Part shown: piece by piece, positions 1 through 26,412 of the stretch | Layout: each line of letters opens with the position of its first letter | How positions within the stretch are numbered: position 1 is the stretch's first letter | Origin: a virus | Taxonomy: Duplodnaviria > Heunggongvirae > Uroviricota > Caudoviricetes | DNA length: 26,412 nucleotides | Virus record (IMG/VR): IMGVR_UViG_2529292890_000002 | Location: 1-26,412 of that record | Direction: 5' to 3' (one strand) | Notes under the pieces: model-generated | What the model saw: only the letters and a program-made list of their open reading frames with translations | Told to the model about the DNA's origin: nothing | Database searches by the model: none | Made by a program: the position numbers and the translations under genes

Positions 1-106
1 GGGGGGGGGGGGGTTTTTTTTATCAGGTACTTAGAAAAAATCCCTTATAAATCAACCCTTCTTGCAACAGCCATAAGCAGTTACAAGAAGGATATAGCGT
101 TACGGG

Positions 107-126
107 TGTAGACAAGATGTAGACAA
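107..126. promoter_or_regulatory. Tandem direct repeat TGTAGACAA (107-115 and 118-126), 11 bp apart, just past the int stop; candidate integrase arm-type binding sites of the attachment region
   Basis: Exact 9-bp repeat seen in sequence at one helical-turn spacing, starting about 5 bp after the int stop codon (132-134 on plus). Confidence 0.35.
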
Positions 127-131
127 CATTG

Positions 132-1112
132 TCACACCGCCAGCCCGCCGCCAAGAGGGTTTAACGTTACTGCGTGTTGCAGATAATCGGGGGCCAGGTG
201 AGCATAAACCATCGTCTGTTGTATGCTGGCGTGCCCAAGAATTTGCTGTAACGCAATAATGTTTCCCCCGTTCATCATGAACCAGCTTGCGAACGTATGC
301 CGAAGCACATGCGTGGCCTGCCCGCGTGGTAAATCGGGCTTAACCTGTCTGAGCCGTTCGCAGAAGTTTTCATAATCAACTTTGAACAGTGGCCCGGTGT
401 CGCTGGTCTTGATCTCTTTCTCCAGTTCTTCCGATATCGGAACCGTGCGTTTTTTCCCGTTTTTGGTCTTAAGGAACGTTACGCGCCCGTGATTTACCTG
501 CTCGCCTCGCAGCGTGCTTCCTTCGCCCCAGCGTGCGCCGGTGCTGAGGCATAGCAGTGCCACGCGTCGATCGTCGCCGGTCAGAGTATCCAGCAATTTG
601 CTGATCTCAGATTTAGCGAGATAAGTCATAGCTGGCGGCGCTTCTTTCAGTGGTTCCAGACCCTTACAGGGGTTTTCCTTCCTGAACTCTTCCAGCTTTA
701 TCAACGTGCTGAACATCCCGGATAAGCGGTAAATATCACGGTTGATCGTTGCTGCGCTGATACCGTCCTCCAGCCGTTGGCTTCGGTGCTGTGCAATCAT
801 TCGCTTGTTCAGTCGGTTAACGGCTGGATCACCCAGCGCCCTGATTGTTTTATTCAGGTGCCGCTTTTCAATCTCGCCATTTTCCTGAGTCTGTCCATAC
901 AGCAGCCACCAGGTATCTAACAACTCGCTTAAGGTGCGGCGGTCAACGCTCGCGCCCAGCCATTCCTTTTTGTCGGCGTTGGCTAATACATAACGCTCAA
1001 AAAGAACTGCCTCTTGTTTCTTCTCAAATCGCCTGCGGATACGTTTTCCGTTACGTCCGCGCGGCCATACGTCTACTTCATATTGACCACCTTCGAGCTT
1101 CTTAATCGACAT
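132..1112 (-). CDS. int: Tyrosine-type site-specific integrase (P2 Int-like)
   Basis: 326 aa ORF with ATG start and upstream GGAGGG SD; C-terminal catalytic region HVLRHTFAS...GHASIQQTMVYAHL (H-x-x-R, His, Tyr) and upstream TGARWGE arginine box; sits at the prophage end next to the repressor. Confidence 0.9.
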   Translation of the reverse strand: MSIKKLEGGQYEVDVWPRGRNGKRIRRRFEKKQEAVLFERYVLANADKKEWLGASVDRRTLSELLDTWWLLYGQTQENGEIEKRHLNKTIRALGDPAVNRLNKRMIAQHRSQRLEDGISAATINRDIYRLSGMFSTLIKLEEFRKENPCKGLEPLKEAPPAMTYLAKSEISKLLDTLTGDDRRVALLCLSTGARWGEGSTLRGEQVNHGRVTFLKTKNGKKRTVPISEELEKEIKTSDTGPLFKVDYENFCERLRQVKPDLPRGQATHVLRHTFASWFMMNGGNIIALQQILGHASIQQTMVYAHLAPDYLQHAVTLNPLGGGLAV

Positions 1113-1181
1113 AAGAAAGCCCTCCGGCGTTTATTTCCCCATCCTGATAACAGATAGTGAAAATGTAATGTTTATAAACAG

Positions 1182-1502
1182 TTAACCAGTTTGTTTCTCG
1201 GAGCGGTCTGATCCAGTTGACTCTGGCCCAATGTGTGCGAGGGCCGGTGCGATTTGACCAGCTTGAGGGGCGGTCTTATCTGTCATGAGCCAGAGCGTGT
1301 ATTTTGCGAAACGTGAATGCTGAGTGATTTTAAGCAAGATATCGCTACCAATACTCTCCACTCTTCCTGTCTCGTAATACTTCTGCGTGCCAGCAGGTAT
1401 TCCTGTTAATTCAAAGAATTGCTGCCTTGTTAACCCCTCCGCATCCCTGATAGCTCTGATTTTTTCACCCACGCCGCTTGACGGGGTAGGGATCTCTACC
1501 AT
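1182..1502 (-). CDS. C: Immunity repressor (P2 C-like, HTH)
   Basis: Start chosen at ATG 1502 (strong AAGGAG SD 6 nt upstream) rather than the track's 1541; N-terminal HTH-like segment LTRQQFFELTGIPAGTQKYYETG; C-terminus GQIAPALAHIG...SEKQTG resembles the P2 C C-terminus as recalled. Confidence 0.8.
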   Translation of the reverse strand: MVEIPTPSSGVGEKIRAIRDAEGLTRQQFFELTGIPAGTQKYYETGRVESIGSDILLKITQHSRFAKYTLWLMTDKTAPQAGQIAPALAHIGPESTGSDRSEKQTG

Positions 1503-1577
1503 AACATTCTCCTTAAGGGTGGTAATCTCTACCATTAGCAACCGCCAATATAAGCAGTTACAAGCCGAAATAAGCGC
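1492..1577. promoter_or_regulatory. Divergent early control region between C and cox with direct repeats (candidate operators / Cox boxes)
   Basis: 11-bp direct repeat ATCTCTACCAT at 1492-1502 and 1525-1535 (one copy contains the C start codon); ATAAGCA/ATAAGCG repeats at 1550 and 1571, 21 bp apart. Confidence 0.4.
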
Positions 1578-1602
1578 CTAGCGCCAACGGGGATTATGAC
1601 AC

Positions 1603-1884
1603 ATGACAGAGAAAGATTTAGAGGGGTTCATTGAAGTGCGTCACGCTGTTGACGCGGTTCCATACCCAAAATTTGCCGAATTGATCGGTAAGAAGCCCGC
1701 CACGGTTAAGAGCATGATTGAAGACGGTAAGTTGCCGATCATCCCGTGGAAGAACCCGGAAAGCCTGGGCGCCCGTGCTGAGAACTGGATCTATATTCCT
1801 GAGTTCAACCGCGCAATGCGTGACGCTTACTACAACCGTCCGAGAGAGCAGCGCGATGCTTGGTTGCTGTGGATCGGTCTTTGA
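1603..1884 (+). CDS. cox: Cox-like excisionase / early-promoter repressor
   Basis: 93 aa ORF divergent from C; PYPKFAELIGKKPATVKSMIEDGKLPII and C-terminal RDAWLLWIGL resemble P2 Cox as recalled. Confidence 0.7.
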   Translation: MTEKDLEGFIEVRHAVDAVPYPKFAELIGKKPATVKSMIEDGKLPIIPWKNPESLGARAENWIYIPEFNRAMRDAYYNRPREQRDAWLLWIGL

Positions 1885-1894
1885 GGTTATCGCG

Positions 1895-2098
1895 ATGAGC
1901 CAGAAAACAGCCAATCACGAAAACCGGGTGCGTGAATGTAACGACATTCTGGACACCCATTTAAAAGATATGCAAACAGGCTTCATGATTCGCACCAATA
2001 GCGGCGAGTTTATGATCAGGGATAAAAAGCTGATTAAGAAAATAACCAAAGACGTGGCCTGCCATGTTGATGGTGAATTGCTTAAATTGGGAATGTGA
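1895..2098 (+). CDS. Hypothetical small early protein
   Basis: ATG at 1895 with GAGG 8 nt upstream, in frame within track ORF 1718..2098; directly downstream of cox. No recognisable motif. Confidence 0.4.
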   Translation: MSQKTANHENRVRECNDILDTHLKDMQTGFMIRTNSGEFMIRDKKLIKKITKDVACHVDGELLKLGM

Positions 2099-2315
2099 GG
2101 GGGCTTTTGTGGCTGTGCAATTAATACAATTAAGTCGTCATTCATATTTATATCGTGGCTTCACTATTCAGAAATGCCCGCGTAATCCTTTTACGTTTAA
2201 GCACTCTTATCGTATTTCCAGCAATGGCGATTATTACGGGCGTGATTTTGCTTTAGCGGAAGCCATGCGCACGGTTGATCAGATGTATAAACAAGGGGGC
2301 AGTAATGCACGATGA
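2064..2315 (+). CDS. Hypothetical protein (weak ORF in AT-rich stretch)
   Basis: 83 aa track ORF overlapping both neighbours; no SD or motif identified. Confidence 0.2.
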   Translation: MLMVNCLNWECEGAFVAVQLIQLSRHSYLYRGFTIQKCPRNPFTFKHSYRISSNGDYYGRDFALAEAMRTVDQMYKQGGSNAR

Positions 2316-2535
2316 AGGCCCATCACTGGCGAGCCTGCTTAAGCACGGGTGCCAGGTTACACACTTCAAAAACTCACGCGGCTGGCTGGAAACACCAGAC
2401 GGGCAATTCTTTAAACCTGAGCCTAGCAAGGTTCAATTTATTAAGGGAATGAGTAAGCCCTTTGTTTATACGAAGAAGATAAACAAAGGATTGCTTTTTA
2501 ACCTTGTTAATTCTTTGAGAAATTTAATCGGCTAA
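2305..2535 (+). CDS. Hypothetical small protein
   Basis: ATG 2305 preceded by AAGGGGG SD; 76 aa; AT-rich by eye. Confidence 0.35.
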   Translation: MHDEGPSLASLLKHGCQVTHFKNSRGWLETPDGQFFKPEPSKVQFIKGMSKPFVYTKKINKGLLFNLVNSLRNLIG

Positions 2536-2629
2536 CAACGCCAGTTAAATAGTAATTAAAAAACTGTCTTCACTGTCGTCACTTAATTAAGTGATGGCGC
2601 TTTCACTCATCCTAAAAAGGATAAATAGC

Positions 2630-3064
2630 ATGTTTAATAAACTGTTTGGAAAAAAAGTAGCAGCGGCAAAAGTTGAACTTAAGAAAGTGGAAAATCGCGA
2701 TCTGATGGAAGCTATTGTCGGCGGTTGCCTTTTGGTATCTGCCGCCGATGGCGAGATCGAAAAAGAAGAAACCAGCAAGCTGGATCAGCTTATCCGCTCT
2801 AACCCGCGCCTTGCGCATTTCGGCAATGAAATCACATCCACCATCAACCGCTATACGGAACAGCTTGAAGCTGGCTTCCGCGTTGGCCGCATGAACATTT
2901 TGCGCGAAATCGACGACATCAAAAACGATCCGAAAGAAGCCGAAGAAGTCTTCGTCAACATGCTGACTATCGCCGAAGCGGACGGCCAGATCGAACCGGA
3001 AGAACAGAAGGTGCTGGAAGAGGTAGGGCGCCGTCTGGGGCTGCGTGTTGAGGATTATCTCTGA
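2630..3064 (+). CDS. TerB-like (tellurite-resistance TerB family) domain protein
   Basis: Start at ATG 2630 (MFNKLFGKK, AGGA SD upstream); two ADG-I-E-EE segments (AADGEIEKEE and AEADGQIEPEE) typical of TerB-family helical proteins as recalled. Confidence 0.55.
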   Translation: MFNKLFGKKVAAAKVELKKVENRDLMEAIVGGCLLVSAADGEIEKEETSKLDQLIRSNPRLAHFGNEITSTINRYTEQLEAGFRVGRMNILREIDDIKNDPKEAEEVFVNMLTIAEADGQIEPEEQKVLEEVGRRLGLRVEDYL

Positions 3065-3246
3065 TGCTGCGCGTGCTGGATTCACTACGTCCGGCGCTGG
3101 CCCTGCTGTTGGCCTTCATGGTCGTAGCAGTGGATTTCACCAGCTACCTGCTTTCGGTGATTGGCGACGCCTTCTTCGTTGGCGCTCTTCTTCTCCTTGT
3201 CTGGCCTGCCCTCAAGTCAGCTAACCAATCAGCGGATCACCAGTAA
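3064..3246 (+). CDS. Small hydrophobic membrane protein, translationally coupled to the TerB-like gene
   Basis: ATG overlaps the upstream stop (TGATG); 60 aa with two hydrophobic stretches (ALALLLAFMVVAV, FFVGALLLLVWPAL). Confidence 0.4.
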   Translation: MLRVLDSLRPALALLLAFMVVAVDFTSYLLSVIGDAFFVGALLLLVWPALKSANQSADHQ

Positions 3247-3288
3247 CAGATTGCCGGGGAAACCCGGCAATTTCTGAGGCTTCGAATC

Positions 3289-3501
3289 ATGACTAAACGC
3301 GATCAATATAACTTCATCCTGCACGTTCTCTTACCTGCTGTTGAGCGTGAAGGGCTGACGATTAAAACCCGACGCGATGGCGAGTTAACCCTTTCTTCTG
3401 ACGATCCCTCTGTTTCTTGCTTTATCGACGACATGCGCCAGCGCCTTACCACGGCGTTGCAGCGTCCGGCTGTTCCATCTTCCCCTTACGGAGTCCTGTA
3501 A
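3289..3501 (+). CDS. Hypothetical small protein
   Basis: 70 aa ORF with GAGG upstream; its stop lies 1 nt before the Dam start. Confidence 0.4.
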   Translation: MTKRDQYNFILHVLLPAVEREGLTIKTRRDGELTLSSDDPSVSCFIDDMRQRLTTALQRPAVPSSPYGVL

Positions 3502-3502
3502 A

Positions 3503-4474
3503 ATGATCCGCCCGTTCATCAAATGGGCAGGGGGTAAAACCCGTGTCCTCCCTGACCTGCTGCCGCATCTTCCTAAAGCTGACTGCCTGATCGAACCGTT
3601 CGTAGGCGGCGCATCGGTATTTCTGGCGACTGAATACCGCCGCTATGTGCTGGCTGATATCAACCAGGATCTTATTAACCTGTATCGGGAAGTCACCCGT
3701 TACCCGGACTTAGTGATCGATGCTGCCCGCGAATTGTTCAACAGTAAGAATAGCCCGCAGGGATACAACGAAGTCCGTGCCGCGTTCAATAAGCAGGTGG
3801 GTACGGTAAAAAGCGGTGGGTTGCGTTATGGCGCTGAAATGGCGTGCATTATGCGCGCTGCTCAATTCCTGTATCTGAATCGCCACGGTTATAACGGCTT
3901 ATGTCGATACAGCCGGAAGACCGGCTTTAACGTGCCGTTTGGCAAGTATAAGAGCGTCTACTTTCCTGAAAATGAAATCCGCCTGTTTTCCGAAAAGGCC
4001 AACGATACAAAAGCAATATTTCTTTGTGCGCCGTTCCAGCGTTCTCTACAGGTCGTCACGGGTGGCGATGTTCTCGTTTACTGCGATCCGCCTTACCTGC
4101 CTGAAAGCAAAACAGCCGATTTTACCCAATACCACACCGAACCATTCACGGAAGGCAACCACCGCCAGTTAGTCCAGGCACTGCTGGAAGTTAACCGTAA
4201 GCATGGCGTGAAGGTCGTCATTTCCAACAGCGATACCGAAGCCACCCGCGCGATTTATCAGCCCTTCAAGATGCACGAAATCAGCGTGCAACGTTCCATC
4301 AGCACCGACAAAGACAACCGCCAGAAGGCCAAAGAAGTGATCGGCGTGCTGCCTGTCTGCGACTGCTGCGGGCGTTACGGCGGCGGTTGCCCTGATTGTG
4401 GCGCCGTGATGGGTGATGCGACTTACAACGCGATGGTTGCGGCGGGCGCGTTTGACGATCTGGAGGCTTTTTAA
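3503..4474 (+). CDS. dam: DNA adenine methyltransferase (Dam-like, N6-adenine class) with Cys-rich C-terminal extension
   Basis: N-terminal FIKWAGGK, then EPFVGGASVF (AdoMet-binding) and catalytic DPPY; C-terminal CDCCGRYGGGCPDCG extension. Confidence 0.85.
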   Translation: MIRPFIKWAGGKTRVLPDLLPHLPKADCLIEPFVGGASVFLATEYRRYVLADINQDLINLYREVTRYPDLVIDAARELFNSKNSPQGYNEVRAAFNKQVGTVKSGGLRYGAEMACIMRAAQFLYLNRHGYNGLCRYSRKTGFNVPFGKYKSVYFPENEIRLFSEKANDTKAIFLCAPFQRSLQVVTGGDVLVYCDPPYLPESKTADFTQYHTEPFTEGNHRQLVQALLEVNRKHGVKVVISNSDTEATRAIYQPFKMHEISVQRSISTDKDNRQKAKEVIGVLPVCDCCGRYGGGCPDCGAVMGDATYNAMVAAGAFDDLEAF

Positions 4475-4653
4475 TGAATCTTATAGACGCCTGGATCGTT
4501 GAAATCATAAGCGTGAGTCGTGGCGAGATTGTGCCGTATTGGTTGGTTGAGGCGAAAGTAACAGCTTATGGAAGGGAGTCAATAACCACAATTCTGAAGA
4601 AATCAGAAGAGGAAGCCAAAGCCGTTAAAGTAGGGGATGTAGTTCAAATATGA
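4474..4653 (+). CDS. Hypothetical 59-aa protein, coupled between dam and A
   Basis: ATG overlaps Dam stop (TAATG) and its stop overlaps the A start (ATGA); translation MNLIDAWIVEIISV...DVVQI read by hand; not in the ORF track. Confidence 0.4.
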   Translation: MNLIDAWIVEIISVSRGEIVPYWLVEAKVTAYGRESITTILKKSEEEAKAVKVGDVVQI

Positions 4654-7037
4654 CCACGGAAACCCGTGGCCGTCGCGCCCCTTCTCCACCTCCACCGTAT
4701 CCGGGTAGCACTGACAATGCTATCCCTTACGCTTATGGCGGGAACAAACCATACCAGCCGATTGGCGTTGATGTAGCGCCGGGGCTGGATGGTTTCGACT
4801 ATCTCACGCCGGATGGCACGCGTAAGCATATTGCGTTCAGTGAACTGGTAGCGGAAGACGAAAAGCCAGAACGCAGTAAGCTGCTGCGTCGCCGTCTGGC
4901 TTCACTTCCGCAGTATGTTCGCCGCCACTTTGCCGCGAAGCTTGATGCGCTGGACGCGAAAGACCGTAAAGCGGCAGATCACTGGCTGGTTAATACCTTT
5001 GAGCGCCACGTATTAACTCGTATTGATAACGTAAACAGCATTTACCAGCCTGACAGCGTGATGCCCGGTATTCTGCTGCCTATCCGCGATCAGCTTTTCC
5101 GTATTCTCTGGGCGGGAAAAAAAGAGTTAAAAAGACTGGCTTATACGCTTGCCGATATCTTTACGAGCGAGTTTATACGCGAGTCCGATCACCAGTTGGC
5201 GCACACCGGCGATCCAGAGTTTGCGGCACTTTCTGGCTATGGTCGTATTGCGTCGCTGGCGGTGCATCTGAAAACGCCGATTCCCGGCTGGACAGCGTAT
5301 TGCAATGAAGAACTTGAAGCGGAGGACGCGTTACGCGCGGTTCTTCGTCTTGAGTCACCGCAGTGGTGGTTAAACCGCCTGCGTCGTATCCATGCCCGCT
5401 GGCGCGAGCATTTGATGATCGCTACGGGATACGTACAGGTGAAAGCCTCTCCGTACAGTAGCGCACCGTGTCTTACGGAATGGCTGGCCCAGAAAAAGGC
5501 TAACCGTGAATACCTCAAGGCTATGGAACTGGAGGATCAGGACACGGGCGAACGCATTTCACTGATCGATAAAGTCGCCGGCAGTGTTGCCAATCCGGCC
5601 AATCGTCGCCGCGAACTCATGACGAGAATGCGCGGATTTGAAGAACTGGCGAAGCTGGAAGGGCTGGCCGGTGACTTCTACACGCTGACAGCGCCTTCCC
5701 GTTATCACTCTATGCAGCACAATGGTCTTCGCAATAATAAATACCGTGGTGCGTCGCCGCGCGAGACGCAGCAGTATCTTTGCAAAGTCTGGGCGAGAAC
5801 CCGCGCCGCGTGGAAGAGAAAAGGTATCCGGGTCTTTGGCTTTCGTGTGGTGGAACCGCACCACGATGCAACGCCGCACTGGCATTTGCTTCTTTTTATG
5901 CGCCCGGAATGCGTTGAGCAGGCGCGTGAAATCTTCCGTAAACATGCCCTGAAAGAAGACGGCAACGAACCGGGAGCGCAGGAAAACCGCTTTCAGGTTG
6001 TGCCGATCGATGAAGCCCACGGCAGCGCTACCGGCTATATAGCGAAATACATTTCGAAGAATATTGACGGCTTCGCGTTGGATGGCGAGAAGGACGATGA
6101 AACCGGGGAAGATCTGAAAGAAATGTCTCTCCGCGTTAGCGCGTGGGCGTCGCGCTGGTCTATTCGCCAGTTTCAGCAGATCGGCGGTGCGCCGGTCACG
6201 GTATATCGCGAGCTTCGCCGCTTGGGCGATCGCGAACTGGTGTTACACCCTGAACTGGAAACCGCCCGGCAGGCCGCTAACGGTGGCGAATGGGATAACT
6301 ACGTATTAGCCCAGGGTGGCCCGTTGGTTGAGCGCGATAAGCTGCGCATCCGTCTGAATTATGAAACCACTGAAAACGGCAACGCCTACGGCGATAACGT
6401 CCAGCGAATCACCGGTATCTATTGCCCGCTTACGGGTAATAACTCTTTGATCTTCACCCGCACCACTCAATACAAAATCGTGCCGAAGCGTCAGAGCGCT
6501 GACGGTGTGGCCGTTGACGTTGGTTTTTCAGGCGGCAGCGCCGCCCCTCGGAGTTCTGTCAATAACTGTACGCGGGATCCCGCGGCAGGTGCTGACGGTG
6601 TTGAACATGCCGCCAGCGAAGCTAAAGAACAGTCAGGAATGACTGTGCCAGCTGAGGGCGTGACGGTGAATTTTGATGCGCTTTCACGGCAGGAAAAGCG
6701 AGAACTGGCGCAGCGGCTTAGTGACGATGTGCGAAGTAAGCGTAAAAAACGGCCACTGGAACGGGAAGAGGGGGCCGGGCTATCCGTGAAAGAGCAGCAG
6801 ATCAGTGAACTGCTGGCGCTGCGTGGGATTGATGCCAGCGCCGGAATGGTCAGATCGATGATTGCGGGTGCGTCAGTGGCGTGCGGCGATCTTGTTATGA
6901 CCGTGCAGGACGGGCGGCTGGTATCGCGCAACCGCGCAGCGTCCGGGCTGGATAAGCTACCGTCGCAGGTGATGGCGGCGAAGCAAAAAACAAGTGATCT
7001 TGTGAACAGGATGAAAGCAGCATTTTCGCGGAACTAA
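4650..7037 (+). CDS. A: Replication initiation protein A (rolling-circle nicking initiator, P2 gpA-like)
   Basis: 795 aa; HUH-type motif HWHLLLF and paired catalytic tyrosines YIAKYISK (Y-x-x-K-Y); sits between the early genes and the cargo/cos region as in P2. Confidence 0.9.
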   Translation: MTTETRGRRAPSPPPPYPGSTDNAIPYAYGGNKPYQPIGVDVAPGLDGFDYLTPDGTRKHIAFSELVAEDEKPERSKLLRRRLASLPQYVRRHFAAKLDALDAKDRKAADHWLVNTFERHVLTRIDNVNSIYQPDSVMPGILLPIRDQLFRILWAGKKELKRLAYTLADIFTSEFIRESDHQLAHTGDPEFAALSGYGRIASLAVHLKTPIPGWTAYCNEELEAEDALRAVLRLESPQWWLNRLRRIHARWREHLMIATGYVQVKASPYSSAPCLTEWLAQKKANREYLKAMELEDQDTGERISLIDKVAGSVANPANRRRELMTRMRGFEELAKLEGLAGDFYTLTAPSRYHSMQHNGLRNNKYRGASPRETQQYLCKVWARTRAAWKRKGIRVFGFRVVEPHHDATPHWHLLLFMRPECVEQAREIFRKHALKEDGNEPGAQENRFQVVPIDEAHGSATGYIAKYISKNIDGFALDGEKDDETGEDLKEMSLRVSAWASRWSIRQFQQIGGAPVTVYRELRRLGDRELVLHPELETARQAANGGEWDNYVLAQGGPLVERDKLRIRLNYETTENGNAYGDNVQRITGIYCPLTGNNSLIFTRTTQYKIVPKRQSADGVAVDVGFSGGSAAPRSSVNNCTRDPAAGADGVEHAASEAKEQSGMTVPAEGVTVNFDALSRQEKRELAQRLSDDVRSKRKKRPLEREEGAGLSVKEQQISELLALRGIDASAGMVRSMIAGASVACGDLVMTVQDGRLVSRNRAASGLDKLPSQVMAAKQKTSDLVNRMKAAFSRN

Positions 7038-7195
7038 GCCGATATAAGCCGCTCTAAGAAGCAATTACCCATTTTCCACACAATCGAAATAGTTATGACT
7101 TTCGCCGTTTTCTGCTTATAGTGTGCGCGCTTTTGTGTCATAACTAAGCTAATAATAAATGGCATTTCGCTTACACACGCAGTTAGGAGGCTCTT

Positions 7196-8194
7196 ATGAC
7201 GAACCATAATCAGATGAGTCAGATATATTCTAAATTCGGCCGGGCCGGGTTTAATCTCTCTTACATCCGCAGGTTGTTGCCTGACTGGTGGGATGAGAAG
7301 CTTGCTGACACCCCATCAGGGCGCCAGTATGCGTGCCTGCACCTTGCGCGTATGTTTAGCATTCTCCCGGATAGCCTGAAAGATGGTAGCGAAGGGGTAT
7401 GCTTTAATTTTGGTGGAAACCATAAATATAAACATCGCCAAAATGTAGCCGAGAACGATTTAGATATCGCTACTGCTGTTGCCTATACTGCGGCCGGTAT
7501 TGTCGCGTCTAATTTCAAAGTCCCTTACGATGCCAGTGCAGTGCTGGATCCTTTGGCTATAAGAACCCAGATTCTTACTAAGGAATCATGGGTATCGCTA
7601 GATAGCCTGGTAACATACTGTCATTCGATTGGCATTCCTGTTGTTTATCTAAAATGCTTCCCTCAAGCTGCCAAAAAAATGGCCGGGCTGGCGCTAATGA
7701 GTCACGGGCGCCCGGTGATTGTTCTTACTCAGCCTCAGAAATATGGCTATATGCTGTTTGATCTCGCGCATGAGTTAGGCCATATCGCCAGAGGGCATCT
7801 GAACGCAGAAAACGGGCAGTGCCATATTGATGCAAAAATTGAGAATGCTTCGACGGACAACGTAGAGAAAGAAGCCAACGAATTCGCCTTCCAGGTCATT
7901 TCGGGGCAGAAGTCTTTACGTATCGTTCCTACCGCTGGCAGGTTGAATGGGCCTGGTTTGGCTCGCGCGGCTCAAAAGTTTGGAAGTGATAATCACATTG
8001 ACCCGACTCACATCGCTTTAAATTATGGTTTCGCGCAGAACTGCTGGGGCGCTGCTGTTAACGCTGTTAAAGCACTCTGTGCTGGTGAAGACTCAGATCA
8101 GGATTTTGTGAGGGCCATGATGAAAAGCGGGATGGATTTAGAAAATATCCACGAAGATGATCTTAAGGTTTTAGAAAATCTAATCGGGGAATAA
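7196..8194 (+). CDS. Cargo protein with ImmA/IrrE-type (M78-like) HEXXH metallopeptidase motif; N-terminal ~180 aa of unknown function
   Basis: Strong SD AGGAGG 5 nt before ATG; motif MLFDLAHELGHIARGHL; AT-rich by eye; own upstream promoter-like sequence. Confidence 0.6.
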   Translation: MTNHNQMSQIYSKFGRAGFNLSYIRRLLPDWWDEKLADTPSGRQYACLHLARMFSILPDSLKDGSEGVCFNFGGNHKYKHRQNVAENDLDIATAVAYTAAGIVASNFKVPYDASAVLDPLAIRTQILTKESWVSLDSLVTYCHSIGIPVVYLKCFPQAAKKMAGLALMSHGRPVIVLTQPQKYGYMLFDLAHELGHIARGHLNAENGQCHIDAKIENASTDNVEKEANEFAFQVISGQKSLRIVPTAGRLNGPGLARAAQKFGSDNHIDPTHIALNYGFAQNCWGAAVNAVKALCAGEDSDQDFVRAMMKSGMDLENIHEDDLKVLENLIGE

Positions 8195-8197
8195 TAA

Positions 8198-8836
8198 GTG
8201 ATTGTTCTTTCTGACAATGATGTCATTTTGAAGCTGGCCCAGTGCAATCTGTTATCACAACTGCCAGTGGTTTTTAACCAACCCCCCGAACAGATCTTCA
8301 TTAACCCTGCTGCTCGTTTTCAGCTTCTGCCGAAAAATCCTGATAAAGCAATCAGGAAGTGTGGTAGCCAGGTTGTTTACGAGCAGGTGGGAGCCTTCAT
8401 TGAATCTGTACAGGATATCCCGGAAGTTCAGGACTCACAGCTTATTGAGCTTTTGGGGAGTGTGCCCGGAATTGATGTAGGCGAACAGCTATTGCTTGCC
8501 TCGTGCATAGAGAACCCAGAAGCCATTTTCATGACTGGTGATCGCCGCTGTTTGACTGCAATTGTTGCAAACCAACCGGCCCTTTCCGTGATTCATCAGC
8601 GTTTACTGGATGCAGTTGTTACCTTTGAGTCGTCACTTTTGTTATGTGTCCACGGTACAGATCAGGCTCAAGTTTATGAAAATTTGGTGAGCAATCCTAA
8701 ACCTGACGGCATGTTGAAATTGGCTCTTTCAAACGCTGGCGCTGCAATGTGCGAATGTATCTTTTCCCATACTCGTGAGTTTTACGATTACCTTGCCTTC
8801 AAAGATCGACTTCCTGATCGGGAGTGGGGAAGGTAA
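8198..8836 (+). CDS. Cargo partner protein of unknown function (possible PIN-like fold, speculative)
   Basis: GTG start 3 nt after the upstream stop with GGGGA upstream; 212 aa; N-terminal IVLSDNDVILKL plus later acidic residues (IDVGEQ, FMTGDRR) loosely resemble PIN nucleases; followed by a terminator. Confidence 0.5.
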   Translation: MIVLSDNDVILKLAQCNLLSQLPVVFNQPPEQIFINPAARFQLLPKNPDKAIRKCGSQVVYEQVGAFIESVQDIPEVQDSQLIELLGSVPGIDVGEQLLLASCIENPEAIFMTGDRRCLTAIVANQPALSVIHQRLLDAVVTFESSLLLCVHGTDQAQVYENLVSNPKPDGMLKLALSNAGAAMCECIFSHTREFYDYLAFKDRLPDREWGR

Positions 8837-8842
8837 AAAATT

Positions 8843-8866
8843 AAGGGCTAACAAAGCCCTTTTTTA
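8843..8866 (+). terminator. Rho-independent terminator closing the cargo operon
   Basis: Stem AAGGGCT (8843-8849), loop AACAA, stem AGCCCTT (8855-8861), then a T-run (8860-8865); A-run upstream could allow bidirectional function. Confidence 0.6.
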
Positions 8867-8890
8867 TTGCGCCAAAAACACTGCAAAAAA

Positions 8891-8980
8891 TTGCACATAA
8901 ATGCACAAATATTTCGGCATTCGTATTATCACGACAGGCCAGACGGGGCGGGCCTTCCGGTGGTTTGCACATTTGCACAA
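8891..8980. repeat. Two copies of a TTGCACA-N-TGCACAA motif (8891-8908 and 8965-8980) flanking the cos-like site; candidate packaging or regulatory protein sites
   Basis: Seen directly: TTGCACATAAATGCACAA and TTGCACATTTGCACAA. Confidence 0.4.
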
Positions 8981-9002
8981 AAAAGCGGGGTTTCTGCGTG
9001 CG

Positions 9003-9021
9003 GGCGAGGCGGGGGAATGAG
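9003..9021. other. Probable cos (cohesive-end) site
   Basis: GGCGAGGCGGGGGAATGAG matches the start of the P2 cos sequence (GGCGAGGCGGGGAAAGCAC, recalled from memory); position between the cargo and Q is as in P2. Confidence 0.5.
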
Positions 9022-9231
9022 CGCGCGCTGAGGGGTGGGATAGGGTCGGTATTATCTGCGCCGATTTTCGCGCCGCTGCGCCTCGCTGCTGCGTCGTTTT
9101 CGGTTCGCTGTGGTGGTTTGAGGCAAAAGAAAAGCCCCTGCCAGCGGGCTGCTGAGGGGCTTACGTGCGGTGTGGTCAGTTGCGGCCGTGCTGGCCGTTC
9201 CACGGTGGTGGTGGGTGTGTCCGGGCTGGCG

Positions 9232-10281
9232 TCAGATTGCTGCCTGCAACAGTGCGTAAGGGTTGAAGCGCACCACGTCGATCCCCAGCCAGTCGTTTAA
9301 CTCTTTCAGGCTTTCTTGTATCGGGGCCAGTTCGTTGATGGAAAACACCTTCGCCGCTTTCTCTACGTCGCCGAAGCCACCGGAGTTATTCGGCATTACC
9401 CCCATCAGAACGGGCGGCACGCGGTGCGCGGCTAACAGGTCGTCGCGGGTGGCGTCTTTGATGCCGGTAAACTCATCCTTCGCCGCCACCTGGCTGAACG
9501 GCATAATTTGCAGGCCGTCTTTTTTCCCGCCCGCCGCGTAGACAAACAGGTTTTTAAAAGCACCGTTGCCGCGTGCATCTTTCAGCGACTTCTTAAGCTT
9601 TTCCACATCGTTATTATTCGCCACCGGGTCAGTGAGGTAGACGATCACACCCGCATGACTGCCGTTAATGTAGTAGTTGCGGCGGAACACCGTTGCTTCA
9701 CCGTTCAGCATGGCGCTTTGTAGCGCGGCCAGATATTCCGGCGCGCCGTAGATCTCCTGGTGCGGGCTGGGGTTCTTGATCTGGCAGACGCTGCCCGGTT
9801 CGAACGCGTGATCGTCAACGTAGCGCGGAACAAACCAGAATTGAGCCGGGTCTATGCCGCGACGCGTATATTTCGCTTGGCTGTGCCGCAGTTCAATCGG
9901 CTGGCCGAGTCGGTTGCGGCGGCATTCCATGTAACAGTTACCGAAAATTAAATAATCCTGCACCCAGGCGGTGAACTCCTGCCGGGTCAATAGCGGGTGT
10001 GGTATGTAGCAACTGGCGATAACATTGCGTTTAAATATCAGCGGTGACTGGTGATAGGCGGCAACGTCGAACATGCGCGCAAGCCCGTAGGGGCTGATCG
10101 GTGGTTCATACCAGCGGCCATTGTTATGGCATTCGAGGCACTCCATAAGAGACGCGCGATCGTTGACTGCGATCGGGTCGCCAAAGCTGAAAGATTCCAC
10201 GCTTTCCAGCGGGGTGGCTGCGTTGCTGGCCGTGCTGGCTGGCGCAGCAGTTGGCGCCCTGAATTTCTTTTTGCCGCTCAA
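9232..10281 (-). CDS. Q: Portal protein (P2 gpQ-like)
   Basis: 349 aa directly downstream of P on the same strand; first codon is TTG next to the P stop; overall resemblance to P2 portal as recalled. Confidence 0.85.
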   Translation of the reverse strand: MSGKKKFRAPTAAPASTASNAATPLESVESFSFGDPIAVNDRASLMECLECHNNGRWYEPPISPYGLARMFDVAAYHQSPLIFKRNVIASCYIPHPLLTRQEFTAWVQDYLIFGNCYMECRRNRLGQPIELRHSQAKYTRRGIDPAQFWFVPRYVDDHAFEPGSVCQIKNPSPHQEIYGAPEYLAALQSAMLNGEATVFRRNYYINGSHAGVIVYLTDPVANNNDVEKLKKSLKDARGNGAFKNLFVYAAGGKKDGLQIMPFSQVAAKDEFTGIKDATRDDLLAAHRVPPVLMGVMPNNSGGFGDVEKAAKVFSINELAPIQESLKELNDWLGIDVVRFNPYALLQAAI

Positions 10282-11994
10282 TTAAAACTCCTCCACAAAA
10301 CTGCCGTTATCGCCGGTCACTTCCGCGCCGATCGGTTCGTTGTAAATGCCCTGCATAGTTGCCCATGCCAGATCGCCGTGATTGCTGCCACGGGCGCGAT
10401 CTGACTGGTAGGTAATAACGCCGCCAGCGGTGACTTTACGCACGGTCATAAACGACTGTGCGAGATCCATCATTCCGGCGTCGAACTCAAAGCGCCCGGC
10501 GCGAATGACCATCAACATTTTGAGCACCATCGACCGCTTAAGAACCGGTGAATAGTTGTATTTAACCGCCTGCGGGAAGAACTTGATCACCAGTTGATAA
10601 ACCGCATCGCCGATCCCCGTGCCGTCGATAGCAATGTGCTGCACGTTGTAGCGGGTGGTGATCTCTTTAATAAAATTGGCCTGCTCTTCGTACTCCATGC
10701 CGCGTAACTGGTGGCGCTCTACCGCGCGGAACTTACCACCCGGCACGGCTGGCGGGGCCAGCACAACCAGACCGGCGCTGTCGCCTTTGCCGCTGCTGCC
10801 GTTGGGGTCATAGCTAACCCAGACAGGGCGATTACCCAGCGGGCGGGGTGCAAACGGGTTCCAGTCCGGCCACGCGTCCGGCATGTAGCCATCAACGCCG
10901 CAGCCCAGAATTGCGTTGTAGTCGAAGGCGCGTTCCCCGGCTTTAACGAACATGCAGCCGTACAGGTTGGCGTATTCGTCGGGGGAGTTTTCGTTACGGA
11001 TTTCATCGGTATCAACCAGATCGAAGCCGAGCTTCACGGCGTCTTCCAGCGTGACTATCTGGCGCCAGATGTTATCCCCGCATAGCTTGCCGTTTTTTAG
11101 TGCCTTATAACTGGTGTCGATATCCACCCGATCGGAGCGGCGGCGGTTTTTATTGAACTGATCGCCAGTCCAGAAGGGATAGGCTTCATGTTCTTCACTG
11201 GAAGGCGTCGAAAAGTAGGTGCGGCGCAGTCCTTTTTGTGTCGCCATGCCTGCGGCCACTGAGCGCAGTTTGATGAAATTACTGATCCAGAAGGCTTCAT
11301 CAAGGTACAGATCGCCGGTGTAGCTCTGGGCCGTCGCGGCGGAGGTGCCGAGAAAATACAGGATCGCACCGTTGCTTAACTCAATGGCATCACCGCCCTT
11401 AAGTTCTACTCCTATTTCCCTTGCCAGCTTCTGAATGAACCGCTTGAACTGGAACGCCTGGGCGCGGCTGGCTGACAGGAATATCTGGTTATTTCCGGTT
11501 TCCAGCGCACGCAACAGCGCTTCGCGGGCAAAGTACCAGGTGGCACCAATCTGACGCGATTTGAGGATAAAGCGGTTACGCCGGTTCCACTGTTTGAACC
11601 AGCGTTTTTGATGCTCGTAGAGCGAATCAAAGACCAGGGCGCGAAGCTGGGTTATCTGTTCTTCGGTGAAATGGTTTTTCGGGGTCTTCGCCTTCTTCTC
11701 TTTCTCCTGGTCGCGTCGCTCATGCCGTTCAAAGCGGTCAAGCTGGCGCGCCAGCAGGTCAATTTCTTTGAAGTCCTTCGGGGTTTTGTCGTCCTTTTCC
11801 ACCAGGCGCAGGTAACGAACGTGTGTGCGATCCTGCACCCGTTGCATGGGGGTGGCTTTATCCCATTCGTAGCGGCGGCGCCAACTGTAGATCGTGTTAA
11901 TGCTCACCCCGATTTCCTTAGAAATCTGAGTGATGCTAAACGCCTGCCAGTAGAGGCTTTTGGCTTTTGTGCTGAGGTCTTCGGCTGTATTCAT
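10282..11994 (-). CDS. P: Terminase large (ATPase) subunit (P2 gpP-like)
   Basis: 570 aa with ATG start; Walker-A-like KSRQIGATWYF; divergent from the O operon as in P2. Confidence 0.9.
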   Translation of the reverse strand: MNTAEDLSTKAKSLYWQAFSITQISKEIGVSINTIYSWRRRYEWDKATPMQRVQDRTHVRYLRLVEKDDKTPKDFKEIDLLARQLDRFERHERRDQEKEKKAKTPKNHFTEEQITQLRALVFDSLYEHQKRWFKQWNRRNRFILKSRQIGATWYFAREALLRALETGNNQIFLSASRAQAFQFKRFIQKLAREIGVELKGGDAIELSNGAILYFLGTSAATAQSYTGDLYLDEAFWISNFIKLRSVAAGMATQKGLRRTYFSTPSSEEHEAYPFWTGDQFNKNRRRSDRVDIDTSYKALKNGKLCGDNIWRQIVTLEDAVKLGFDLVDTDEIRNENSPDEYANLYGCMFVKAGERAFDYNAILGCGVDGYMPDAWPDWNPFAPRPLGNRPVWVSYDPNGSSGKGDSAGLVVLAPPAVPGGKFRAVERHQLRGMEYEEQANFIKEITTRYNVQHIAIDGTGIGDAVYQLVIKFFPQAVKYNYSPVLKRSMVLKMLMVIRAGRFEFDAGMMDLAQSFMTVRKVTAGGVITYQSDRARGSNHGDLAWATMQGIYNEPIGAEVTGDNGSFVEEF

Positions 11995-12040
11995 GGCAAC
12001 AGGCTATCGCGCTCGCGCGCGCAACAATATCGCCGCTTGT

Positions 12041-12058
12041 TGTCGCCTGAGTCCGACA
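12041..12058. promoter_or_regulatory. TGT-N12-ACA dyad (Ogr/Delta-type late activator site) in the P/O divergent region
   Basis: TGT CGCCTGAGTCCG ACA, part of the inverted repeat TTGTCG-N8-CGACAA, about 100 bp upstream of the O start. Confidence 0.5.
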
Positions 12059-12147
12059 AAGTGAAGGCTTTGCGCCTTCAGGCTGCAAAGGGAATGATTG
12101 GGGCACTGGTTAATATCAATCGCTTACCAACCCGGAGCTTTGTCACC

Positions 12148-12993
12148 ATGCCAATGACAAATTTTTTCCGCGTCGCAGTCGAAGGCGCAACCTGTGATGG
12201 CCGCGTGCTGGAACGTCAGCACATTATCGAAATGGCCGAGCAGTACGATCCCCAGGTCTATGGCGCCCGCGTCAATCTGGAACACATTTTAGGCTGGTCT
12301 CCAAACAGTGATTTTCGTGCTTACGGCGACGTTGCTGAAACGAAATATGAAGAAATCGCCGAAGGCCAGTTAAAGGGCAAGTTGGCGCTTCTGGTGAAGG
12401 TGGACGCCACGGATGAACTGGTCGAACTGAAGAAGAAACGCCAGAAAATCTACCATAGCATTGAGGTGCATCCGTCCTTTGCCGACACCGGCAAAGCCTA
12501 CCTTATGGGACTGGCCTGTACCGATAACCCGGCAAGCCTGGGCACCGAAATGATGAAGTTTTGCACCCAGAACGCCAGCGCCAACCCACTGGCCGCGCGT
12601 CACTACGCACCTGAATGCTTCTTCACTGAAACCCTGGAATCATCCCTCGAATTTGCGCAGGAAGAGCCGCCAGCTTCCGACACCGGGAAGAATTTCTTTT
12701 CCCGTATCAAGGAAATGCTGACCGGAACCCGCCAGCACTTCGATCGTGAAAATGGCGATATCCGCCAGGCGGTTGAACTGGTAGCGGAAAGTCAGGGTGA
12801 ATTGCTGGACAAGATGGAAAAACTGAGCGCAGGGCAGCTTAAGAACAAGCAGACCGCCGAAGCGGTGGATAAGTTGCGCTCTGAGTTCGACGAGATGAAA
12901 GCGCAGCTTTCTACCCAGGACGCCAGCAAATACCGCCGCCCGGAAGCGACCGGCGCAACTGAAAAATCTAACGCCCAGCTTGCTGACTGCTGA
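12148..12993 (+). CDS. O: Capsid scaffolding protein (P2 gpO-like)
   Basis: Start at ATG 12148 (GGAG 10 nt upstream), in frame within the longer track ORF; N-terminus FFRVAVEGATCDGRV...NLEH resembles P2 gpO as recalled. Confidence 0.85.
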   Translation: MPMTNFFRVAVEGATCDGRVLERQHIIEMAEQYDPQVYGARVNLEHILGWSPNSDFRAYGDVAETKYEEIAEGQLKGKLALLVKVDATDELVELKKKRQKIYHSIEVHPSFADTGKAYLMGLACTDNPASLGTEMMKFCTQNASANPLAARHYAPECFFTETLESSLEFAQEEPPASDTGKNFFSRIKEMLTGTRQHFDRENGDIRQAVELVAESQGELLDKMEKLSAGQLKNKQTAEAVDKLRSEFDEMKAQLSTQDASKYRRPEATGATEKSNAQLADC

Positions 12994-13033
12994 TCGCCGT
13001 CAGTAACGAAGGAACAGTACAGGAAAAATAACT

Positions 13034-14080
13034 ATGCGTAATTCTACCCGTGAATTGTTTGATGCGTATCTTGAGCGACAGGCCGAACTCAATCACATCA
13101 ACAAATCCCACGTAACAAAGGCGTTCAGCATTGATCCGAGCGTTGAGCAGACGCTTGAAGACAAAGTGCAACAGTCTTCTGAAATGTTGAAGAAGATTAA
13201 TATCTACGGCGTTAACGATCAGTCCGGTGAAAAAATCGGTCTGGGTGTGAGCGGCCCGATCTCCAGCACCAACAATTCCACCACCGATCGCCGCCAGCCT
13301 GTTTCCGTCACGGCGCTGGATTCGAACAAATACACCTGTAATAAGGTGAACGCGGATACTTTCGCCTCTTATGCGCAGCTTGATGCCTGGGCTAAATTCC
13401 CGGATTTCCAGCAGCGACTGAGCAATCAGATCATTCAGCGTATCGCGCTTGACCGCATCATGATCGGCTTTAACGGAACCAGCTACGCGGATAAGTCCGA
13501 CCGCAACGCTAACCCGCTTTTGCAGGATTGTGGTATCGGCTGGCTGCAACAGTACCGCGCAAACGCGCCGCAACGAGTCATGAAAGATATCACCGTGACC
13601 AGCCGCGACGATTCCAACCAGGTGATCGCTAAAGGTGATTACGGTAACTACGATTCGCTGGTTTATGACGCGGTCAACTCACTGATGGACGAGTGGTACA
13701 AAGATTCGCCCAATCTGGTGGTGATCACTGGTCGTAACCTGACGGTTAGCCGTTCGTTCCCGATCATCAATGCCGTAAGCACCAATAACCCGAACTCCGA
13801 AGCGCTGGCCGGTCAGTTGATCGCATCGCGTAAGACGATCGGCAACCTGCCTTCGTTCATCGCGCCTTTCTTCCCTGATGGCAGCATGTTTATCACTTCG
13901 TGGGAGAACCTGTCGATTTACTGGCAGGAAGGTGCGCACCGCCGCCGCATTGTGGAAGAGCCGGAATATAACCGCGTCTCTACCTACAGTTCGTCAAATG
14001 ATGCCTATGTTGTTGAAGATTACGGCTTCGGCTGTCTGATCGAAGGCATTACCGCCGCCGAACCAGCACCGGCACCATAA
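13034..14080 (+). CDS. N: Major capsid protein (P2 gpN-like)
   Basis: 348 aa with ATG and AGGAA upstream; position after the scaffold gene; resemblance to P2 gpN as recalled. Confidence 0.9.
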   Translation: MRNSTRELFDAYLERQAELNHINKSHVTKAFSIDPSVEQTLEDKVQQSSEMLKKINIYGVNDQSGEKIGLGVSGPISSTNNSTTDRRQPVSVTALDSNKYTCNKVNADTFASYAQLDAWAKFPDFQQRLSNQIIQRIALDRIMIGFNGTSYADKSDRNANPLLQDCGIGWLQQYRANAPQRVMKDITVTSRDDSNQVIAKGDYGNYDSLVYDAVNSLMDEWYKDSPNLVVITGRNLTVSRSFPIINAVSTNNPNSEALAGQLIASRKTIGNLPSFIAPFFPDGSMFITSWENLSIYWQEGAHRRRIVEEPEYNRVSTYSSSNDAYVVEDYGFGCLIEGITAAEPAPAP

Positions 14081-14122
14081 ATCAGCGCAGGCCAGCTAAT
14101 TGCTGGCCGCTTTGGGGGCATC

Positions 14123-14971
14123 ATGTTGACACCTGCTCAACAACATTTTAACCGCGTGATGGCTGAACGCCGCCACACCAGCCGTGAGCCGTCGCAGCTT
14201 GAAATGACGGCCTACGAAACCATGCTTCACCGCCTGCGACTGGATAAAGCCCGTTTGAGCCGTGTCCAGTCCCAGAAGGCTAAAGCGGATTTAAAACGCG
14301 AACTGCTGCCGGATTACCAGCCGTGGATCGAAGGCGTACTTACGGCAGATTCCGGCCAGTCTGACGACGTGTTAACCACTATCATGATCTGGTGTTGTGA
14401 CTGCGGAAACATCGCCGAAGCCCTGCGAATTGGTCAGTACGTGTTGCGCCATAAGTTGCCGATGCCGGATCAGTATCGCCGCACCACCGCCACCGTACTG
14501 GTGGAAGAAATTTGCGATCCCGTCCTAGCTGCATTCAAAGCTAACCCAGCTGTTGCGCCGGTCGCCGCTGACCTGCTGGAAGCGTTACGGGGCTTAACCC
14601 TGAATGAAGATATGCCGGATGAGGTGCGCTCAAAGCTGCTTAAGGCGCTGGGGTATACGCTGCGCCTGACTGACAACGTTGAATCGCTTACCGCTGCGGT
14701 TGAATACCTGCGCCAGGCGGCAGTGTTGAACCCGAAAAAAGCAGGCGTAACCCGTGATATTGAGCTTCTGCAACGTGCGCTTAAGAAGTCCGGGCAACCT
14801 GCTGACGGTGACGGCGCAGACGCCAAGCCAGAAGCAAACAGCACCGAAACCCAGACGGCAACGCTGCCAGCCCAGCCAAAAGCGAAGCGGGAAACCAAAA
14901 AGCCCGCCGCTAAAAGCAAGCCGGCAGCGAAGAAAAGAACCACGACAGCCCGCCAGAAGGCGGCTTCATAA
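14123..14971 (+). CDS. M: Terminase small / endonuclease subunit (P2 gpM-like)
   Basis: 282 aa; KRELLPDYQPWIEGVL and DMPDEVRSKL resemble P2 gpM as recalled, including a Lys/Ala/Pro-rich basic C-terminal tail. Confidence 0.85.
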   Translation: MLTPAQQHFNRVMAERRHTSREPSQLEMTAYETMLHRLRLDKARLSRVQSQKAKADLKRELLPDYQPWIEGVLTADSGQSDDVLTTIMIWCCDCGNIAEALRIGQYVLRHKLPMPDQYRRTTATVLVEEICDPVLAAFKANPAVAPVAADLLEALRGLTLNEDMPDEVRSKLLKALGYTLRLTDNVESLTAAVEYLRQAAVLNPKKAGVTRDIELLQRALKKSGQPADGDGADAKPEANSTETQTATLPAQPKAKRETKKPAAKSKPAAKKRTTTARQKAAS

Positions 14972-15073
14972 CCGAACGTGCCCCCGCGCACCCAGGCGGC
15001 ACGGCAGGCGAAAACAGGCAACACCGCGTCTTCGTCCTGCCGTCCACCGCCTGACTTATACGGAGTAGAGATC

Positions 15074-15562
15074 ATGAGTCTGGTAGCCACTGAGCCAGTA
15101 CGGCCACCATCCGATCCAGTGCCTGATGATGGCGGCGCGAAGGTTGAAAGCCTGCCATTCTGGCCGGTCATTTCGCTGGCTGAACTACGCCGCGCGATGC
15201 GTCTTGATGGGCAGGTGACAACCGATCGCCTGATGTCGCGAACGGTGGAAGCGGTGGCCCATGTTAATGATCAGCTTTTCCTGTGGCGCCAGGTGCAGAT
15301 TGATGCGGGATATCAGGCATTGGCAGAAATTCCGGCAAGTCCGGTGAATGGCATTTCCGTGAAGGTATGGCGCTATAAAAACGCCGTGTATTCACTCACT
15401 AAGGCGCTGTTAATTGAAGGCTACCGCGATATTGACACCACCAGTAAAGGCGAAGACCACGCGGCGGCATTAAGCACGCAGATCGATACGCTGTGGCGGG
15501 ATGTGCGCTGGTCAATCCGTGATATCCAGGACGAAAGCCGGGGCCTGGCGGAGTTGGTGTAA
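15074..15562 (+). CDS. L: Head completion / stabilisation protein (P2 gpL-like)
   Basis: Start at ATG 15074 (GGAG upstream), in frame within track ORF 14978..15562; stop overlaps the X start (TAATG). Confidence 0.8.
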   Translation: MSLVATEPVRPPSDPVPDDGGAKVESLPFWPVISLAELRRAMRLDGQVTTDRLMSRTVEAVAHVNDQLFLWRQVQIDAGYQALAEIPASPVNGISVKVWRYKNAVYSLTKALLIEGYRDIDTTSKGEDHAAALSTQIDTLWRDVRWSIRDIQDESRGLAELV

Positions 15563-15762
15563 TGAACGTTCAGGCGCAGCAAAACGACACAATCGACCTG
15601 CTTTGCTGGCGCTATTACGGCAGAACAGCAGGCGTTACCGAGGCGGTGATCGATGCCAATAAGGGCATTTCCGCCGCCACTGAGTTGCAGGCCGGGCAGA
15701 TTGTTTACCTGCCAGAGATCCAGCCGCCAGCCCAGCGGGAAACCGTGCAGCTATGGGATTGA
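15562..15762 (+). CDS. X: Tail protein X (P2 gpX-like)
   Basis: 66 aa; WRYYGRTAGVTEAV...LPEIQ...VQLWD resembles P2 gpX as recalled. Confidence 0.75.
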   Translation: MNVQAQQNDTIDLLCWRYYGRTAGVTEAVIDANKGISAATELQAGQIVYLPEIQPPAQRETVQLWD

Positions 15763-15802
15763 TTAAAAATGAATAATTCAGAGGATTAAGCGGGGTGTAA
15801 GT

Positions 15803-16192
15803 ATGGTCGGTGAGCCAATTTCCGGCGCTGCCGCTGCAACGGTGACAATTACAGGCGTCACATTTGCCAGCATGTTATCAGGCACTGACGCGGGCGTTTT
15901 TGTCGGCGCTTTTGCCGGGGCTGTGGTGTATGTGCTTTCCGCTGCTGAGTTAAGCCGGTTCGCTCAAATTGGGTATTTCATTGCTTCTTTTTTGATTGGT
16001 GTACTCGCGGCAGATATGACAACCGGGTTTATCACGTTGGCGATCGGTAAGTACCTCCCTGACGGCATCACGGTGGGTAAATCTATTGGGGCAACCGTCG
16101 CCGCCGCGCTGGGGGTTTATGTACTTCTCATGCTCAGAAAAATAAACCCAGGGCGTTTATTTTCGGGGGGTGGCGATGGTAACGCTAAATGA
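15803..16192 (+). CDS. Holin-like membrane protein
   Basis: 129 aa with several hydrophobic helices, directly upstream of the endolysin in the late operon. Confidence 0.55.
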   Translation: MVGEPISGAAAATVTITGVTFASMLSGTDAGVFVGAFAGAVVYVLSAAELSRFAQIGYFIASFLIGVLAADMTTGFITLAIGKYLPDGITVGKSIGATVAAALGVYVLLMLRKINPGRLFSGGGDGNAK

Positions 16193-16496
16193 AGTTCTCC
16201 TTATCGTGAATGCAATTACATGCGCAGTAATCGCGGTAACTTTGGGTACTTATCAGCGCAATGGGGCAAAGCATAAGCGAATGGCTGCTTTGTTTGCCTG
16301 GGTGCTCATTGTTGCGTGCGGTTCAGTCACCATCCTGATCGTTACCGGAAGGTATTCAACCGCAAACTTTGCGGAGACGGCGATCAATATGGCGCTCTGT
16401 GTGGCTGTTTTATCGGCCAAAGGCAACGTCATGAAGATTGTTAACAGATCGGACGTAATGAGCATAAGCAAACGAGGTGCCCGTAATGGCAAATAA
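16176..16496 (+). CDS. Second holin/antiholin-like membrane protein
   Basis: About 106 aa from ATG 16176 (alternative GTG at 16170); two to three hydrophobic helices; overlaps both neighbours. Confidence 0.5.
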   Translation: MVTLNEVLLIVNAITCAVIAVTLGTYQRNGAKHKRMAALFAWVLIVACGSVTILIVTGRYSTANFAETAINMALCVAVLSAKGNVMKIVNRSDVMSISKRGARNGK

Positions 16497-16878
16497 CTTT
16501 AAATTCAGTCAGCGGAGTGAAAATAACCTGCGTGGTGTGCATCCCGATCTGGTGAAGGTAGTCAGGCTGGCGCTGGAGCTTTCGCCGGTTGATTTCGGCA
16601 TTACGGAAGGTTTGCGTACTGTCGAACGTCAAAAGCAACTGGTTGCGGAAGGTAAAAGCCAGACTATGAACAGCAGGCATATTTCCGGCCATGCCGTTGA
16701 TGTTTTCGCTTATCCAACGCCTGCCGGTTCATGGGACTGGCAGTATTACCAGCAGATTTCCCAGGCGTTTAAGCAGGCGGGTAAAAATCTGGGCATTCCG
16801 GTGGAGTGGGGCGGAGACTGGAAGACGCTTAAAGACGGGCCACATTTCCAGTTACCTTATGCCGATTACCCTGCCTGA
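16486..16878 (+). CDS. Endolysin, M15-family zinc peptidase type (L-alanyl-D-glutamate endopeptidase-like)
   Basis: ATG 16486 with GAGG 8 nt upstream; metal-binding pattern SRHISGHAVDV ... DGPHFQL (H-x6-D ... H) typical of VanY/M15 peptidases. Confidence 0.75.
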   Translation: MANNFKFSQRSENNLRGVHPDLVKVVRLALELSPVDFGITEGLRTVERQKQLVAEGKSQTMNSRHISGHAVDVFAYPTPAGSWDWQYYQQISQAFKQAGKNLGIPVEWGGDWKTLKDGPHFQLPYADYPA

Positions 16879-16895
16879 TGTGCTGTGCAGGTCAT

Positions 16896-16970
16896 TTTTA
16901 ATTGTGCTGGCCGTGCGTATCGAGCGCGGTCATTTTTGACAGTGCTCCAGCACGTCCGGTATTGACGGTG
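16896..16970. repeat. Copy 1 of a ~70-bp direct repeat, with internal sub-repeats GGTCATTTTT-N-GTGCT and a GTGCT-CC-AGCAC dyad
   Basis: Hand alignment to 22981-23055: a 21-bp identical core GTGCTGGCCGTGCGTATCGAG plus about 46 further positions at roughly 70% identity (about 80% overall). Confidence 0.7.
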
Positions 16971-16992
16971 CGAGCTGGCGAGAGGTTTTGAA

Positions 16993-17526
16993 ATGGGGCT
17001 GTTTTCACGCTGGAAAGTGATCGTTTGTCTTGTGCTGGCCGCTGCTGCTGTCTGGGGTTTTAGCCACTGGCGTTACAGTGCCGGTTATGGTGATGCCGAT
17101 CAGCACTGGCGTGAAGAGTGGGCGCAACGTGATGCACGCGACGCCACTGCGCTGGCACAAAGGCAGGCTAAGGCCAGGGCAGAAGAACAACGCCGACAAG
17201 GTGAAATTGATGCGATCAGAAAACAAGCCAGCCAGCAGCTTGCTGGCGTGCAGGCTGATGCCGATCGTGCCCGTGCTGCTTCTCGTGGGCTGCACGACAG
17301 GGCCGACAAACTCGCCAGGCAACTGGCAGACCGTGAACGCGCCTGCGGTGCCGGAACTCCCGGCAGAAGCGAGGCAGAAACCAGCGGCGCCGTACTGCTC
17401 GCCGACCTGTTCCGCCGCGCTGACGATCGAGCGGGGCAACTGGCAAAAGATGCTGATGAAGCAAGAGCCAGAGGATTAGCCTGTGAGGCTGCATATGATG
17501 CGGTTAAGTCCGGGAGGGATAAGTAA
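16993..17526 (+). CDS. i-spanin (Rz / LysB-like)
   Basis: N-terminal transmembrane anchor KVIVCLVLAAAAVWGF then a charged, Ala/Arg/Gln-rich coiled-coil-like periplasmic region; GAGAGG SD; follows the endolysin. Confidence 0.7.
   Translation: MGLFSRWKVIVCLVLAAAAVWGFSHWRYSAGYGDADQHWREEWAQRDARDATALAQRQAKARAEEQRRQGEIDAIRKQASQQLAGVQADADRARAASRGLHDRADKLARQLADRERACGAGTPGRSEAETSGAVLLADLFRRADDRAGQLAKDADEARARGLACEAAYDAVKSGRDK
17210..17479 (+). CDS. o-spanin (Rz1 / LysC-like lipoprotein) embedded in the +1 frame of the i-spanin gene
   Basis: ATG 17210 with AAGGTG SD; signal peptide ending in lipobox LLVGC; Pro-rich mature part; alternative start at 17258. Confidence 0.6.
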   Translation: MRSENKPASSLLACRLMPIVPVLLLVGCTTGPTNSPGNWQTVNAPAVPELPAEARQKPAAPYCSPTCSAALTIERGNWQKMLMKQEPED

Positions 17527-18020
17527 TGCTTAAACCCGATTTGCTGCGCCAGATGATAAGCCAGCATGTGCCCTGGCTGCGCGAGAATCCCGATAATCTG
17601 GCGGTTTACCTGCGTAAAGGCCGTATGGTCAGCACCGGCCAGCGTGCTGCTGCGTTTGAGTATCGCTATACGCTGGAAGTGCTGGTGATGGATTACCCTG
17701 AATCTCTGGATACTATCAGTGTGCCGGTGCTGGCATGGGCGCGCTTATATCAGCCTGATCTGTTGTTTAACCCGGACAGGCAGCAGAACGGGATAACATT
17801 CGAAGCCGATATCCTGAGTAACAGCACGATGGACGTGCTGATCCAGATTCAGACTGATGAAGCGGTGATCGTCACCCGTGAAGATGGCGAGATCGTCACC
17901 CGTCACCGTGCTGACCCTGCGCCGGGGCCAGAAATTGGCGCGTGGTCACTGGTATTTGTTGATGAGGTCAGCGGCGAAACATGGCAGGACAACAAACCGA
18001 TCCCCTCTTCCAGCAGTTAG
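17526..18020 (+). CDS. R: Tail completion protein R (P2 gpR-like)
   Basis: 164 aa; N-terminus MLKPDLLRQ and VPVLAW...QPD resemble P2 gpR as recalled; start overlaps the spanin stop (TAATG). Confidence 0.8.
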   Translation: MLKPDLLRQMISQHVPWLRENPDNLAVYLRKGRMVSTGQRAAAFEYRYTLEVLVMDYPESLDTISVPVLAWARLYQPDLLFNPDRQQNGITFEADILSNSTMDVLIQIQTDEAVIVTREDGEIVTRHRADPAPGPEIGAWSLVFVDEVSGETWQDNKPIPSSSS

Positions 18021-18625
18021 ACGACTGGCTAGCCAGTGTGGCCGCGCAGCTTTCACCGGGGCACCGTCGCAAGCTGACGCGCGACGTTGCGATCGGGCTG
18101 CGTAAGCGTCAGCAAAAGCGTATCGCCAGCCAGAAGAACCCCAGCGGCGAAAGCTATCAGGCCCGCCGCCGCAAAATCCTGCGCACCCAGGGCGGGATAA
18201 AGTTCATATGGAATGATGAAGCCAGGGAGTTACGCAACTGGCGAACCACGGGCAGGGGAGAGCACCGCGCAATCACCGGCTATGACGTGGATCGCGGTGC
18301 ACTGCGCACGTTCTATAAGCGCGATATCCAGCGCTATATTGAAATCAATCTCAACCAGTCAAAGCAGAACCGTACCAGAAAGGATCCGATGTTCCGCAAG
18401 CTGCGCACCGCACGCTTTCTTAAGGCTTACGGTACGGGCGGCATGGCTGTGGTTGGCTTTCAGGGGCATACCGCCGAAATTGCCAGCGTTCACCAGTACG
18501 GTGAAGTCGATAACGTGGTGCCGGGTGCCCGTGCACGCTACCCGGTGCGTGAACTCCTGGGCATGACCGAGGGGGATTTAGACTGGCTGGCTGATACTGT
18601 TGTCGCCTTCATGCAAGAGATTTGA
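17981..18625 (+). CDS. S: Virion morphogenesis / tail completion protein S (P2 gpS-like), longer than P2 S
   Basis: 214 aa; QKNPSGESYQARRRK and C-terminal YPVRELLGMTEGDL resemble gpS-family proteins; start overlaps the R 3' end; start codon uncertain. Confidence 0.65.
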   Translation: MAGQQTDPLFQQLDDWLASVAAQLSPGHRRKLTRDVAIGLRKRQQKRIASQKNPSGESYQARRRKILRTQGGIKFIWNDEARELRNWRTTGRGEHRAITGYDVDRGALRTFYKRDIQRYIEINLNQSKQNRTRKDPMFRKLRTARFLKAYGTGGMAVVGFQGHTAEIASVHQYGEVDNVVPGARARYPVRELLGMTEGDLDWLADTVVAFMQEI

Positions 18626-18626
18626 T

Positions 18627-18644
18627 TGTCACCAACCCGCCACA
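18627..18644. promoter_or_regulatory. TGT-N12-ACA dyad (late activator site) upstream of V
   Basis: TGT CACCAACCCGCC ACA just past the S stop, about 150 bp upstream of the V start. Confidence 0.45.
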
Positions 18645-18782
18645 ATGGCGCTGCGTTGTTTGCGCGCGCGCGACTCCTGATACTGACTGCATAACCCAAA
18701 AGCCGAAACGGTCGTAAAGCCTGCTACCGGGTGGAAGCGACGCCGGACAGCGTAACCGGCACCACGGGAAACAGTCAGCACT

Positions 18783-19412
18783 ATGAATTTAAACGAACTC
18801 TATCGCCTTATCTGCAATCTCGCCCGCATTGGCACCGTGCTGGAAGTGAATACGGAAAAGTACCTTGCGCGCGTCGAAACAGGCGAGAACAAAACCGACT
18901 GGATCCGCTGGGCAGTGCCGCGCGCCGGTGAAGCCGTGACGTGGTGGGCGCCGACAGTGGGCGAACAGGTTTATATTTTGTGCCCCTGCGGTGAGATGGA
19001 AACGGCATTCATTGCCGGAAGCCTTTACAGCGAAGACGCACCGCCGCCAGATGCTGGCGCTACCACCTGCGTGATCTTGCACCCGGATGGCGCCCGTATC
19101 TCATATGACCCGGAGGCCAGCGCGCTGGTTGTCAGCGGGGTGAAAACGGCAAGCGTCACCGCGTCGGAATCCATTACCGCCACCGTGCCGGTGGTAACGG
19201 TCAAGGCAGATACGCGCGTTACCCTGGACACGCCGGAAGTGGTCTGCACCAACAAGCTGATCACCGCCACGCTGGAAGTACAAAACGGCGGGGAAATGAA
19301 GGGCAATATTACCCATTCAGGCGGATCGCTTTCGTCTAATGGTGTCGTTGTCCATTCGCACAAACATAGTGGCGTTCAGTCCGGTGGCAGTAATACAGGT
19401 GGCCCGGTATGA
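18783..19412 (+). CDS. V: Baseplate assembly / spike protein V (P2 gpV-like)
   Basis: 209 aa; Gly/Ser-rich C-terminus HSHKHSGVQSGGSNTGGPV; position and resemblance to P2 gpV as recalled. Confidence 0.85.
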   Translation: MNLNELYRLICNLARIGTVLEVNTEKYLARVETGENKTDWIRWAVPRAGEAVTWWAPTVGEQVYILCPCGEMETAFIAGSLYSEDAPPPDAGATTCVILHPDGARISYDPEASALVVSGVKTASVTASESITATVPVVTVKADTRVTLDTPEVVCTNKLITATLEVQNGGEMKGNITHSGGSLSSNGVVVHSHKHSGVQSGGSNTGGPV

Positions 19413-19771
19413 GTACAGTCCGTTACAGCGGCATGAATGCCAGTTCAGGCCATGCCATCACCGACAACGAGCATATAGCGCAGTCTATCGGCGATATTCT
19501 GTTAACGCCGATCGGTTCCCGTGTAATGCGCCGCGCTTACGGTTCGCAGCTTTTCAACCTGATAGATCAGCCGGTCGATAACGCCATAACGAAGCTGCGC
19601 GTTATGTCTGCTATCTACAGCGCCCTGTATTTATGGGAACCGCGGATCTCTCTGACCAGTATCACCCTGAGCGCGCCGGGTGCCGGTCGGCTGGTTGCCA
19701 CTATCCAGGCCAATCGCACTGACAATCAGACGCCATTTAACGCCGATATCACATTGAGGGGCCAGGCATGA
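19409..19771 (+). CDS. W: Baseplate wedge protein W (GPW/gp25 family)
   Basis: 120 aa; start overlaps the V stop (ATGA); resemblance to gp25-like baseplate proteins as recalled. Confidence 0.85.
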   Translation: MSTVRYSGMNASSGHAITDNEHIAQSIGDILLTPIGSRVMRRAYGSQLFNLIDQPVDNAITKLRVMSAIYSALYLWEPRISLTSITLSAPGAGRLVATIQANRTDNQTPFNADITLRGQA

Positions 19772-20679
19772 GCGGCACGATCGATTTATCACAGCTACCG
19801 CCGCCCGTGGTGGTTGAACCGCTGGACTTCGAAACGCTTTTCGCGCAGCGCAAGGCCGCATTTATTGCGATGTACCCGGAAGACGAACAGGAAGAGATCG
19901 CCCGCACGCTTGAGCTTGAATCGGAGCCGATCACCATGCTGCTGGAAGAAAATTGCTATCGCGAATTGCTGTTGCGCCAGCGGGTGAATGAAGCGGCCCG
20001 CGCGGTGATGCTGGCTTATTCCACAGATAGCGATCTGGATAATCTGGCGGTCAATTTCAACGTTGAACGTCTGACCATTCAGGAGGAAGACGACAGCGTT
20101 ACCCCGCCAATTGAAGCCGTGATGGAGTCAGACGCGGATTTACGCACGCGTACCCAGCAGGCGTTTGAAGGTCTGAGCGTGGCCGGGCCAACGGCGGCGT
20201 ATGAATTTTGGGGGCGTTCGGCTGACGGGCGCGTAGCTGATATTTCGGCGGTCAGTCCTACGCCTGCCTGCGTCACCATTTCGGTGCTGTCGCGTGAGGG
20301 TGACGGAACGGCCAACGATGATCTGCTTTCCGTGGTCGCTGCTGCCCTGAACGATGAAGAGGTGCGCCCGGTGGCCGACAGGGTAACGGTGCAGTCTGCG
20401 GAGATCGTGCCGTATCAGATCGATGCAACGCTTTACATCTATCCGGGGCCGGAAGCCGAACCCGTCCGGCAGGCATCGGAGCAACAGTTACAGGCGTATA
20501 TTGCCGCGCAGAATCGCTTAGGGCGTGATATCCGTCTTTCAGCTATCTACGCCGCCCTGCACGTCGAAGGCGTCCAGCGCGTGGAACTGGCGCAGCCTGT
20601 TGCGGATATCGTGCTGAGTGACTACCAGGCATCGCACTGCACCGAATACACCATAACGGTGGGTGGTTACGATGAGTAA
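19768..20679 (+). CDS. J: Baseplate assembly protein J
   Basis: 303 aa; start overlaps the W stop; position between W and I as in P2. Confidence 0.85.
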   Translation: MSGTIDLSQLPPPVVVEPLDFETLFAQRKAAFIAMYPEDEQEEIARTLELESEPITMLLEENCYRELLLRQRVNEAARAVMLAYSTDSDLDNLAVNFNVERLTIQEEDDSVTPPIEAVMESDADLRTRTQQAFEGLSVAGPTAAYEFWGRSADGRVADISAVSPTPACVTISVLSREGDGTANDDLLSVVAAALNDEEVRPVADRVTVQSAEIVPYQIDATLYIYPGPEAEPVRQASEQQLQAYIAAQNRLGRDIRLSAIYAALHVEGVQRVELAQPVADIVLSDYQASHCTEYTITVGGYDE

Positions 20680-21286
20680 TGACCTGTTACCACCCAGCGC
20701 CAGCCGAATGGAGAGAGTCGCCGCGCGCGTCTGTGCGTCGTTGGGTGAAGTGCCCGTGCCGCTGCGTCAGTTGTGGAACCCGTGGACGTGTCGGGCTGAT
20801 CTGCTGCCCTATCTGGCGTGGGCCTTCTCCGTTGATCGCTGGGATGAGTCCTGGCCGATCAGCACGAAGCGTAAGGCGGTAGCCGATGCGTTCTACCTGC
20901 ATAAGTACAAGGGTACAACGGGCGCCATGCGCCGGGTTGTGGAGCCGTTCGGCTTCTTCATCCGGGTTAACGAGTGGTGGAACATCGACACCGCACCAGG
21001 CACTTTCACGCTGGATATTGGGGTGGAAGACCAGGGCATTAGTGAAGAAACCTATCAGGAGCTTGAACGCCTGATCGCCGATGTGAAGCCGTGCAGCCGT
21101 CATATGCTGGGAATGTCTCTTCACCTGCAAACAACTGGCGATTTGTATATCGGCGCGGGCAGTTATTCCGGCGATACGCTGACCGTATACCCGTATTTCC
21201 CTGAAACCATAGCCGTGGGCGGTGATGATTACACCGGGGCGGCAATCCATTTAATTGACACCGTGGAGATCGCAAGTGGCGACTAA
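20672..21286 (+). CDS. I: Tail / baseplate protein I
   Basis: Start at ATG 20672 (alternative GTG 20663); about 204 aa; position between J and H. Confidence 0.8.
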   Translation: MSNDLLPPSASRMERVAARVCASLGEVPVPLRQLWNPWTCRADLLPYLAWAFSVDRWDESWPISTKRKAVADAFYLHKYKGTTGAMRRVVEPFGFFIRVNEWWNIDTAPGTFTLDIGVEDQGISEETYQELERLIADVKPCSRHMLGMSLHLQTTGDLYIGAGSYSGDTLTVYPYFPETIAVGGDDYTGAAIHLIDTVEIASGD

Positions 21287-22358
21287 ATATTATGCCGTGC
21301 TAACCAATGTGGGCGCAGCGAAACTGGCAAATGCCACGGCATTGGGTGCGCAGGTTGAGATCACCCAGATGGCTGTAGGCGATGGTAACGGCGCATTGCC
21401 GACGCCGAACCCGGCACAAACGGCGCTGGTTCATGAGTTGCGCCGCGCGCCACTCAATACCCTGAGCATTGATCCGAACAACGCCAACCAGATTATTGCC
21501 GAACAGGTGATCCACGAAGACGTGGGCGGGTGGTGGATCCGTGAAATCGGCTTATTCGATAAAGACGGCGATATGATTGCCGTAGCCAACTGCGCGGAAA
21601 CCTATAAGCCGCAGTTGCAGGAAGGTAGCGGGCGCGTTCAGATTGTCCGCATGATCCTGATAGTCAGCAGCACCGCCGCCGTGACTCTGAAAATTGACCC
21701 TTCGGTAGTGCTGGCAACGCGCCAGTATGTTGATGATCAGATAATCCAGGTGAAAGCCTATGTTGATCAGCAACTGGCGGCGCATGTGGCTGCGGCTGAT
21801 CCTCATGCGCAATATTTGCTTGAGTCGGATTTTGATAAATTTTTCCCGGTAGGTTTTCCGCTTCCGTGGCCGCAGGCAACGCCGCCAGGCGGCTGGCTTA
21901 AATGCAATGGTGCAACGTTCGATAAGGTCAAATATCCGAAGCTGGCGACGGCTTACCCTTCTGGCGTATTACCAGATTTGCGCGGTGAGTTTTTGAGAGG
22001 TTGGGATGATGGGCGTGGGGTTGATGTAAACCGAGTATTGTTAAGTTCCCAGAGTGAGGATTTAAAGGGCCATCGGCATGAGTCCTATTTCTATGCGGGG
22101 ATCAGCAGAAATGAAGTGCCTTTAACTAGCTTGGATAGTTCGTGTGAAATGCTAACATTAAGCTCAACAACCAATGCACTCGCACCAACGGATATAGATA
22201 CCAGCGGCACTCTTATCGGTAATGATGATTATAACTGTCTGGCCGAAGGTAATAAAAACAACAAACGAACTGCAACAGGATTAAGTTCCACCATTGTAGG
22301 TGGAGGCGAAACTCGTCCGCGAAACGTATCATTTAATTATATCGTGAGGGCTGCATAA
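21276..22358 (+). CDS. H: Tail fibre protein H (short, about 360 aa) with AT-rich distal part
   Basis: Start at GTG 21276 (GGAG 7 nt upstream; track's first codon is TTG at 21255); N-terminus ATKYYAVLTNVGAAKLANA...MAVGDGNG resembles the conserved P2 gpH N-terminus as recalled. Confidence 0.75.
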   Translation: MATKYYAVLTNVGAAKLANATALGAQVEITQMAVGDGNGALPTPNPAQTALVHELRRAPLNTLSIDPNNANQIIAEQVIHEDVGGWWIREIGLFDKDGDMIAVANCAETYKPQLQEGSGRVQIVRMILIVSSTAAVTLKIDPSVVLATRQYVDDQIIQVKAYVDQQLAAHVAAADPHAQYLLESDFDKFFPVGFPLPWPQATPPGGWLKCNGATFDKVKYPKLATAYPSGVLPDLRGEFLRGWDDGRGVDVNRVLLSSQSEDLKGHRHESYFYAGISRNEVPLTSLDSSCEMLTLSSTTNALAPTDIDTSGTLIGNDDYNCLAEGNKNNKRTATGLSSTIVGGGETRPRNVSFNYIVRAA

Positions 22359-22954
22359 TGACGCAGGCAGAATTAAACAGCGAACTTATTGCTACTGTGG
22401 CAGGTGATATCACGGTATTCAATTACGATGGGGAAACACGCGAATATTTAACTTCAATGGTTGAATATCTGGCGGAAGGTGTTGGCCTTCCTGCAAATTC
22501 ATGCACCGATGCGCCAAGCGAAAGTAAAGAGGGATTTGCTATTTGTCGAACAGCAGATTTTACCGCATGGGAATACGTCGCCGATCACCGTGGTGAAACG
22601 GTATACAGCACTAAAACAGGCGAATCGGAGATCGTTTCTTTGCCTGGCGATTACCCGGAGGGTACTACCACGCTGGCACCTTCGACACCTTACGATACGT
22701 GGAACGGTAGCGAGTGGGTAACAGATACGGAAACGCAGCACGCGGCGGACGTGGAAGCGGCGGAGCAACAGAAAGCTGCGCTACTCCTTGAGGCGCAGGC
22801 AACGATCAGTCTATGGCAGACGGAGCTACAGTTAGGCATTATCAGCGATGAAGATAAAGCCAGCCTGATCGCCTGGATGAACTACATCAAAGCCGTGCAG
22901 GCGGTGGATACCTCGAAAGCGCCGGATATCACCTGGCCGGATAAGCCGGAATAA
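22358..22954 (+). CDS. G: Tail fibre assembly protein G (Tfa-like)
   Basis: 198 aa; start overlaps the H stop (TAATG); directly downstream of the fibre gene. Confidence 0.8.
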   Translation: MTQAELNSELIATVAGDITVFNYDGETREYLTSMVEYLAEGVGLPANSCTDAPSESKEGFAICRTADFTAWEYVADHRGETVYSTKTGESEIVSLPGDYPEGTTTLAPSTPYDTWNGSEWVTDTETQHAADVEAAEQQKAALLLEAQATISLWQTELQLGIISDEDKASLIAWMNYIKAVQAVDTSKAPDITWPDKPE

Positions 22955-22980
22955 GTTTTCATTCCGGCACGCATGGCCGG

Positions 22981-23055
22981 TTCTAACCGTGCTGGCCGTG
23001 CGTATCGAGTACAGTCATTTTTAACGGTGCTGTAGCACGGTCAGTTATGGCGGTG
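22981..23055. repeat. Copy 2 of the ~70-bp direct repeat, in the convergent G/U intergenic region
   Basis: Aligns to 16896-16970 (identical 21-bp core GTGCTGGCCGTGCGTATCGAG; GTGCT-GT-AGCAC dyad). Confidence 0.7.
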
Positions 23056-23071
23056 TGTTCCGGAAGACGAA

Positions 23072-23093
23072 GCGGGCAAAGGCCCGCTTTTCT
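23072..23093 (+). terminator. Rho-independent terminator at the convergent G/U junction (likely bidirectional)
   Basis: Stem GCGGGC, loop AAAG, stem GCCCGC, then TTTTCT; A-rich GAAGACGAA on the 5' side. Confidence 0.6.
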
Positions 23094-23542
23094 TATATCG
23101 AAAGGTTGGTTTTCACCAGAGAGAAGAGATCGTCGATGGTCGTTTCGGCCAGCTTTTCCCGTATGTCCTCGCTTACCCGTTTCAGGTTGAGCGTAAAATC
23201 AATTTTCTTTGCCTTCCCGTCCTTAAAAAACTCCGTCCGGTTTTGTGTGATCTGCTCAATTACATACATGCCGTAGATCCTGCCCGTGCCTTCTATCAGG
23301 GGCCACGGGCGCCCGGAAAAAGCCATAGTTTCCAGCATGACAAGCGACACATCACCGCCGCTTATTTCGGGGTACAGCGTGCCGCTGAGTACGAACGGTT
23401 CTTCATCTGCGCCGATGAACTGATAGCGCGGGGATTTCCCCACGCGATCGTTTTTGACGTGCCGCCAGGAGTTGGTTTTATTCGCACTCTGGTAAGGCGT
23501 GGTTTGCAGTGAAAAGGGGAACATCCCCAGAATCATCATCAT
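23093..23542 (-). CDS. U: Tail protein U (P2 gpU-like)
   Basis: 149 aa beginning MMMILGMFPFSLQTTPYQ, with SGTLYPEISGG and GMYVIEQI resembling P2 gpU as recalled; directly downstream of the tape-measure gene on the minus strand. Confidence 0.85.
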   Translation of the reverse strand: MMMILGMFPFSLQTTPYQSANKTNSWRHVKNDRVGKSPRYQFIGADEEPFVLSGTLYPEISGGDVSLVMLETMAFSGRPWPLIEGTGRIYGMYVIEQITQNRTEFFKDGKAKKIDFTLNLKRVSEDIREKLAETTIDDLFSLVKTNLSI

Positions 23543-23552
23543 GATATTGCCC

Positions 23553-26412
23553 TTAGACGTGATCGGTCAGTTGGGAACGCTTGCGCCGGTCGGCCTGCTG
23601 CTTCGCTAACGCAAGTTCTTCGCGCACGCGCCTGATAATAGTTTCTTCATCCAGTTTCTGGCCGCTAAAGTCGAAGTTAAGGTTATATACATCGCCGCCC
23701 GGCGCAGGCATGAGCGCAGCGACGGAAGCCGCAGACGGCGACGCCGAAACGGGCACCCGTGCGGCGGGCTTCTCAACCTGCCACGGCGTAACGGAAGCGA
23801 TCAGCGATCCGGCCTGCTGCGTCACCCAATCGGTAAGGGATGGTAGCTGGCGCTGCGCCTGCTTAAGCGGTTCCGAATATCCGCCACGGATCGGGATATA
23901 GGGTTGCTTATTCTTGAAGACGATTTCGCCGGGCCCGTCTTTCTTCTCCGTGGTATTGGTGGCGATCTTGTCCAGGCTACTGCTCATCTTCGGCACGATG
24001 TTGGCCGGGCCTTTGAGCGAGTTAATCAGGTTGTCCTGTTTTTTCTGCTTATCGGTTTTCTTTTTCTCTTCGGCTTTTTTACTTTCCTTCGCGACTGCCT
24101 GCACGTCACCGGAAAAGGCGTTAACCCGGTCTGCCAGATTGTTGACCGCTTCCGGCGTCATTTGCTGCGCAACCTGCTGCGCTGCTTTCGCTGCGTCGGG
24201 AATGGCGCCCAGCTTTTCCAGAATCCAGCCCAGCCCTTTGGCTACGGCCTGAATAGGTAGCGTCAGCGCGCTGATTGCGGCACCTACAACCTTGCCGAAC
24301 GTTTCCCCGGCACTTGTGCAGGATGCCAGCGCTTCATTGGAAAACTGGATCGGTTCCAGCAGTTTGGTAAACCACTCCCAGACGCCGCTGATCGCGTTGC
24401 CGATACTGTCAAAAATCGGGGCCAGCGGTGCAAATACGGCGTTAAATGCCTGCGTGATAGGTTGAAGGCCAGCCATCAGCCCGGTAAAGAACCCGCTGAA
24501 AAATGCCTTAATCGGTTGCCAGAATTTAATGACGGCCACTGCTGCCGCAGCAAAGAGCGCAATCAGCCCCCAGACGGGCGCAGAAATGCCAGCCAGTAGA
24601 GTGATAAGCGGGCCGAATACCATGCGACCGGCGCTTAACAATGCCTGCATAGGCGAGCCAGCAAGCCACTGAAACGCACCACCCAGGCGCATTACTCCAC
24701 CAGTCAGCCGCGCTATTCCTCCTTCACCGGCCAACGTGGTGAAACTGAGGCGAACAAGTGCCATCGGGCCGAGAACTGCGCCGATGGACAGCATCAGGCC
24801 ACCCACGACAACCAGCAACGCGCCTATGGCTGCGGTGACTTTCATGATTGAGCCAACCAGAGCAGGGTTAGCCTCAACCCAGCGGCGGACGCTGCCAACC
24901 ACCTTACTGACGGTAAGCATGATATCCATCAGTGGTTCGCGGAGCGTTTCCCCTGCTGAACTGAATGCGTTAACCGCGCCGGTTTTGGTCAATTGCCACT
25001 GAGCAGAAAGGGAAGCTTTGTTGATATCAGATTCCCGATTCATGGAACCTTTAGCGGCTGCGCCCTGCGTCAGTTCTATCTGGCGGCGTAGTTCGGGCAG
25101 GTTGTTGGCAAGTTTCTGCGCGTCGTCGCCGAACTCTTTGCCGAAAATCTGGGTAAGGTTGGCTACCTGCTGATCCGGGGCCAGTTTTTTGGACGCTTCC
25201 AGCACTGAAATAATTGTGCCCATCGCGTCCACTGACATGCTCTTCTGAACTTTTTCGGCGCTGAGGCCGAGGGCGTCCAGACCCTGCATAAAGTTTTTGC
25301 CCTGAACCGTAGCGATTGAGAGTTCGCGCACCATTGCATTGGTGGCGCTGGCGGCAACTTCGGCAGGGGTGCCGAGCGTCAGAAAGGTGGAACCCAGCGC
25401 GGCGGCTTGCTTGTAATCCAGTTGGCTGGCAAGCCCCCCAACGCGCTGGAGTACGTCGATAATATCGGAGCCTTTAGACTTCGCGTTATCGTCCAGGTAG
25501 TTAATGGCGTCTCCCAACTGCTCAATATTCTGCGTGGGGATCTTGTACAGCCCGGCGATTTTACCGAGGCTTTCAGAAAGCTGATCGGCGGGAAGTTCGA
25601 AGGCAACAGAAGCCTTTGCCGCCATACTGGCGAAGGACAGCAGATCGGCTTTTTGCTTTTGCCACGGATCATCGCTGTTTGCTACGCCCATGCGCGCACC
25701 GCCTTCGACCAGGGCGGCATAGTCAACAGCGCCGTTAGCCATTGGTAGCTTTTCGCTGGCATCCATGATCGCCCGCTGCATTTCTTCATACTGCGGGGTT
25801 CGGTTGCCGCTGTCGTCACGCAAGCCGTTTACCTGTTTGGCTACGCCTTTCATGGCGTCTTCAAGGCTGCTGTAGGATTTAACCGCAGCGGCGACAGGTG
25901 CGAGGGTTGCCGCCCCTACTGCGGCGGTTTTCAACCCCCCGCTCATCATCTTTTCGCCGGTTTCTTTGGCGCGGCTGTAACGGGCCTGCGCCTGGTTAAC
26001 AGCGTCAAGCCGTCGTTGCTGTTCGGCAAGCTGGCGGTTGTATTGCGCGGTGCGCTGGTTGATCTGTTCCGTCGCCCGGCTGGCGCTGCTGATCGCAATG
26101 CCTTCGCTGTAGAAACTGGCGCGCAACTGGTTAAGTTGCGTCTGCTCGCCTTTCTGCTGCTGGGTTAACTGGCGAATGGCTGCACGTTGCTGATTGAGGG
26201 CGGCAACCTGTTCGGCGCTGCGCTGGCGTAACGGGCCATAAGCCGCCGCCATTTGCCGGGCCTGTTCTTTCGCCTGGGCCAGTTGTTCGGTGGTTTTTTT
26301 ATTGGCTGCGGTGAGGCGGTCGAAGCTGGTTGCCTGACGCTCAAGCCCTTTAATGCTGGTTTTGGTCTGATTGATTTGAGACGCCAACGCGGCGGCACTC
26401 TGGCGCGCCGCG
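23553..26412 (-). CDS. T: Tail tape-measure protein (gpT-like), 5'-truncated by the window edge
   Basis: At least 952 codons with no stop to the window end (the track's TTG at 26387 is not the true start); Ala/Gln-rich N-terminal region, long hydrophobic Gly/Ala/Leu-rich central segment, typical of tape-measure proteins. Confidence 0.85.
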   Translation of the reverse strand, partial: AARQSAAALASQINQTKTSIKGLERQATSFDRLTAANKKTTEQLAQAKEQARQMAAAYGPLRQRSAEQVAALNQQRAAIRQLTQQQKGEQTQLNQLRASFYSEGIAISSASRATEQINQRTAQYNRQLAEQQRRLDAVNQAQARYSRAKETGEKMMSGGLKTAAVGAATLAPVAAAVKSYSSLEDAMKGVAKQVNGLRDDSGNRTPQYEEMQRAIMDASEKLPMANGAVDYAALVEGGARMGVANSDDPWQKQKADLLSFASMAAKASVAFELPADQLSESLGKIAGLYKIPTQNIEQLGDAINYLDDNAKSKGSDIIDVLQRVGGLASQLDYKQAAALGSTFLTLGTPAEVAASATNAMVRELSIATVQGKNFMQGLDALGLSAEKVQKSMSVDAMGTIISVLEASKKLAPDQQVANLTQIFGKEFGDDAQKLANNLPELRRQIELTQGAAAKGSMNRESDINKASLSAQWQLTKTGAVNAFSSAGETLREPLMDIMLTVSKVVGSVRRWVEANPALVGSIMKVTAAIGALLVVVGGLMLSIGAVLGPMALVRLSFTTLAGEGGIARLTGGVMRLGGAFQWLAGSPMQALLSAGRMVFGPLITLLAGISAPVWGLIALFAAAAVAVIKFWQPIKAFFSGFFTGLMAGLQPITQAFNAVFAPLAPIFDSIGNAISGVWEWFTKLLEPIQFSNEALASCTSAGETFGKVVGAAISALTLPIQAVAKGLGWILEKLGAIPDAAKAAQQVAQQMTPEAVNNLADRVNAFSGDVQAVAKESKKAEEKKKTDKQKKQDNLINSLKGPANIVPKMSSSLDKIATNTTEKKDGPGEIVFKNKQPYIPIRGGYSEPLKQAQRQLPSLTDWVTQQAGSLIASVTPWQVEKPAARVPVSASPSAASVAALMPAPGGDVYNLNFDFSGQKLDEETIIRRVREELALAKQQADRRKRSQLTDHV

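Follow-up and report, generated by a model that had tools for sequence, protein, structure and literature searches.

In phage lambda, the arm and core sites of attP are bridged by a heterobivalent integrase, and the direction of the reaction is set by IHF together with excisionase. The lambda attP holds several IHF sites and five arm sites (P1, P2 and P'1-P'3), the consensus of which is unrelated; Xis and Fis are separate, and there is no detectable sequence relation to the site analysed here. For P2, the binding sites were taken from the annotation of the GenBank record (AF063097), in which the protein_bind features follow the order Int P arm, IHF, Int core, Cox and Int P' arm. Two pairs with an 11-bp period, TGTGGTCAA/TGTGGACGT and TGTGGACAC in two copies, fall inside the two annotated Int arm features of this record. 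The consensus of P2-type arm sites was given as tgTGGaCa by Nilsson et al. (2011), where upper case denotes the conserved bases. In the 186 type, the arm sites are direct repeats flanking the core with the consensus tgccGCCActt, bound by the homologous N-terminal domain (PMC3448106). The prophage of another P2-like phage, WPhi, is located at cpxP-fieF in E. coli W (PMC3032704).

The stretch of DNA analysed in this work, 26,412 nucleotides in length and referred to as the window, can be assigned by sequence similarity to a P2-family prophage or phage (Peduoviridae) of the SEN4/SEN5-like kind. The closest named relatives are the Salmonella phages SEN4/SEN5, which align to 78% of the window at 95.7% identity, and over its first 1.2 kb the window shares 96-98% identity with SEN5, phiT5282H and prophages in 40-odd complete E. 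coli genomes. The sole long open reading frame beside the repeats, at 132..1112 on the minus strand, encodes a P2-family heterobivalent tyrosine integrase of 326 aa with Trp at residue 16 (Pfam Int_N 8.9e-33, Phage_integrase 2.1e-19), which shares 67% identity with WPhi Int along the full 326 residues. Past int the order of genes is a C-type repressor, cox and then reading frames in P2-like order, and the far end of the window consists of tail genes. The immunity repressor (HTH) was annotated as an open reading frame at 1182..1541 on the minus strand with a weak HTH_31 match; its true start is probably near window position 1502, as judged from relatives annotating a 321-bp gene at the homologous place. 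The cox gene at 1603..1884 on the plus strand (93 aa, Pfam Phage_Cox 2.1e-23), a homologue of the excision directionality factor and Pc repressor, gives a product 54% identical to WPhi Cox. Further along, the reading frame at 2591-3064 corresponds to a gene annotated in relatives as a TerB-family (tellurite-resistance-like) protein and that at 3503-4474 to an annotated DNA adenine methylase gene. A tRNA scan of the window found none, indicating that the target of integration is not a tRNA gene.

The 131-bp non-coding stretch adjoining int revealed two exact copies of TGTAGACAA on the plus strand, a core-proximal one at 107-115 and an int-proximal one at 118-126, with 11 bp from start to start. 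The copies are separated by GA; the first is preceded by GGG and the second is followed by CATTG and then TCA, the end of the second copy being 5 bp from the int stop codon (132-134). The original prediction had described tandem direct repeats at these positions, 11 bp apart and about 5 bp from the int stop, and was exact on the sequence as read. It is very probable that the pair represents the arm-type Int sites on the P' arm of the att site of a P2-family prophage that is SEN4/SEN5-like and uses the target of WPhi. The core-proximal copy is invariant in relatives, lies 82 bp from the core end and is homologous to the P2 P' arm site. A pattern scan of positions 1-400 for promoters and terminators found none, so the repeats do not belong to any promoter or intrinsic terminator that can be recognised.

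The occurrence of such a pair by count was compared with block shuffles of the window. The window has one exact 9-mer that recurs 10-12 bp further on, against a mean of 0.33 in the shuffles, and 71 of the 300 shuffles had at least one such repeat. The window-wide chance of a pair of this kind is thus not negligible, and statistics alone make the pair unremarkable; these same counts are what would favour a chance or neutral 11-bp tandem duplication without function. Loose matches to the 9-mer were likewise not enriched across the window (5 observed against 3.4 expected). Against a duplication of this kind stands the conservation of the block, as none of the 20 positions at 107-126 was variable while 31 of the 82 in the spacer at 25-106 were (Fisher p = 3e-4), in a set of 18 distinct sequences belonging to the same clade. 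The relatives from IMG/VR comprised 71 loci, most of which end exactly at the int stop, and about 18 of them were informative for the arm. The heptamer TGTAGAC has no further occurrence anywhere in the 26.4-kb window outside the pair, and this uniqueness, the non-coding site abutting int and the invariance of the block together argue that the pair is not due to chance. A second pair on the other arm and homologous pairs at the same spacing in WPhi, SI7 and P2, described below, bear in the same direction. The explanation by chance duplication was effectively refuted by the conservation and the second pair, and its probability is practically negligible.

The attachment core and the target of the prophage were located by aligning phage attP with prophage junctions in E. 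coli. A 45-bp core, CACCATCCCTGTCTTCCCCCACATGATGTGGGGGTTTTTTTTATC, was found to be common to attP (SEN5, phiT5282H), attL, attR and attB, and the recombination crossover lies somewhere within it. This core is the terminator of cpxP, a hairpin with a T-run about 25 bp past the cpxP stop. The int-proximal junction adjoins cpxP in E. coli 730V1 and CX12, and the far junction of the 730V1 prophage adjoins fieF. The empty attB rebuilt from the two bacterial flanks and one core gave a 100% match to E. coli genomes over 445 bp, and the uninterrupted 445-bp empty site was present in 4592 of the 5426 complete E. coli genomes. A genome had at most 4 places matching attB. Some 15% of the complete genomes searched have no uninterrupted cpxP-fieF site and appear to carry an insertion at the terminator. 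The core is also identical in WPhi (AJ245959), hence the same attB, as well as in SI7 and NC_070904. At least three Int lineages (WPhi, SI7 and SEN4-like) use the same core.

Comparison of attP, attL and attR placed the last 16 bp of this core (GGGGGTTTTTTTTATC) at window positions 9..24, so that the other 29 bp would be upstream of the window. The att core and the prophage boundary had been placed, as probable, just upstream of the window; this would hold for the 29 bp but not for the last 16 bp, which are inside. With the core ending at position 24, the boundary of the prophage lies across the start of the window, partly inside it, and bacterial DNA is never reached by the window itself. The window opens with a run of 13 G, of which positions 9-13 match the G5 of the core, and positions 1-8 read GGGGGGGG where all 19 of the 19 relatives compared have CATGATGT. 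This poly-G at 1-8 looks like an artefact of sequencing or assembly rather than biology, at the end of a contig that broke inside the duplicated att core, and the sequence expected in its place is CACCATCCCTGTCTTCCCCCACATGATGTGGGGG. The repeats and the core fix where the prophage ends on the int side and where it inserts, namely at the cpxP terminator, the attB of WPhi.

The two copies of the core in 730V1 were found to differ, the attL reading G4T10 and the attR reading G5T8. This difference is either homopolymer noise or a marker of strand exchange to the right of the G/T boundary. In E. coli SZQ1 (NZ_CP173996.1, 4588496-4620568), two tandem copies of the prophage were observed at cpxP-fieF, and where the two meet, a full attP carrying both pairs of arm sites is restored.

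As the window holds one arm only, the other arm and the bacterial flank were read from relatives that are 95-98% identical in the region. The P arm was found to carry TGTAGTCAA-aa-TGTAGACGA, with an 11-bp period and in the same orientation as the P' pair, in the attP of SEN5, phiT5282H and SZQ1 and in the attR of 730V1. A matching repeat had been anticipated at the far end of the prophage or in the attP of relatives, and this pair provides it. In the intact attP copies (SEN5, phiT5282H and SZQ1), the P pair starts 196 bp before the P' pair. A repeat search of the SEN5 attP gave the 19-nt units GTGTAGTCAAAATGTAGAC and GTGTAGACAAGATGTAGAC, which are 196 bp apart and 89% identical. The layout of attP is P pair, 49 bp, 45-bp core, 82 bp and P' pair, and it is the same in SEN5, phiT5282H, SZQ1, WPhi and SI7; the P' spacer is 82 bp in every relative compared. 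A second prophage end within the window was sought with the 9-mer and the heptamer, and no other copy was obtained. The assignment of the repeats as arm-type Int sites, made in the original prediction, is supported at the level of sequence by the pair on the other arm and by homology to the annotated Int sites of P2.

The attachment site was then compared with that of WPhi, which also has four direct copies with an 11-bp period and an int transcribed towards attP, as in the present lineage. The geometry of WPhi and SI7 is equal base for base (49 bp, core, 82 bp and 196 bp start to start), and the first P' copy of SI7, TGTGGACAC, is exactly 82 bp from the core end like that of WPhi and the present one. 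The arm sites of WPhi read TGTGGAC (TGTGGACAC in two copies, TGTGGACGC and TGTGGACAG) whereas those of the present lineage read TGTAGAC, and the P' pair of WPhi ends 13 bp from the int stop compared to 5 bp here. The P' spacer of WPhi has the element AAGGGACTGGA at the place homologous to ATAAGCAGTTACAAG of the window. The record NC_070904.1, although labelled 'Escherichia virus P2', contains the WPhi-type core, WPhi arm sites and an int of 981 bp (326 codons); in the att region it is WPhi-like and unlike canonical P2 (AF063097), which has an int of 337 codons.

The order of elements in P2 is as in the present attP, where the IHF and Cox sites are predicted from sequence, with two direct copies per arm at an 11-bp period, and the search for related arm sites in P2-like phages returned TGTGGAC pairs at homologous places in P2, WPhi and SI7. 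The P-arm pair of P2, TGTGGTCAA/TGTGGACGT, is nearly the same in sequence as TGTAGTCAA/TGTAGACGA of the present lineage, and the block AAATCCTTTTAT at the P2 IHF site is also kept in the P arm of the relatives of this lineage. P2 differs in its core, annotated as 27-28 bp, and in the distance from the annotated core end to the pair, which is 87 bp compared to 82 bp here. Its P' sites are inside the 3' end of the longer int (337 codons), unlike the non-coding pair of the window.

The sequence of the arm sites revealed a further difference. All four arm copies of the lineage (TGTAGACA, TGTAGTCA) read TGTAGAC with A at base 4, where P2 has G, and the P2-class consensus is therefore mismatched at its conserved position 4 (A for G). 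The 186 type has a different motif and different residues in the N domain, its integrases usually target tRNA genes, and its core motif GCCAC was not found in window positions 1-131. By their motif the present arm sites form a third class, neither P2 nor 186, which is found with Trp/Tyr16 integrases. Residue 16 of Int, encoded by the codon at window positions 1065-1067 on the minus strand, is Trp here compared to Arg in WPhi, SI7 and P2. The same residue was flagged by Nilsson et al. as 'R vs Y at alignment position 21', a discriminator of P2 and 186 (PMC3448106).

The covariation of the motif with Int was tabulated for about 90-100 loci from viral and genome collections, using residues 11/14/16 and the hexamers within 250 bp downstream of int; the loci from the genome collection were the best 80 of 536 matches. 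The residues x/Asp/Arg (28 loci) occurred with GTGGWC and never with GTAGWC, while x/Asp/Trp or Tyr (30 loci from Enterobacteriaceae, Vibrionaceae and one Pseudomonadales MAG) occurred with GTAGWC, Trp/Asp/Gln (2 loci) with GTTGWC and Trp/Glu/Tyr (17 loci) with pairs of the 186-type GYCGCCA, these counts being phylogenetically non-independent with roughly three independent lineages having an aromatic residue 16. The loci from Vibrio and Pseudomonadales have the motif in inverted orientation, 64-68 bp from the int stop. A motif that tracks residue 16 is to be expected of repeats recognised by the Int N-terminal domain, and this argues against their being read by another protein.

The other protein to be considered is Cox, and the repeats could be sites of this excisionase, the recombination directionality factor, rather than of Int. 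The sites of recombination directionality factors are described as typically direct repeats one DNA turn apart (PMC7498355), which agrees with the arrangement of the pair, and the Cox footprint of P2 abuts the P' arm Int site and overlaps it by a few bp. However, Cox must also bind the Pe-Pc switch, and TGTAGAC is absent there and elsewhere in the window; the element common to the P' spacer and the switch is ATAAGCAGTTACAAG. The motif is moreover present on both arms, like Int arm sites, and it follows Int residue 16 across the 90-100 or so loci. On the basis of the switch without TGTAGAC, the motif on both arms and the residue-16 covariation, the reading of the repeats as Cox sites was rejected and is hardly credible.

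The repeats are separated from the core by a P' arm spacer of 82 bp at 25..106, which is a predicted Cox-binding region from its homology with the Cox footprint annotated in P2. The exact 15-mer ATAAGCAGTTACAAG at 73..87 on the plus strand occurs again at 1550..1564 on the plus strand in the switch region, which separates the repressor gene from cox. Each place also has a weaker second copy of this candidate Cox box, ATATAGCGTTAC at 92-103 in the spacer and ATAAGCGCCTAG at 1570-1581 in the switch region. The chance expectation of a 15-mer in both segments (82 and 111 bp) is about 2e-5 (82 x 111 x 2 / 4^15). The sharing of the 15-mer by spacer and switch is kept in phiT5282H, SZQ1, 730V1 and CX12, and at 14 of 15 bases in SEN5. 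As a control, WPhi was found to have a different 11-mer, AAGGGACTGGA, common to the homologous place of its spacer and the annotated Pe-Pc region. It is likely from this sharing that ATAAGCAGTTACAAG is the Cox box and that the spacer rather than the TGTAGACAA pair holds the Cox sites, in accordance with the P2 annotation.

The candidate Cox box is overlapped by an inverted repeat, CCTTCTTGCAAC / GTTACAAGAAGG, at 57-68 / 79-90. Three relatives (L043, L049 and L054) showed T61C together with A85G, and L054 also C65T, the symmetry being kept or improved. The inverted repeat may serve as a dyad for protein binding or fold into a hairpin in RNA or DNA. The IHF consensus WATCAANNNNTTR was sought by eye in the P' spacer and no clean match was found; AAATCAACCCTTCT in the spacer has two mismatches in the TTR part of the consensus. 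Just past the P-arm sites, in the region homologous to the IHF site of P2, the sequence TTAGAATAACTCCTTT was observed (1426-1441 of the relative L001). The sequence TTAGAAAAAATCCCTT (1523-1538 of L001, which is 31-46 of the window), just past the core on the P' side, is 81% identical to it, and this likeness may mark a second IHF-like or A-tract bending element.

The effect of the repeats at the RNA level was also considered, as UUGUCUACA is present twice in the 3' UTR of int and a hairpin with the last int codons might stabilise or autoregulate the int mRNA. P2 Int reportedly regulates its own expression post-transcriptionally. The minus-strand RNA of positions 60-140 folded better than 200 of 200 shuffles (-25.9 kcal/mol, z = -4.6), and in one hairpin of this fold the repeat is paired to the final codons of int (GGUGUGACAA). 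The other hairpin is the inverted repeat at 57-68 / 79-90, where the changes in the three relatives are compensatory. The z value is, however, partly driven by the separate inverted repeat at 57-90, and the P-arm copies of the motif are not downstream of int. The partner stretch at 129-138 is coding, and it varies without compensation (position 135 in the relatives L017 and L043); the covariation is thus unsupportive of a pairing of the repeats with the 3'-terminal int codons, and this hairpin was set aside. A main action of the repeats in RNA has a very small probability, and an RNA role would be at most a secondary function added to DNA binding.

For the repeats as arm-type Int sites, we infer that they are bound by Int, that IHF and Cox act in the complex and that residue 16 contacts base 4. 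By analogy with P2 and lambda, the N-terminal domain of Int (about residues 1-55) would bind each copy of TGTAGACAA, and the copies, being one helical turn apart, lie on one face of the helix. These Int protomers would also hold the core via the central and catalytic domains, and the intasome would be completed by the P-arm pair TGTAGTCAA/TGTAGACGA, the P arm bent by IHF and Cox in the P' spacer. After integration the P' pair would stay with int at attL, the junction present in the window, where together with Cox bound beside it the pair would form half of the excision complex. The arm sites of the SEN4/5 lineage are without earlier description, and att is not mentioned in the SEN4/5 paper; the kind of feature is otherwise textbook biology. 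The rule of thumb that direct repeats beside a P2-type int are arm sites works for this locus.

With the association between base 4 and residue 16, the discriminator of Nilsson et al. (2011) covers further classes, and the association could guide the engineering of arm specificity. It is possible, though on balance slightly doubtful, that residue 16 in the N-terminal domain of Int directly recognises base 4 of the arm sites, with Arg pairing with G, Trp/Tyr with A and Gln with T, in which case the SEN4-like arm sites would be orthogonal to those of WPhi. If this is true, the WPhi and SEN4-like lineages could compete for one site or stand in tandem at it without cross-assembled intasomes, and one residue and one base would provide a handle to re-programme the arm specificity of heterobivalent integrases.

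Follow-up and report, generated by a model that had tools for sequence, protein, structure and literature searches.

Does a 15-bp word that stands both beside the attachment site and in the C/cox switch region of a P2-like phage mark the places where the phage's Cox protein binds? The question is raised by the window analysed here, a 26,412-nt stretch of DNA (positions 1 to 26,412 of IMG/VR record IMGVR_UViG_2529292890_000002, Caudoviricetes), for which the original prediction had proposed the shared 15-mer, ATAAGCAGTTACAAG, as the Cox recognition element. Below, the significance of the repeat and the position of its two copies are established, the organisation of the sequence around each copy is described, and comparison with relatives and with known systems is used to weigh Cox binding against other explanations for the identity.

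A shared word in two short regulatory regions

A search of the whole window returned two exact copies of ATAAGCAGTTACAAG, at 73-87 and 1550-1564, both on the plus strand. No third exact copy was found in the window, where the sole match with three or fewer mismatches lies on the minus strand at 3888-3902 within the dam gene (chance expectation 0.54). As a bare 15-nt length across 26 kb, the repeat does not exceed chance: four separate exact pairs of at least 15 nt plus one palindrome are present in the window, compared with a mean of 1.56 in Markov random sequences of equal size. Significance of the bare 15-mer window-wide was therefore rejected, comparable pairs being expected by chance at about 1.6 per 26 kb. 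The significance of the word comes from where its copies lie and not from its length. When the two non-coding regions of about 100 bp that hold the copies (25-131 and 1503-1602) were compared, a common word of at least 15 nt was found in none of 5000 dinucleotide shuffles, the maximum being 14 nt, reached once. Confined to these two regions, the 15-mer pair is far beyond chance.

The similarity also extends past the word on both sides. Local alignment of 64-87 with 1538-1564 gives 23 identities in 24 positions with one 3-nt gap, for a score of 17 (the best among 2000 shuffles being 15), and to the right of the 15-mer there are more matches in register, with AGCG at 96-99 and at 1573-1576. The original prediction was correct that the exact word is found at both places and nowhere else in the window. 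It placed both copies correctly, the first beside the attachment site, here assigned to the int-proximal (P') arm of attP, and the second in the C-cox switch region. It had also named, as an outcome that would count against it, a longer duplicated segment unrelated to regulation; the similarity around the 15-mer does run further than the word itself, yet the stretch concerned is regulatory.

Regulatory sequence of a P2-like phage occupies the left end of the window. Enterobacter phage phiT5282H (97% identity) and the Salmonella phages SEN4 and SEN5 are the closest phages, and a matching prophage region is present in 43 complete E. coli genomes; the one E. coli prophage junction that was examined lies between cpxP and fieF. 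Genes are ordered int-C / cox, with cox divergent from C-int and standing first in the early operon. The minus-strand gene int (132..1112) encodes a tyrosine integrase (Pfam Int_N, 9e-33; Phage_integrase, 2e-19), and C (1182..1502, minus strand, ATG at 1502) encodes a 106-aa immunity repressor. The C protein matches HTH_31 at a level under the Pfam cut-off (E 2e-4) and is 48-60% identical to the C proteins of P2 and WPhi, and its counterparts in phiT5282H and SEN5 are annotated as transcriptional regulator or repressor C. On the plus strand, cox (1603..1884) encodes a P2-type Cox protein (Pfam Phage_Cox, PF10743, 2e-23), which matched the P2 Cox crystal structure 4LHF, used as match target, at 1.5e-23.

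The copy in the P' arm of attP

Alignments of the window with the phiT5282H attP, the E. coli prophage junction and the empty K-12 cpxP-fieF site identify positions 1..24 (plus strand) as the right end of the attP/attB common core, CACCATCCCTGTCTTCCCCCACATGATGTGGGGGTTTTTTTTATC, which corresponds to the 3' end and terminator of cpxP/cpxQ. The common core ends at about position 24, and positions 1-13 of the window are poly-G where CATGATGTGGGGG would stand. Further right, direct repeats of TGTAGACAA at 107-115 and 118-126 (plus strand) are read as the Int arm-type sites P'1 and P'2, on their sequence and on their partner repeats TGTAGTCAA and TGTAGACGA in the opposite arm of the phiT5282H attP; the annotated P' arm Int sites of P2 occupy a position equivalent to 107..126. 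With the core ending near 24 and these repeats at 107-126, copy 1 belongs to the P' arm and has the core on one side and P'1/P'2 on the other.

Copy 1 forms the opening 15 nt of a putative Cox array at 73..102 (plus strand; ATAAGCAGTT / ACAAGAAGGA / TATAGCGTTA), which is conserved across 13 distinct relatives. Directly to its left is an element of the shared module, TTGCAACAGCC (62..72, plus strand), matching 1536-1546 at 9 of 11 positions. In the P2 GenBank record the order is core, a 74-bp Cox protein-binding region, and then P' Int sites overlapping the int end. The att array thus lies in the same interval, from core to Int arm sites, as the annotated Cox protein_bind feature of P2.

The copy in the C-cox switch

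In the switch region, a promoter scan identified the promoter-like sequence TTGACG-18-TAACAT at 1478..1507 (plus strand), which we read as the early promoter Pe on account of its P2-Pe-like geometry; the predicted -35 stands just within the C start, and the annotated P2 Pe -35 likewise overlaps the C start. The predicted Pe -10 is bracketed by two 19-nt direct repeats with 33-bp spacing (1484-1502 and 1517-1535, plus strand), found by repeat search and read as C operator half-sites O1 and O2. The C operators of WPhi have a centre-to-centre distance of 33 nt (PMC1904263). These 19-nt repeats, rather than the 15-mer, are likely to be the C operators, and the left half of the C-cox spacer varies with C type among relatives.

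The shared module follows. Its left element at the switch, TAGCAACCGCC (1536..1546, plus strand), was recognised by alignment with the att element, and AACCGC is found at this place in several other Cox subtypes as well. The putative Cox operator array then occupies 1550..1579 (plus strand; ATAAGCAGTT / ACAAGCCGAA / ATAAGCGCCT), with AYAAGC at 1550, 1560 and 1570. Copy 2 therein is located directly right of the C-operator-like repeats and the predicted Pe, and Cox and Apl operators of P2-like phages occupy the equivalent place in their switches (PMC7498355; PMC3936717). A consensus promoter scan did not find the promoter Pc for C-int. By eye, and from its likeness to the annotated P2 Pc -10 (P2 CATTATAAGACA versus window CAATATAAGCAG), the hexamer TATATT at 1552-1547 on the minus strand is probably the Pc -10, and it overlaps the first 3 nt of the 15-mer.

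The 15-mer as part of a phased box array

The arrays indicate that the 15-mer is not itself the repeated unit: each array has three putative boxes, with AYAAGC recurring in 10-bp phase inside the longer region of similarity, and the word takes in the first box and half of the second. In the window, three YAAG[CA] boxes in exact 10-bp phase start at 1551 and 7035 only, an arrangement seen in none of 200 shuffles, and a score of at least 16/18 for three phased boxes is reached at three places only, 73, 1550 and 7034. The third box of the att array is weaker and fits only after a shift of 1 nt. Direct repeats one helical turn apart are a hallmark of directionality-factor sites, including those of Cox and Apl (PMC7498355; PMC3936717). 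Looking beyond the two copies for further ones and for sub-motifs therefore gave no extra exact 15-mer, and it gave the phased boxes at 73, 1550 and 7034. The idea that the 15-mer is the Cox recognition element is accordingly to be narrowed: as a part of that element it is supported, whereas as the whole unit, covering 1.5 of three boxes, it is not.

Site sequence and Cox type among relatives

The comparison drew on 112 loci collected via the Cox protein, together with reference phages, with Int, C and Cox typed in each; most IMG/VR loci end at the int stop codon and hence come without the P' arm. Where Cox is at least 95% identical and C ranges from 48 to 100% identity, an operator block of the form [AT]T[AT]ARGCAGTTRYAAGCCGAAATAAGCGCC is kept in 27 distinct variants at 45-61 nt from the C start, and it is kept even with 0.5-1.5 kb of other genes between the block and cox. 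The invariant core of the switch block over these 27 distinct variants is GCAG.T..A.G..GAA..A.GCG. The TAnnnT hexamer at the putative Pc -10 is retained in most, though not all, variants with this type-1 Cox.

A sister Cox is accompanied by a different site sequence. In the four type-2 loci (L021, L095, L115 and L101) Int is 93-94% identical and Cox 71-75% identical, and the Int divergence between type 1 and type 2 is no greater than that within type 1. The type-2 copies at att and at the switch both read (A/T)GAAGCGGCTACA(A/G)C, with changes at positions 2, 7, 9 and 15 that are alike at the two sites, and in L021 the 12-mer GAAGCGGCTACA is common to both regions. The helix aligned with the P2 recognition helix (KPATVKSMIE versus SPSAVGDMVR) differs at seven of ten residues from one Cox type to the other, and the C-terminal halves are almost identical. 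The sequences of the copies, their positions and their concerted evolution with Cox type are direct observations, and they suggest that the site sequence tracks Cox specificity independently of C type and of Int divergence. Because the operator block is physically within the early-operon module, its association with Cox type is partly linkage; the independent evidence on this association is carried by the att copy.

More distant Cox subtypes (L022-L027 and L030) have, in both regions, arrays of xAAGC spaced 10-11 bp apart. Over 13 Cox clusters, a longest-common-word test was weakly to modestly positive, with a mean of 8.4 for cognate and 6.8 for non-cognate pairs and overlapping ranges; this test is too crude for short degenerate boxes, and many loci dropped out of it through a mis-estimated cox start. 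Comparison with the cox sites of P2 and WPhi, which the original prediction had suggested, showed that both controls share words between the P' arm and the switch: in WPhi the P' arm and the Pe-Pc region have the 11-mer AAGGGACTGGA in common, and in P2 both regions contain the cox-box word TTAAACG. The position of the P2 footprint, the WPhi control, the retention across C types and the concerted type-2 change all came out in favour of Cox sites. Taken together, these results make it probable that the two copies belong to two putative operator arrays of this phage's Cox.

An RNA hairpin superimposed on the att copy

The most serious alternative to Cox sites lies at the RNA level. According to this explanation, the att copy exists as the arm of a terminator or stabiliser hairpin, and the two words co-evolve for RNA-RNA contact rather than as a protein site. 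An imperfect inverted repeat (57..91, minus strand), whose arms at 57-71 and 77-91 are 87% complementary, gives int-sense RNA a hairpin some 40 nt past the stop codon of int; one arm of this hairpin and its loop are made up by the att copy. When the 111-nt region 25-135 was folded in int sense, the minimum free energy was -33.5 kcal/mol (z -4.07) with hairpin 57-91 dominant. This strong hairpin is also conserved: 4 of its 12 pairs show compensatory changes, and its G.U pairs are valid on the int-sense strand only. It overlies the boxes and is probably the hairpin at the 3' end of the C-int transcript. Part of the conservation of the att copy thus has another cause, namely its second role as an arm of this RNA hairpin. 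An intrinsic terminator would carry a U tract directly behind a GC-rich stem-loop; the sequence that follows the hairpin here is GUUGAUUUAU, with no clean U run, and a terminator scan did not call hairpin 57-91.

Since transcription reads the two copies in opposite senses, a perfect complementarity of 15 nt between the Pe leader and the int 3' hairpin arises automatically, and concerted change of the two words would likewise preserve it. Where the copies differ within a genome, 18 differences keep G.U pairing and 16 break it; however, such a G.U bias is predicted by the A-rich composition, and the counts are not independent, hence they are uninformative. Other observations argue against selection at the RNA level. 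The Pe leader has no significant structure (z 0.26), and the pairing is internally broken in SEN5, L056 and L090, which nevertheless keep the AAGC box cores. Box 3 is similar at both sites although it is not part of the hairpin, and other Cox subtypes have arrays without long complementarity. An Rfam search gave no family match, and the coincidence with the recognition-helix changes would be left unexplained. We therefore regard an RNA-level origin of the shared words, in place of a protein site, as unlikely. It is very unlikely that the identity is kept for contact between the Pe/cox leader and the C-int 3' hairpin, be it alongside Cox binding or replacing it. If it were, lytic transcription could open the hairpin and change termination or stability of the int mRNA, giving a trans-acting link from the switch to integrase supply.

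Other factors and chance

That a factor other than Cox, such as the C repressor, Int or a host protein like IHF, acts at both places is suggested by the P2 attP, which also binds Int and IHF, but here it appears highly improbable. The 15-mer was rejected as a C operator: the repeats resembling C operators consist of another sequence, a 19-mer, and phages with unrelated C types retain the word. It was likewise rejected as an Int site, the Int arm sites being TGTAGACAA and Int barely differing between word types. A host factor would demand no concerted change of the two copies among phages of the same hosts. For IHF, the consensus is WATCAANNNNTTR, and by eye the 15-mer does not fit it. It is extremely improbable that the repeat is due to chance or is what remains, without function, of a small duplication. 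Some 1.6 exact 15-mer pairs are indeed expected in 26 kb, and three pairs besides this one are present in the window, but here both copies stand within short regulatory regions (0 of 5000 shuffles), recur in conserved form in many relatives and change alike in the type-2 lineage.

Proposed action of Cox at the two sites

With Cox taken as the binding protein and the boxes delimited as read from the sequence, Cox would serve as a winged-helix recombination directionality factor and also as a lytic repressor. Each array would offer it about three head-to-tail boxes, one helical turn apart and with a consensus near WWAYAAGC; a related element, TWGCAACNGCC, stands left of each array. At the switch, Cox bound cooperatively would lie over the probable Pc -10 as well as the Pc spacer, turning transcription of C and int off. 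Cox bound in the P' arm, in the interval from core to Int arm sites, would bend the DNA such that excision is favoured and integration is blocked.

Such an arrangement is expected for the phage family, and the understanding of the family is unchanged by it. What it provides is a concrete Cox operator candidate for widespread P2-like prophages of the phiT5282H/SEN4 type, which are found at cpxP/cpxQ in Escherichia, Salmonella, Enterobacter and relatives; in the literature, no paper was found that describes Cox sites for this phage group. In addition, nature supplies what is nearly a specificity-swap experiment on a winged-helix directionality factor: the series of loci combines one Cox with many C types and includes a sister Cox with 7 recognition-helix changes, matched by 4 base changes at each of the two sites.

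Relation to known Cox, Apl and Xis sites

In P2, cox-boxes have the sequence TTAAA(G/C)NC(A/C), are found at attP, Pc and the P4 promoter PLL, and number at least six per target. The window resembles P2 in having a homologous Cox (PF10743, 4LHF), with one site flanked by the core and the P' Int arm sites and a second over Pc (putative here), and in having boxes 10-11 bp apart that are related in sequence: TTATAAGACA at the P2 Pc -10 compares with ATATAAGCAG and TTACAAGCCG in the window, and P2 TTAAACGTTAC beside P'1 corresponds to window TATAGCGTTAC. By contrast, the window consensus is near WWAYAAGC, each site has about three recognisable boxes and not at least six, and the two window sites have a long exact word in common where the P2 sites share 7 nt only. 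The P2-specific pattern of at least six boxes of TTAAA(G/C)NC(A/C) is absent from the window. The number of boxes, about three per site against at least six in P2, is an observation that weighs against Cox binding. Together with the differing consensus, it would place these sites in a different specificity class, as in WPhi, and they are best filed as another candidate specificity class of P2-type Cox operator system, architecturally closest to WPhi.

For WPhi, Ahlgren-Berg et al. (Virology, 2009) reportedly found the Cox operators to consist of an imperfect 12-nt direct repeat in the Pe-Pc region, with a related 9-bp repeat at attP. Like WPhi, the window has the same attachment core at the cpxP/cpxQ terminator and C operators 33 nt apart (putative in the window). 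Both also have two imperfect 12-mers 20 bp apart in the switch, those of the window being ATAAGCAGTTAC and ATAAGCGCCTAG with 8 of 12 positions identical, and both have a long word common to switch and P' arm, of 11 nt in WPhi and 15 nt in the window. Unlike in these respects, the recognised sequence is entirely different and Cox is 52% identical, and Cox binding in WPhi is experimental while the window sites are read from sequence. The work on the WPhi Cox operators is summarised in PMC5009727.

Phage 186 has seven Apl operators at pR-pL and five at attP (PMC7498355). Its Apl is, as predicted here for Cox, a dual-purpose directionality factor and switch regulator, acting on direct repeats 10-11 bp apart at att and at face-to-face promoters (Pc being putative here); by contrast, Apl is a distant relative, its 6-bp boxes are more numerous, and immunity is of the CI/CII type. 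The X1-X1.5-X2 sites of lambda Xis likewise number three, arranged head to tail at intervals of one helical turn, and the middle one is less specific, but Xis has no role at the genetic switch and belongs to a different protein family.

A third similar array

The phased-box score also picked out a third similar array, CTAAGCCGAT / ATAAGCCGCT / CTAAGAAGCA, at 7034..7063 (plus strand). It begins at the stop codon of gene A and ends 32 nt upstream of a promoter-like site at 7095-7122, which precedes an ImmA/IrrE-type two-gene moron, and it is a possible extra target of Cox. A 25-mer flanking the cassette at the end of gene A matched one contig in IMG/VR.

Third box array and early region genes

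In addition to the arrays in the P' arm of attP and in the switch between C and cox, a third array of three phased putative Cox boxes (CTAAGCCGAT, ATAAGCCGCT and CTAAGAAGCA) was found at 7034-7063, beginning at the gene A stop codon. A promoter-like site (ATGACT-16-TATAGT) lies at 7095-7122, 32 nucleotides downstream of the array end, and is followed on its 3' side by a two-gene moron (7196-8836). This arrangement of array and promoter-like site is reminiscent of P4 PLL activation by P2 Cox. One moron gene encodes an M78 peptidase of the ImmA/IrrE type, for which PADLOC matches were weak, and the other gave no family match. The cassette and the third array are both present in 12 E. coli genomes, several of which also have the type-1 switch (the operator block of phages with a Cox like that of the window), while SEN5, one of the closest phages, possesses neither.

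Between cox and gene A, the early region encodes a TerB-domain protein (2591-3064) and a D12-class Dam methylase (3503-4474). Within the dam gene, ATAAGCCGTTATAAC (3888-3902, minus strand) differs by 3 mismatches from the 15-mer shared by attP and the switch, and the third phased box is absent there; this match is probably due to chance.

Attachment region

The attachment core (1-24; 1440-1520 and 850-900 in the relative loci L001 and L004) corresponds to the 3' end of the cpxQ sRNA with its terminator, in the cpxP 3' UTR. After insertion, the terminator is restored by the phage copy of the core. The same core occurs in WPhi, L-413C, SI7, ev239 and YpM_50, though their switch modules differ. 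The window starts with 13 G (1-13) where relatives have CATGATGTGGGGG; this difference is probably not biological but an artefact of the contig end or of sequencing. Because TATCAGGTACTTA (21-34), which adjoins the core, has one mismatch to the IHF consensus and WPhi-type relatives carry a perfect TATCAATCACTTA at the equivalent place, an IHF site may exist on the P' side in this phage group.

A conserved hairpin (57-91, minus strand) is located about 40 nucleotides past the int stop codon. The surrounding 111-nucleotide fold gave a z-score of -4.07, and the hairpin showed compensatory changes among relatives; it likely represents the 3' end or a stabiliser of the C-int transcript. Putative Cox boxes overlap this hairpin.

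C start and switch-cox insertions

An operator-like direct repeat (1484-1535) contains the C start codon, resulting in two in-frame ATGs (1502 and 1535). The annotated C start varies among database records (106 aa in phiT5282H versus 117 aa in SEN5).

In many relatives, additional inserted genes spanning 0.5-1.5 kb separate the switch from cox (3027-3912 in locus L002; also L016, L017, L055, L062, L067-L075 and L086), and cox is therefore not the first early gene in them. In these relatives the switch block still adjoins C, and cox gains a different upstream sequence, CCATGCGCCGGGCATGG...

Follow-up and report, generated by a model that had tools for sequence, protein, structure and literature searches.

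Two direct repeats at the start of the C repressor gene form a probable early-promoter operator in a P2-like prophage

The switch region and its duplicated element

The DNA analysed here, referred to as the window, is a stretch of 26,412 nucleotides from a Caudoviricetes virus (IMG/VR record IMGVR_UViG_2529292890_000002). Near one of its ends, three genes are arranged in the order of the phage P2 switch, with the repressor gene C and the gene cox diverging from each other beside a P2-type integrase gene:

132..1112, minus strand: int, integrase (Pfam Phage_integrase, E = 2e-19)
1182..1502, minus strand: C, immunity repressor of 106 aa, homologue of P2 C, with the recognition helix AGTQKYYETGR
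1603..1884, plus strand: cox, first gene of the early operon (PF10743, Phage_Cox, E = 2e-23), predicted to be transcribed from the early promoter Pe

The C protein belongs to the P2 C homologues of about 100 residues that carry an N-terminal helix-turn-helix (HTH) motif; it matches the P2 C structures PDB 2XCJ and 2L49 over residues 8-106 with 48% identity (phmmer, E = 6e-26), and a tblastn search with C retrieved 140 phage records, those of P2 and WPhi C among them. The nearest phages are peduoviruses, namely Enterobacter phage phiT5282H (97.6% over positions 1100-2000) and Salmonella phages SEN4 and SEN5 (94.8%). The paper on SEN4 and SEN5 contains nothing on the repressor, the operator or Cox, and nothing on the switch of close relatives was found in the papers searched.

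An 11-nt sequence, ATGGTAGAGAT, is present twice on the minus strand, at 1535..1525 and at 1502..1492, with a start-to-start distance of 33 bp, and no further exact copy occurs in the 26.4-kb window. The minus strand reads ...TGCTA ATGGTAGAGAT TACCACCCTTAAGGAGAATGTT ATGGTAGAGAT CCCTACCCCGTCAAGC..., in which the 22 nt separating the copies, TACCACCCTTAAGGAGAATGTT, are themselves unrepeated and contain AAGGAG at 1514..1509. Both the duplication and the AAGGAG in the interval had been described in an earlier note on this DNA and are confirmed at these positions. The repeat is longer than the exact 11-mer that was first noted, since the plus-strand sequences GGGTAGGGATCTCTACCAT (1484-1502) and GGGTGGTAATCTCTACCAT (1517-1535) are identical at 16 of 19 positions with the same spacing. 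The span of 1488-1541 proposed in that note is therefore slightly off; the repeat proper extends over 1484-1535, and position 1541 is only the TTG chosen by the ORF tool. The mechanical ORF from this TTG reads MLMVEITTLKENVMVEIPT, in which MVEI appears twice, as had been remarked. The two copies correspond to two units with the common frame GGT-N10-ACC:

1485..1500, no strand: predicted operator unit O1, GGTAGGGATCTCTACC, an imperfect 16-bp palindrome (7/8 pairs; extended copy 1484-1502, exact 11-mer 1492-1502)
1518..1533, no strand: predicted operator unit O2, GGTGGTAATCTCTACC, with 5/8 palindromic pairs, 33 bp from O1 (extended copy 1517-1535, exact 11-mer 1525-1535)

Taken alone, the repeat is only modestly unusual and its genome-wide rarity is weak evidence: approximately 20% of random 26-kb sequences hold an exact 11-mer direct pair 12-50 bp apart, and 6.5% hold a direct pair with 16/19 identity. 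Because the repeat alone is not rare, its significance must come from its position and from comparative data. In an anchored test, in which O1 was fixed relative to the predicted Pe -35 and its match then sought in the sequence downstream, the pair was recovered with 12/14 identity at a spacing of 33 bp (null P = 0.004), and the published operators of P2 (22 bp) and WPhi (34 bp), used as positive controls, were both recovered. Tandem Repeats Finder detected nothing in 1400-1700, the boxes and units in this region being too short or too divergent for the program.

Predicted promoters and the start codon of C

Promoter scans of the region gave the following candidates for Pe and for the repressor promoter, Pc:

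1478..1483, plus strand: predicted Pe -35, TTGACG, inside C codons 7-8
1502..1507, plus strand: predicted Pe -10, TAACAT, after an 18-nt spacer, from a consensus scan only
1547..1552, minus strand: candidate Pc -10, TATATT, with a poor -35 and a predicted start near 1540, from a looser scan
1601..1593, minus strand: alternative candidate Pc, extended -10 TGTCATAAT, from the looser scan

The predicted Pe (TTGACG-18-TAACAT) faces cox and encloses the first copy, and the second copy begins 10 nt past the -10 hexamer, so that the order on the cox strand is TTGACG, O1, TAACAT, 10 nt, and O2. Two direct units with centres 33 bp apart, within the 22-34 bp of the studied phages, thus flank the predicted early-promoter -10, as the units do in P2 and WPhi, those of P2 Hy dis flanking the -35. 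The Pe match is 9/12 to the consensus, a level at which the same scan yields as many sites in shuffled sequences. A TTGACN at the Pe -35 position is found in 28 of 30 sequences (the window and 27 of 29 loci) and also in 51 distinct viral-contig switch sequences; anchored on TTGACN, the same plan of -35, unit, -10, approximately 10 nt, and unit is observed in all of these. The predicted Pe start lies near 1514 and coincides with the Shine-Dalgarno sequence of C, and the first T of the Pe -10 is the complement of the A in the C start codon. The arrangement is very compact: O1 fills the spacer between the predicted -35 and -10 and at the same time encodes C codons 1-6, codons 7-8 form the predicted -35, and the start codon abuts the -10, while O2 is located just downstream of the predicted Pe start within the 5' leader of C. 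The initial promoter scan gave no minus-strand promoter for Pc, both candidates listed above being products of the looser one, and the positions of Pe and Pc alike are predictions.

Three further elements concern the translation start of C:

1500..1502, minus strand: C start codon, ATG of the downstream copy
1509..1514, minus strand: Shine-Dalgarno sequence AAGGAG of C, 6 nt upstream of the 1502 ATG
1533..1535, minus strand: upstream ATG without a Shine-Dalgarno sequence, read as the flank of O2 and not as a start

For comparison, a clade was defined by C proteins that begin with MV..., comprising 45 switch sequences (the window, 17 identical copies, and 27 others), which reduce to 16 distinct sequences. 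All 16 contain the downstream ATG together with a GGAG-type Shine-Dalgarno sequence located 5-8 nt before it. The codon at the same place in the upstream copy is ATG in 11, ACG in 4 and AGG in 1; because the units are spaced by 32, 33 or 34 bp, 9 of the 16 sequences have the upstream copy in a different frame, and in 6 of those 9 a stop intervenes before the downstream ATG. An upstream start that is conserved, in frame and furnished with a ribosome-binding site was therefore not found in the clade. Furthermore, residue 8 of C aligns with residue 2 of P2 C, and P2 C is 6 residues shorter than even the short form. Outside this clade, a sister group (L007, L008, L068 and L069; L-numbers denote compared loci) possesses neither the ATG at the O1 flank nor the GGAG, and its start is a P2-like ATG overlapping the -35.

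These data bear on the alternative that both ATGs are used, with C produced as isoforms of 106 and 117 aa and the repeat being a duplicated initiation region. In its favor, every member of the window's own immunity class has the upstream ATG, in frame and without an intervening stop (MVEITTLKENVM), the annotators of SEN4 and SEN5 selected it (354-nt CDS), and it would be included in the transcript from either Pc candidate; as neither candidate is decisive, transcript position provides no argument against it. By contrast, the upstream ATG lacks a Shine-Dalgarno sequence, it is replaced by ACG or AGG in 5 of the 16 distinct sequences and displaced from the frame at spacings of 32 or 34 bp, the annotation of phiT5282H takes the downstream ATG (321 nt), and the similarity with P2 C begins only within the short form. 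Moreover, AAGGAG occurs once, and the repeat is hence not a duplicated initiation region. We consider this alternative very improbable. A translation start at 1502 is well supported by the comparison, in agreement with the placement in the earlier note and with its observation that only the downstream copy has a Shine-Dalgarno sequence, and it gives a C of 106 aa and accounts for the conflicting records (321 vs 354 nt) of near-identical phages. The upstream ATG appears to be a by-product of the operator, namely the ACC-AT flank of O2 as seen from the opposite strand, and a minor N-extended isoform of C in the window's class is formally possible.

Residues 2-6 of C are encoded by O1, and the N-terminal peptide tracks the class (MVEIPT, MVSNET, MVSYES, MVTTAT). 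Loci L067 and L071 keep two ATGs, the new one and the ancestral one that overlaps the -35 (M7), which suggests that in this clade the start has moved upstream, into the operator.

Co-variation of the repeated units with the repressor

The clade was divided into four specificity classes by the residue (Y, H, Q or F) aligned with Tyr36 of P2 C, which is among the base-contacting residues of helix 3 in the P2 C structure:

Class Y (window): recognition helix AGTQKYYETGR; arms GGTAGAGAT, GGTAGGGAT, GGTGGTAAT; core GGTRGNDAT
Class H: recognition helix AGTQKHYEMGR; arms GGTCTCAAT, GGTATCAAT; core GGTMTCAAT
Class Q: recognition helix ASTQKQYETGR; arms GGTGTCAAT; core GGTGTCA; one O2 is the perfect palindrome GGTGTCAATTGACACC
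Class F: recognition helix V(G/V)TQKFYETGR; arms GGTTGCAT, GGTTAC; core GGTTGCA/GGTTAC

The pair of units recurs, with altered sequence, in every relative of the clade. The class-specific core is present in both units in every class, with a spacing kept at 32-34 bp, and it changes together with the recognition helix of C, so that the operator sequence follows the helix by immunity class in all four. Natural exchanges separate this association from that with Cox. In L056-L058 and L065, Cox is 96-100% identical to that of the window and the Pc-side spacer is the same, and these loci nevertheless carry repressors of class H or F with matching repeats, whereas L004 and L043 have the C and the repeats of the window with a different first early gene. 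Comparison of the window with L057, which has the same Cox and int, yields 95-100% identity everywhere except in one block with 55-80% identity, whose edge lies just beyond O2:

1300..1539, no strand: immunity block comprising O2, O1 and the N-terminal two-thirds of C, the only stretch divergent from L057

Owing to this natural swap and to the confinement of the divergence to 1300-1539, the repeats are assigned to the immunity module together with C.

A repeat arising by chance, or a neutral local duplication of 33 bp without function, would be in keeping with the frequencies in random 26-kb sequences given above, although it would not explain why the repeat occupies the same position at a spacing of 32-34 bp in every member of the clade, why both copies change in concert and with the recognition helix, or why the 22 nt between the copies are not repeated; together with the anchored test (P = 0.004), these observations leave chance or neutral duplication with hardly any probability. 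A similarly slight probability is given to the reading of the repeats as sites for Cox (or Int/IHF) rather than for C. Proteins of the Cox family do bind direct repeats in this intergenic region and repress Pe at high concentration. However, the repeats differ under an almost or fully identical Cox, as described above, and Cox boxes form series of at least 4-6 copies with a period of 10-11 bp, located over Pc and at att, whereas the O1/O2 pair comprises two copies 33 bp apart. The arm sites of P2-type Int (tgTGGaCa) are likewise unlike the repeat. A better candidate for Cox is a separate array with 10-bp periodicity (GCTTRT), located beside O2 and near att:

1546..1575, minus strand: three 10-bp-periodic boxes GCTTATTTCG GCTTGTAACT GCTTATATTG, candidate Cox boxes over the candidate Pc -10

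The three boxes are conserved across the C classes that share the window's Cox, and GCTTRTNNNNGCTTRT, with at most one mismatch, has 6 occurrences vs 0.55 expected. The boxes differ in sequence from the P2 consensus TTAAAG/CNCA; they are probably the Cox boxes of the window phage at Pc and att. A 15/16 copy of GCTTGTAACTGCTTAT is found just beyond the 3' end of int (73-88, minus strand), where it adjoins two TTGTCTACA repeats resembling the arm sites of P2-type Int.

The least credible reading, in which the quasi-palindromic units act as RNA hairpins, in the C leader or in the Pe transcript, that govern translation or stability, draws on the ability of each unit to form a short hairpin and on a minimum-free-energy fold that pairs GGUAG with CUACC beside the AUG, but it was rejected because the 80-nt C leader (-17.8 kcal/mol, z = -0.45) folds no better than its shuffles and has no Rfam match at E up to 1, while a dyad in the DNA explains the co-variation of the arms equally well and the fact that the units co-vary with the helix favors recognition of DNA.

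A probable bipartite operator of dyad-symmetric units

We therefore regard the two copies as very probably the bipartite Pe operator of a P2-like prophage, bound by the product of the adjacent C gene. The suggestion in the earlier note that the repeats are operator elements for C is thus supported by the arrangement of the units, which bracket the predicted Pe -10 as in WPhi, and by their co-variation with the helix of C and not with Cox. We infer actual binding by C and its stoichiometry as follows. Each unit would most likely accommodate a single symmetric dimer of C, whose two recognition helices would enter successive major grooves, and the distance of 33 bp between the centres (approximately three helical turns) would position two dimers on the same face of the DNA, bracketing the -10 and +1. 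With C on O1 and O2, RNA polymerase would be excluded from Pe, and lysogeny and immunity would be maintained. Pc is predicted to fire convergently through the same DNA, for which reason O2 is part of the C leader and the first six codons of C come from O1. The location of O2 in or near the start of the Pc transcript would also place it for negative autoregulation, as described for P2. The switch is accordingly of an ordinary kind in a compact layout, with one site containing the start codon of the repressor itself.

The units differ from the published description of the family in their symmetry. In the P2 C literature, the sites are called non-palindromic direct repeats, and their reading by a symmetric dimer is described as puzzling; O1 (7/8 pairs) and O2 (5/8 pairs) do not conform to this description, and all 29 distinct units of the clade have 4-8 complementary pairs of 8. 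For the inner five pairs, the mean complementarity of the arms is 2.9/5 within a unit and 3.1/5 within a class, and it decreases to 1.5/5 across classes, close to the random value of 1.25. The complementarity of the inner pairs is class-specific, indicating that the two arms co-vary, which is what a two-fold symmetric dimer reading both arms would predict. Each unit is thus probably a full dimer site and not a non-palindromic half-site, the exact 11-mer being one arm of a unit (ATCTCTACC) plus AT. Of the operator half-sites envisaged in the earlier note, the operator is supported and the half-site is probably a misnomer for O1 and O2, each unit being itself a 16-bp imperfect inverted repeat; for the same reason, its statement that the P2 C repressor binds direct rather than inverted repeats fits the arrangement of the two units and not their internal structure. 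With only 5/8 pairs in O2, one of its arms may be read weakly, as has been proposed for P2. That the units are non-palindromic describes the three phages studied and is not a requirement of function. Palindromic units were described in none of the P2-family papers searched. Karlsson et al. reportedly distinguished seven immunity classes in 2006.

We lean, with some reservation, toward the general view that in this clade, and apparently in several other classes as well, the so-called half-sites are complete dyad-symmetric 16-bp dimer sites. If this is true, the P2 case of a symmetric dimer on non-palindromic direct repeats would represent degenerate tandem palindromic operators in which one arm has decayed; furthermore, the first six codons of C would be operator, and residues 3-5 would therefore shift with immunity specificity (EIP, SNE, SYE, TTA and so on).

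In several other P2-type C classes (L011, L013, L014, L017-L019, L022, L076, L087 and others), the units form an inverted pair around the Pe -10, and direct repeats are therefore not universal in the P2-type family. One example, GGTTCCTACCTTGAGAC and GGTCTAAAGGTTAGAACC, matches at 11/14 positions in inverted vs 8-9 in direct orientation (null P = 0.008), and in the L-413C class O2 is the perfect 18-bp palindrome GGAACCTATATAGGTTCC.

Among characterized switches, that of WPhi is closest to the window (Liu and Haggard-Ljungquist; Ahlgren-Berg et al., 2007, PMC1904263; Henriksson-Peltola et al., 2007, PMC1904268). Its mapped Pe operator reads TTGACA-GTAACC-TATTGGTGAC-T-TATATT followed by a second TATTGGTGAC, i.e., 10-bp sites 34 bp apart that flank the -10 (PMC1904263; PMC1904268). 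The two systems share a homologous C of approximately 100 aa in the int-C-cox context, convergent Pe and Pc, and two direct units separated by about three turns of the helix (34 vs 33 bp), O1 occupying the spacer between the Pe -35 and -10 and O2 following just past the start. They differ in the recognized sequence (TATTGGTGAC in WPhi vs GGTRGNDAT arms in the window), hence in immunity class; in the units, described as 10-bp non-palindromic half-sites in WPhi and forming 16-bp quasi-palindromes in the window; in the C start, which is just beyond the Pe -35 in WPhi and inside O1 in the window, with the -35 inside the ORF; and in the C-cox spacer (approximately 152 vs 100 nt). In P2 itself (NC_001895; Massad et al., 2010, PMC2995052), C is homologous, two units flank the Pe -10, and Pc has a poor -35; the reference record NC_001895 annotates Pc, O2, the Pe -10, O1 and the Pe -35 in the same order as in the window. 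The P2 units are 8 bp long (GTTTAGAT), 22 bp apart and called non-palindromic, whereas the window has quasi-palindromes of 16 bp at a distance of 33 bp. The start codon of C also differs, overlapping the Pe -35 in P2 and lying 20 nt further upstream, within O1, in the window. The P2 C footprint shows four protected patches, interpreted as four monomers, and the P2 model holds that one symmetric dimer binds per unit and that binding is cooperative (PMC2995052). P2 Hy dis (PMC1904268) has a repressor of the same family and two direct units, although these are of 8 bp, 26 bp apart (2.5 turns), and on either side of the -35 rather than the -10.

For the mode of action of the units, the best match is probably provided, by analogy, by the tandem palindromes of C.Esp1396I and of the lambdoid operators (434 cI, P22 c2), each palindrome binding one HTH dimer with cooperativity between dimers, and the fold is similar to that of P2 C (PMC2995052). 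These systems are unrelated to the window, with a spacing of 15 bp in C.Esp1396I and no convergent Pe and Pc, and the likeness is restricted to the mechanism. In comparison with P2, WPhi and P2 Hy dis, the switch of the window would have an operator of the known P2/WPhi type that represents, along with its sister classes, a new immunity class; what is modestly new is the position of the C start codon within O1 and the dyad symmetry of the units.

The assignment defines the predicted operator, and hence the predicted immunity specificity, of a P2-like group represented in prophages of Enterobacter, Salmonella, Erwinia and Kosakonia. At least three sister classes, in which operators and recognition helices differ readably, constitute a natural data set for a recognition code. 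In addition, the structural papers on P2 C have not settled the manner in which direct repeats are read by a symmetric dimer, a matter to which the quasi-palindromic units are relevant; a symmetric 16-bp site would also be better suited to co-crystallization than the P2 operator.

Several minor observations were made elsewhere in the window and in its relatives. Distal operator copies, such as those used for looping by 186 CI, were not detected: the 16-bp consensus is exact only at O1 and O2 within the window, and two weak matches, one at 1334-1349 inside C, only approximately 150 bp from O1 (GCAAGATATCGCTACC, 2 mismatches), and one at 11113-11128 (GGTGTCGATATCCACC, 1 mismatch), are about the number expected by chance (1.24). 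One or more extra ORFs are present between the Pc/box region and cox in L004, L005, L043, L049, L050-L052 (SEN4/5 type), L055, L059, L062 and L066, with N-termini MRRLAQMSGRLEQ... or MVMKHEGR..., and also in L002 (2008-2803); the SEN5 insert at this place is 817 bp. These inserted ORFs, which the window lacks, are moron-like and stand first among the early genes under Pe. On the plus strand, positions 1-21 consist of 13 G residues followed by 8 T residues, at the edge beside the att/int end, and this run could be a contig-end artefact or a junction feature. Finally, two direct repeats are located in the late-gene part: a 13-nt exact repeat, GATCGTCACCCGT, at 17867-17903 with copies 24 bp apart, and a second pair with 16/19 identity near 16890 with a spacing of 38 bp.

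Follow-up and report, generated by a model that had tools for sequence, protein, structure and literature searches.

The closest described relatives of the locus analysed here are the tciA-tciB-tciC genes of phage P1 and the terB-upf69.4-upf69.6 genes of phage P7 (Punavirus), in which the same TerB-family gene overlaps a gene for a small DUF3927 membrane protein. The tci pair was reportedly named in P1 in 2004. In P1 and P7 the pair lies inside the C1-controlled, C1-repressed ban operon, adjoining dmt and ban. By CRISPRi, P1 tciA, tciB and tciC scored as non-essential (PMC10695390). TerB genes were also described near rusA in lambdoid prophages (PMC13192938), and in replication or nucleotide-metabolism regions of virulent phages (PMC8421299), as was also seen in the loci examined here.

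The TerB of the terZABCDE(F) operon (PDB 2jxu) belongs to the same Pfam family as TciA, has the same fold and the same two DG...E motifs, and is likewise encoded with a membrane protein. The DG...E motifs of the TerB family are linked to metal binding. In the ter operon, which is tied to tellurite resistance, phage inhibition and colicin resistance, the membrane partner is the polytopic TerC, whereas it is a 60-aa DUF3927 hairpin here, and the similarity of K. pneumoniae TerB to TciA is low (E 1.1e-8). TerB alone is not expected to give tellurite resistance, a view quoted in PMC8421299.

The defence systems Shango (SngA), Bunzi (BnzA) and Dionysus (DinB) resemble tciAB in combining a TerB domain with membrane components. 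They are host-encoded multi-gene systems with helicase/ATPase or pore-forming effectors, whereas TciA is phage-encoded and is found in the lytic operons of phages, virulent ones among them. In the literature, TerB is membrane-associated, and the TerB domains of Bunzi, Shango and Dionysus were proposed to serve in "membrane surveillance". TerB domains now appear in validated anti-phage systems, whereas no phage TerB has a demonstrated function; searches of the literature for tciA/tciB, DUF3927 and phage TerB found no experiments on the function of TciA or TciB.

The tciA-tciB pair and its early operon

The window, that is, the whole stretch of 26,412 nucleotides analysed (IMG/VR record IMGVR_UViG_2529292890_000002), carries the early region of a P2-like (Peduoviridae) prophage, whose genes run cox, orf67, DUF4761, fil, tciA, tciB, orf70, dam, orf59 and A. 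The genes around the pair are as follows.

2305..2535, + strand: fil, a cell-division inhibitor of the 186 Fil family (Pfam Phage_186_Fil, E 1.7e-22)
2630..3064, + strand: tciA, a 144-aa soluble TerB-fold protein with two D-G-x-I-x-x-x-E acidic motifs
3064..3246, + strand: tciB, a 60-aa DUF3927 hydrophobic helical-hairpin protein whose start overlaps the tciA stop
3289..3501, + strand: orf70, PHROG 21140, of unknown function, the downstream neighbour of tciB

The original prediction assigned the ORF at 2630..3064 to the TerB family because of two ADG-I-E-EE segments, and the profile searches agreed. TciA matched Pfam PF05099 (TerB) over residues 27-143 with 54 bits (cut-off 24.4, E 2.4e-14), PHROG 632 "tellurite resistance" with E 4.9e-62 and PDB 2jxu (TerB) with E 1.1e-8. 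As judged from these matches, the TerB assignment is statistically solid. The two segments, AADGEIEKEE (aa 38-47) and EADGQIEPEE (aa 116-125), are both of the conserved acidic D-G-x(5)-E motifs of the family, a proposed metal site. G41, E47, D118, G119 and E125 were invariant among 16 homologues, and D40 was nearly so. TciA has the TerB-like all-alpha fold and is a cytoplasmic, all-helical TerB-fold protein. A Shine-Dalgarno sequence, AAGGA, stands 8 nt 5' of the ATG. The mechanical ORF list offered a GTG at 2591 as an alternative start; ATG 2630 was taken as the start because it is favoured by homologues and by the RefSeq annotation.

The predicted coupling of tciA to a hydrophobic two-helix ORF of 60 aa was also confirmed. 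The stop codon TGA of tciA (3062-3064) and the ATG of tciB overlap by one base (TGATG, 3062-3066). Kyte-Doolittle analysis gave two hydrophobic segments in TciB, at residues ~10-23 and ~28-49, with 17-residue means of up to 2.36. TciB matched Pfam DUF3927 with 33 bits (cut-off 25) and PHROG 1470 "TciB-like" with E 4.9e-19. Its residues R9, V23-D-F-T-S27, D35 and W47, and hence Asp24 and Asp35, were invariant. A tblastn search of TciB against phages gave no matches, probably owing to low-complexity masking, and an HMM made from TciB homologues was used for the phage search instead. NCBIfam gave no informative match for TciA or TciB. The locus itself is ordinary in that the pair is already recognised by Pfam, PHROGs and the NCBI annotation pipeline.

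The two genes co-occur, in both directions, in almost every sampled locus. tciB lay directly 3' of tciA in 80/80 IMG/VR loci, and look-ups begun from DUF3927 proteins placed a TerB gene directly 5' of the DUF3927 gene in 6/6 places. A 171-aa TerB+DUF3927 "fusion" (P0026) was considered as a Rosetta-stone clue and rejected; it is a frameshifted gene call with its tail out of frame.

A Pe-like promoter with flanking operator-like repeats was found at 1478-1507, and tciAB lies downstream of it, between cox and A, a position that would suit a repressor-controlled early operon as in P1. A simple consensus scan of 2400-2640 found no sigma-70-like promoter, although a weak or non-sigma-70 site in the AT-rich spacer could escape such a scan; the best hexamers before tciA by manual inspection had at most 4/6 and 1/6 matches. 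No homologue of TerZ, TerA, TerC, TerD or TerE was present among the early-region proteins scanned from cox to A.

The palindrome, the hairpins and the segment borders

The structural features of the region are as follows.

2575..2598, + strand: backbone RNA-type hairpin GUCGUCACUU-AAUU-AAGUGAUGGC with a 10-bp stem, the palindrome at 2580-2593 forming its top
2609..2622, + strand: small predicted hairpin AUCCU-AAAA-AGGAU, the 3' arm of which is the tciA Shine-Dalgarno AAGGA (2617-2621)
2614..3275, + strand: 662-bp segment that empty-site relatives do not have, with the Shine-Dalgarno, tciA, tciB and the 3' hairpin
3248..3273, + strand: hairpin 3' of tciB, with the core UUGCCGGG-GAAA-CCCGGCAA (3251-3270) followed by UUUCU, at the 3' end of the cassette

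The perfect palindrome CACTTAATTAAGTG at 2580-2593, originally read as an operator belonging to the pair, does lie in an AT-rich stretch (the fil-tciA spacer has 35% GC vs 54% for the window) and in fact extends to a perfect 16-mer, TCACTTAATTAAGTGA, at 2579-2594. It was rejected as an exceptional string, the window having 6 perfect 14-bp palindromes vs 2.2 +/- 1.4 expected in Markov-1 simulations. We counted it as a real element because of its conservation and covariation in relatives, and for no other reason.

At the RNA level, 2575-2598 folded with -18.3 kcal/mol (z -3.9). All 26 unique variants folded into a hairpin at this position (26/26), and among their stems were 8 or more unrelated sequences. 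When all variants were aligned by plain MAFFT, the stems were out of register; per-sequence folding and covariance-model alignment were used instead. In the resulting alignment 90.9% of cells were paired, both sides had changed in 5/9 pairs, and the covariation was 0.292 vs 0.201 when shuffled. The covariance model gave one + strand match per P2-like locus, and the hairpin was found in P2-like phages both with and without tciAB. The palindrome forms the top of a conserved, covarying backbone RNA hairpin and not an operator of tciAB. Alignment to empty-site relatives ruled it out as part of the acquired cassette. Between lineages the stem sequences were wholly different while pairing was kept, no promoter overlap was found, and the pattern TCACTT-N4-AAGTGA had a single exact occurrence. 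The palindrome was also rejected as the immunity operator; the Pe region instead has the C-operator-like direct repeats ATCTCTACCAT (1492-1502 and 1525-1535). A covarying early-operon hairpin that was mistaken for an operator calls for caution with palindromes beside cargo genes.

The backbone hairpin occupies the position of 186 tR1 and of the putative rho-independent terminator of P2, each of which likewise stands, within the early operon, after the left early genes and before the replication genes. CACTTAATT is common to the window hairpin and the P2 stem-loop CGCAC-TTAATT-GTGCG. The covariance model misses P2 and 186, so the homology to these terminators is based on location and on one short motif in common. 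In P2, 186 and the empty-site relatives the hairpin is followed by ...TTCTTTTTTT, whereas in the window the tciAB segment parts the U-rich tail from the hairpin. Terminator activity of the hairpin in the window is doubtful, because its stem is followed by GCGCUUUCACUCAUCCU, with no U-tract directly 3'. The empty-site relatives have a U7 run 12 nt 3' of the stem. A search of the spacer and cassette against Rfam identified no family, and its sole match was spurious (SNORA48, E 0.84).

In the small hairpin at the Shine-Dalgarno, 2/3 pairs of the consensus fold changed on both sides among relatives (UA to CG in 6 sequences and CG to UA in 4), and diverged tciAB lineages have ACCC-A6-GGGU at this place. 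This hairpin is weak, and we can only infer any role for it. The hairpin at 3248-3273 folded with -22.1 kcal/mol (z -3.5), and most P2-like loci with tciAB have, after tciB, a GAAA-loop hairpin whose stems covary. The window hairpin was missed by the terminator scan because its U-tract is too short, and it is weakly terminator-like. One group of loci (L080) has another hairpin and a canonical stem + UUUU terminator after tciB.

The segment at 2614..3275 was delimited by alignment with E. coli KMi029, EcPF16 and 81009 and Salmonella phage SEN5. Its left junction falls after CACTCATCCT and its right junction before GAGG. The exchanged unit may exceed 662 bp because the flanks have diverged too (Fil 76-79% aa).

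Distribution of the pair among phages

The empty-site relatives run from fil straight to orf70, which comes directly after the backbone hairpin; they include the near-identical E. coli P2-like prophages KMi029, EcPF16 and 81009 and Salmonella phage SEN5. The earlier statement that P2 lacks a TerB gene in the cox-to-A interval agrees with the P2 record, and the 186 record also has no tciAB. The pair was present in 11/76 Fil-anchored P2-like loci. RefSeq annotated the identical cassette in 16/5426 complete E. coli genomes, and public E. coli and Salmonella genomes already carry annotations of identical tciAB copies. This comparison of the cox-to-A interval indicates that tciAB is an accessory, variably present pair and not core content.

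TciA here is 91% identical to the TciA of P7 and P1 variants at the amino-acid level, with only 79.5% nucleotide identity, which points to strong purifying selection. TciB identity was 39-51% over the conserved core, and the DNA homology of P7 to the window cassette covered tciA only. The canonical P1 TciA allele has only ~32% identity to TciA here. In P1/P7 and in the window the pair adjoins an adenine methyltransferase gene and replication genes in an early operon. P1-like loci have tciC, which tblastn with P1 TciC found neither in the P2-like loci nor in the window; here a hairpin comes after tciB instead. The backbones also differ, that of P1/P7 being a phage-plasmid and that of the window P2-like and chromosomally integrated. 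These comparisons support horizontal sharing of tciAB between P2-like prophages and P1/P7-type phage-plasmids.

Outside these groups, Pseudomonas prophages and two metagenomic phage-like contigs have tciB directly after tciA, with TciA identities of 65-68%. tciB also comes directly after tciA in a jumbo phage and in Pollock and As2, two virulent N4-like phages. In Pseudomonas phage AF, which has no TciB, TerB is followed by an unannotated overlapping 73-aa TM ORF. Vibrio phage D497 likewise has no TciB; after its TerB gene comes one for a Na+/Ca2+-exchanger-family protein (PF01699, E 4e-28). In Pseudomonas phage Cygsa01 the TerB gene has no membrane ORF after it.

Possible roles of TciA and TciB

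We consider it reasonably probable that the locus is a tciA-tciB module, carried as a variable accessory segment in a P2-like early lytic operon, whose products would form a TciB-anchored membrane-conditioning complex. Upon induction or infection, Pe would drive transcription of the pair along with the rest of the early genes, and the translation of tciB would be coupled to that of tciA. TciB would insert into the inner membrane and dock TciA there during lytic growth, as a minimal version of the scheme of ter operons, TerB plus a membrane partner. The complex may bind or sense divalent cations and condition an infected cell's energised membrane, and could guard against depolarisation by the ejection of superinfecting phages, by pore-forming colicins or by membrane-acting abortive-infection effectors. 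The pair would be dispensable for plaque formation in laboratory conditions.

The presence of tciAB in virulent phages and in the C1-repressed ban operon of P1/P7 argues for a role in lytic growth. That temperate and virulent phages alike couple TerB to a membrane partner, in both directions, points to a membrane-anchored lytic-phase complex and not to a lysogenic-conversion gene. These observations bear on the original view of the pair as an acquired moron, which the prophage would express through a palindromic operator belonging to the pair and which would give superinfection exclusion or tolerance of tellurite or membrane stress. Its presence does vary among near-identical prophages, and the cassette ends in a hairpin as a moron terminator would. 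The TerB family has long been tied to the phage-inhibition, colicin and tellurite phenotypes of ter operons in the literature, and for BTP5 spontaneous low-level early transcription of P2-like prophages was reported (PMC7067206). The acquisition part of the proposal agrees with the variable presence and the horizontal sharing. The moron part does not fit the setting inside the early lytic operon, where the simple scan found no promoter-like site upstream, nor the base composition: GC was 49.9% in tciA and 56.8% in tciB vs 53.9% in the window, no deviation and no compositional sign of recent foreign origin. The supposed operator belongs to the backbone, occurs without the cassette and is kept as a structure rather than as a half-site sequence. 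Exclusion cargo expressed by the prophage is also hard to uphold as the default when strictly virulent phages, with no lysogen to protect, carry this pair too and when P1/P7 have it within a C1-repressed operon. No PADLOC defence model was matched. In PADLOC-DB 2.0, the best hits of TciA were PDC-S48 (E 0.003, 36 residues) and PtuA (E 0.04), and TciB had none. We regard a lysogenic-conversion role as unlikely.

Counter-defence is an improbable role as well. Here an early pair would neutralise membrane-linked immunity, as a decoy or antagonist of Shango, Bunzi or Dionysus or as a blocker of pore-forming abortive-infection effectors. The pair sits in early regions, and DNA methyltransferases, which are anti-restriction functions, neighbour it both here and in P1. 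Metagenomic contig L093 has the pair between Tad2-like genes, and L094 has it directly after an Acb2/Tad1-hairpin gene. However, this is guilt by association at two loci only. Three validated defence systems contain TerB domains, but TciA had no significant similarity to the PADLOC models of Shango or Bunzi.

A control of host physiology together with Fil, in which the pair helps to arrest division or remodel the envelope in lytic development, appears very unlikely. Wherever a P2-like tciAB locus has a recognisable fil, the pair is downstream of it, mostly directly. The annotation of the P1 record offers "inhibition of cell division", but explicitly "by homology" to ter-cluster phenotypes, and a P1 transcriptome preprint grouped the pair with icd and kilA. 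No fil is nearby in P1, Pseudomonas, N4-like or jumbo phages, and most relatives have fil without tciAB.

Least credible is a membrane tether or a metabolite/ion sensor for the phage replication or nucleotide-metabolism machinery. It is suggested by recurrent neighbours: A and dam in the window, ban in P1, the Cygsa01 helicase gene, the replication initiator gene of AF, dUTPase in N4-like phages and SSB in a Pseudomonas prophage. But accessory genes stand among the replication genes in early regions of phages, so adjacency is weak evidence; the genes are not essential to P1, and P2 and 186 replicate normally without them.

Beyond the membrane-conditioning complex proposed for this locus, we speculate, with considerable doubt, that TerB with a tiny membrane partner is a widespread phage "membrane-conditioning" module. 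In some phages the place of this partner is taken by a different small TM protein or by a transporter of the Na+/Ca2+-exchanger family. Such a module would steer divalent-cation or membrane-potential signalling early in infection, to exclude competitors or to disarm membrane-acting immunity, including Shango, Bunzi and Dionysus. If this were true, the P2-like cassette would offer a compact, tractable genetic entry to the 30-year-old question of the role of TerB.

Early region of the prophage and the tciA-tciB pair

The window opens with the left end of a P2-like (Peduoviridae) prophage. The features of its early region are as follows.

132-1112, minus strand, integrase
1182-1541, minus strand, C-type HTH repressor
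1478-1507, Pe-like promoter (TTGACG, 18-nt spacer, TAACAT)
1492-1502 and 1525-1535, exact 11-bp direct repeats ATCTCTACCAT, 33 bp apart, flanking the Pe-like promoter
1603-1884, plus strand, cox
between cox and fil, plus strand, 67-aa ORF, then DUF4761 gene
2305-2535, plus strand, fil
2569-2612, plus strand, structured element after fil (hairpin 2575-2598), also in loci L003, L004, L006, L007 and L103-L170
2630-3064, plus strand, tciA
3064-3246, plus strand, tciB
3248-3273, plus strand, GAAA-loop hairpin after tciB, then UUUCU
3289-3501, plus strand, orf70
3503-4474, plus strand, Dam-type methyltransferase (MethyltransfD12, E 2e-62)
between the methyltransferase gene and A, plus strand, orf59
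4650-7037, plus strand, replication endonuclease A

The coordinates originally predicted for both ORFs and the palindrome were all correct on re-checking the window. TciA (144 aa) contains the motifs AADGEIEKEE and EADGQIEPEE, and its profile, fold and motifs place it in the TerB family, as predicted. The tciA stop (TGA) and the tciB start (ATG) overlap by one base, and the 60-aa TciB has two hydrophobic segments, which bears out its description as a coupled two-helix ORF. TciB matched DUF3927 (33 bits, cut-off 25) and PHROG 1470 'TciB-like'; R9, V23-D-F-T-S27, D35 and W47 were invariant in 17 homologues. In tblastn searches of deposited phages, the closest named relatives of TciA were P7 TerB, TciA of one P1 isolate (91% aa) and that of D6 (89.6%); canonical P1 TciA was only ~32% identical. 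The window and P7 tciA share 79.5% DNA identity and 91% protein identity, and this excess at the protein level indicates purifying selection. Three TciA 'variants' in databases (P0026, P0055 and P0016) come from frameshifted gene calls and have tails that are out of frame; an apparent natural TerB-DUF3927 fusion among them was rejected on that ground.

P1 and P7 carry a tciA-type gene, then tciB and tciC, flanked by dmt and ban in the C1-controlled ban operon; the P1 record gives the tci function 'by homology'. The DUF3927/TciB-like partner and the P1/P7-type relatives of TciA identify the locus as a tciA-tciB module, in which the tciC of the P1 module is missing. The locus does not qualify as part of a ter operon. 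It is a further copy, in a P2-like backbone, of a gene pair already known and routinely annotated, and its overall interest is low; what value remains comes from the question of what phage TerB proteins do and from correcting the operator reading of the palindrome.

Cassette boundaries and the hairpin after fil

The tciAB pair is cargo, not core. The P2 record has no TerB gene between cox and A, as originally stated, and tciAB is absent from the 186 record as well. The cox-to-A interval varies among relatives: fil runs straight into orf70 in Salmonella phage SEN5 and the E. coli prophages KMi029, EcPF16 and 81009. Among 76 Fil-anchored P2-like loci, 11 carried tciAB and 55 had fil directly before orf70. 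The cassette was found in 16 of 5426 complete E. coli genomes, chromosomal every time. In P2-like phages carrying tciAB, the site is always between fil and dam/A, even where A is only 37–41% identical. Alignment with empty-site relatives delimited the extra segment to 2614-3275 (Shine-Dalgarno, tciA, tciB and 3′ hairpin); since the flanks themselves have diverged (Fil 76–79% aa), the exchanged unit may be larger. The stems of the 3′ hairpin covary among most tciAB-bearing P2-like lineages, and the L080 group of loci has a different hairpin and a canonical terminator in its place.

The palindrome CACTTAATTAAGTG (2580-2593) lies inside a perfect 16-mer (2579-2594) in a spacer of 35% GC. As a bare string it is not exceptional, because the window holds six perfect 14-mer palindromes against 2.2 expected. 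It is also not part of the cassette, because the spacer is common to empty-site relatives, in which the left half differs (CTCTTTATTAAGTGG). The plus-strand RNA forms a 10-bp stem, GUCGUCACUU-AAUU-AAGUGAUGGC (2575-2598; −18.3 kcal/mol, z −3.9), three pairs of which are G·U and mismatched if read on the other strand. Folding showed a hairpin at the same place in all 26 distinct spacer versions from P2-like prophages, with tciAB present or absent, and at least eight unrelated stem sequences occurred among them (e.g., CCACUGU/ACAGUGG, CCAUCGC/GCGAUGG and CCGCC/GGCGG). Every version continues from the hairpin into the conserved GG(C)GGAUUMACUCAUC, after which tciA or orf70 starts. One lineage reads CATTTAATTAAATG, a both-sided change that keeps the pair. 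A covariance model gave one plus-strand match per locus in 56 loci; in its alignment 90.9% of cells were paired and 5/9 pairs showed both-sided changes. The covariation score was 0.292, compared with 0.201 after shuffling (0/500 shuffles reached 0.292) and at most 0.143 in slid registers, in an alignment that was fitted to the model and so leans towards the structure. The element at 2569-2612 had no Rfam match.

At the analogous place, the P2 record has a 'putative rho-independent terminator' (CGCAC-TTAATT-GTGCG, then GGGCTTCTTTTTG), and the 186 record has tR1 after fil-dhr, 'one of a number of transcription terminators ... anti-terminated during early lytic' development. On these annotations, the palindrome is best read as the early-operon hairpin of this lineage, and the post-fil hairpin probably corresponds to tR1 and to the putative terminator of P2. 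Empty sites have a U-rich tail, from which the hairpin is set apart in the window by the intervening tciAB segment.

The original prediction took the palindrome for a possible operator of tciAB's own. Nothing favours this reading: the palindrome is a backbone hairpin with strongly covarying stems, a consensus promoter scan found no promoter-like site between fil and tciA, and the immunity repeats differ from it. The layout of those repeats in the Pe region resembles the O1/O2 operator arrangement of P2. Because the long C ORF, read from its TTG start, takes in both repeats, translation of C probably begins at an internal ATG (reverse strand, 1502 downward). The missing promoter and the backbone origin of the palindrome also weaken the view that tciAB is a prophage-expressed moron, as does the same pair in virulent phages. 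Of the predicted acquired moron, the variable presence stands, but the lack of a promoter-like site in that scan and the unremarkable GC content of the pair do not fit a strict moron.

Conservation and possible role of the pair

A TciA profile search recovered 80 IMG/VR loci, and in 80/80 a TciB homologue begins at or a few bases from the tciA stop. TciA identity was 86–100% across these loci, whereas TciB diverges much faster (39–100%). Pseudomonas prophages and two metagenomic phage-like contigs keep the pairing with TciA at 65–68% identity, and it also occurs in Pollock and As2, two strictly virulent N4-like phages, and in the jumbo phage pSal-SNUABM-04. Three look-ups started from DUF3927 proteins found TerB directly upstream in 6/6 places. 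tciA and tciB form a unit.

The TciB-less phages AF and D497 have a different membrane protein gene after TerB. In Pseudomonas phage AF (L098 1632-1853), the TerB stop codon is overlapped by a 73-aa ORF that is unannotated and has a single TM segment; in Vibrio phage D497 (L100 1201-2781), the gene after TerB encodes a 360-aa membrane protein of the Na+/Ca2+-exchanger family (PF01699, E 4e-28). Both look like non-homologous replacements of TciB. Only Pseudomonas phage Cygsa01, among the phages examined, had no membrane partner after TerB.

One of the overlapping genes encodes a soluble protein of TerB fold and the other a hydrophobic hairpin protein, and the two are almost never found apart. 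In temperate phages that are unrelated to one another the pair sits inside early lytic operons; in virulent phages it sits in early or replication regions. TerB lies near rusA in lambdoid prophages (PMC13192938), and a CRISPRi screen classed P1 tciA, tciB and tciC as non-essential (PMC10695390). According to the literature, TerB is membrane-associated, and the TerB domains of the Bunzi, Shango and Dionysus defence systems are thought to survey the membrane; our search found no experiment on any phage TerB. The most likely reading is that, after induction or infection, TciB would anchor TciA at the inner membrane, where the complex would sense or buffer divalent cations or membrane energisation. 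The infected cell would thereby be shielded from depolarising insults (a second phage, pore-forming colicins or membrane-acting abortive infection). An ion-related role would be consistent with the exchanger gene beside TerB in Vibrio phages and with the two membrane aspartates invariant in TciB, though neither proves it.

Tad2-like and Acb2/Tad1-type neighbours in two loci suggest counter-defence, but the PADLOC search showed no resemblance to the TerB proteins of known defence systems, and we consider this role unlikely. It is very doubtful that tciAB helps Fil in division control, because constant fil adjacency is limited to P2-like phages. A replication-linked role, argued solely from gene adjacency, is highly improbable.

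At three loci, the TerB+DUF3927 pair has anti-defence or host-takeover genes around it: it lies between two Tad2-like genes (L093 647-6855), directly 3′ of an Acb2/Tad1-hairpin gene (L094 3491-4595) and adjoining a phage CsrA homologue (L090 4001-4843).

Related prophages and neighbouring genes

The int-to-A proteins are identical to those of IMG/VR contig L017 (31.2 kb), and the same early region is present on E. coli chromosomes (~97.8% identity). A Salmonella record has a 99% identical cassette and near-identical flanking early genes in a prophage integrated beside cpxP. This LTXXQ-family gene neighbours the prophage type in Salmonella and other Enterobacterales (L008 1-3503; L188 and L189 1-1600). 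The Salmonella 'plasmid' record CP022659.1 contains cpxA, cpxR and cpxP, and therefore looks like chromosomal sequence.

The Dam-type methyltransferase has a Cys-rich C-terminal tail (VCDCCGRYGGGCPDCG); its ORF is intact in the window, and 98%-identical E. coli copies are annotated by RefSeq as pseudogenes 'missing C-terminus'. Directly 3′ of gene A, 7196-8836 lies where P2 has its tin/old cargo locus. Its first gene product, of 332 aa, has a peptidase domain of the M78/IrrE type (Pfam E 1.1e-7) and weak PADLOC similarity to PD-Lambda-2_B (E 9e-10), CapP and RmrA; a 212-aa ORF without a family match comes next. This locus may be the real defence-type cargo of the prophage.

Follow-up and report, generated by a model that had tools for sequence, protein, structure and literature searches.

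Operons that join a COG2856/DUF955 peptidase to a PIN-domain protein have been predicted to be toxin–antitoxin systems and are abundant in phages and prophages (Makarova 2009; Matelska 2017); no demonstrated mechanism of these predicted systems was found in the literature searched. In RosmerTA systems, antitoxins with an ImmA protease neutralise variable toxins, PIN-like ones included, and phage protection has been reported (Ernits 2023; Millman 2022). RosmerTA modules are often borne by prophages, their RmrA protein is a validated antitoxin, and Rosmer-type toxins depend on ClpXP or Lon. PD-lambda-2 is a toxin–antitoxin-like abortive infection system of E. coli mobile elements that also contains an ImmA/IrrE peptidase; it is made of three genes, encoding a HigB-like protein, an Xre-peptidase protein and a relative of a P4 antitoxin, with no PIN protein among them, and the Xre-peptidase protein is itself toxic (Vassallo 2022). 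In the regulatory switches CapP/CapH, IrrE(PprI)/DdrO and ImmA/ImmR the gene of the HTH repressor that serves as substrate adjoins that of the peptidase.

In phage P2 the old gene encodes an ATPase/TOPRIM nuclease, and the product of tin targets the ssDNA-binding protein of the T-even phages. Both genes occupy the gpA–cos slot of P2, where many validated defence systems have been found (Rousset 2022; Vassallo 2022). The gene pair described here lies in the same slot and undergoes the same cassette-like replacement as old, tin and the other cargo of this hotspot (Rousset 2022), whereas its proteins are unrelated to Old and Tin, with which they would share the exclusion role.

The general M78–PIN architecture is thus already known and our pair, ORF1–ORF2, is a variant of it. 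It differs from its relatives in three ways: it has no sequence-detectable HTH, its peptidase carries an N-terminal domain with an LPxWW motif, and its PIN-like partner belongs to a family outside Pfam and PADLOC. A sequence-only reading of this DNA had proposed a candidate undescribed defence module. The word 'undescribed' has to be given up in view of the M78–PIN operons predicted in 2009 and 2017, the RosmerTA precedent and the P2 hotspot table in the supplement of Rousset 2022, where the pair (WP_000181463) is entered, unnamed, as 'Peptidase_M78 + hypothetical'. A system tested by Rousset, pFR104 ('Peptidase + TM'), was considered as the same pair and rejected, since it consists of a 161-aa M78 peptidase and a membrane protein.

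The cassette in the gpA–cos slot

The window, by which we mean the whole stretch of 26,412 nucleotides that was analysed, is 100% identical to a P2-like prophage in E. coli MS 57-2. Its part from about 7038 to 8880 is a self-contained two-gene module, horizontally exchanged and carried in the P2 anti-phage hotspot. Gene A ends on the left with its stop at 7037; on the right lie the cos-like sequence GGCGAGGCGGGGGAATGAGC (9003–9022) and the portal gene on the minus strand (9232–10281). The borders were drawn by comparison with phages of a common backbone that carry a 55%-identical allele, which placed the left junction at the gpA stop and the right one at 8881–8914. The GC content is 0.44–0.49 (about 0.46) inside the cassette versus 0.55–0.61 (about 0.57) in the flanks. 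The cassette holds ORF1 and ORF2 alone, with no stand-alone HTH gene; an HTH repressor is encoded elsewhere in the prophage, at a distance of about 6 kb. These data bear out the description, in the sequence-only reading, of a self-contained two-gene cargo operon, richer in AT than its surroundings, in the A-to-cos slot, including the two ORFs, their coupling, gene A and the cos-like site. The features of the cassette are as follows.

7090–7099 and 7137–7146, no strand assigned: perfect 10-nt inverted repeat (TAGTTATGAC / GTCATAACTA), a candidate operator that brackets the promoter-like site
7095–7122, plus strand: sigma-70-like promoter, −35 ATGACT, 16-nt spacer, −10 TATAGT, 9 of 12 consensus matches
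7184–7189, plus strand: Shine–Dalgarno sequence AGGAGG of ORF1, 6 nt before the ATG, by direct sequence reading
7196–8194, plus strand: ORF1, 332 aa, ATG start, M78 (ImmA/IrrE-type) zinc metallopeptidase according to Pfam, alignment and AF2
7196–7549, plus strand: ORF1 N-terminal domain, aa 1–118, with the LPxWW motif (invariant P29, W31, W32), from alignments
7595–7903, plus strand: M78 peptidase core, aa ~134–236, with HELGH at 7769–7783 (H192, E193, H196) and Glu224 at 7865–7867
7949–8182, plus strand: ORF1 C-terminal five-helix bundle, aa 252–329, with the DPxHIxLNYG motif, from the AF2 model
8198–8836, plus strand: ORF2 (212 aa), which starts with GTG and is coupled to ORF1; predicted PIN-like nuclease fold, extended by helices at the C-terminus
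8198–8647, plus strand: PIN-like core of ORF2, aa 1 to ~150, from conservation and secondary structure
8648–8833, plus strand: C-terminal helical extension of ORF2, aa ~151–212, with conserved NPKPDG, C187 and S190
8843–8869, plus strand: rho-independent terminator-like hairpin (8843–8861; 7-bp stem, 5-nt loop) followed by a T-run

The left arm of the inverted repeat shares nucleotides with the −35 element; some 15 nt separate the −10 element from the right arm downstream of it. Despite a protein identity of only ~55%, the Salmonella copy has kept the whole right arm and part of the left one, and the repeat may function as an operator. Copies from E. coli, Salmonella and Erwinia share the −10 element with its surroundings, and the GGAGG of the ORF1 Shine–Dalgarno sequence is kept at homologous loci. 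The promoter-like region, Shine–Dalgarno sequence and terminator of the earlier description were all recovered, with the qualification that a count of promoter-like sites does not by itself make the promoter significant, the region having 4 and its shuffles 2.7 ± 1.7. The terminator hairpin can also be read as a minus-strand terminator. SOS control of the operon was considered and rejected, as 7038–7195 contains no LexA-box-like site. A search of Rfam over 6800–9400 gave no RNA family in the cassette and one sub-threshold sRNA match outside it.

The cargo at the slot between gene A and cos/portal differs among related P2-like phages, and near-identical backbones show its cassette-like replacement. 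Recombination scars accompany the cassette-like mobility of the pair. The neighbouring pair of a BpsA_C gene and a gene for a ~190-aa protein was considered as a known defence system and was rejected because PADLOC gave no match.

A peptidase without a sequence-detectable HTH and its PIN-like partner

ORF1 is an M78 peptidase with an intact catalytic motif, from which its activity is predicted. It carries MLFDLAHELGHIARGHL and matches PF06114 (Peptidase_M78) at aa 146–233 with 32.1 bits against a gathering cut-off of 22 (E 1.1e-7), as expected from the ImmA/IrrE-type signature noticed earlier, and the same profile matches all 65 family members. H192, E193, H196 and E224 are invariant among 65 homologues down to 31% identity, and hhalign aligns the HEXXH motif with that of another M78 peptidase. 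The RefSeq record WP_000181463.1 is annotated as 'ImmA/IrrE family metallo-endopeptidase', phrog_18577 matches the protein over its full length, and the nearest folds to the predicted structure are CapP and IrrE. Several distant homologues also match PF10463 (Peptidase_U49, the Lit family).

Outside the core the protein is specific to its family. The N-terminal domain has no match in Pfam or among PDB sequences, and the AF2 model places five short helices in residues 6–62. In the C-terminal motif P270, L275, N276 and Y277 each reach a conservation of 90% or more; residues 252–329 are modelled by AF2 as five helices with no beta-rich domain, so that a GAF domain is absent. In IrrE and CapP, by contrast, the GAF domain forms an ssDNA-binding groove (CapP preprint). 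The absence of a recognisable Xre-type HTH, pointed out in the sequence-only reading, extends to the 65 family members searched, none of which matches an Xre/HTH family of Pfam; the predicted structure of ORF1 gives a weak hint of an HTH at most. RmrA, in contrast, often has an N-terminal Xre HTH (Ernits 2023), and the 'three-component' COG2856/DUF955–PIN systems are defined by an Xre HTH, fused or stand-alone, while none was detected in our cassette.

The best PADLOC match of ORF1 is PD-Lambda-2_B (E 9e-10), in the peptidase core. Twelve PADLOC models of RmrA match it weakly (E 4.6e-6 to 3.8e-3), again in the peptidase core only (aa ~134–241); in these alignments aa 134–233 correspond to positions ~140–250 of models that are 357–400 positions long, a length similar to that of ORF1. 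As in RosmerTA, the module consists of two genes, one of which encodes a protein with the ImmA/M78 zinc-peptidase domain. No RmrT family of PADLOC, however, matches ORF2, and the E. coli E101 Rosmer-type module has its toxin gene upstream, in the order opposite to that of ORF1–ORF2.

After the TAA stop of ORF1 come another TAA and the GTG of ORF2, a start supported by the fact that all ORF2 homologues begin at the same MIVLSDND position. ORF2 is PIN-like by its predicted fold, a three-layer alpha/beta/alpha structure that contains a parallel sheet and resembles solved PIN domains. The conserved residues are D6, N7 and D8 after strand 1, Q42 after strand 2, D93, G95 and E96 at a helix N-terminus, T113-G114-D115 after strand 3 and T142-F-E144-S after strand 4. 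Among the acidic ones D6, E96 and D115 are invariant in 54 sequences, D8 is invariant or nearly so and E144 is conserved in at least 90%; D6, E96, D115 and E144 each stand at the C-terminus of a strand or the N-terminus of a helix. These residues may be mapped onto the VapC active site, and by topology the canonical second acidic PIN position seems to be taken by the conserved Q42. The nuclease activity of ORF2 is not assured because of this apparent replacement.

The earlier suggestion of a loosely PIN-like protein 2 therefore stands at the level of the predicted fold and fails at that of sequence-profile membership in a PIN family. Foldseek against the PDB gave a PIN protein as the best match at E 0.12 and nothing at E ≤ 0.001. 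Pfam (DUF4411 and DUF3368 included) did not match ORF2 or 63 relatives, 10 distant ones among them; NCBIfam gave no match to ORF2, PADLOC no family at E ≤ 1, the ORF2 profile search of PDB sequences no match, and hhalign no alignment with Shigella VapC (3TND). PHROGs offers only a family of 'unknown function', and the UniRef name 'PIN domain-containing protein' is attached to a single family member, P0235.

The predicted fold of ORF2 is closest to VapC toxins, and the gene order with the controller upstream, the PIN gene downstream and translational coupling between them is that of VapBC. VapBC antitoxins, however, are small RHH, AbrB or Phd proteins, while the upstream partner here is a 332-aa enzyme. 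ORF2 is also about 80 residues longer than VapC, with inserted helices and the C-terminal extension, has no sequence-profile similarity to it and probably bears Gln at the position of the canonical Glu. With the COG2856/DUF955–PIN systems our locus shares an M78 gene immediately upstream of a PIN-like gene and co-transcription with it, as predicted here from the operon structure; the PIN partners listed by Matelska 2017 are DUF4411, COG2405 (DUF3368), PIN_14, PIN_20 and PIN_26, of which DUF4411 and DUF3368 do not match ORF2.

Pairing, distribution and selection

The ORF1 family is found directly upstream of the ORF2 family on the same strand, with a 0–11 nt gap or an overlap, at all 40 loci compared. 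RmrA has many unrelated toxins as partners, in contrast to the one PIN-like family that accompanies ORF1. Of these loci, 28 are P2-like prophages (gpA 33–100% identical); the other 12 have no recognised P2 context. The range extends from P2-like prophages of Enterobacterales to non-phage Pseudomonas and metagenome sites, and several of the 12 lie on chromosomes with housekeeping or defence-like genes around them. At one of them (L005) the pair is an isolated insertion among housekeeping genes with no HTH neighbour; at another (L038) it lies beside defence-like genes for a T5orf172 protein, a Cap4-nuclease-like AAA protein and a methyltransferase.

Clustered at 50% identity, the members of the ORF2 family among 1.84 billion library proteins form 1,543 clusters. 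The pair is frequent in IMG/VR contigs derived from prophages, although neither megablast nor tblastn found it among 50,697 deposited phage genomes. Among 72,556 plasmid records it was present in 3, two of them doubtful (a 5.4-Mb record and a phage-sized record of 32.6 kb), which argues against a plasmid-addiction role. Both ORFs are real genes, given their dN/dS of 0.03–0.10, indicative of strong purifying selection, and the 100%-identical prophage in E. coli MS 57-2. The identities of ORF1 and ORF2 co-vary across loci, and in distant pairs ORF1 is far better conserved (1e-108 to 1e-119) than ORF2 (1e-32 to 1e-39). One locus (L022) is a natural chimera with ORF1 from one clade and ORF2 from another, which speaks against a tightly co-evolved, allele-specific binding interface between the two proteins.

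Possible functions of the pair

We consider it somewhat more probable than an even chance that the pair is a toxin–antitoxin-like phage-exclusion (abortive infection) module with ORF2 as the effector and ORF1 as the controller. The PIN-like, metal-dependent nuclease ORF2 would then be the toxic component, cutting RNA (possibly DNA) and halting the infected cell. ORF1, the upstream and presumably more highly expressed controller, whose N- and C-terminal domains are specific to its family, would prevent ORF2 from doing harm in the lysogen and set it free on infection by a competing phage. The control may be exerted by stoichiometric binding, by proteolytic processing of ORF2 and/or by autorepression through the inverted repeat around the promoter, autoregulation being speculative because ORF1 has no detectable HTH. 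The hotspot location, the cargo signature (GC content, own promoter, Shine–Dalgarno sequence and terminator), the M78 motif, the pairing, selection, precedent and distribution all favour this exclusion reading. Against it may be set that no experiment on the family was found in the literature searched, that ORF2 is unrecognised by PADLOC and NCBIfam, that the RmrA models match ORF1 weakly and profile searches see no PIN family in ORF2, that the E101 Rosmer-type order is opposite and that the L022 chimera exists. Since the literature searched contained no phenotype for the pair, and a search by accession numbers gave no paper on it, we infer the toxicity of ORF2, its neutralisation by ORF1, the trigger and any anti-phage phenotype. 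Of the defence module of the sequence-only reading, the sensor/effector or toxin–antitoxin-like role accordingly survives as the most plausible interpretation, and the claim that it is undescribed does not.

A more specific possibility, to which we give a rather low though appreciable probability, is that the HTH-less M78 peptidase senses a phage product directly via its LPxWW and C-terminal helical domains and switches its dedicated PIN-like nuclease by proteolysis. Such a protease-gated nuclease would be of a kind not yet described. ORF1 might remove the C-terminal extension of ORF2 and so activate it, or it might stop a continuous inactivating cleavage of ORF2; in either case it would act as an enzymatic controller and not as a stoichiometric antitoxin. 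The L022 chimera and the strict one-to-one pairing (40 of 40 loci; a family of ~1,500 clusters) fit this arrangement.

The roles of toxin and antitoxin could also be reversed, because the Xre-peptidase protein is the toxic component of PD-lambda-2. Lit cleaves EF-Tu. ORF1 might in a similar way cleave an essential host protein on infection, or be toxic alone as is PD-lambda-2B (Xre plus peptidase), which is rescued by its partner (Vassallo 2022), and the PIN-like ORF2 would then be a neutraliser, an accessory or a sensor whose nuclease activity has been lost. The Lit-family matches of distant ORF1 homologues, the Gln that apparently occupies the canonical PIN Glu position and the far better conservation of ORF1 in distant pairs are all consistent with such a reversal. 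The near-invariance of D6, D8, E96, D115 and E144 in the 54 ORF2 sequences, however, is difficult to account for if ORF2 does no more than bind ORF1, the upstream ATG with a strong Shine–Dalgarno sequence and the downstream GTG follow the usual antitoxin-then-toxin layout, and the published M78–PIN predictions make the PIN protein the toxin (Makarova 2009; Matelska 2017). We regard the reversed roles as unlikely.

It is likewise improbable, in our estimation, that the pair is a selfish addiction module, stabilising itself or the prophage with no meaningful anti-phage activity. The two-gene toxin–antitoxin-like architecture, isolated insertions such as L005 and the cassette-like mobility with its scars would be expected of such an element. 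Addiction modules thrive on plasmids, however, and our pair is nearly absent from them; in addition, the slot where it is repeatedly found shows an enrichment of validated defence systems, and the toxin–antitoxin systems with M78 antitoxins that have been tested did protect against phages.

A role in prophage regulation, in which ORF1 would be an anti-repressor protease that controls induction by cleaving an HTH protein, be it the P2-type immunity repressor or a different one, appears very unlikely. The Tum antirepressor of phage 186, an analogue encoded in the same genome region, the HTH repressor gene ~6 kb away and the relation of ORF1 to CapP and IrrE, its nearest folds, could be cited in its favour, given that the characterised M78 relatives with a known substrate (ImmA, IrrE, CapP) all cleave an HTH repressor. 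These switches act on a regulated operon, whereas ORF1 is partnered with a predicted PIN-like nuclease. Homology to an ImmA/ImmR-type induction regulator had been named beforehand as evidence against a defence module, but the cassette contains no repressor gene and the neighbour of ORF1 is the PIN-like gene at 40 of 40 loci. ORF1 has no GAF domain and the operon no LexA box, no HTH gene adjoins the pair at the non-prophage locus L005, and the pair is found in P2-like phages whose gpA proteins are only 33–60% identical and whose backbones are therefore very different. Finally, phage hotspots also carry anti-defence genes, and the pair, in whose sequence nothing speaks against such a role, could help the P2-like phage or its host otherwise, for instance by breaking down transcripts or proteins of the satellite P4 or of host defences, but its presence at chromosomal sites outside phages, including one with defence-like neighbours (L038), and the lack of any similarity seen to a known anti-defence protein leave this offensive role hardly credible.

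If the exclusion reading is correct, a compact (1.8 kb), widespread and strictly paired peptidase–nuclease system would join the phage-borne anti-phage modules, and one 'Peptidase_M78 + hypothetical' entry of the P2 hotspot catalogue would become a named system. The models of DefenseFinder and PADLOC could then detect a family that is now missed. The pair would also provide a tractable E. coli model for the role that a catalytically intact M78 peptidase plays in RosmerTA/COG2856–PIN immunity, where it may be the sensor, the antitoxin or the activator of a toxin–antitoxin-like response.

Layout of the cargo cassette

Between the end of gene A and the cos/portal region there are exactly two sizeable ORFs, both on the plus strand. 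The two-gene operon proposed in the sequence-only reading is confirmed in all essentials by the ORFs themselves, the Shine–Dalgarno sequence, the terminator, the drop in GC content (0.44–0.49 in the cassette vs. 0.55–0.61 in the flanks) and dN/dS values of 0.03–0.10 for both ORFs against four E. coli-type alleles, which indicate strong purifying selection. The P2-like prophage of E. coli MS 57-2, integrated beside cpxP, is 100% identical to the window over the cassette.

Features of the cassette and its borders (window coordinates)
7037: end of gene A, replication endonuclease
7090–7099 and 7137–7146: perfect 10-nt inverted repeat bracketing the promoter-like site
7095–7122: promoter-like site, -35 ATGACT, -10 TATAGT
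7196–8194, plus: ORF1, 332 aa, ATG start, AGGAGG ahead
8198–8836, plus: ORF2, 212 aa, GTG start
8843–8861: terminator-like hairpin with T-run, downstream of ORF2
9003–9022: cos-like GGCGAGGCGGGGGAATGAGC
9232–10281, minus: portal gene

One second TAA, and nothing else, separates ORF1 from ORF2. By count, the promoter-like site is not significant; conservation of the -10 element and its surroundings extends to copies with just ~55% protein identity. The inverted repeat around it is a candidate operator. The cassette contains no LexA-box-like site and no Rfam family. Between cos and the portal gene (9129–9273) lies a sub-threshold Rfam match to the Burkholderia sRNA Bp2_287 (23.6 bits vs. the gathering score of 70, E 0.014), which overlaps a minus-strand terminator-like hairpin and is probably due to chance.

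The peptidase and its PIN-like partner

ORF1 passes the Pfam gathering threshold for Peptidase_M78. Across 65 homologues, with identities as low as 31%, its residues H192, E193, H196, E224, H201 and D212 do not vary, so the peptidase active site is under selection. The first ~118 residues, which include an invariant LPxWW motif, have no relatives in Pfam or among PDB sequences. IrrE and CapP have a C-terminal GAF domain, which together with the peptidase forms the groove where ssDNA is sensed, whereas the C-terminus of ORF1 is a five-helix bundle (aa 252–329). The PADLOC models PD-Lambda-2_B, capP and twelve RmrA (the RosmerTA antitoxin), as well as NCBIfam spr1629 repressor/antitoxin and phrog_2439, match ORF1 over the peptidase core only; these models put the core at much the same relative place, in proteins of comparable length.

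ORF2 has no match in the profile libraries apart from one PHROG of unknown function. In the family alignment the N-terminal DND(I/V)ILKLAQC, G95-E96 and T-G-D115 are invariant and T-F-E144-S nearly so. The AlphaFold model has very high confidence (pLDDT 94.2), and Foldseek ranks PIN proteins first, yet with poor E-values (0.12–0.25) and with no match at E ≤ 0.001, so the predicted fold can be called PIN-like with good but not complete confidence. In the model the conserved acids lie at PIN active-site locations: after strand 1, at the N-terminus of the helix before strand 3, and after strands 3 and 4. When the secondary-structure elements are compared in sequence with those of Shigella VapC (D7, E42, D98, E119), to which hhalign gave no alignment, the canonical PIN glutamate seems to be replaced by a conserved glutamine (Q42). 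At the C-terminus, ~60 residues make up an additional helical region.

Pairing, distribution and exchange

In 40/40 loci examined, an ORF1-family gene lies directly upstream of an ORF2-family gene on the same strand. In 28 of these loci, all from P2-like phages with gpA identities of 33% to 100%, the pair occupies the stretch from gpA to the portal gene; the other 12 come from Pseudomonas sp. ML96, from metagenomic chromosomes and from three non-P2-like viral contigs. One chromosomal copy (L005) is a clean insertion among housekeeping genes. Another, distant one (within L038, 1–9131), consisting of a 342-aa peptidase and a 376-aa PIN-like protein with an extra C-terminal region, has T5orf172/MUG113, DUF6602, a Cap4-nuclease-like/AAA_22/SEC-C protein and an N6_N4 methyltransferase as neighbours, which looks like a defence island.

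An exhaustive profile search placed the ORF2 family at 1,543 clusters at 50% identity, with lengths of 195–235 residues for nearly all of the best 150 of them. The pair is common in prophage-derived IMG/VR contigs, essentially absent from plasmid records (3/72,556) and was found in none of 50,697 deposited phage genomes. In the Enterobacter soli record NC_015969.1 (32,574 bp), a deposited plasmid, ORF2 is encoded at 21728–22360 with 97% identity; the record's size of 32.6 kb suggests a P2-like phage genome, episomal or misassigned, and no true plasmid. A further gene pair, encoding a BpsA_C (PF01861) protein of ~280 aa and an unannotated ~190-aa protein, stands a few kb or less from the M78/PIN-like pair in Pseudomonas sp. 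ML96 and in a metagenomic contig, two contexts that are unrelated and not P2-like (L003 3754–5170, L007 7669–9062). These two genes have no PADLOC match and may be another small mobile or defence module.

Comparison with phages of near-identical backbone and divergent allele mapped the left junction of the cassette to the gpA stop codon and the right one to 8881–8914. In a Salmonella locus (L008, about 5820–5845), the left end of the cassette carries a copy of the last ~19 nt of gpA, AGCATTTT..CGGAACTAA (window 7019–7050), although the locus's own gpA stops 750 nt farther upstream, with another ORF in between. A similar but shorter trace is present in an E. coli-type locus (L027, about 4643), ~900 nt downstream from that locus's own gpA, and its blastn match to the cassette begins 8 nt inside the window's gene A. 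The gpA-tail copies look like a scar of cassette exchange at the gpA 3' end.

The identities of ORF1 and ORF2 to the window copy co-vary across loci with one exception, the natural chimera L022 (4957–6636), in which ORF1 is 55% identical to the window copy and 80–90% to the other clade, and ORF2, at 87%, belongs to the window's clade. Partners from different clades can therefore be combined.

Cargo also varies at a second position in these phages, within the early operon: between fil and the methylase gene (2630–3246) the window has TerB-family and DUF3927 genes, and the otherwise similar prophage of E. coli 81009 lacks them and has DUF4406 and a cytosine methyltransferase before gene A instead. 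The adenine-methylase-like ORF at 3503–4474 is uninterrupted (323 aa) and is represented in RefSeq by two partial pseudogene fragments.

Proposed function and known relatives

The P2 hotspot slot holds old, tin and many validated defence systems. Taken together with the conservation of both the active protease and the PIN-like protein, this location makes it somewhat probable that the pair belongs to the class of toxin-antitoxin-like exclusion modules. ORF2 would be the nuclease effector and ORF1, translated first from the strong Shine–Dalgarno sequence ahead of the coupled GTG of ORF2, the controller, which might act by binding, proteolytic processing or promoter repression. The inter-clade chimera and the reported ClpXP/ClpP dependence of Rosmer-type toxins make an enzymatic relationship between ORF1 and ORF2 worth testing. 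Less probably, the roles are reversed, for which the toxic Xre-peptidase component PD-lambda-2B is a precedent, or the pair is a purely selfish addiction module or acts in offence or counter-defence. The absence of a repressor partner and the existence of non-phage copies of the pair disfavour a role as an ImmA-like switch of prophage induction.

This defence or toxin-antitoxin-like interpretation had been advanced in the sequence-only reading and is partly supported, by the hotspot, the protease and the PIN-like partner; that reading's description of the module as a candidate undescribed one goes too far, since the peptidase-PIN architecture had precedents. Makarova et al. (2009) reported 60 gene pairs of COG2856 and PIN, for which they predicted a toxin-antitoxin system of three components; Matelska et al. 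(2017) described PIN-like toxins (DUF4411, COG2405, PIN_14, PIN_20, PIN_26) co-transcribed with HTH and DUF955, and Ernits et al. (2023) noted PIN-like domains among the partners of ImmA-protease antitoxins. The supplement of Rousset et al. (2022) lists among P2 hotspot loci 'Peptidase_M78 + hypothetical: WP_000181463 + ...' and 'WP_052929074 + WP_052929073'; the first protein is ORF1 of the window and the latter two are the pair of strain 81009. The 'Peptidase + TM' construct tested by Rousset is a different system, and no test of the ORF1-ORF2 pair was found in the literature searched.

RosmerTA, validated by Millman et al. [quoted passage not shown] The predicted COG2856-PIN systems are defined by an HTH, whereas the pair has none detectable by sequence; it resembles them in how it would work on paper, yet is a separate family with strict pairing.

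To a specialist, a defence or toxin-antitoxin role would be the expected one for hotspot cargo made up in this way. What is of real interest is the large size of the ORF1/ORF2 family, which is untested and escapes the present defence-finding models, and the clean E. coli setting that the pair provides for asking what role an M78 peptidase plays in toxin-antitoxin-like immunity.

Follow-up and report, generated by a model that had tools for sequence, protein, structure and literature searches.

Homology places a cohesive-end packaging site, flanked by phased TGCA repeats, in a P2-like prophage

Introduction

Where is the DNA of a P2-like prophage cut for packaging, and what does the packaging enzyme read at that place? 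The question is raised by a cluster of short sequence features at 8880-9231 of a viral DNA stretch of 26,412 nt (IMG/VR record IMGVR_UViG_2529292890_000002), here called the window, by which we mean the whole stretch analysed. An earlier note on this DNA had called the interval cos-like, had pointed to two TTGCACA-N-TGCACAA repeats as elements for terminase or an accessory factor, and had proposed that an 11-mer shared with two repeat elements elsewhere in the window links the packaging region to them through a common binding protein. Is the interval a cos site, do the repeats belong to it, and does the 11-mer belong to either?

The gene neighbourhood is that of a P2-like phage

Megablast searches of the window against phage records returned Salmonella phages SEN4 and SEN5 (Peduoviridae, Senquatrovirus), with ~96% identity over the aligned 78% of the query. 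By this resemblance the window is a P2-like, Senquatrovirus (SEN4/5)-type prophage, which may be defective and may lie only in part inside the window. SEN5 is annotated with the order of genes known from P2, which runs from integrase, repressor and cox to gene A and the accessory genes and continues with portal, large terminase, scaffold, capsid and small terminase, and on to the lysis and tail genes. The window shows the same layout in its succession of gpA, cargo, cos, portal and TerL. Gene A, identified by Pfam, occupies 4650-7037, and two cargo genes on the + strand (7196-8194 and 8198-8836) fill the space between it and cos. The cos position at 9003 thus has the gene A/accessory hotspot on one side and, on the other, the portal-terminase (Q-P) operon, which is read divergently. 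This operon, on the - strand, consists of the portal gene, homologous to P2 Q (9232-10281, with its stop codon at 9232; PF04860 and SEN5 annotation), and the large terminase gene, homologous to P2 P (10282-11994; PF03237, PF17289, PF06056 and, for the N-terminal HTH, HTH_23). The small terminase gene, homologous to P2 M, lies at 14123-14971 on the + strand (PF05944, E=3.5e-42). The terminase proteins share 47% identity with P2 gpP and 41% with P2 gpM, so that a cognate gpM-type small and gpP-type large subunit are both encoded in cis in the window; the large subunit acts in trans and presumably makes the nicks at cos.

Rousset et al. have described a cos-proximal cargo hotspot between gpA and gpQ at which P2-like phages carry anti-phage systems (PMC9122126). 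In the window, the product of the first cargo gene has an IrrE/M78-peptidase domain and weak PADLOC matches to PD-Lambda-2_B, capP and RmrA, and that of the second (212 aa) has no Pfam or PADLOC match. SEN5 differs here, with SEN5_46/47 upstream of about -147 (numbering from 9003 as +1) where the window has the M78-peptidase-like gene and the gene of no known family. The same cargo as in the window is found elsewhere in IMG/VR, 100% identical in one locus (L113) and 97-98% identical in three others (L035, L063 and L076). A hairpin and T-run on the + strand end the upstream cargo operon at 8843-8871 (terminator-like at 8843-8861, then TTTTTTATT). Homology to relatives with different cargo begins at ~8856 (~-147), just past this terminator, and the hairpin and T-run mark the left edge of the conserved cos flank, which sets the right-hand boundary of the hotspot at ~8856. 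A scan of genome contigs for an exact 48-nt piece of the cos flank matched a sole species representative, Citrobacter sp. NCU1, whose identity to the window is 92% across 4.7 kb.

A predicted 19-nt cohesive end and a homologue of the 55-bp cos core

With blastn of 8700-9400, base 1 of both the SEN4 and the SEN5 record coincides with window position 9003, and identity is 99.5% over 9003-9400; the neighbourhood on the portal side is also the same. The 19 nucleotides that start here, GGCGAGGCGGGGGAATGAG (9003-9021, + strand), are the predicted 5' cohesive end, equivalent to cosN. They agree at 18/19 positions with the published sticky end of SEN4/5, ggcgaggcgggggaacgag, which was called P2-like by authors who do not state the method of its determination (PMC5261728); the one difference is T for C at 9018. 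The P2 record annotates cosL at 1-19 as GGCGAGGCGGGGAAAGCAC, exactly the sequence that the earlier note had given, and the resemblance which that note had seen at 9003-9021 is borne out at 15/19 identities, with the first 12 bases all matching. The exact 19-mer of the window is present in 20/119 collected cos regions.

The similarity extends to both sides of the cohesive end. A 55-bp cos core common to P2 and P4 is credited to Ziermann & Calendar 1990 in the passages on cos of PMC5694545, PMC3931495 and PMC9594776; P2 and P4 are 52/55 identical over exactly -29..+26. The homologous segment of the window, 8974-9028, is identical to SEN5 at 54/55 positions, to P2 and to P4 at 36/55 each, and to 186 at 33/55, which is the alignment to P2 and 186 that had been proposed as a check. 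We collected 119 IMG/VR stretches with the pattern GGCGAGGCGGGG-N8-GCGCGCTGA, together with P2, P4, 186 and SEN5, and reduced the set to 76 non-redundant regions (<80% upstream identity). The window matches every invariant column of these 76 loci (TGCA, AAAA, GCG.GC, GGCGAGGCGGGG and GCGCGC), where conservation within +1..+29 is partly built in by the collection pattern, which covers these positions.

The predicted cohesive end is framed by a rotationally symmetric flank. Its left half, GCGTGCG (8996-9002), abuts the predicted top-strand nick, and its right half, CGCGCGC (9022-9028), is followed by a conserved TGA(G)GGG; the left half matches the reverse complement of the right (GCGCGCG) at 6/7 positions. 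The family consensus reads GCGgGCg before the cohesive end and tGCGCGC after it.

As the SEN5 record starts at 9003, the published sticky end is one base off and 15/19 bases are shared with P2 cosL, we consider the description of this interval as cos-like to be right: 8856-9031 is very probably the cos (cohesive-end packaging) site of the P2-like, SEN4/5-type prophage, read by its terminase. Its identification is secure by homology, while the physical ends and nick positions in this particular prophage are predictions. A cos site of this kind is already known, having been published for the near-identical phage SEN4/5.

Phased TGCA repeats are a family-wide feature of the cos flank

The cos flank of the window carries two groups of TGCA repeats on the + strand. 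The distal trio (8882-8908) has TGCA starts at 8882, 8892 and 8902 (-121, -111 and -101), a phasing of 10 bp, with A-tracts; the proximal pair (8965-8984) has TGCA at 8966 and 8974 (-37 and -29) and is followed by an A6 tract. Both TTGCACA-N-TGCACAA copies described earlier are exact: the first, TTGCACATAAATGCACAA at 8891-8908, falls in the distal trio, and the second, TTGCACATTTGCACAA at 8965-8980, is the proximal pair. All 4/4 forward-strand copies of TGCACA in the 26,412-nt window lie inside 88 nt (8892-8979), a clustering with a chance of ~1e-7 by simple arithmetic.

This arrangement is found across the family. Of the 76 non-redundant cos regions, 84% have a GCAY starting at -100, 68% one at -110, 60% one at -120/-123 and 93% one at -28; likewise TGCAY stands at -29 in 93% of the loci, and AAAA at -23..-20 is nearly invariant. 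The TGCAY layout (~-121/-111/-101 and -29) is common to P2, 186 and the satellite P4. Satellite P4 depends on the P2 terminase for packaging, and it has kept the trio at -123/-110/-100, though P2 and P4 are identical at only 12/66 positions between -95 and -30.

Between the two groups of repeats lies a GC-rich block, AGGCCAGACGGGGCGGGCCT (8936-8955), with CCAG at -64..-61 and a short AGGCC/GGCCT dyad. A block of the form CCAG...GG.G.G / CCAG...GGCGCG is conserved in position near -60 in the consensus of the 76 loci; P2 is without this block and without the -37 repeat. The dyad was tried as a conserved hairpin (-70..-45) and is not taken as one, since it is modestly enriched over shuffles and absent in P2.

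The last base of the repeats varies together with the cohesive end. Scored for proximal repeat, distal repeat and overhang position +13, the 76 loci comprise 37 with TGCAT/TGCAT/A, 23 with TGCAC/TGCAC/G and 16 with other combinations. The joint switching of proximal and distal repeats with the cohesive-end subtype suggests recognition by a phage-specific terminase; it could also reflect two clades rather than functional coupling, with shared ancestry partly behind it. The individual distal repeats differ even between close relatives, reading CGCAT/TGCAT/TGCAC in SEN5 and TGCAA/TGCAC/TGCAC here.

The distal trio falls outside the published 55-bp core. In the passages on P2/P4 cos of PMC5694545, PMC3931495 and PMC9594776 the 55-bp core alone is mentioned, and full-text searches of the literature for the repeat motif strings returned nothing relevant. 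We regard the TGCA repeat architecture as a sound family-wide feature, possibly an under-described one.

What reads these repeats? They might instead be sites at which a host factor (IHF, Fis or H-NS, with phased A-tracts) bends the DNA, or promoter elements of the cargo genes. A-tracts do stand beside every repeat, and the window has a weak sigma-70-like match, TGCACA-16-TATTAT, at 8902-8929; in P2, by our own reading of its sequence, the old-tin transcripts start at ~-150 and run away from cos, so that their promoter would overlap the TGCAT trio. However, the repeats hold fixed positions relative to the nick whatever the orientation of the cargo: in the window and in 186 the cargo lies on the + strand and its terminators are at ~-150. 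The TATTAT element is confined to one sub-lineage, and a search of -170..-1 with up to one mismatch (<=1) found no IHF consensus. For a host-factor site, moreover, one would not expect TGCAT and TGCAC to alternate with the cohesive-end subtype in phages whose enterobacterial hosts are related, and P4 keeps the trio without other homology in the flank. We therefore consider a host-factor or promoter role unlikely. Conserved positions, co-variation and retention in P4 argue for the repeats as recognition elements and favour a phage-encoded reader over a host factor, and the suggestion that terminase or an accessory factor recognizes them is thus plausible on comparative grounds. The gpM-like small terminase is the candidate reader.

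We tentatively extend this to the family. The phased TGCAY repeats, i.e. the trio and the repeat at -29, may represent an uncharacterised 'cosB' of all P2-family phages, in at least two co-varying specificity classes that set cross-packaging between helpers and satellites. As part of the same tentative proposal, one class would comprise TGCAT repeats with A at +13 (P2, 186 and P4), and the other, of TGCAC repeats with G at +13, would take in the SEN4-like phages, this prophage among them.

The shared 11-mer probably does not tie cos to the repeat elements

The top-strand sequence to the right of the cohesive end is GC-rich, as had been remarked for 9060-9230: it has 66% GC, as does 9003-9231 as a whole, vs 54% for the window. 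Over 9003-9231 the top strand is also strongly enriched in G and in G+T (GC skew +0.29, G+T 66%), GGGGTGGGATAGGG and GGTGGTGGTGGG being examples of its runs; P2 has a similar composition between the nick and the portal stop. No canonical Chi site is present anywhere in the window.

A terminator scan and the centroid fold place an intrinsic terminator of the portal-terminase (Q-P) operon at ~9120-9161 on the - strand, equivalent in place to tQ, which is annotated at 160-181 in the P2 record. The cos site falls in the 3' region of the portal mRNA, upstream of its terminator. Between the portal stop codon (9232) and the terminator, the untranslated part of this transcript includes a small 5-bp hairpin, CGGCC-GTGCT-GGCCG (9183-9198), which contains the 11-mer GTGCTGGCCGT (9188-9198). 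The RNA fold of the portal 3' region is not significant (z = -0.94).

As the earlier note had reported, the 11-mer occurs at 9188, 16904 and 22989, which are exactly three positions in the window, all on the + strand. Its further claim, that three copies are very unlikely by chance, does not hold: those at 16904 and 22989 belong to a single element that is present in duplicate (16896-16970 and 22981-23055, 79% identical), and together they make one event. When these two repeats were held fixed, some 11-mer of the 21-nt block that they share recurred elsewhere in the window in 17% (order-1 Markov) or 27% (order-3) of simulations. The block yields a second real match, the 12-mer TGCTGGCCGTGC at 10224-10235, on the antisense strand of the portal gene, and TTGTGCTGGCC is found again near 17030 and, on the - strand, within 10756-10766, so that GC-rich words from the block turn up repeatedly in the phage without obvious meaning.

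Three readings of the site can be weighed against one another. The first makes GTGCTGGCCGT a protein-binding site through which the two ~75-nt repeat elements would be coupled to the packaging region. Its three exact copies, all on the + strand, speak for this, and the similarity does run upstream of the 11-mer, at 20/26 between 9173-9198 and 22974-22999, with a borderline match of the full-element profile at 9161-9199 (E=0.026). That match, however, has a score of 8.0 and a bias of 8.0, and a profile of the 27-nt unit hits 9174-9198 at E=0.58, ranked beside obviously random matches. Similarity between the 9161-9199 site and the repeat element is zero 3' of the 11-mer; the equivalent 12-mer sits inside the portal gene at 10224, and the third match has the chance of 0.17-0.27 given by the simulations above. 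Comparison of lineages points the same way. In five lineages (L004, L060, L104, L105 and L106) the cos flank is the same but the 11-mer carries mutations; among sister lineages with this flank one reads GGCCGTGTAGGCC and another GGCCGTGCGGCC, keeping the GGCC...GGCC arms while the change in the loop destroys the 11-mer. Eight lineages (L045, L050, L052, L071, L096, L102, L115 and L116) have the repeat element without the cos-proximal 11-mer, and one of the two full repeat copies of SEN5 itself reads GTGCTGGCCAT. A common binding site is therefore most improbable.

A related reading takes 9161-9199 for a decayed single unit of the ~110-nt element, a relic of recombination at a module junction without present function. 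It would account for the same borderline profile match and for the motif GGTCA-N9-GTGCTGGCC, which the site has in common with the element units, and the element family does sit at module junctions elsewhere in these phages. Yet the score is dominated by compositional bias, the unit profile is at noise level, and ~25 nt alone can be aligned, with nothing matching downstream of the 11-mer; we consider a relic very unlikely. Most likely, the link of the 11-mer to the two repeat elements is a coincidence, and the hypothesis built on it can be dropped.

A model for packaging and a comparison with known cos systems

The observations fit together in the following model. During lytic growth, terminase, made up of the gpM-like (14123-14971) and gpP-like (10282-11994, N-terminal HTH) subunits, would recognize the right-hand flank: the TGCA trio phased by one helical turn, the GC-rich block near -60, and the TGCA pair with its A-tract at -37/-29. 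Recognition of the flank would place the nuclease over the symmetric GCGYGCG flanks, where the two strands would be nicked 19 nt apart to leave GGCGAGGCGGGGGAATGAG (9003-9021) as a 5' overhang. In the GC-rich tract at 9030-9231 the portal-terminase transcript has its 3' end and its intrinsic terminator, and the 11-mer at 9188-9198 lies there in a small hairpin, its identity to the block of the repeat elements being most likely incidental. The homology, position, conservation and co-variation of the site are observed; the protein that binds the repeats and the exact nick positions are those that we infer from them.

P2, 186 and P4, which have 19-nt 5' ends, share with the window the first 12 bases of the overhang, GCGCGC at +21..+26, TGCAY-AAAA at -29, the TGCAY trio at ~-122/-110/-100 and the location between gene A/accessory genes and portal gene Q. 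They differ from it in having TGCAT repeats where the window has TGCAC, and in the overhang, which here has G at +13 and a GAATGAG tail; with P2, the core is identical at 36/55 positions only. The comparison predicts that signals of SEN4 type and of P2 type are not interchangeable; since the terminase subunits share 41% and 47% identity with their P2 counterparts, cross-packaging with P2 cannot be taken for granted.

The P2-type terminase packages from circular monomers, and the overhang of lambda cos is 12 nt long. The cos site of lambda is organized as cosQ-cosN-cosB, with R1-R3 sites for TerS and an IHF site, I1 (PMC4856287). The site in the window is like it in architecture only, combining a nick site of partial two-fold symmetry with a one-sided array of short repeats that would suit a small-terminase oligomer on bent DNA. 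Unlike lambda, it has a 19-nt overhang by homology, repeats of TGCAY type without similarity to R sites, and its array on the side away from the terminase genes. Membership in the lambda type of cos was rejected on the overhang, the repeats and the lack of an IHF consensus described above.

For annotation, the cos assignment gives the prophage a defined packaging site and likely virion ends. It also bears on the use of P2/P4 cosmids, which serve DNA delivery. In one study, extending the cos flank increased the transduction of P2/P4 cosmids by as much as ~5e4-fold (PMC9594776); the conserved trio, which stands ~100-120 bp from the nick, may account for this large advantage of long cos fragments over short ones. 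If the proposed 'cosB' classes are true, the class would decide which helpers and satellites package each other's DNA.

The intergenic repeat element and its possible resemblance to DNA near the origin

The repeat that contains the other two copies of the 11-mer, earlier described as ~70 bp long, is in fact an intergenic element of ~110 nt made of three tandem ~38-nt sub-units (GTCA-T5-AAC-N-GTGCTG), with an invariant ATCGAG. Its copies lie at 16880-16990 and 22956-23087 in the window, and at 7500-7640, 14985-15125 and 31250-31365 in SEN5 (L001). Without exception the element has the orientation of its neighbouring genes, and it takes up the space between a stop codon and the RBS or terminator that follows. 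Three junctions of SEN4-like phages have it: one follows the endolysin gene, one follows the tail-fibre assembly gene, and one lies in the gpA-cos hotspot, upstream of a methyltransferase gene.

Searches for a known function of the element as RNA or promoter were negative. Rfam gave no match over the whole window at the gathering threshold and, when the cos interval and the two repeat elements were searched at E<=1, only matches far below threshold. An RNA-motif reading was rejected after RNAalifold of 20 non-redundant copies (-3.9 kcal/mol, no covariation). The promoter scan found no promoter consensus in the elements, and the terminator scan of both copies detected a terminator-like hairpin in copy 1 only.

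A further match of the element profile (E=0.0027) falls at 6621-6660, within gene A. It lies 76-115 nt downstream of the start of CCTCGGAGTTCTGTCAATAAC (6546-6566), a conserved ori nick motif of P2 type. A match at the same offset in gene A is found in ~25 other loci, in some of which it extends to +44..+115 (~70 nt; E ~1e-4). Direct alignment of the element with the ori nick core was not significant (p = 0.08-0.8). From the profile match beside the ori nick motif, the intergenic elements may have been copied from DNA that flanks the origin, and P4 ori/crr offers an analogy by which gpA or a host factor might bind them.

Late promoters of Ogr type are absent from the repeat elements. TGT-N12-ACA dyads stand at the expected positions, in the P/O intergenic region (12041-12058) and 5' of the baseplate gene V homologue (18627-18644), in agreement with the late-promoter activator sites of Ogr/B type in the P2 and 186 annotations.

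What the first reader, a model, noticed from the sequence alone, without database searches (positions are those of the whole stretch)
16879..16992. ~70-bp direct repeat present twice (16896-16970 and 22981-23055), each made of GGTCATTTTT-N-GTGCT sub-units with a GTGCT-NN-AGCAC dyad
Seen: hand alignment gives an identical 21-mer GTGCTGGCCGTGCGTATCGAG followed by about 46 positions at roughly 70% identity. Copy 1 fills an unusually long 113-bp gap between the endolysin and the spanin genes; copy 2 sits right after G. Within copy 1 the unit GGTCATTTTTAATTGTGCT recurs as GGTCATTTTTGACAGTGCT 38 bp later. Neither copy contains the TGT-N12-ACA late-activator dyad found upstream of O and V, so these are not canonical Ogr-type late promoters. 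Inference: they could be binding-site arrays for another regulator, transcript-processing or attenuation elements, or recombination scars bracketing the lysB-to-G block.
Basis: seen in the sequence. Interest (0 to 1): 0.55.

Follow-up and report, generated by a model that had tools for sequence, protein, structure and literature searches.

The report
Conserved palindromic repeat cassettes in P2-like prophages
The two repeats are real and belong to an apparently undescribed family of non-coding cassettes, built from short imperfect palindromes, that sit at gene-module joints in some P2-like prophages and are kept by selection, though what they do is still unproven.

Summary
In detail: 16896-16970 and 22981-23055 match at 59 of 75 positions without gaps, against 41-43 in shuffled sequence.

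The window is a P2-like prophage closest to Salmonella phages SEN4/SEN5. Each copy is a head-to-tail array of three degenerate ~23-nt imperfect palindromes (GTCA-N4-5-TGAC-N-GTGCTG plus a short palindrome).

The same cassette occurs in more than 150 related prophage loci in Enterobacterales, at fixed joints:
- between endolysin and lysB;
- between the tail-fibre assembly gene and U, in either orientation;
- upstream of a 227-aa adenine methyltransferase (80 of 80 homologues).

Single units lie inside replication gene A beside the origin, and near cos.

The endolysin|lysB copy is a ~113-bp insertion into an ancestrally overlapping stop/start. A 45-nt core is 87% conserved where neighbouring third codon positions are 53% conserved. 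The two copies within one genome do not homogenise. The mosaic breakpoints lie on the 5' side of the cassette.

It is not an Ogr-type or sigma-70 promoter, not coding, not in Rfam, and not needed for the origin.

My best guess (about 0.35) is a portable boundary and leader element acting on transcripts. A protein-binding array and a REP-like selfish repeat remain open. I rate it a new variant of a known kind.

The parts
16879..16992 (+). Class A cassette (my label): the whole endolysin|lysB intergenic gap. It holds three units, the conserved core and the lysB translation-initiation region.
   Evidence: (nhmmer 90 bits).
16890..16908 (+). Unit 1 of copy 1: GGTCATTTTTAATTGTGCT.
16904..16953 (+). 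Conserved core of copy 1 (GTGCTGGCC-GTGCGT-ATCGAG-CGCG-GTCATTTTT-GACA-GTGCT-CC-AGCAC). It includes the 21-mer shared with copy 2 at 16904-16924.
   Evidence: per-column information content; selection on the homologous core.
16908..16937 (+). Terminator-like hairpin TGGCCGTGC/GCGCGGTCA followed by TTTTT. It is well formed only in the endolysin|lysB class.
   Evidence: I checked by hand on the sequences that the stem is not conserved in the other classes.
16928..16953 (+). Unit 2 of copy 1 with the 12-bp dyad GTGCTCCAGCAC (16942-16953).
16954..16992 (+). Unit 3 of copy 1 (GTCCGGTATTGACGGTG) followed by GCGAGCTGGCGAGAGGTTTTGAA, the Shine-Dalgarno region of lysB. This stretch is homologous to the leader of the methyltransferase and of a small ORF in SEN5.
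22961..23068 (+). Class B cassette: it lies between the stop of the tail-fibre assembly gene (22954) and the terminator. Units are at 22975, 23014 and 23039, the dyad GTGCTGTAGCAC is at 23027-23038, and a decayed leader remnant CCGGAAGACGAAG is at 23060-23072.
   Evidence: nhmmer 112 bits; RNA fold -50.6 kcal/mol, z -4.96.
23069..23095 (+). Intrinsic terminator hairpin GAAGCGGGCAAAGGCCCGCTTT plus T-run, closing the V-to-G operon. Its T-run overlaps the stop codon of the convergent gene U (23093-23095, minus strand).
6630..6662 (+). Single unit inside replication gene A: CAGTCAGGAATGACTGTGCCAGCTGAGGGCG, about 75 nt 3' of the origin nick-site homologue. It is part of a 33-nt in-frame indel relative to phiT5282H.
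9167..9198 (+). Solitary unit GGTCAGTTGCGGCCGTGCTGGCCGT between the cos-like site and the stop of portal gene Q.
   Evidence: (families D9 and D16).

Best explanation
What it is (high confidence, about 0.9). The two repeats are two positional members of one family of modular non-coding cassettes. The family is carried by a subset of P2-like (Peduoviridae) prophages of Enterobacterales and by a few integrase/primase islands.

A cassette is a head-to-tail array of 1-6 degenerate ~23-nt imperfect palindromes: (CAC)-N-GTCA-N4-5-TGAC-N-GTG(C/T)TG, followed by a short palindrome such as TGGCCA, CTGCAG(CAC), GGTACC or CAGCTG. Spacers between units are 1-22 nt. A nearly invariant 45-nt core runs GTGYTGGCC-N5-7-ATCGAG-N4-GTCATTTTT-RRC-N-GTGCT-N-CAG.

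How it most likely works (inferred, about 0.35). It is a portable boundary and leader element that acts on the transcript crossing it.
- At endolysin|lysB it was inserted into an ancestral overlapping stop/start (ATGA). It breaks translational coupling and gives lysB its own Shine-Dalgarno region about 25 nt after the last unit.
- It places a hairpin cluster with U-rich loops in the late mRNA. These would be points for partial termination or RNase processing, and would protect the ends of the RNA.
- At the tfa|U joint the same cassette is the 3'-UTR form, in front of the terminator between two convergent late operons.
- Because the core is conserved while its 5' neighbours vary, it also serves as a homology patch where endolysin, tail-fibre and accessory modules are exchanged.

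Shown here: anatomy, distribution, the insertion, selection, the position of the mosaic joints, and the absence of a promoter. Inferred: the RNA-level action and the role in recombination.
For: Reality and anatomy.

Family and positions:
- A pattern scan of viral contigs gave 76 loci, and a scan of genomes gave about 20 Enterobacterales hits plus about 8 chance hits, close to the roughly 6.5 I estimated from the pattern's length and the collection's size.
- All 26 loci with lysB at least 86% identical carry the array. All loci with lysB at most 79% identical have an overlapping ATGA junction and no array, including L143, which has the window-type endolysin end.
- 80 of 80 methyltransferase homologues (68-100% amino-acid identity) carry an array directly upstream.

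Leader architecture: the last unit ends 15-34 nt before the start codon in 81 of 93 distinct loci, and a Shine-Dalgarno-like motif is present in 90 of 93. A homologous leader (GAGAGGTTTAGAGATG or CAGCTGAGGACGAAAGAGAATG) precedes lysB, the methyltransferase, a small ORF in SEN5 and another gene in L096.

Selection: in 62 loci whose methyltransferase is under 80% identical to that of SEN5, codon positions 1, 2 and 3 are 0.78, 0.86 and 0.53 identical, while the 45-nt core is 0.87 identical. One endolysin|lysB array is 82 of 82 identical where lysB third positions are 91% identical. Copies within a genome do not homogenise (0.7865 against 0.7872, permutation p = 0.94).

Mosaic joints: homology to SEN5 starts at window 16892 and 22962. 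Among 92 arrays there are 31 left-flank families against 13 right-flank families, and the six largest right-flank families each have 3-8 left-flank families. Some E. coli relatives have an invertase gene in place of tfa to the left of the same cassette.

Hairpin potential: copy 2 folds to -50.6 kcal/mol (z = -4.96), and copy 1 has a terminator-like hairpin plus T5.

Module-number variants that fit slippage between units: L112, L125, L133 and L040.
Against: There is no convincing covariation. RNAalifold on 83 distinct sequences gives only a weak 6-bp helix (-3.5). Hand checks show frequent C.A mismatches in the unit stems on the sense strand, and the outer stem of the tfa|U class is not kept.

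Folding z-scores range from +0.3 to -5 among members.

The conservation is in the primary sequence, including would-be loop bases (ATCGAG, TTTTT). That points to a sequence-specific partner, not a generic hairpin.

Orientation relative to local transcription is not uniform. In phages whose U is 78-80% identical, the tfa|U array is inverted (45-82 bits on the U-sense strand against 17-36 on the other). More distant phages have a single unit lying between the terminator and the U stop. The unit near Q lies on the strand opposite to Q.

The essential genes R and S lie downstream of copy 1 with no promoter before 18627, so any termination at copy 1 must be weak.
Confidence: 0.35

Rival explanations
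1. The cassette is a DNA-level array of binding sites. Each unit (GTCA-N4-5-TGAC dyad plus GTGCTG) and the invariant ATCGAG block would be bound by a sequence-specific protein. Candidates are the replication endonuclease A, another phage protein, or a host factor such as DNA gyrase (as with REP/BIME-2 elements or the strong gyrase site of phage Mu). The array would then organise replication, supercoiling or a transcription roadblock at module boundaries.
For: The primary sequence is strongly conserved without compensatory change, including in would-be loop bases.

The units are direct repeats of a dyad.

The cassette occurs in both orientations at the convergent tfa|U joint, where positive supercoils would accumulate.

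A unit lies 75 nt from the origin nick inside gene A. It is present in 25 of 27 genomes that have an array downstream of A and in 4 of 95 genomes without one (Fisher p = 1e-19, not corrected for phylogeny).
Against: No candidate binding protein was identified.

Spacing between units (25, 36, 40 and 46 nt) does not follow the helical repeat.

In my sample of P2-like contigs with the same nick sequence, 92 of 93 have no array, so the array is not part of origin function.

The early operator region shares no 8-mer cluster with the arrays, which argues against the immunity repressor or Cox.

The islands that carry the cassette next to an integrase have a Toprim primase in the stretch read, not a gene A.
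Confidence: 0.3
2. The cassette is a selfish REP/REPIN-like repeat. The palindromic units would be copied to new sites within and between P2-like elements, possibly through single-stranded DNA exposed during rolling-circle replication, with the HUH endonuclease A acting like a RAYT transposase. The core would be conserved because the copying machinery needs it, not because the phage does.
For: The endolysin|lysB array is an insertion into a formerly tight junction.

A unit is inserted in frame inside gene A, as part of a 33-nt indel.

Unit number varies between relatives.

The family also occurs in satellite-like islands.

Units cluster in and just after the gene for the only HUH enzyme, much as RAYT genes are flanked by their REPs (the RAYT comparison is from my own knowledge).
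Against: Only a handful of positional classes exist, each inherited vertically across genera, so transposition must be very rare.

I noticed no terminal inverted repeats common to the classes and made no test for target-site duplications.

All 80 methyltransferase loci keep the array even at 68% protein identity, which looks like a benefit to the phage.

The nick-site sequence shows no significant similarity to the array (p = 0.15-0.5).
Confidence: 0.15
3. Copy 1 is simply an intrinsic terminator or attenuator that lowers expression of lysB, R and S relative to the head and lysis genes. Copy 2 would then be a redundant terminator.
For: The hairpin at 16908-16932 has 9 pairs and is followed by TTTTT. 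The three natural variants of its 3' arm keep pairing, through G-U or U-A.
Against: The stem is not conserved in the tfa|U or methyltransferase classes, although the sequence is (hand check).

The essential tail genes R and S depend on read-through.

Copy 2 is already followed by a strong canonical terminator.

The number of terminator-like hits in the region is no higher than in shuffles (9 against 7.5 +/- 2.8).
Confidence: 0.1
4. The cassette is a promoter for a regulator other than Ogr, or for sigma-70, driving lysB, the methyltransferase, and a short RNA at the tfa|U joint.
For: It always lies directly 5' of a gene or of a terminator. Copy 1 contains TTGACA.
Against: The promoter scan finds no sigma-70 promoter in either copy. 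No -10 element is conserved at a fixed distance in any class (hand check). There is no TGT-N12-ACA dyad.
Confidence: 0.05
5. The repeats are neutral recombination scars left when the lysB-to-G block was acquired.
For: The two copies are direct repeats that flank lysB to G, and homology to SEN5 breaks at both.
Against: The core is as conserved as second codon positions. The copies occur independently in relatives. Class-specific differences are stable across 15 genomes.
Confidence: 0.02

Closest known systems
PeSL cassettes of T4-type phages (PMC2839356, PMC4122927)
   Same: Both are short conserved non-coding cassettes repeated within a phage genome. Both sit at the borders of variable genes, and homology breakpoints between related phages coincide with them. 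PeSLs are proposed to mediate modular shuffling.
   Different: PeSLs are defined by an early promoter plus a terminator stem-loop. Here no promoter is detectable, the cassette is an array of palindromic units, and it lies inside late and early operons of a temperate P2-like phage.
REP/BIME (REPIN) elements of enterobacterial chromosomes
   Same: Both consist of imperfect ~20-40-nt palindromic units in extragenic arrays of variable unit number. Both lie between cistrons or in 3' UTRs, occur in either orientation, and are conserved across genera. REP functions include mRNA stabilisation, attenuation and gyrase binding (from my own knowledge).
   Different: This family is not dispersed in host chromosomes. 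Every hit whose context I examined lies in a P2-like prophage or next to an integrase gene. The units are head-to-tail, not alternating. There is no GTAG motif and no RAYT gene. The sequence is unrelated.
Start-associated sequences (SAS/ESAS) of Cluster K mycobacteriophages (PMC3203893)
   Same: Both are conserved motifs lying immediately upstream of the translation starts of several unrelated genes. In both, an upstream inverted-repeat part is joined to a part containing the Shine-Dalgarno sequence, and the function is unproven.
   Different: SAS is a 13-bp motif present at many genes in each genome. Here there are 2-4 copies per genome, each 60-200 nt, and some copies have no downstream gene.
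Origin iterons and the 'bind' locus of rolling-circle replicons (for example pMV158), and lambda ori iterons inside gene O (from my own knowledge)
   Same: An imperfect-palindrome unit lies inside the initiator gene, about 75 nt 3' of the nick site, and its copy number varies (0, 1 or 2).
   Different: In my ori-anchored sample of P2-like contigs with the same nick sequence, 89 of 93 have no such unit. The large arrays lie 10 and 16 kb from the origin. No binding has been shown.
RNase III processing sites of phage T7 (from my own knowledge)
   Same: Both are a family of similar intergenic hairpins repeated along one phage genome inside polycistronic transcripts.
   Different: The T7 sites are defined by structure and by mapped cleavage. 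Here the structure is not conserved and no cleavage data exist.

Membership tests
P2 Ogr/Delta-dependent late promoter | A TGT-N12-ACA dyad centred near -55, upstream of a -10 element. | tested here: not met
   The dyad occurs only at 12041, 17761, 18627 and 19349, and none lies in 16879-16992 or 22955-23095.
Sigma-70 promoter | -35 and -10 hexamers spaced 16-18 nt apart, conserved among members. | tested here: not met
   The scan finds none in either copy. TTGACA in copy 1 is followed at 18 nt by TATTGA, which lacks the -7 T. No -10 is conserved across classes.
Intrinsic terminator | A G+C-rich hairpin followed directly by a U-run, conserved as a structure. | tested here: inconclusive
   It is met by sequence in copy 1 (16908-16932 plus TTTTT). 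The stem is not maintained in the tfa|U or methyltransferase classes, and the genes downstream of copy 1 need read-through.
Structured RNA family (Rfam) | A match to a curated covariance model at its gathering score. | tested here: not met
   No gathering-score match anywhere in the window. The best sub-threshold hits have E = 0.48 (SorX) and E >= 1.7.
Structured RNA (generic) | Base pairs supported by compensatory changes. | tested here: not met
   The RNAalifold consensus is a single weak 6-bp helix (-3.5). My column-pair scan was dominated by G-T noise. The outer stem of the tfa|U class is not kept.
REP/BIME | Imperfect palindromic units in extragenic arrays. | tested here: met
REP/BIME | Tens to hundreds of copies dispersed in the host chromosome, with alternating orientation within arrays and an associated RAYT gene. 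| tested here: not met
   About 20 genuine hits among 185,579 species genomes; every one whose context I examined lies in a P2-like prophage or next to an integrase gene. E. coli genomes that have any hold a median of 2 places. The units are all direct.
PeSL-type mobile regulatory cassette | Sits at homology breakpoints flanking variable genes. | tested here: met
PeSL-type mobile regulatory cassette | Contains an early promoter plus a terminator stem-loop. | tested here: not met
   No promoter was found.
Origin iterons / initiator binding locus | Repeated sites next to the nick site that are present wherever that origin type is used. | tested here: not met
   The unit is adjacent to the nick site in the window. 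It is absent from 89 of 93 randomly sampled P2-like contigs with the same nick sequence, and absent from P2 itself.
Origin iterons / initiator binding locus | Bound by the initiator protein. | not testable with these tools
   This needs EMSA or footprinting with protein A.
Stoperator-type repressor sites | The same motif is also present at the early operator. | tested here: not met
   No cluster of shared 8-mers lies between the arrays and the early control region between the repressor and cox genes (1541-1603); the only such cluster in 1100-1700 is none, and the nearest are chance-sized hits at 133 and 784.
Type III toxI-like or CRISPR-like repeat arrays | Near-identical tandem repeats next to a toxN or cas gene. 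| tested here: not met
   The units are only about 60-70% alike (my estimate from the sequences). The neighbours are lysB, a methyltransferase and gpU.
Protein-coding sequence | An ORF conserved in frame and length. | tested here: not met
   The minus-strand micro-ORF MT(V/A)LDTHGQH... changes frame and length between classes, from 11 to 254 aa of unrelated sequence. No plus-strand ORF is conserved.

The most novel reading that the evidence does not exclude
The units are recognition elements for the phage's own HUH rolling-circle endonuclease A. They could be iteron-like accessory sites that tie replication to the expression of downstream cassettes. Or they could be REPIN-like hairpins that A copies to new sites in the way a RAYT transposase does. 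That would make this the first REP/RAYT-type system carried by, and confined to, a phage lineage and its satellites. It rests on four things: the unit inside gene A 75 nt from the nick site, its near-perfect co-occurrence with arrays just downstream of A, the insertion polymorphisms, and the presence of the family in satellite-like islands.
Probability: 0.1. Interest if true: 0.8.

Novelty: new variant of a known kind. Interest (0 to 1): 0.55.

Why it matters
P2-like phages are among the best-studied temperate phages, and their regulatory map (Pe/Pc, four Ogr-dependent late promoters, cos, ori) is treated as essentially complete.

This work adds a non-coding element that is as conserved as second codon positions. 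It recurs at two to four fixed joints per genome and marks the borders where lysis, tail-fibre and accessory modules are swapped.

If it controls transcript processing or translation, it adds a post-transcriptional layer to late gene expression and lysis timing. If it is a protein-binding or A-dependent element, it links rolling-circle replication to genome organisation or to the spread of repeats.

In either case it gives a concrete sequence handle for studying how phage mosaicism is generated. It is also a practical marker for module boundaries when engineering these prophages.

Tried and rejected
1. Mimic of the origin nick site. By eye the core (ATCGAG-N4-GTCA-T5-AAC) resembled CTCGGAG-TTCT-GTCA-AT-AAC of the origin. 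Smith-Waterman alignment against shuffles gave p = 0.15-0.5, so I dropped it.

2. A small gene on the minus strand. ATGAC (the reverse complement of GTCAT) opens MT(V/A)LDTHGQH(G/N/S)*, and some variable sites looked synonymous. But the frame and length are not conserved between classes.

3. A conserved RNA structure. I tried RNAalifold, a column-pair scan (too noisy because G-T pairs are so easily formed by chance) and inspection of the outer stem of the tfa|U class. None gave consistent compensatory changes.

4. Rfam, at gathering and at permissive thresholds: nothing.

5. A promoter, either sigma-70 or Ogr-type: nothing.

6. Gene conversion between the two copies in one genome: none. The 21-mer identity in this window is just the variant this lineage carries.

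7. Immunity repressor or Cox sites: no shared words with the early control region.

8. An essential part of the origin: rejected, because the units and arrays are absent from most P2-like contigs with the same nick sequence and from P2 itself.

9. Crossover sites for the tail-fibre invertase. The cassette abuts an invertase gene in some E. coli prophages, but it is present without any invertase in the window and in most relatives.

10. Literature. Six exact sequence strings and two keyword searches found no description of this element.

11. Fixed orientation relative to the origin strand, as a single-strand initiation signal would require. This is weakened by the inverted arrays in phages whose U is 78-80% identical.
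Full report
**Context**

The window is most of a P2-like prophage. On the plus strand it carries the following genes:
- an integrase at 132-1112 (minus strand), an early region, and a D12 methyltransferase at 3503-4474;
- replication endonuclease A at 4650-7037;
- an M78-peptidase cassette;
- a cos-like site near 9005;
- portal and terminase genes on the minus strand;
- head genes, two holin-like genes, and an M15-peptidase endolysin at 16477-16878;
- a DUF2514 lysB/Rz-like gene at 16993-17526;
- R, S, V, W, J, I, H, and a tail-fibre assembly gene at 22358-22954.

After these come U (23093-23542) and the tape-measure gene, both on the minus strand and convergent with the tail-fibre genes.

The closest phages in the collection are Salmonella phages SEN4/SEN5 (Senquatrovirus), at 96% identity over the matching parts. 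An IMG/VR contig (L071/L110) is identical to the window at both repeats. An E. coli chromosome holds a 100% match to the second repeat inside a related prophage next to fieF/pfkA.

**The observation**

It is correct. The two stretches form the longest direct repeat in the window, at 75 nt, ungapped and 79% identical. That is 59 of 75 matches, against 41-43 in shuffled windows.

Each copy in fact has three units. Copy 2 is followed by a canonical terminator at 23069-23090, whose T-run overlaps the U stop codon.

TGT-N12-ACA dyads are present upstream of O/P and upstream of V, but not in the repeats.

**It is a family**

Similarity searches found the element in SEN4/SEN5, Enterobacter phage phiT5282H, Klebsiella phage 3LV2017 and its relatives, and Salmonella phages SI7/SW3/SW5.

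A pattern scan found 76 viral contigs. A looser pattern found about 20 genuine hits in genomes of Citrobacter, Enterobacter, Kosakonia, Kluyvera, Yokenella, Salmonella, Erwinia, Izhakiella, Mixta and Dryocola. It also gave about 8 hits in unrelated phyla, close to the roughly 6.5 I estimated from the pattern's length and the size of the collection. In E. coli, 38 of 5426 complete genomes carry it.

I then collected loci by neighbouring protein, not by the pattern, so the samples were not biased by the pattern itself. I gave the positional classes my own labels (A, B, B', C, D).

- **Class A, endolysin|lysB.** All 26 loci with lysB at least 86% identical have the array. All loci with lysB at most 79% identical have the endolysin stop overlapping the lysB start (ATGA) and no array. 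One of these, L143, has the same endolysin 3' end as the window. Class A is therefore a ~113-bp insertion into a formerly coupled junction.
- **Class B, tfa|U.** Loci with U at least 93% identical have the array in the tfa-sense orientation, followed by the terminator. In the 78-80% clade (class B') the array is in the opposite orientation, abuts the U stop, and has no separate terminator (45-82 bits on the U-sense strand against 17-36 on the other). More distant phages have an ordinary terminator plus one unit-like palindrome between it and the U stop.
- **Class C, upstream of a methyltransferase.** Eighty of 80 homologues (68-100% identity) of a 227-aa D12-like adenine methyltransferase carry an array directly upstream, usually just after gene A. 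None has an array downstream. SEN5 has arrays of classes A, B and C. The window lacks class C and has an M78-peptidase cassette in that position.
- **Class D, next to an integrase.** Four genomes have the array plus a hairpin beside the 3' end of a 326-aa integrase, in an island that encodes a Toprim primase.

**Anatomy**

The cassette is a head-to-tail array of 1-6 units. Each unit is (CAC)-N-GTCA-N4-5-TGAC-N-GTG(C/T)TG followed by a short palindrome (TGGCCA, CTGCAG(CAC), GGTACC or CAGCTG). Units are separated by spacers such as ATACATCGAGNAC or GGATTCCGGCAAATAC.

In the gene-anchored alignment the most informative columns are GTG.TGGCC, ATCGAG, GTCATTTTT and GTGCT.CAG.

Unit number varies between close relatives in ways that fit slippage between repeats. 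L112 lacks a 39-bp module. L125 and L133 lack the segment between two GACAGTGC repeats. L040 has a full tandem duplication.

**Selection, not scars or homogenisation**

For 62 loci whose methyltransferase is under 80% identical to that of SEN5, codon positions 1, 2 and 3 are 78%, 86% and 53% identical. The adjacent 45-nt core is 87% identical.

A class A array can be 82 of 82 identical where lysB third positions are 91% identical.

Across 15 genomes that hold both class A and class B, copies from the same genome are no more alike than copies from different genomes (0.7865 against 0.7872; permutation p = 0.94). The resemblance between the two copies is therefore kept by constraint on shared positions, not by gene conversion.

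**Mosaic joints**

Homology between the window and SEN5 begins at 16892 and at 22962, which is at the left edge of each cassette. Three different endolysin ends precede class A. Different tfa genes, an invertase gene or an invertase remnant precede class B.

Over 92 arrays there are 31 left-flank families and 13 right-flank families. The six largest right-flank families each have 3-8 left-flank families. The cassette therefore travels with the DNA on its 3' side, and the exchange point is on its 5' side.

**Leader architecture**

Where a gene follows, the last unit ends 15-34 nt before the start codon in 81 of 93 distinct loci. A Shine-Dalgarno-like motif is present in 90 of 93.

The stretch between the last unit and the ATG is homologous in front of lysB, the methyltransferase, a small ORF that sits inside the SEN5 array, and another gene in L096. 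Class B retains a decayed version (CCGGAAGACGAAG) in front of its terminator.

**Link to gene A**

The window's homologue of the P2 origin nick site is at about 6545-6575. A unit lies 75 nt downstream of it, at 6630-6662. By my count this unit matches the last unit of the SI7 array at 26 of 29 positions.

The number of units at this spot is 0, 1 or 2 in different phages. In the window it is part of a 33-nt in-frame indel relative to phiT5282H.

The unit is present in 25 of 27 genomes with an array downstream of A, and in 4 of 95 without one. Fisher's test gives p = 1e-19, but I did not correct it for phylogeny.

In an ori-anchored sample of P2-like contigs with the same nick sequence, 89 of 93 have neither a unit nor an array, and P2 itself has none. 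So it is not part of basic origin function. The nick site itself shows no significant similarity to the array.

**What it is not**

- It is not a sigma-70 or Ogr-type promoter.
- It is not a known RNA family.
- It is not coding.
- It is not a repressor or Cox site shared with the early region.

**Mechanism**

Two lines of evidence pull in different directions.

Some features suggest an element that acts on the transcript, as a boundary, leader or trailer:
- it sits tightly 5' of start codons;
- it shares one leader with several unrelated genes;
- it was inserted into a translationally coupled junction;
- it takes a 3'-UTR position at operon ends;
- it has hairpin potential: copy 2 folds to -50.6 kcal/mol (z = -5), and copy 1 has a terminator-like hairpin plus T5.

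Other features suggest a sequence-specific partner, possibly on DNA:
- there is no covariation;
- the unit stems carry sense-strand C.A mismatches;
- would-be loop bases are conserved;
- folding z-scores vary widely;
- orientation relative to local transcription is mixed.

I rank the explanations as follows:
- transcript-level boundary/leader cassette that doubles as a homology patch for module exchange: 0.35;
- DNA-binding array: 0.30;
- REP-like selfish repeat, possibly dependent on A: 0.15;
- plain attenuator: 0.10;
- promoter: 0.05;
- neutral scar: 0.02.

**Comparison with known elements, and novelty**

The nearest known kinds are listed below.
- PeSL cassettes of T4-type phages (PMC2839356, PMC4122927) have the same genomic behaviour, but no promoter is found here.
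- REP/BIME elements have the same unit logic, but this family is confined to phages and its units are all direct.
- SAS/ESAS of Cluster K mycobacteriophages (PMC3203893) are also start-associated, but differ in size and copy number.
- Origin iterons resemble the unit inside the initiator gene, but that unit is dispensable.

No paper in the searchable library contains the sequence or describes the element.

I rate it a new variant of a known kind, of moderate interest (0.55).

Noticed in passing
window 6545-6575: GCCCCTCGGAGTTCTGTCAATAACTGTACG is the homologue of the P2 origin nick site (GCGCCTCG^GAGTCCTGTCAATAACTG; nick annotated at P2 position 29892). It lies inside gene A and is followed by the 14-bp palindrome CGCGGGATCCCGCG.
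   Followed up: partly
window 6630-6662: One repeat unit lies inside the coding sequence of gene A, as part of a 33-nt in-frame indel relative to phiT5282H. The number of units at this spot is 0, 1 or 2 in relatives, and its presence tracks the presence of an array downstream of A (25 of 27 against 4 of 95).
   Followed up: yes
window 9167-9198 (also SEN5 159-198): A solitary unit, GGTCAGTTGCGGCCGTGCTGGCCGT, lies between a cos-like sequence (GGCGAGGCGGGGGAATGAG, about 9005-9023) and the stop of portal gene Q. It is on the strand opposite to Q.
   Followed up: partly
window 7196-8836: Downstream of gene A the window carries a Peptidase_M78 (ImmA/IrrE-like) gene plus a 212-aa ORF with no Pfam match. 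Relatives carry the array plus a 227-aa adenine methyltransferase at this spot, so it looks like an accessory-gene swap at a hot spot.
   Followed up: no
window 22955-23542 and beyond: The tail genes read here (tape measure and U; in SEN5 the whole sheath-to-U block) are on the opposite strand to the tail-fibre genes, so G and U converge. In SEN5 the D gene sits separately and divergent from FI. From memory, this block is co-directional in P2.
   Followed up: partly
L314 1928-5026 (E. coli NZ_LT883142) and SEN5 14933-15005: Some E. coli relatives have an invertible tail-fibre segment with a recombinase (invertase) gene whose annotated end runs into the first bases of the tfa|U cassette. SEN5 keeps only a remnant of that gene's 3' end.
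   Followed up: partly
L085 930-1135; also L088, L097 and L101: The same cassette plus a CCGGCC..GGCCGG hairpin lies next to the 3' end of a 326-aa integrase, in an island that encodes an 889-aa Toprim primase. Upstream is an AT-rich stretch with GTAAC(C) repeats that looks like an attachment region. In L101 a fused P2-family capsid gene and a second integrase lie nearby, which suggests a satellite.
   Followed up: partly
SEN5 (L001) 30942-31365: An 82-aa ORF sits inside the methyltransferase-linked array, between unit 1 and the rest. Its start uses the same leader (GAGGTTTAGAGGATG) as lysB in relatives. SI7 has a similar small ORF between gene A and its array.
   Followed up: partly
window 15803-16878: The lysis module has two holin-family genes (Phage_holin_8 and Phage_holin_3_7) and an M15 peptidase endolysin. 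SEN5 and the E. coli prophage in NZ_OY754834 have a lambda-type holin and a lysozyme in front of the same cassette and the same lysB.
   Followed up: partly
window 1553-1580: ATATAAGC and AATAAGCG are direct repeats about 20 bp apart, between the repressor gene and cox. This resembles the two-direct-repeat operator of the P2 C repressor. A similar pair (ATAAGC..AATAAG) occurs by coincidence in the last codons of the tail-fibre assembly gene (22941-22955).
   Followed up: no
window 17761-17778: There is an extra TGT-N12-ACA match (TGTTGTTTAACCCGGACA) inside gene R. The number of such matches in the window is what chance predicts (4 observed against 4.65 expected).
   Followed up: no
L040 5429-5560: One viral contig has a complete tandem duplication of the two-unit module. 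This shows that the arrays grow by unequal exchange or slippage.
   Followed up: no

Follow-up and report, generated by a model that had tools for sequence, protein, structure and literature searches.

The tail fibres of P2-family phages are mosaic, with a conserved 5' part joined to an exchanged 3' part (Haggard-Ljungquist et al. 1992, as cited in PMC8986868), and recombination hot spots have been documented in them (PMC8986868). A modular model is also documented for the tail fibre assembly chaperones (Tfa) of the Mu Tfa/lambda gpK family, which consist of two domains: the C-terminal one is conserved, and the N-terminal one, which binds the fibre, is variable and non-conserved in the Mu and Pam3 models (PMC9608196). 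In P2, gpH carries an anchor domain (PF12571) and is encoded after J and I, with the Tfa (gpG) immediately downstream.

Other relevant fibres are those of T4. Both gp12 and gp37 are knitted trimers that bind metal (Zn and Fe, respectively); the needle of gp37 contains several HxH motifs, and the T4 fibre chaperones are gp57A and gp38. The Zn ligands of gp12 are His445 and His447, situated on the threefold axis (PMC3004832). The term "collar domain", used below for the T4-type fold, denotes another structure in Ur-lambda work, the N-terminal ring of Stf (PMC12617516).

The window (the whole stretch of viral DNA analysed, 26,412 nt) presents the P2 arrangement. H is surrounded by a complete complement of P2-type late genes, and the order is Baseplate_J (19768-20679), Tail_P2_I (20663-21286), H and Caudo_TAP (gene G), which places H in the gpH position. 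An opposite-strand FI-FII-E-T-U block, with U at 23093-23542 and T at 23553-26387 (both - strand), converges on G in the same order as in Salmonella phage SEN4 (Peduoviridae, Senquatrovirus) and in E. coli relatives; the backbone is 94% identical at nucleotide level to SEN4 and SEN5 through gene I and aa 1-153 of H. However, the H gene of SEN4 encodes 546 aa and is followed by a macro-domain gene, whereas the window encodes a shaftless H of 360 aa in which, unlike in SEN4 or P2 gpH, a small head on a gp12/gp37-type collar forms the distal module. H very probably serves a Senquatrovirus-like (P2-family) prophage as a short, trimeric and functional receptor-binding fibre, in which four modules are nested.

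H occupies 21276-22358 (+ strand), exactly where the original prediction had placed a protein of about 360 aa. It starts with GTG, at the position annotated as the start in relatives, 9 nt downstream of a ribosome-binding site (GGAG, 21264-21267), and its first 11 nt also belong to the 3' end of gene I, as in the annotation of relatives; the TAA stop of H shares a TAATG overlap with the start of G. The first module is the N-terminal anchor (21276-21725, aa 1-150), which the prediction had likened to conserved fibre anchors: it matches the whole Pfam profile PF12571, "Phage tail-collar fibre protein, N-terminal" (positions 1-150 of 150, E=1.2e-65, 220.5 bits against a cut-off of 23), and thus is a P2 gpH-type attachment domain, 92-98% identical at nucleotide level to that of same-lineage prophages. 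It would plug into the baseplate beside gpI and gpJ. The second module is a short neck (21726-21815, aa 151-180) terminating in an AAADPHxQY junction at aa 180. The identical protein with the same neighbours was found by exact look-up on at least 24 public contigs of E. coli, Salmonella and Enterobacter, under the name "phage tail-collar fiber domain-containing protein" (Enterobacterales), and E. coli and Salmonella isolates have it as EGB76018.1; the list of homologues of the C-terminal half does not contain it, the best match there being 79%.

Comparison with relatives by blastn reveals three homology breakpoints in H, at 21815, 22012-22025 and 22311-22317. Same-lineage (Senquatrovirus-like) prophages are 96% identical up to 21815, which is the breakpoint common to all those with other distal modules; the alignments end at 21814/21815 in loci L002, L003 and L006, and those with many E. 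coli genomes stop at 1207/1216 of the query. In L001 and L004 the identity of 96% is kept through the first part of the collar domain (21816-22025, aa 181-250, ending in LPDLRGEFLRGWDDGRGVD) and is lost at 22012-22025. The next segment, 22026-22316 (aa 251-347), is unalignable with same-lineage prophages, and its flanks are 93-97% identical to theirs. Homology to L001, L004 and L005 is back at 22311-22317 and covers the last 13 residues of H, a conserved C-terminal strand (22317-22358, PRNVSFNYIVRAA plus stop), and the Tfa gene. Along the sequence, identity to L001 is 90-98%, then 7-43% in the head (as also with L004 and L005; 68-78% with L007), then 83-100%, and each break is abrupt, taking about 10-20 nt. 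Both flanks of the cassette are conserved nucleotide islands, …TGGGATGATGGGCGTGG… on the left and …TTTAAyTAyATyGTGAGGGCnGCATrATG on the right.

At least six unrelated head cassettes stand on near-identical anchors and collars (L001, L004, L005, P0124, P0126 and the window). Head lengths in the lineage are 73-96 aa, and the head of the window is 16-30% identical in amino acids to same-lineage heads, as against 67-79% elsewhere. With heads on other P2-like backbones and on a fibre of a Mu-type baseplate its identity is 72-79%. These discontinuities support the mosaic receptor-binding module that had been proposed, and neither uniform composition nor colinear homology to one fibre family is seen at the nucleotide level. 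Because the mosaic is nested, the proposal needs refinement: the anchor is indeed conserved and the distal part exchanged, but the final 13 residues are conserved too, so that the supposed swapped distal half is an internal cassette and not the C-terminus.

The head in the window belongs to a type, "HRHESYFYAG", whose other carriers are different P2-like backbones and fibres associated with Mu-type baseplates. The H protein of the prophage in E. coli FDAARGOS_1253 is likewise 360 aa long, in canonical P2 gene order, and its head has the same length with 79% identical amino acids; however, its anchor and backbone differ from those of the window (gene I is 63% identical at nucleotide level). P0016, a 275-aa fibre of Mu-type-baseplate prophages, has a head of the same length (71-74% aa identity) but another anchor and a backbone of Mu gp44-48-type baseplate genes; an invertase is adjacent to the 275-aa fibre with the same head type (74% aa). 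The three heads share the pattern "HRHESYFYAG…DDYNC…ETRPRN", whereas the Tfa N-domains of the FDAARGOS_1253 and P0016 relatives are only 60-63% identical to that of the window. A near-identical donor of the head was not found among the matches, the best of which reach 79% in amino acids and 74% in nucleotides.

The third module is the collar, recognised by the Pfam family Collar (PF07484) at aa 193-240 (49.9 bits against a cut-off of 24), which identifies H as a collar fibre. The T4 gp37 tip (2XGF) matches H with E=4.2e-20, including the HxH and C-terminal motifs, and there are further matches to gp12 (1OCY, 1PDI, 5IV5) and to the short fibre of phiTE (9CUY). His266-Arg-His268 (22071-22079, + strand) is aligned with KAHSHS of the gp37 tip and is a candidate metal site on the trimer axis; it is invariant in 13 homologues and absent from the head cassettes of L001, L004 and L005 on the same collar. 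By analogy with the T4 fibres, this motif of H may bind metal. On the other hand, H has a single HxH, unlike gp37, and its excursion of about 96 aa has no detectable similarity to the heads of gp37 or gp12. The C-terminus, ETRPRNVSFNYIVRAA, is aligned weakly with those of gp12 (12.9 bits, i-Evalue 0.4) and gp37 (3.8 bits), with …N(I/V)xFNYIVR as the aligned motif, and this strand presumably returns to the collar. The gp12 receptor-binding domain (PF14928) remains below threshold in H (18.1 against 23.8 bits, aa 313-358 only). An AlphaFold2 monomer of aa 181-360, built from a 13-sequence alignment, was unusable (mean pLDDT 36, pTM 0.32), so the out-and-back topology proposed here rests on the sequence alignment to gp37 and gp12.

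According to this topology, the collar (aa 181-250) would be closed by the final 13 residues, and the fourth module (aa 251-347, with the HxH) would be an excursion of about 96 residues, presumably the distal, receptor-contacting tip. The chain would leave the collar and re-enter it, and as both collar-coding flanks are conserved in nucleotides, homologous recombination with co-resident phages or prophages could replace the head alone. Such a swap would alter receptor specificity and leave anchor and collar in place, together with the Tfa, whose translation is coupled. In the window a "HRHESYFYAG" head stands with the collar and Tfa of the resident lineage.

The Tfa is encoded by G (22358-22954, + strand, 198 aa), directly 3' of the fibre gene. 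Its N-domain covers approximately aa 1-80 and its C-domain, Caudo_TAP, aa 78-198 (PF02413, E=4.9e-36, 124.2 bits against a cut-off of 22.1); the precomputed domains are Caudo_TAP_N and Caudo_TAP, and Mu Tfa (5yvq_B) matches aa 133-198 with E=3.2e-8. The chaperone is therefore a Tfa of lambda/Mu type, homologous to Mu Tfa and lambda gpK in its C-terminal domain and unlike those of T4. The original prediction had the tip and its Tfa exchanged together, and one may suppose that the distal fibre and its cognate Tfa moved as a single tract from about 22026 to the Tfa C-domain (about 22770). The fibre-binding role and non-conservation of the N-domain in the Mu and Pam3 models would agree with this, as would a stretch of low third-position GC (GC3) that covers both the head and the Tfa N-domain. 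Besides, identity to L001 is 82-92% over 22358-22777 and 98-100% beyond. However, colinearity with L001 is restored from 22317 on, over the final 13 codons of H and into the beginning of G, and in the Tfa N-domain all relatives show low GC3, whatever their head type. With L001, identity is 97% in the collar, 16% in the head and 91% in the Tfa N-domain, whereas with L007 the corresponding values are 90%, 79% and 60%. Joint transfer is therefore improbable, and the prediction was not borne out on this point.

Across nine loci, compared in non-independent pairs, no co-variation of the Tfa N-domain with the head was found (Spearman -0.30); its identity follows that of the collar (+0.40) and of the Tfa C-domain (+0.79). 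This differs from what is described for Mu Tfa and lambda gpK, and suggests that the N-domain reads constant features of the tip. Since homology returns at 22317 and continues through the Tfa gene, the head cassette was transferred without its Tfa. An older exchange may have taken in part of the Tfa, since the nucleotide identity of G to L001, 93.6% overall, falls to 83% in the N-domain, with outer flanks at 96-100%.

A mosaic short fibre of P2 type is an ordinary structure of an already known kind, and represents a textbook route to a change of host range. Its discovery value is little: mosaic fibres of the P2 family have been known since 1992, the protein is catalogued, and the Pfam families and structures involved are long known. 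A more general reading is put forward tentatively, with the balance leaning against it: the collar-type tip could be a plug-and-play scaffold in which heads of 73-96 aa are exchanged alone between the GRGVD and ETRPRN junctions, one Tfa type serving all of them by reading the collar and the C-terminal strand. If true, it would depart from the usual view, in which a tip is transferred together with the Tfa N-domain that it needs. In practice the locus is of modest value: it shows natural nucleotide-level junctions, one following …RGWDDGRGVD and one preceding ETRPRNxxFNYIVRAA, where heads differing in specificity have been exchanged with anchor, collar and Tfa kept, and these could be of use in engineering the host range of P2-type phages, tailocins or transducing particles.

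Base composition had drawn attention to this gene, the last 350 nt or so of H (about 22020-22360) having been described as AT-rich and as encoding an Asn/Ser/Thr-rich segment. Both observations hold: the head cassette has a GC of 0.433 and a GC3 of 0.371 (z=-3.1 in a scan of the late-gene region, 9.2-26.4 kb, by 291-nt windows), compared with 0.556 and 0.617 for aa 1-180 of H and a GC3 of 0.676 for gene I, and Asn, Ser and Thr make up 33% of aa 251-347 as against 14% of aa 1-180 and 9% of aa 181-250. The end at the H stop does not hold, because the trough extends over 22005-22600 (GC 0.43-0.46 and GC3 0.34-0.38; flanks 0.55-0.57 and 0.62-0.68). It spans the head cassette, the C-terminus of H and the Tfa N-domain (aa 1-80 of G, GC 0.458, GC3 0.338), continuing about 240 nt past H and recovering near 22600. 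All equally low 291-nt windows of the late-gene region fall within 22005-22544, which makes it the sole such trough there.

It might be argued that no exchange took place, and that a vertically inherited gene has become AT-rich through the codons of Asn, Ser, Thr, Lys and Ile and through fast divergence of a surface-exposed tip, which is to be expected. The richness of the segment in Asn, Ser and Thr agrees with this, and GC at the first two codon positions also decreases slightly, from 0.52 to 0.46. Nevertheless, the drop in GC3 (from 0.62-0.68 to 0.37) is far larger, so amino-acid composition by itself is insufficient to explain the AT-richness. The abrupt breaks and the unalignable same-lineage heads speak against gradual divergence, and dN/dS values of 0.06-0.14 among heads of this type indicate purifying selection and not fast adaptive change. 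A head 79% identical on a backbone whose gene I is only 63% identical is an incongruence that contradicts vertical descent, and this explanation is very unlikely. Low GC was also considered as proof of recent foreign import and rejected: the GC3 trough across collar, head and Tfa N-domain is common to nine of nine compared loci, of any head type or phage backbone, so the AT-richness is no evidence for recent import. It is a generic property of the module family and gives no date for the swap. A contig scan with the head peptide for a low-GC donor gave only three weak or irrelevant loci, in Erwinia dacicola (31%), Sodalis (13 residues) and Nostoc.

H is much shorter than its counterparts in L006 (514 aa) and SEN4, and it has no shaft repeats, from which one could deduce a degenerate, shaft-deleted remnant in a defective prophage. 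However, the reading frame is intact, with its ribosome-binding site and coupling to the Tfa, among a complete set of late genes, and short fibres of 322-360 aa recur on independent backbones (L001, L003, L004, L005, L007). A pseudogene or deletion remnant was rejected, given the purifying selection on the head and the exact protein on the public contigs already mentioned, and there is scarcely any likelihood left for it. Least probable of all, and almost negligible, is diversification of the tip in situ by an invertible segment (Mu G, P1 C or e14 P, with Gin, Cin or Pin) or a diversity-generating retroelement: a recombinase and inverted Tfa/fibre fragments do adjoin H in L002, L006, L009 and L013, but just 138 nt separate G from U in the window, no ORF for an invertase or an inverted second Tfa/fibre fragment lies between them, the cassette is not flanked by any inverted or direct repeat of at least 14 nt in a repeat search around H and G, and the cassettes are unrelated and of differing lengths, unlike the products of retroelement mutagenesis.

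No Rfam family was found in the whole window and no promoter in 22300-23200; two terminator-like hairpins were seen in the latter interval, with no excess over chance. Downstream of G there is a conserved 75-nt hairpin-forming element (22981-23055, + strand), a second copy of which lies at 16896-16970. Relatives whose Tfa or cargo modules are of another kind become homologous again at 22961-22981, so this element marks the right limit of the variable slot of the lineage.

Comparison of the tail-fibre gene H of the window with its relatives supports a nested mosaic in which an internal cassette (22026-22316, aa 251-347; the head, presumed to contact the receptor) has been exchanged, the Tfa chaperone was not co-transferred and low GC is no date stamp. 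The gene content of the window is that of a P2-family prophage. The integrase gene (132-1112) and the genes for a D12 methyltransferase, replication, portal and terminase lie on the minus strand, and capsid, lysis and tail genes follow on the plus strand, including the baseplate genes J (19768-20679, Baseplate_J) and I (20663-21286, Tail_P2_I), H itself (21276-22358, 360 aa) and G (22358-22954, Caudo_TAP), which encodes Tfa. U (23093-23542) and the tape-measure gene T (23553-26387) are on the minus strand and converge on G; this opposite-strand arrangement (23093-26387), extended to E, FII and FI in relatives, differs from that of phage P2. A local rearrangement is ruled out, as SEN4 (a Salmonella phage of the genus Senquatrovirus, Peduoviridae) and several E. 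coli prophages that are 94-97% identical to the window over J-I and the 5' part of H normally have the same inverted FI-to-U order, which is characteristic of the Senquatrovirus lineage.

H starts at a GTG (21276) with GGAG nine bases upstream and overlaps I by 11 nt, in agreement with the PGAP annotation of relatives, and its TAA overlaps the ATG of G (TAATG). The coordinates proposed in the original prediction are exact, and the conserved N-terminal anchor that it described corresponds to PF12571 (tail-collar fibre protein, N-terminal domain), whose whole profile covers residues 1-150 (E=1.2e-65). A short neck, with AAADPHAQY (aa 172-180) at its end, leads to the Collar domain PF07484 (aa 193-240, 49.9 bits vs a cut-off of 24), and PF14928, the gp12 receptor-binding domain, scores 18.1 bits at aa 313-358, below its cut-off of 23.8. 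The best solved-structure match is the receptor-binding tip of T4 gp37 (2xgf, E=4e-20, aa 182-270), in which LKGHRHES of H aligns with VKAHSHSA of gp37; a second, weak piece places GGGETRPRNVSFNYIVRAA of H on the C-terminal NIAFNYIVRLA of gp37. The chain of gp37 and gp12 exits the collar, builds a distal needle or head and then runs back to the collar, where it terminates. In H, aa 251-347 may by analogy form a similar out-and-back excursion making the distal tip. T4 gp12 (1ocy, 1pdi, 5iv5) and the phiTE short fibre (9cuy, a code appearing in PMC11972413) give the same two-piece match. In gp12 the collar comprises residues 342-397, and the three chains each contribute His445 and His447 to a metal site on the threefold axis (PMC3004832); H266-R-H268 is, by analogy, a candidate axial metal site. 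The AlphaFold2 monomer model (pLDDT 36) was unusable.

Two residues of H differ from those of its relatives. Codon 290 (22143-22145) encodes Cys (DSSCEM) in the window vs Asp (PSSDEM) in all other heads of the type, and it is the second cysteine of the head, besides the invariant one of DDYNC. Codon 79 (21510-21512), within the motif VI(P)EDVGG, encodes His; Pro stands at this position in all nine relatives compared and in most members of the cluster. The presence of the His allele on 18 public contigs rules out a sequencing error.

The limits of the exchange were located by blastn of 19001-23600 against six E. coli prophages, belonging either to the same lineage or to related ones. From 19001 as far as the DPHxQY junction at 21814/21815, identity to every same-lineage relative is about 96-97%, and in TOK-001 (L001) and SWYHX138 (L004) an identity of 96% goes on through the collar to 22012-22025. 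None of the same-lineage relatives among these prophages matched 22026-22316. Homology is back at 22311-22317; in TOK-001 it runs at 93.6% across G and as far as U. When codons were compared with this prophage in sliding windows, identity was 90-98% as far as 21995, fell to 7-43% between 22056 and 22295, and was 83-100% beyond 22358.

The head is found on other backbones. A distant blastn with the 291 nt rules out an orphan sequence: among 5,426 complete E. coli genomes, 109 contain relatives that are 60-80% identical. The best (73.9% over the whole 291-nt query) belongs to FDAARGOS_1253 (L007), a P2-like prophage of canonical gene order whose gene I is only 63% identical in nucleotides to that of the window, and whose H, also of 360 aa, has a head 79% identical in amino acids. 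Heads of this type also occur on longer P2-type fibres of 452-454 aa (L008 and L009, the latter adjoining a recombinase) and on fibres of 291 and 319 aa whose N-termini are different again. A fibre of 275 aa has such a head with 71-74% amino acid identity; its gene follows baseplate genes of the Mu gp44-48 type and lies beside an invertase. Conversely, the heads borne by the near-identical anchor and collar of the lineage are of at least six unrelated kinds, 73-96 aa long (the window, L001, L004, L005 and the cluster members P0124 and P0126). The phylogenetic incongruence is clear and supports the predicted mosaic receptor-binding module. The exchange of a distal half is supported as an exchange, but the mosaic is nested and the head is an internal cassette. 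Its flanks are short islands of nucleotide conservation in all backbones (left …TGGGATGATGGGCGTGG…; right …TTTAAyTAyATyGTGAGGGCnGCATrATG), which could support homologous recombination of the cassette.

A minor rival is that head and Tfa were imported as one block, and the tip and its chaperone had indeed been expected to move together. Segment-wise amino acid identities over nine loci argue against it: TOK-001 has a head of 16% identity to that of the window, yet a collar of 97% and Tfa N- and C-domains of 91% and 96%, whereas in FDAARGOS_1253 the head is 79% identical (collar 90%) and the Tfa domains 60% and 69%. L006 and L009 share 93% in the collar, 25% in the head and 76% and 90% in the Tfa domains. 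As a description of non-independent pairs from the nine loci, identity in the Tfa N-domain does not go with that in the head (Spearman -0.30) but with that in the collar (+0.40) and in the Tfa C-domain (+0.79). In favour of the block import, G is only 82-92% identical to its TOK-001 counterpart over 22358-22777, vs 98-100% beyond, a weaker signal that part of Tfa may have an older history. In these alignments the latest exchange that can be seen is that of the head alone, without the chaperone.

That P2, Mu, P1, lambda and T-even phages exchange tail-fibre segments has long been known (Haggard-Ljungquist et al. 1992, as cited in PMC8986868), and recombination hot spots have been reported in P2-family H genes (PMC8986868). 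The H mosaic is a well-known kind of feature, and its exact sequence is already public. The single slight departure from expectation is the decoupling of the Tfa N-domain from the head, whereas in the two-domain model from the Mu and Pam3 complexes a variable N-domain binds the fibre and the C-domain is conserved (PMC9608196). The match of G to Mu Tfa (5yvq) is confined to the C-domain. A tentative proposal, at somewhat less than even probability, is that the head alone is the exchangeable module and is served by a generalist Tfa; if Tfa reads the constant collar or the C-terminal strand, the collar tip would be a natural plug-and-play scaffold.

The AT-rich, Asn/Ser/Thr-rich distal segment is present as predicted: GC and GC3 are 0.556 and 0.617 in aa 1-180 of H and 0.433 and 0.371 in 22026-22316, and Asn, Ser and Thr make up 33% of aa 251-347 vs 9-14% in other parts of H. 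The trough had been placed at the end of H, but it runs on for about 240 nt into the Tfa gene, with values of 0.458 and 0.338 in the first 80 codons of G and a recovery to 0.556 and 0.636 in the remainder. When the late-gene region is scanned in windows of 291 nt, the dip stands at z=-3.1, and every window so low lies within 22005-22544. GC1+2 (0.46 vs 0.52) falls far less than GC3, so the dip is more than amino acid composition. The trough does not mark a recent import into the prophage, since collar, head and Tfa N-domain show the GC3 trough in all nine loci, whatever the head type, on Senquatrovirus-like, canonical P2-like and Mu-type backbones (head 0.30-0.45, Tfa N-domain 0.33-0.54, neighbouring baseplate gene 0.58-0.71). 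Low GC3 is therefore a property of the module family, as would fit a long time spent circulating in a gene pool that is wider or lower in GC; a search for a low-GC donor among species-representative genomes gave nothing useful.

In-situ switching of the tip, for which some relatives do carry features, is excluded at the window locus because the H-G locus has no invertase, second inverted Tfa or flanking repeats. Finally, H is neither an assembly artefact nor a decayed remnant: the exact 360-aa protein, flanked by the same genes, is on at least 24 contigs (34 index blocks), independent backbones repeatedly carry short fibres of 322-360 aa, and the head, with dN/dS of 0.06-0.14 vs homologues at dS near saturation, is by this ratio under purifying selection. 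Catalogue entries for the exact protein, which come from E. coli, Salmonella enterica serovars and Enterobacter, name it 'phage tail protein / phage tail-collar fiber domain-containing protein'.

The cassette lies in a larger variable slot, from 21815 to about 22980, since relatives carry cargo or switching genes between H and U: an acyltransferase after Tfa in SWYHX138 (L004 5308-6399), a macro-domain protein between H and Tfa in SEN4 (L019 9314-10138) and a serine recombinase in AR_0128 (L002 7343-7924). In relatives whose Tfa or cargo modules are different, homology resumes at 22961-22981, so the right border is marked by a 75-nt element present in two copies of 79% identity, one between the M15 endolysin-like and DUF2514 genes (16896-16970) and the other just downstream of G (22981-23055), and found at equivalent positions in L001, L002 and L006. 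Both copies fold as a long imperfect hairpin on the plus strand (z=-2.4 and -4.5) and had no match in Rfam; a terminator or attenuator, an RNA stabiliser and a recombination anchor are candidate roles.

Elsewhere in the window, a low-GC (0.45-0.48) two-gene insert (6941-8958) lies between the replication and portal genes, presumably the usual P2 accessory or defence hot spot. Its first ORF (7196-8194, plus strand) has an M78/IrrE-type peptidase domain (E=1e-7) and weak PADLOC matches to PD-Lambda-2_B, CapP and RmrA; the second (8198-8836, plus strand) is without a family match, and the two are possibly an anti-phage cargo pair. The early region has a second low-GC stretch (1855-2848), followed by a TerB-domain ORF (2591-3064, E=3e-14) and the D12-class adenine methyltransferase gene (3503-4474, E=2e-62).

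Follow-up and report, generated by a model that had tools for sequence, protein, structure and literature searches.

An inverted FI to U tail gene block is the normal gene order in a large branch of P2-like prophages

Gene organization of the tail region

The DNA analysed here, referred to as the window, is 26,412 nt long and ends within the tail genes of a P2-like prophage. The last-but-one gene of the V operon is the tail fibre gene H (21276..22358, + strand), which encodes a protein of 360 amino acids with a PF12571 and a Collar domain. It is followed on the same strand by the tail-fibre assembly gene G (22358..22954, 198 aa; PF02413 Caudo_TAP, E 5e-36; phrog_105, E 7e-88), and then by an intergenic gap of 138 bp (22955-23092). 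On the other side of the gap, the gene order continues on the - strand with the gene for the tail protein gpU (23093..23542, 149 aa; PF06995, E 5e-39; phrog_76), which here closes the inverted F operon, and with the tape-measure gene T (23553..26412; phrog_28, E 5e-143; PF10145), which is cut by the window end. This layout, with G ending at 22954 and U and the tape-measure gene running against it after 138 bp, had been reported in the initial annotation, and is borne out by the open reading frames and the family matches alike.

A contig that is 100% identical to the window (L002) was used to read past position 26412. H is called in this contig at 11185-12267, and T is present at its full length of 975 amino acids (7063-9990), with its ATG about 68 nt past the window end. 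The question raised earlier, whether E, FII and FI follow on the - strand and where D and ogr are located, can be answered from this contig. E/E', FII and FI do follow on the - strand, D and ogr come next on the + strand, and E. coli fieF-pfkA comes thereafter. The observation that nothing D-like is present downstream of U was correct. D is found beyond FI, outside the window.

The P2 map (Peduovirus P2, NC_001895) that had been used for comparison is also accurate. In P2, G is on the + strand, Z/fun on the - strand, and FI, FII, E, E', T, U, D and ogr are all on the + strand, with an overlap of 1 nt between U and D. The gene set of P2 and its Pfam families are present in the prophage, namely gpV/W/J/I, H/G, FI, FII, E/E', T, U, D and the Ogr/Delta zinc-finger activator, as judged from Pfam and PHROG matches in the window, and with FI, FII, E, D and Ogr called in L002. 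However, P2 has FI through D in one operon, co-directional with and downstream of V-G and Z/fun, whereas in the prophage FI-FII-E-E'-T-U is inverted, D is a separate unit divergent from FI, and a Z/fun gene is lacking. D and ogr still run in the direction of V-G. The order is thus that of SEN4 and P88, with U-T-E-FII-FI antiparallel to V-G, and with D and ogr divergent from FI.

The similarity to SEN4/SEN5 (Senquatrovirus) extends beyond the gene order (G / U T E' E FII FI / D) to the element at the junction and the terminator. ICTV delimits genera at approximately 70% genome-wide nucleotide identity. For the pair SEN4/SEN5, nucleotide identity is 90-97.5% across about 79% of the window, and for SEN5 it is 93-97%; the individual blastn segments, which together cover this share of the 26.4-kb window, range over 83-97.5%, the window being a part of the phage genome. 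SEN4/SEN5 are known to produce virions with contractile tails (PMC5261728). They differ from the prophage in the cassette of H C-terminus and G, in the cargo of the early region, and in their host, which is S. enterica subsp. salamae instead of E. coli. In addition, SEN5 has an extra macro-domain gene.

The spacer between G and U

The G/U spacer contains the relic of a serine DNA-invertase gene (22961..22986, + strand), consisting of the last 26 nt of the gene including the stop codon. The relic agrees at every position (100% identity) with the 3' end of a recombinase coding sequence in E. coli EcPF16 (L109, 8445-9026, with Resolvase and HTH_7 domains), and a longer invertase relic is retained in SEN5. 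An imperfect palindrome of about 104 nt (22962..23066, TTCCGG...CCGGAA, not assigned to a strand) contains the second copy of a repeat (22981-23055), the first copy of which is located between the endolysin and a DUF2514/Rz-like gene (16896..16970, + strand). The repeat of about 70 bp noticed earlier is real. It spans 75 nt, over which the two copies are 79% identical, with 88% identity in a 43-nt core. Across related loci, the palindrome/repeat element adjoins U in either orientation. As RNA, the 138-nt gap has a predicted folding energy of -67.7 kcal/mol, with z scores of -6.4 for the + strand and -4.9 for the - strand. A scan of the whole window against Rfam did not yield any family over threshold, and hence the palindrome and repeat at the junction do not represent a known RNA.

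Next to U, an intrinsic terminator hairpin with a 9-bp stem including 6 GC pairs is followed by TCTTATAT (23069..23090, + strand). The T-run is present on the + strand only. On the - strand, the hairpin is preceded by GAAAA and followed by CGTCTTCC. For transcripts coming from G it is thus a canonical terminator, whereas for U it would be a weak one at most. The bidirectional terminator proposed earlier is borne out in part. The closest relatives have the same hairpin behind the stop codon of U, and other GC hairpins are found at this place in more distant members.

Spacers that are strongly palindromic and carry repeats can confuse assemblers, and the convergence of G and U could in principle reflect an assembly chimera or a mis-oriented scaffold. 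However, the same junction and gene order are found in more than 80 independent viral contigs, in the virion-derived complete genomes of SEN4/SEN5 and P88, and in closed E. coli chromosomes. The presence of the junction in independent assemblies refutes an assembly artefact, to which we attach a practically negligible probability.

Conservation and distribution of the inverted gene order

The gene order was surveyed by tblastn of tail proteins on 104 loci. The inverted order is present in all 84 loci with a gpU that is at least 59% identical, and the 20 more distant genome loci have the P2 order. Among isolated phages, the inverted order is seen in four ICTV genera. Apart from SEN4/SEN5, it is found in Escherichia phage P88 (Xuanwuvirus), Enterobacter phage phiT5282H (Novemvirus) and Klebsiella phage ST16-OXA48phi5.4 (Reipivirus), which share with the prophage the inverted FI-U block, the divergence of D and ogr from FI, and the membership in one clade of the FI+FII+U+D tree (see below). 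A scan of viral contigs with the P88 gpU retrieved only copies that were 99-100% identical, and did not add diversity. Identity of gpU alone was also considered as a proxy for the arrangement. A split between at least 59% and at most 55% fits the sampled loci, but fails for P88 and phiT5282H, which are inverted despite gpU identities of only 53-54%, and trees were used instead. Of 5426 complete E. coli genomes, 1356 have the P88-type FI/D divergent junction, 30 the SEN4-type junction, and 1571 the P2-type U-D junction, so that a prophage with the inverted block is present in about one quarter of them.

The arrangement is neither an anomaly nor a chimera, nor is it heterogeneous. The initial annotation had allowed for the case that close relatives might have convergent G and U as their normal conserved order, and this is what is found in 84 of 84 relatives and in isolated phages. 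In a large and common branch of P2-like phages, the flipped block is fixed and represents the normal order. In one recent survey, the core organisation of P2-like phages is called "extremely conserved" (PMC13586616), and an explicit description of the inversion was not found in the searched literature on SEN4/5, P88, phiSM, Serratia PP4, Mannheimia phages, Senquatrovirus and the 2026 P2/P4 defence hotspots. Smp131 has a rearranged tail operon as well, but of a different kind, which indicates that such changes occur elsewhere among P2-like phages.

The invertase relic at the junction raises the possibility that the FI-U block is a switchable segment, flipped by the Gin/Cin/Pin-type serine invertase that is found by G in sister prophages. 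An intact invertase is indeed present between the fibre genes and U in P88, phage 520873 and EcPF16. However, it flanks H/G cassettes in these relatives (G' and H' in P88), as in a classical fibre switch, and the window does not contain an intact invertase gene. Moreover, the other orientation was observed in none of the 84 relatives with gpU at least 59% identical, and a comparison of the G/U junction with the D/FI junction did not reveal inverted repeats, the best match being 8 nt long (E 0.23) and at chance level. A block that still switches is therefore very improbable. An ancient, one-off aberrant event catalysed by an invertase is conceivable, and would leave no trace.

Phylogeny and mosaicism

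Trees were built by simple neighbor joining on tblastn-derived fragments from 35-37 taxa, with 200 bootstraps. In the tree for FI+FII+U+D, the split between inverted and P2-order loci was recovered in 200 of 200 replicates, and the prophage falls in the inverted clade, which is thus observed to be monophyletic. Taken singly, D and FI recover the split in 200, U in 196, and FII in 170 of 200 replicates. These splits fit one old inversion, and a single origin would be the parsimonious reading of the trees.

The alternative proposed earlier, a mosaic in which the sheath/tube/tape-measure/U module stems from a lineage other than P2, draws on the behaviour of neighbouring genes. The baseplate genes W/J/I recover the split between inverted and P2 order in only 0-9 of 200 replicates, and J of the window is closer to P2 J (70% identity) than to J of some members of the inverted clade (54-66%). 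In addition, the C-terminus of H and G are swapped relative to SEN5; for the C-terminal part of H, SEN5 offers no match, as expected from an exchange of cassettes. The baseplate discordance may, on the other hand, be due to weak signal on short, deep branches. Moreover, every gene of the block matches P2 families, and the encoded proteins are 43-53% identical to their P2 counterparts (gpU 48%; the tape measure only 25%), compared to 50% for the non-inverted D and 49% for W. The non-inverted D also has the phylogeny of the block (200/200), and the spacing between the PF dyad and the ATG is the same as in P2 (83 nt). Import of the module is thus unlikely. Of the two explanations initially offered, the inversion of the block relative to the baseplate and fibre genes is retained. 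A separate ancestry of the tail module is not supported for the inverted block, save for some mosaicism at the fibre end. There, the failure of W/J/I to recover the split, together with the swap of H C-terminus and G, argues that the fibre end of the G/U junction is a recombination boundary.

The D/FI spacer and the predicted late promoters

The divergent genes D and FI are separated by an intergenic region of about 157 bp. Plain TGT-N12-ACA dyads are uninformative alone (4 in the window, 4.65 expected), and the stricter pattern TTGT-N12-ACAA and comparative geometry were used in place of such counts. The stricter pattern occurs exactly three times in the prophage, compared to 0.2-0.3 occurrences expected by chance. 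One dyad lies between the divergent P and O (12040..12059, + strand), as a predicted bidirectional PP/PO activator site, one between S and V (18626..18645, + strand), at the predicted late promoter PV, and one midway between D and FI (4775-4794 of L002). P2 has its activator sites at the same three places, namely at P/O and ahead of V and FI.

Exactly one TGT-N12-ACA is present in 54 of 55 unique D/FI spacers. The dyad centre is 77-85 nt from the FI ATG, and in 44 of the 55 spacers 75-85 nt from the D ATG, a conserved geometry that is not independent in each sequence, since the spacers are related by descent. A -10-like A..AT is found on both sides of the dyad centre at an offset of about 43-49 nt (44-48 nt across the aligned spacers). 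The offset equals that of the P2 PF -10 relative to the annotated site and the transcription start site, and the distance from dyad to FI ATG is also that of P2. The D side has PV of the same phage and clade as its comparator, and both have GCGTTGTT, a (GC)n tract, and a -10 at an offset of 43-48 nt. The sequence thus conforms to the Ogr/Delta-dependent late-promoter pattern, a TGT-N12-ACA dyad about 55 nt upstream of the start with a -10 at the matching offset. There are exceptions to the geometry. One locus (L048) is without an exact dyad, P88 and phiT5282H have TGT-N12-AGA, and in the subclade L074-L082 the D ATG is just 55 nt from the dyad centre, so that D would have to be translated from a leaderless mRNA or be served by another promoter.

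One TGT-N12-ACA dyad between divergent late units has precedents. A description of the consensus is available, as is one of a dyad common to PP' and PO' of Smp131 (PMC3931495), and a single site is annotated for pO and pP of P2. By analogy, the D/FI dyad probably drives both D and FI, with the difference that the P2 pair serves the packaging/head genes P and O, and that the D/FI version is predicted. The promoter PD, its start site, its dependence on Ogr, and the sharing of one site with PF are predicted from the sequence.

Discussion

Taken together, the data make it very probable that the prophage is a SEN4/SEN5-like (Senquatrovirus-type) member of the P2 family, integrated adjacent to fieF-pfkA in E. 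coli, and that FI-FII-E/E'-T-U was inverted once in an ancestor of a large branch of Peduoviridae and has been fixed since. The dyad at D/FI is probably shared by PF and a new promoter, PD. One breakpoint of the inversion would have separated the stop codon of U from the start codon of D (the two overlap in P2), and the other would have been upstream of the PF activator site, in the accessory region of G and Z/fun. Such an event would have split the F operon. As a result, the V operon, which ends with G, and the F operon, which ends with U, point towards each other across a short, structured spacer that contains a common terminator hairpin. D and ogr have stayed on the + strand, cut off from the F operon, with D divergent from FI over about 157 bp. 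A single Ogr-type dyad at the midpoint could then support two divergent late promoters, PF and PD, whose -10-like elements are both found some 44-49 nt away from the centre of the dyad. With this design, which resembles PP/PO of P2, the essential D gene would stay under late control.

With somewhat less confidence, we favor a further step, namely that a second bidirectional promoter dependent on Ogr arose from the inversion. The baseplate-hub gene D would have become an independent late unit under PD with a PV-like half, in which GCGTTGTT is combined with the (GC)n tract and the -10. The fibre/U junction may have taken over the role of the P2 Z/fun region as an accessory hotspot, with invertase, defence-like cargo and palindromic repeats. 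The content of the junction differs between phages. In P88 it consists of G'/H' and an invertase, whereas ST16-OXA48phi5.4 has DUF262 cargo there.

For the family, the findings imply that P2 alone is not a sufficient template for the gene order of P2-like prophages. The inverted FI-U block is nearly as common in complete E. coli genomes as the canonical order (1356 P88-type and 30 SEN4-type against 1571), and convergence of G on U should be treated as normal by annotators and prophage scanners. The predicted bidirectional late promoter between D and FI offers a testable case of an operon that was split while the logic of its activation was kept. If the prediction of a second Ogr-dependent bidirectional promoter is true, the branch would represent a natural experiment in which an essential operon was divided and rewired, yet stayed under late control.

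Gene order in and beyond the window

The ORF map and family searches upheld the initial annotation of the tail gene junction, with G on the plus strand (22358-22954; PF02413, phrog_105), an intergenic gap of 138 bp (22955-23092), gpU on the minus strand (23093-23542; PF06995, E 5e-39) and the tape-measure gene T, also on the minus strand, from 23553 to the window end (PF10145, phrog_28). The remainder is a P2-type prophage in prophage order, with int (132-1112, minus strand), early genes, A (4650-7037), and Q and P on the minus strand. Next come O N M L X, the lysis genes and R S V W J I H G, all on the plus strand. At the P2 tin/old position, between A and the cos/Q end (7196-8836), there are two cargo genes. 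The first encodes a 332 aa protein that contains a peptidase domain of M78/IrrE-like type and weakly matches PD-Lambda-2_B, CapP and RmrA in PADLOC, the second a 212 aa protein without any family match. The pair may be a defence or sensor cassette.

The sequence past 26412 was read from an NCBI contig (L002), which was picked up via the exact gpU protein and is 100% identical over window positions 13093-26412. In this contig, T has its full length of 975 aa, with the ATG about 68 nt past the window end, and is followed by E', E, FII and FI, all on the minus strand. After FI come D and ogr on the plus strand, two small cargo genes, and then fieF and pfkA, in a flank with 100% identity to E. coli. 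The cargo genes adjoin attR between ogr and fieF (L002 2221-3197) and encode a 110 aa protein with weak, sub-threshold zinc-ribbon matches and a 210 aa protein matching the T6SS VasI family (PF11319). In EcPF16 and another E. coli prophage, this position holds other genes or an IS4. The P2 map given in the initial annotation agrees with the annotated P2 record, in which G is on plus, Z/fun on minus and FI FII E E' T U D ogr all on plus, with a U/D overlap of one base. Compared to P2, exactly six genes, FI-FII-E-E'-T-U, are inverted, and D and ogr are oriented as V-G.

The inverted order among relatives

For gpU relatives encoded on 80 viral contigs and at 24 genome loci, all tail genes were placed by tblastn. 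All 84 loci with gpU at least 59% identical, including Hafnia, Pectobacterium and Serratia genomes, have the block inverted, and in each of them D and ogr diverge from FI. The same survey found the P2 order in all 20 more distant genome loci. The Salmonella phages SEN4 and SEN5 (Senquatrovirus), with 90-97.5% identity to the window, share its order, which is also present in P88 (Xuanwuvirus), phiT5282H (Novemvirus) and ST16-OXA48phi5.4 (Reipivirus). SEN4/5 and P88 are viable phages that form virions (PMC5261728, PMC5285337). The inversion, proposed initially as one of two readings, is real, but it is not an anomaly, since close relatives carry the convergent order as their norm, the very observation that the initial annotation had named as speaking against its view. 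The window is a prophage of the P2 family, similar to Senquatrovirus, and its genes are arranged as is typical of its branch.

Of 5426 complete E. coli genomes, a divergent D/FI junction was found in 30 (SEN4-type) and 1356 (P88-type), compared to 1571 with the co-directional U-D junction of P2. P2-like prophages of E. coli therefore commonly have one of two architectures, the second being the inverted order. The latter can be read from public annotated records, and a search of the accessible literature found no paper describing it. A 2026 survey calls the core organisation of P2-like phages 'extremely conserved' (PMC13586616); other tail-operon rearrangements in this group are on record, one of them in Smp131 (PMC3931495).

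Origin of the inverted block

The convergent genes had been attributed either to inversion of the block or to a tail module of foreign ancestry. The L002 gene order supports the former, and trees and identities to P2 speak against the latter. FI, FII, U and D were concatenated for a neighbour-joining tree (35 taxa, 1143 columns), which separated all inverted from all P2-order taxa in 200 of 200 bootstraps. Single genes gave the same split (FI 200, FII 170, U 196 and D 200 of 200), D doing so although it is not itself inverted. Identity to P2 is alike for window-lineage proteins within the block (FI 53%, FII 48%, E 43%, U 48%) and outside it (D 50%, V 60%, W 49%, I 56%, J 70%), the exception in the block being the tape measure at 25%. 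These comparisons fit a putative single, old inversion in a P2-like ancestor, rather than import of a foreign tail module.

The baseplate genes W, J and I (19409-21286), compared with FI-D of L002, fail to reproduce this split (0-9 of 200 bootstraps for J, J+I and W+J+I). In their tree, P2-order enterobacterial phages are nested among inverted ones, and the J protein of the window is 70% identical to that of P2, versus 54-66% to those of several inverted-clade members. The discordance may be due to weak signal or to later exchange of the baseplate/fibre module, in which case baseplate modules may have been exchanged between the two architectures.

Ongoing switching of the block is excluded, because a search for inverted repeats linking the G/U and D/FI junctions found none, and because the opposite orientation is absent from the relatives surveyed (84 loci with a gpU identity of 59% or more).

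The G/U junction

Almost the whole gap of 138 bp is structured (RNA fold z = -6.4 on the plus and -4.9 on the minus strand). As annotated initially, it carries the second copy (22981-23055) of a repeat, 75 nt long, here within a palindrome of about 104 nt (22962-23066). The first copy lies between the endolysin and Rz-like genes (16896-16970), and a partial third copy at 9186-9198. The element occupies intergenic sites of this phage lineage, including one at about 31280 in SEN5 (L001), adjoins U in either orientation in relatives, and occurs in the P2-like Klebsiella phage 3LV2017 and Salmonella phages SW3, SW5 and SI7. It matched no Rfam family; obvious guesses are that it acts as a terminator or attenuator, or that it is a small mobile palindrome. 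The 'bidirectional terminator' proposed initially is only partly borne out: the GC hairpin at 23069-23090 has a T-run on the plus strand only, and is thus of canonical form as a terminator of the V operon, whereas for U it would be weak at best.

The gap also contains the final 26 nt of a serine invertase gene (22961-22986). The SEN5 relic is longer, and the gene is intact in EcPF16 (L109 8445-9026; Resolvase and HTH_7 domains), P88 and phage 520873, with P88 also carrying inverted G'/H' cassettes. The loci compared include L111 25416-27564. In two viral contigs (L016, L034), the best G match is on the U strand. These findings point to a tail-fibre switch by inversion, present in relatives and lost in this prophage. 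In members of the clade, U and its nearest fibre gene are from about 100 bp to 3.6 kb apart. In P88, the space holds G'/H' and the invertase; in ST16-OXA48phi5.4, two genes, one with a DUF262 domain and one hypothetical, separate U from the tail fibre genes (L193 7809-9712). The convergent junction is hence a hotspot for accessory genes in the inverted branch, like the G/Z-fun site of P2. The H C-terminus and G (21735-22961) are without nucleotide match in SEN5, which has a longer fibre gene and a macro-domain gene instead. Since the DNA match is interrupted from 21734 to 22962, the difference is clearly a swap, of the kind typical of receptor-binding cassettes.

The D/FI spacer and a predicted shared late promoter

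In the window lineage, the D/FI spacer measures 157 bp (L002 4709-4865) and contains a single TTGT-N12-ACAA dyad (L002 4775-4794), the strict form of the activator-site consensus TGT-N12-ACA (PMC3931495). The whole prophage has three such dyads, against 0.2-0.3 expected by chance, the others being between P and O (window 12040-12059) and between S and V (18626-18645). All three locations are places of Ogr-binding sites in the P2 record. Exactly one TGT-N12-ACA is present in 54 of 55 distinct D/FI spacers of the clade; in P88 and phiT5282H, the dyad reads TGT-N12-AGA. Despite very divergent flanking sequence, the centre of TGT-N12-ACA keeps its distance to the ATG of FI (77-85 nt; 83 in P2) and, with refined start codons, to that of D (75-85 nt in 44 of 55 spacers).

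When spacers are aligned on the dyad centre, offsets 44-48 are conserved as ATGAT/ATCAT on the FI side and as A..AT on the D side, which further conserves GTT at 19-21 and a (CG)n tract at 29-34. The -10 of P2 PF (GAAAAT, 17614-17619; annotated start 17626-17628) is at equal offset from its annotated site. Predicted PO and PF of this phage have AATGAT at offsets 43-48 in common, and predicted PV shares with the D side ACAATG.CG..GCGTTGTT, a (GC)n tract and a -10 at 43-48, an architecture found in PV throughout the clade. Alternating (GC)n of about 10-13 nt between dyad and -10 is seen in predicted PV, PP and PD (window 18655-18672 and 12012-12025; L002 about 4745-4760), not in PO and PF. This Z-DNA-prone tract is clade-conserved and missing from P2 PV.

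In the L074-L082 subclade, only 55 nt separate the dyad centre from the D ATG, so that the mRNA would be leaderless or the arrangement a different one. The P ATG (window 11992-11994) is likewise about 55 nt from the P/O dyad centre. With activation from about -55, this spacing suggests that P and the D of this subclade have leaderless late mRNAs or mis-assigned starts. On the other side, the O (scaffold) start annotated in SEN5 is the ATG at window 12094, within the predicted PO -10 (AATGAT, 12093-12098). Within 12094-12160, a better fit is the start at 12149, which has GGAG in front of it, and O as annotated in SEN5 is probably too long by 18 codons.

The genes from FI to D are driven in P2 by a single late promoter, PF, and the inversion severs D from it. 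We infer that the one dyad would serve, and activate, both PF and a divergent, predicted PD, in the same way as a single annotated P2 site (3057-3087), flanked by the pP and pO starts (3016 and 3127), serves both of these promoters. The predicted late promoter common to D and FI would be a modest addition that can be tested, and the position of D beside a symmetric activator site is a simple possible reason why the inversion was tolerated.
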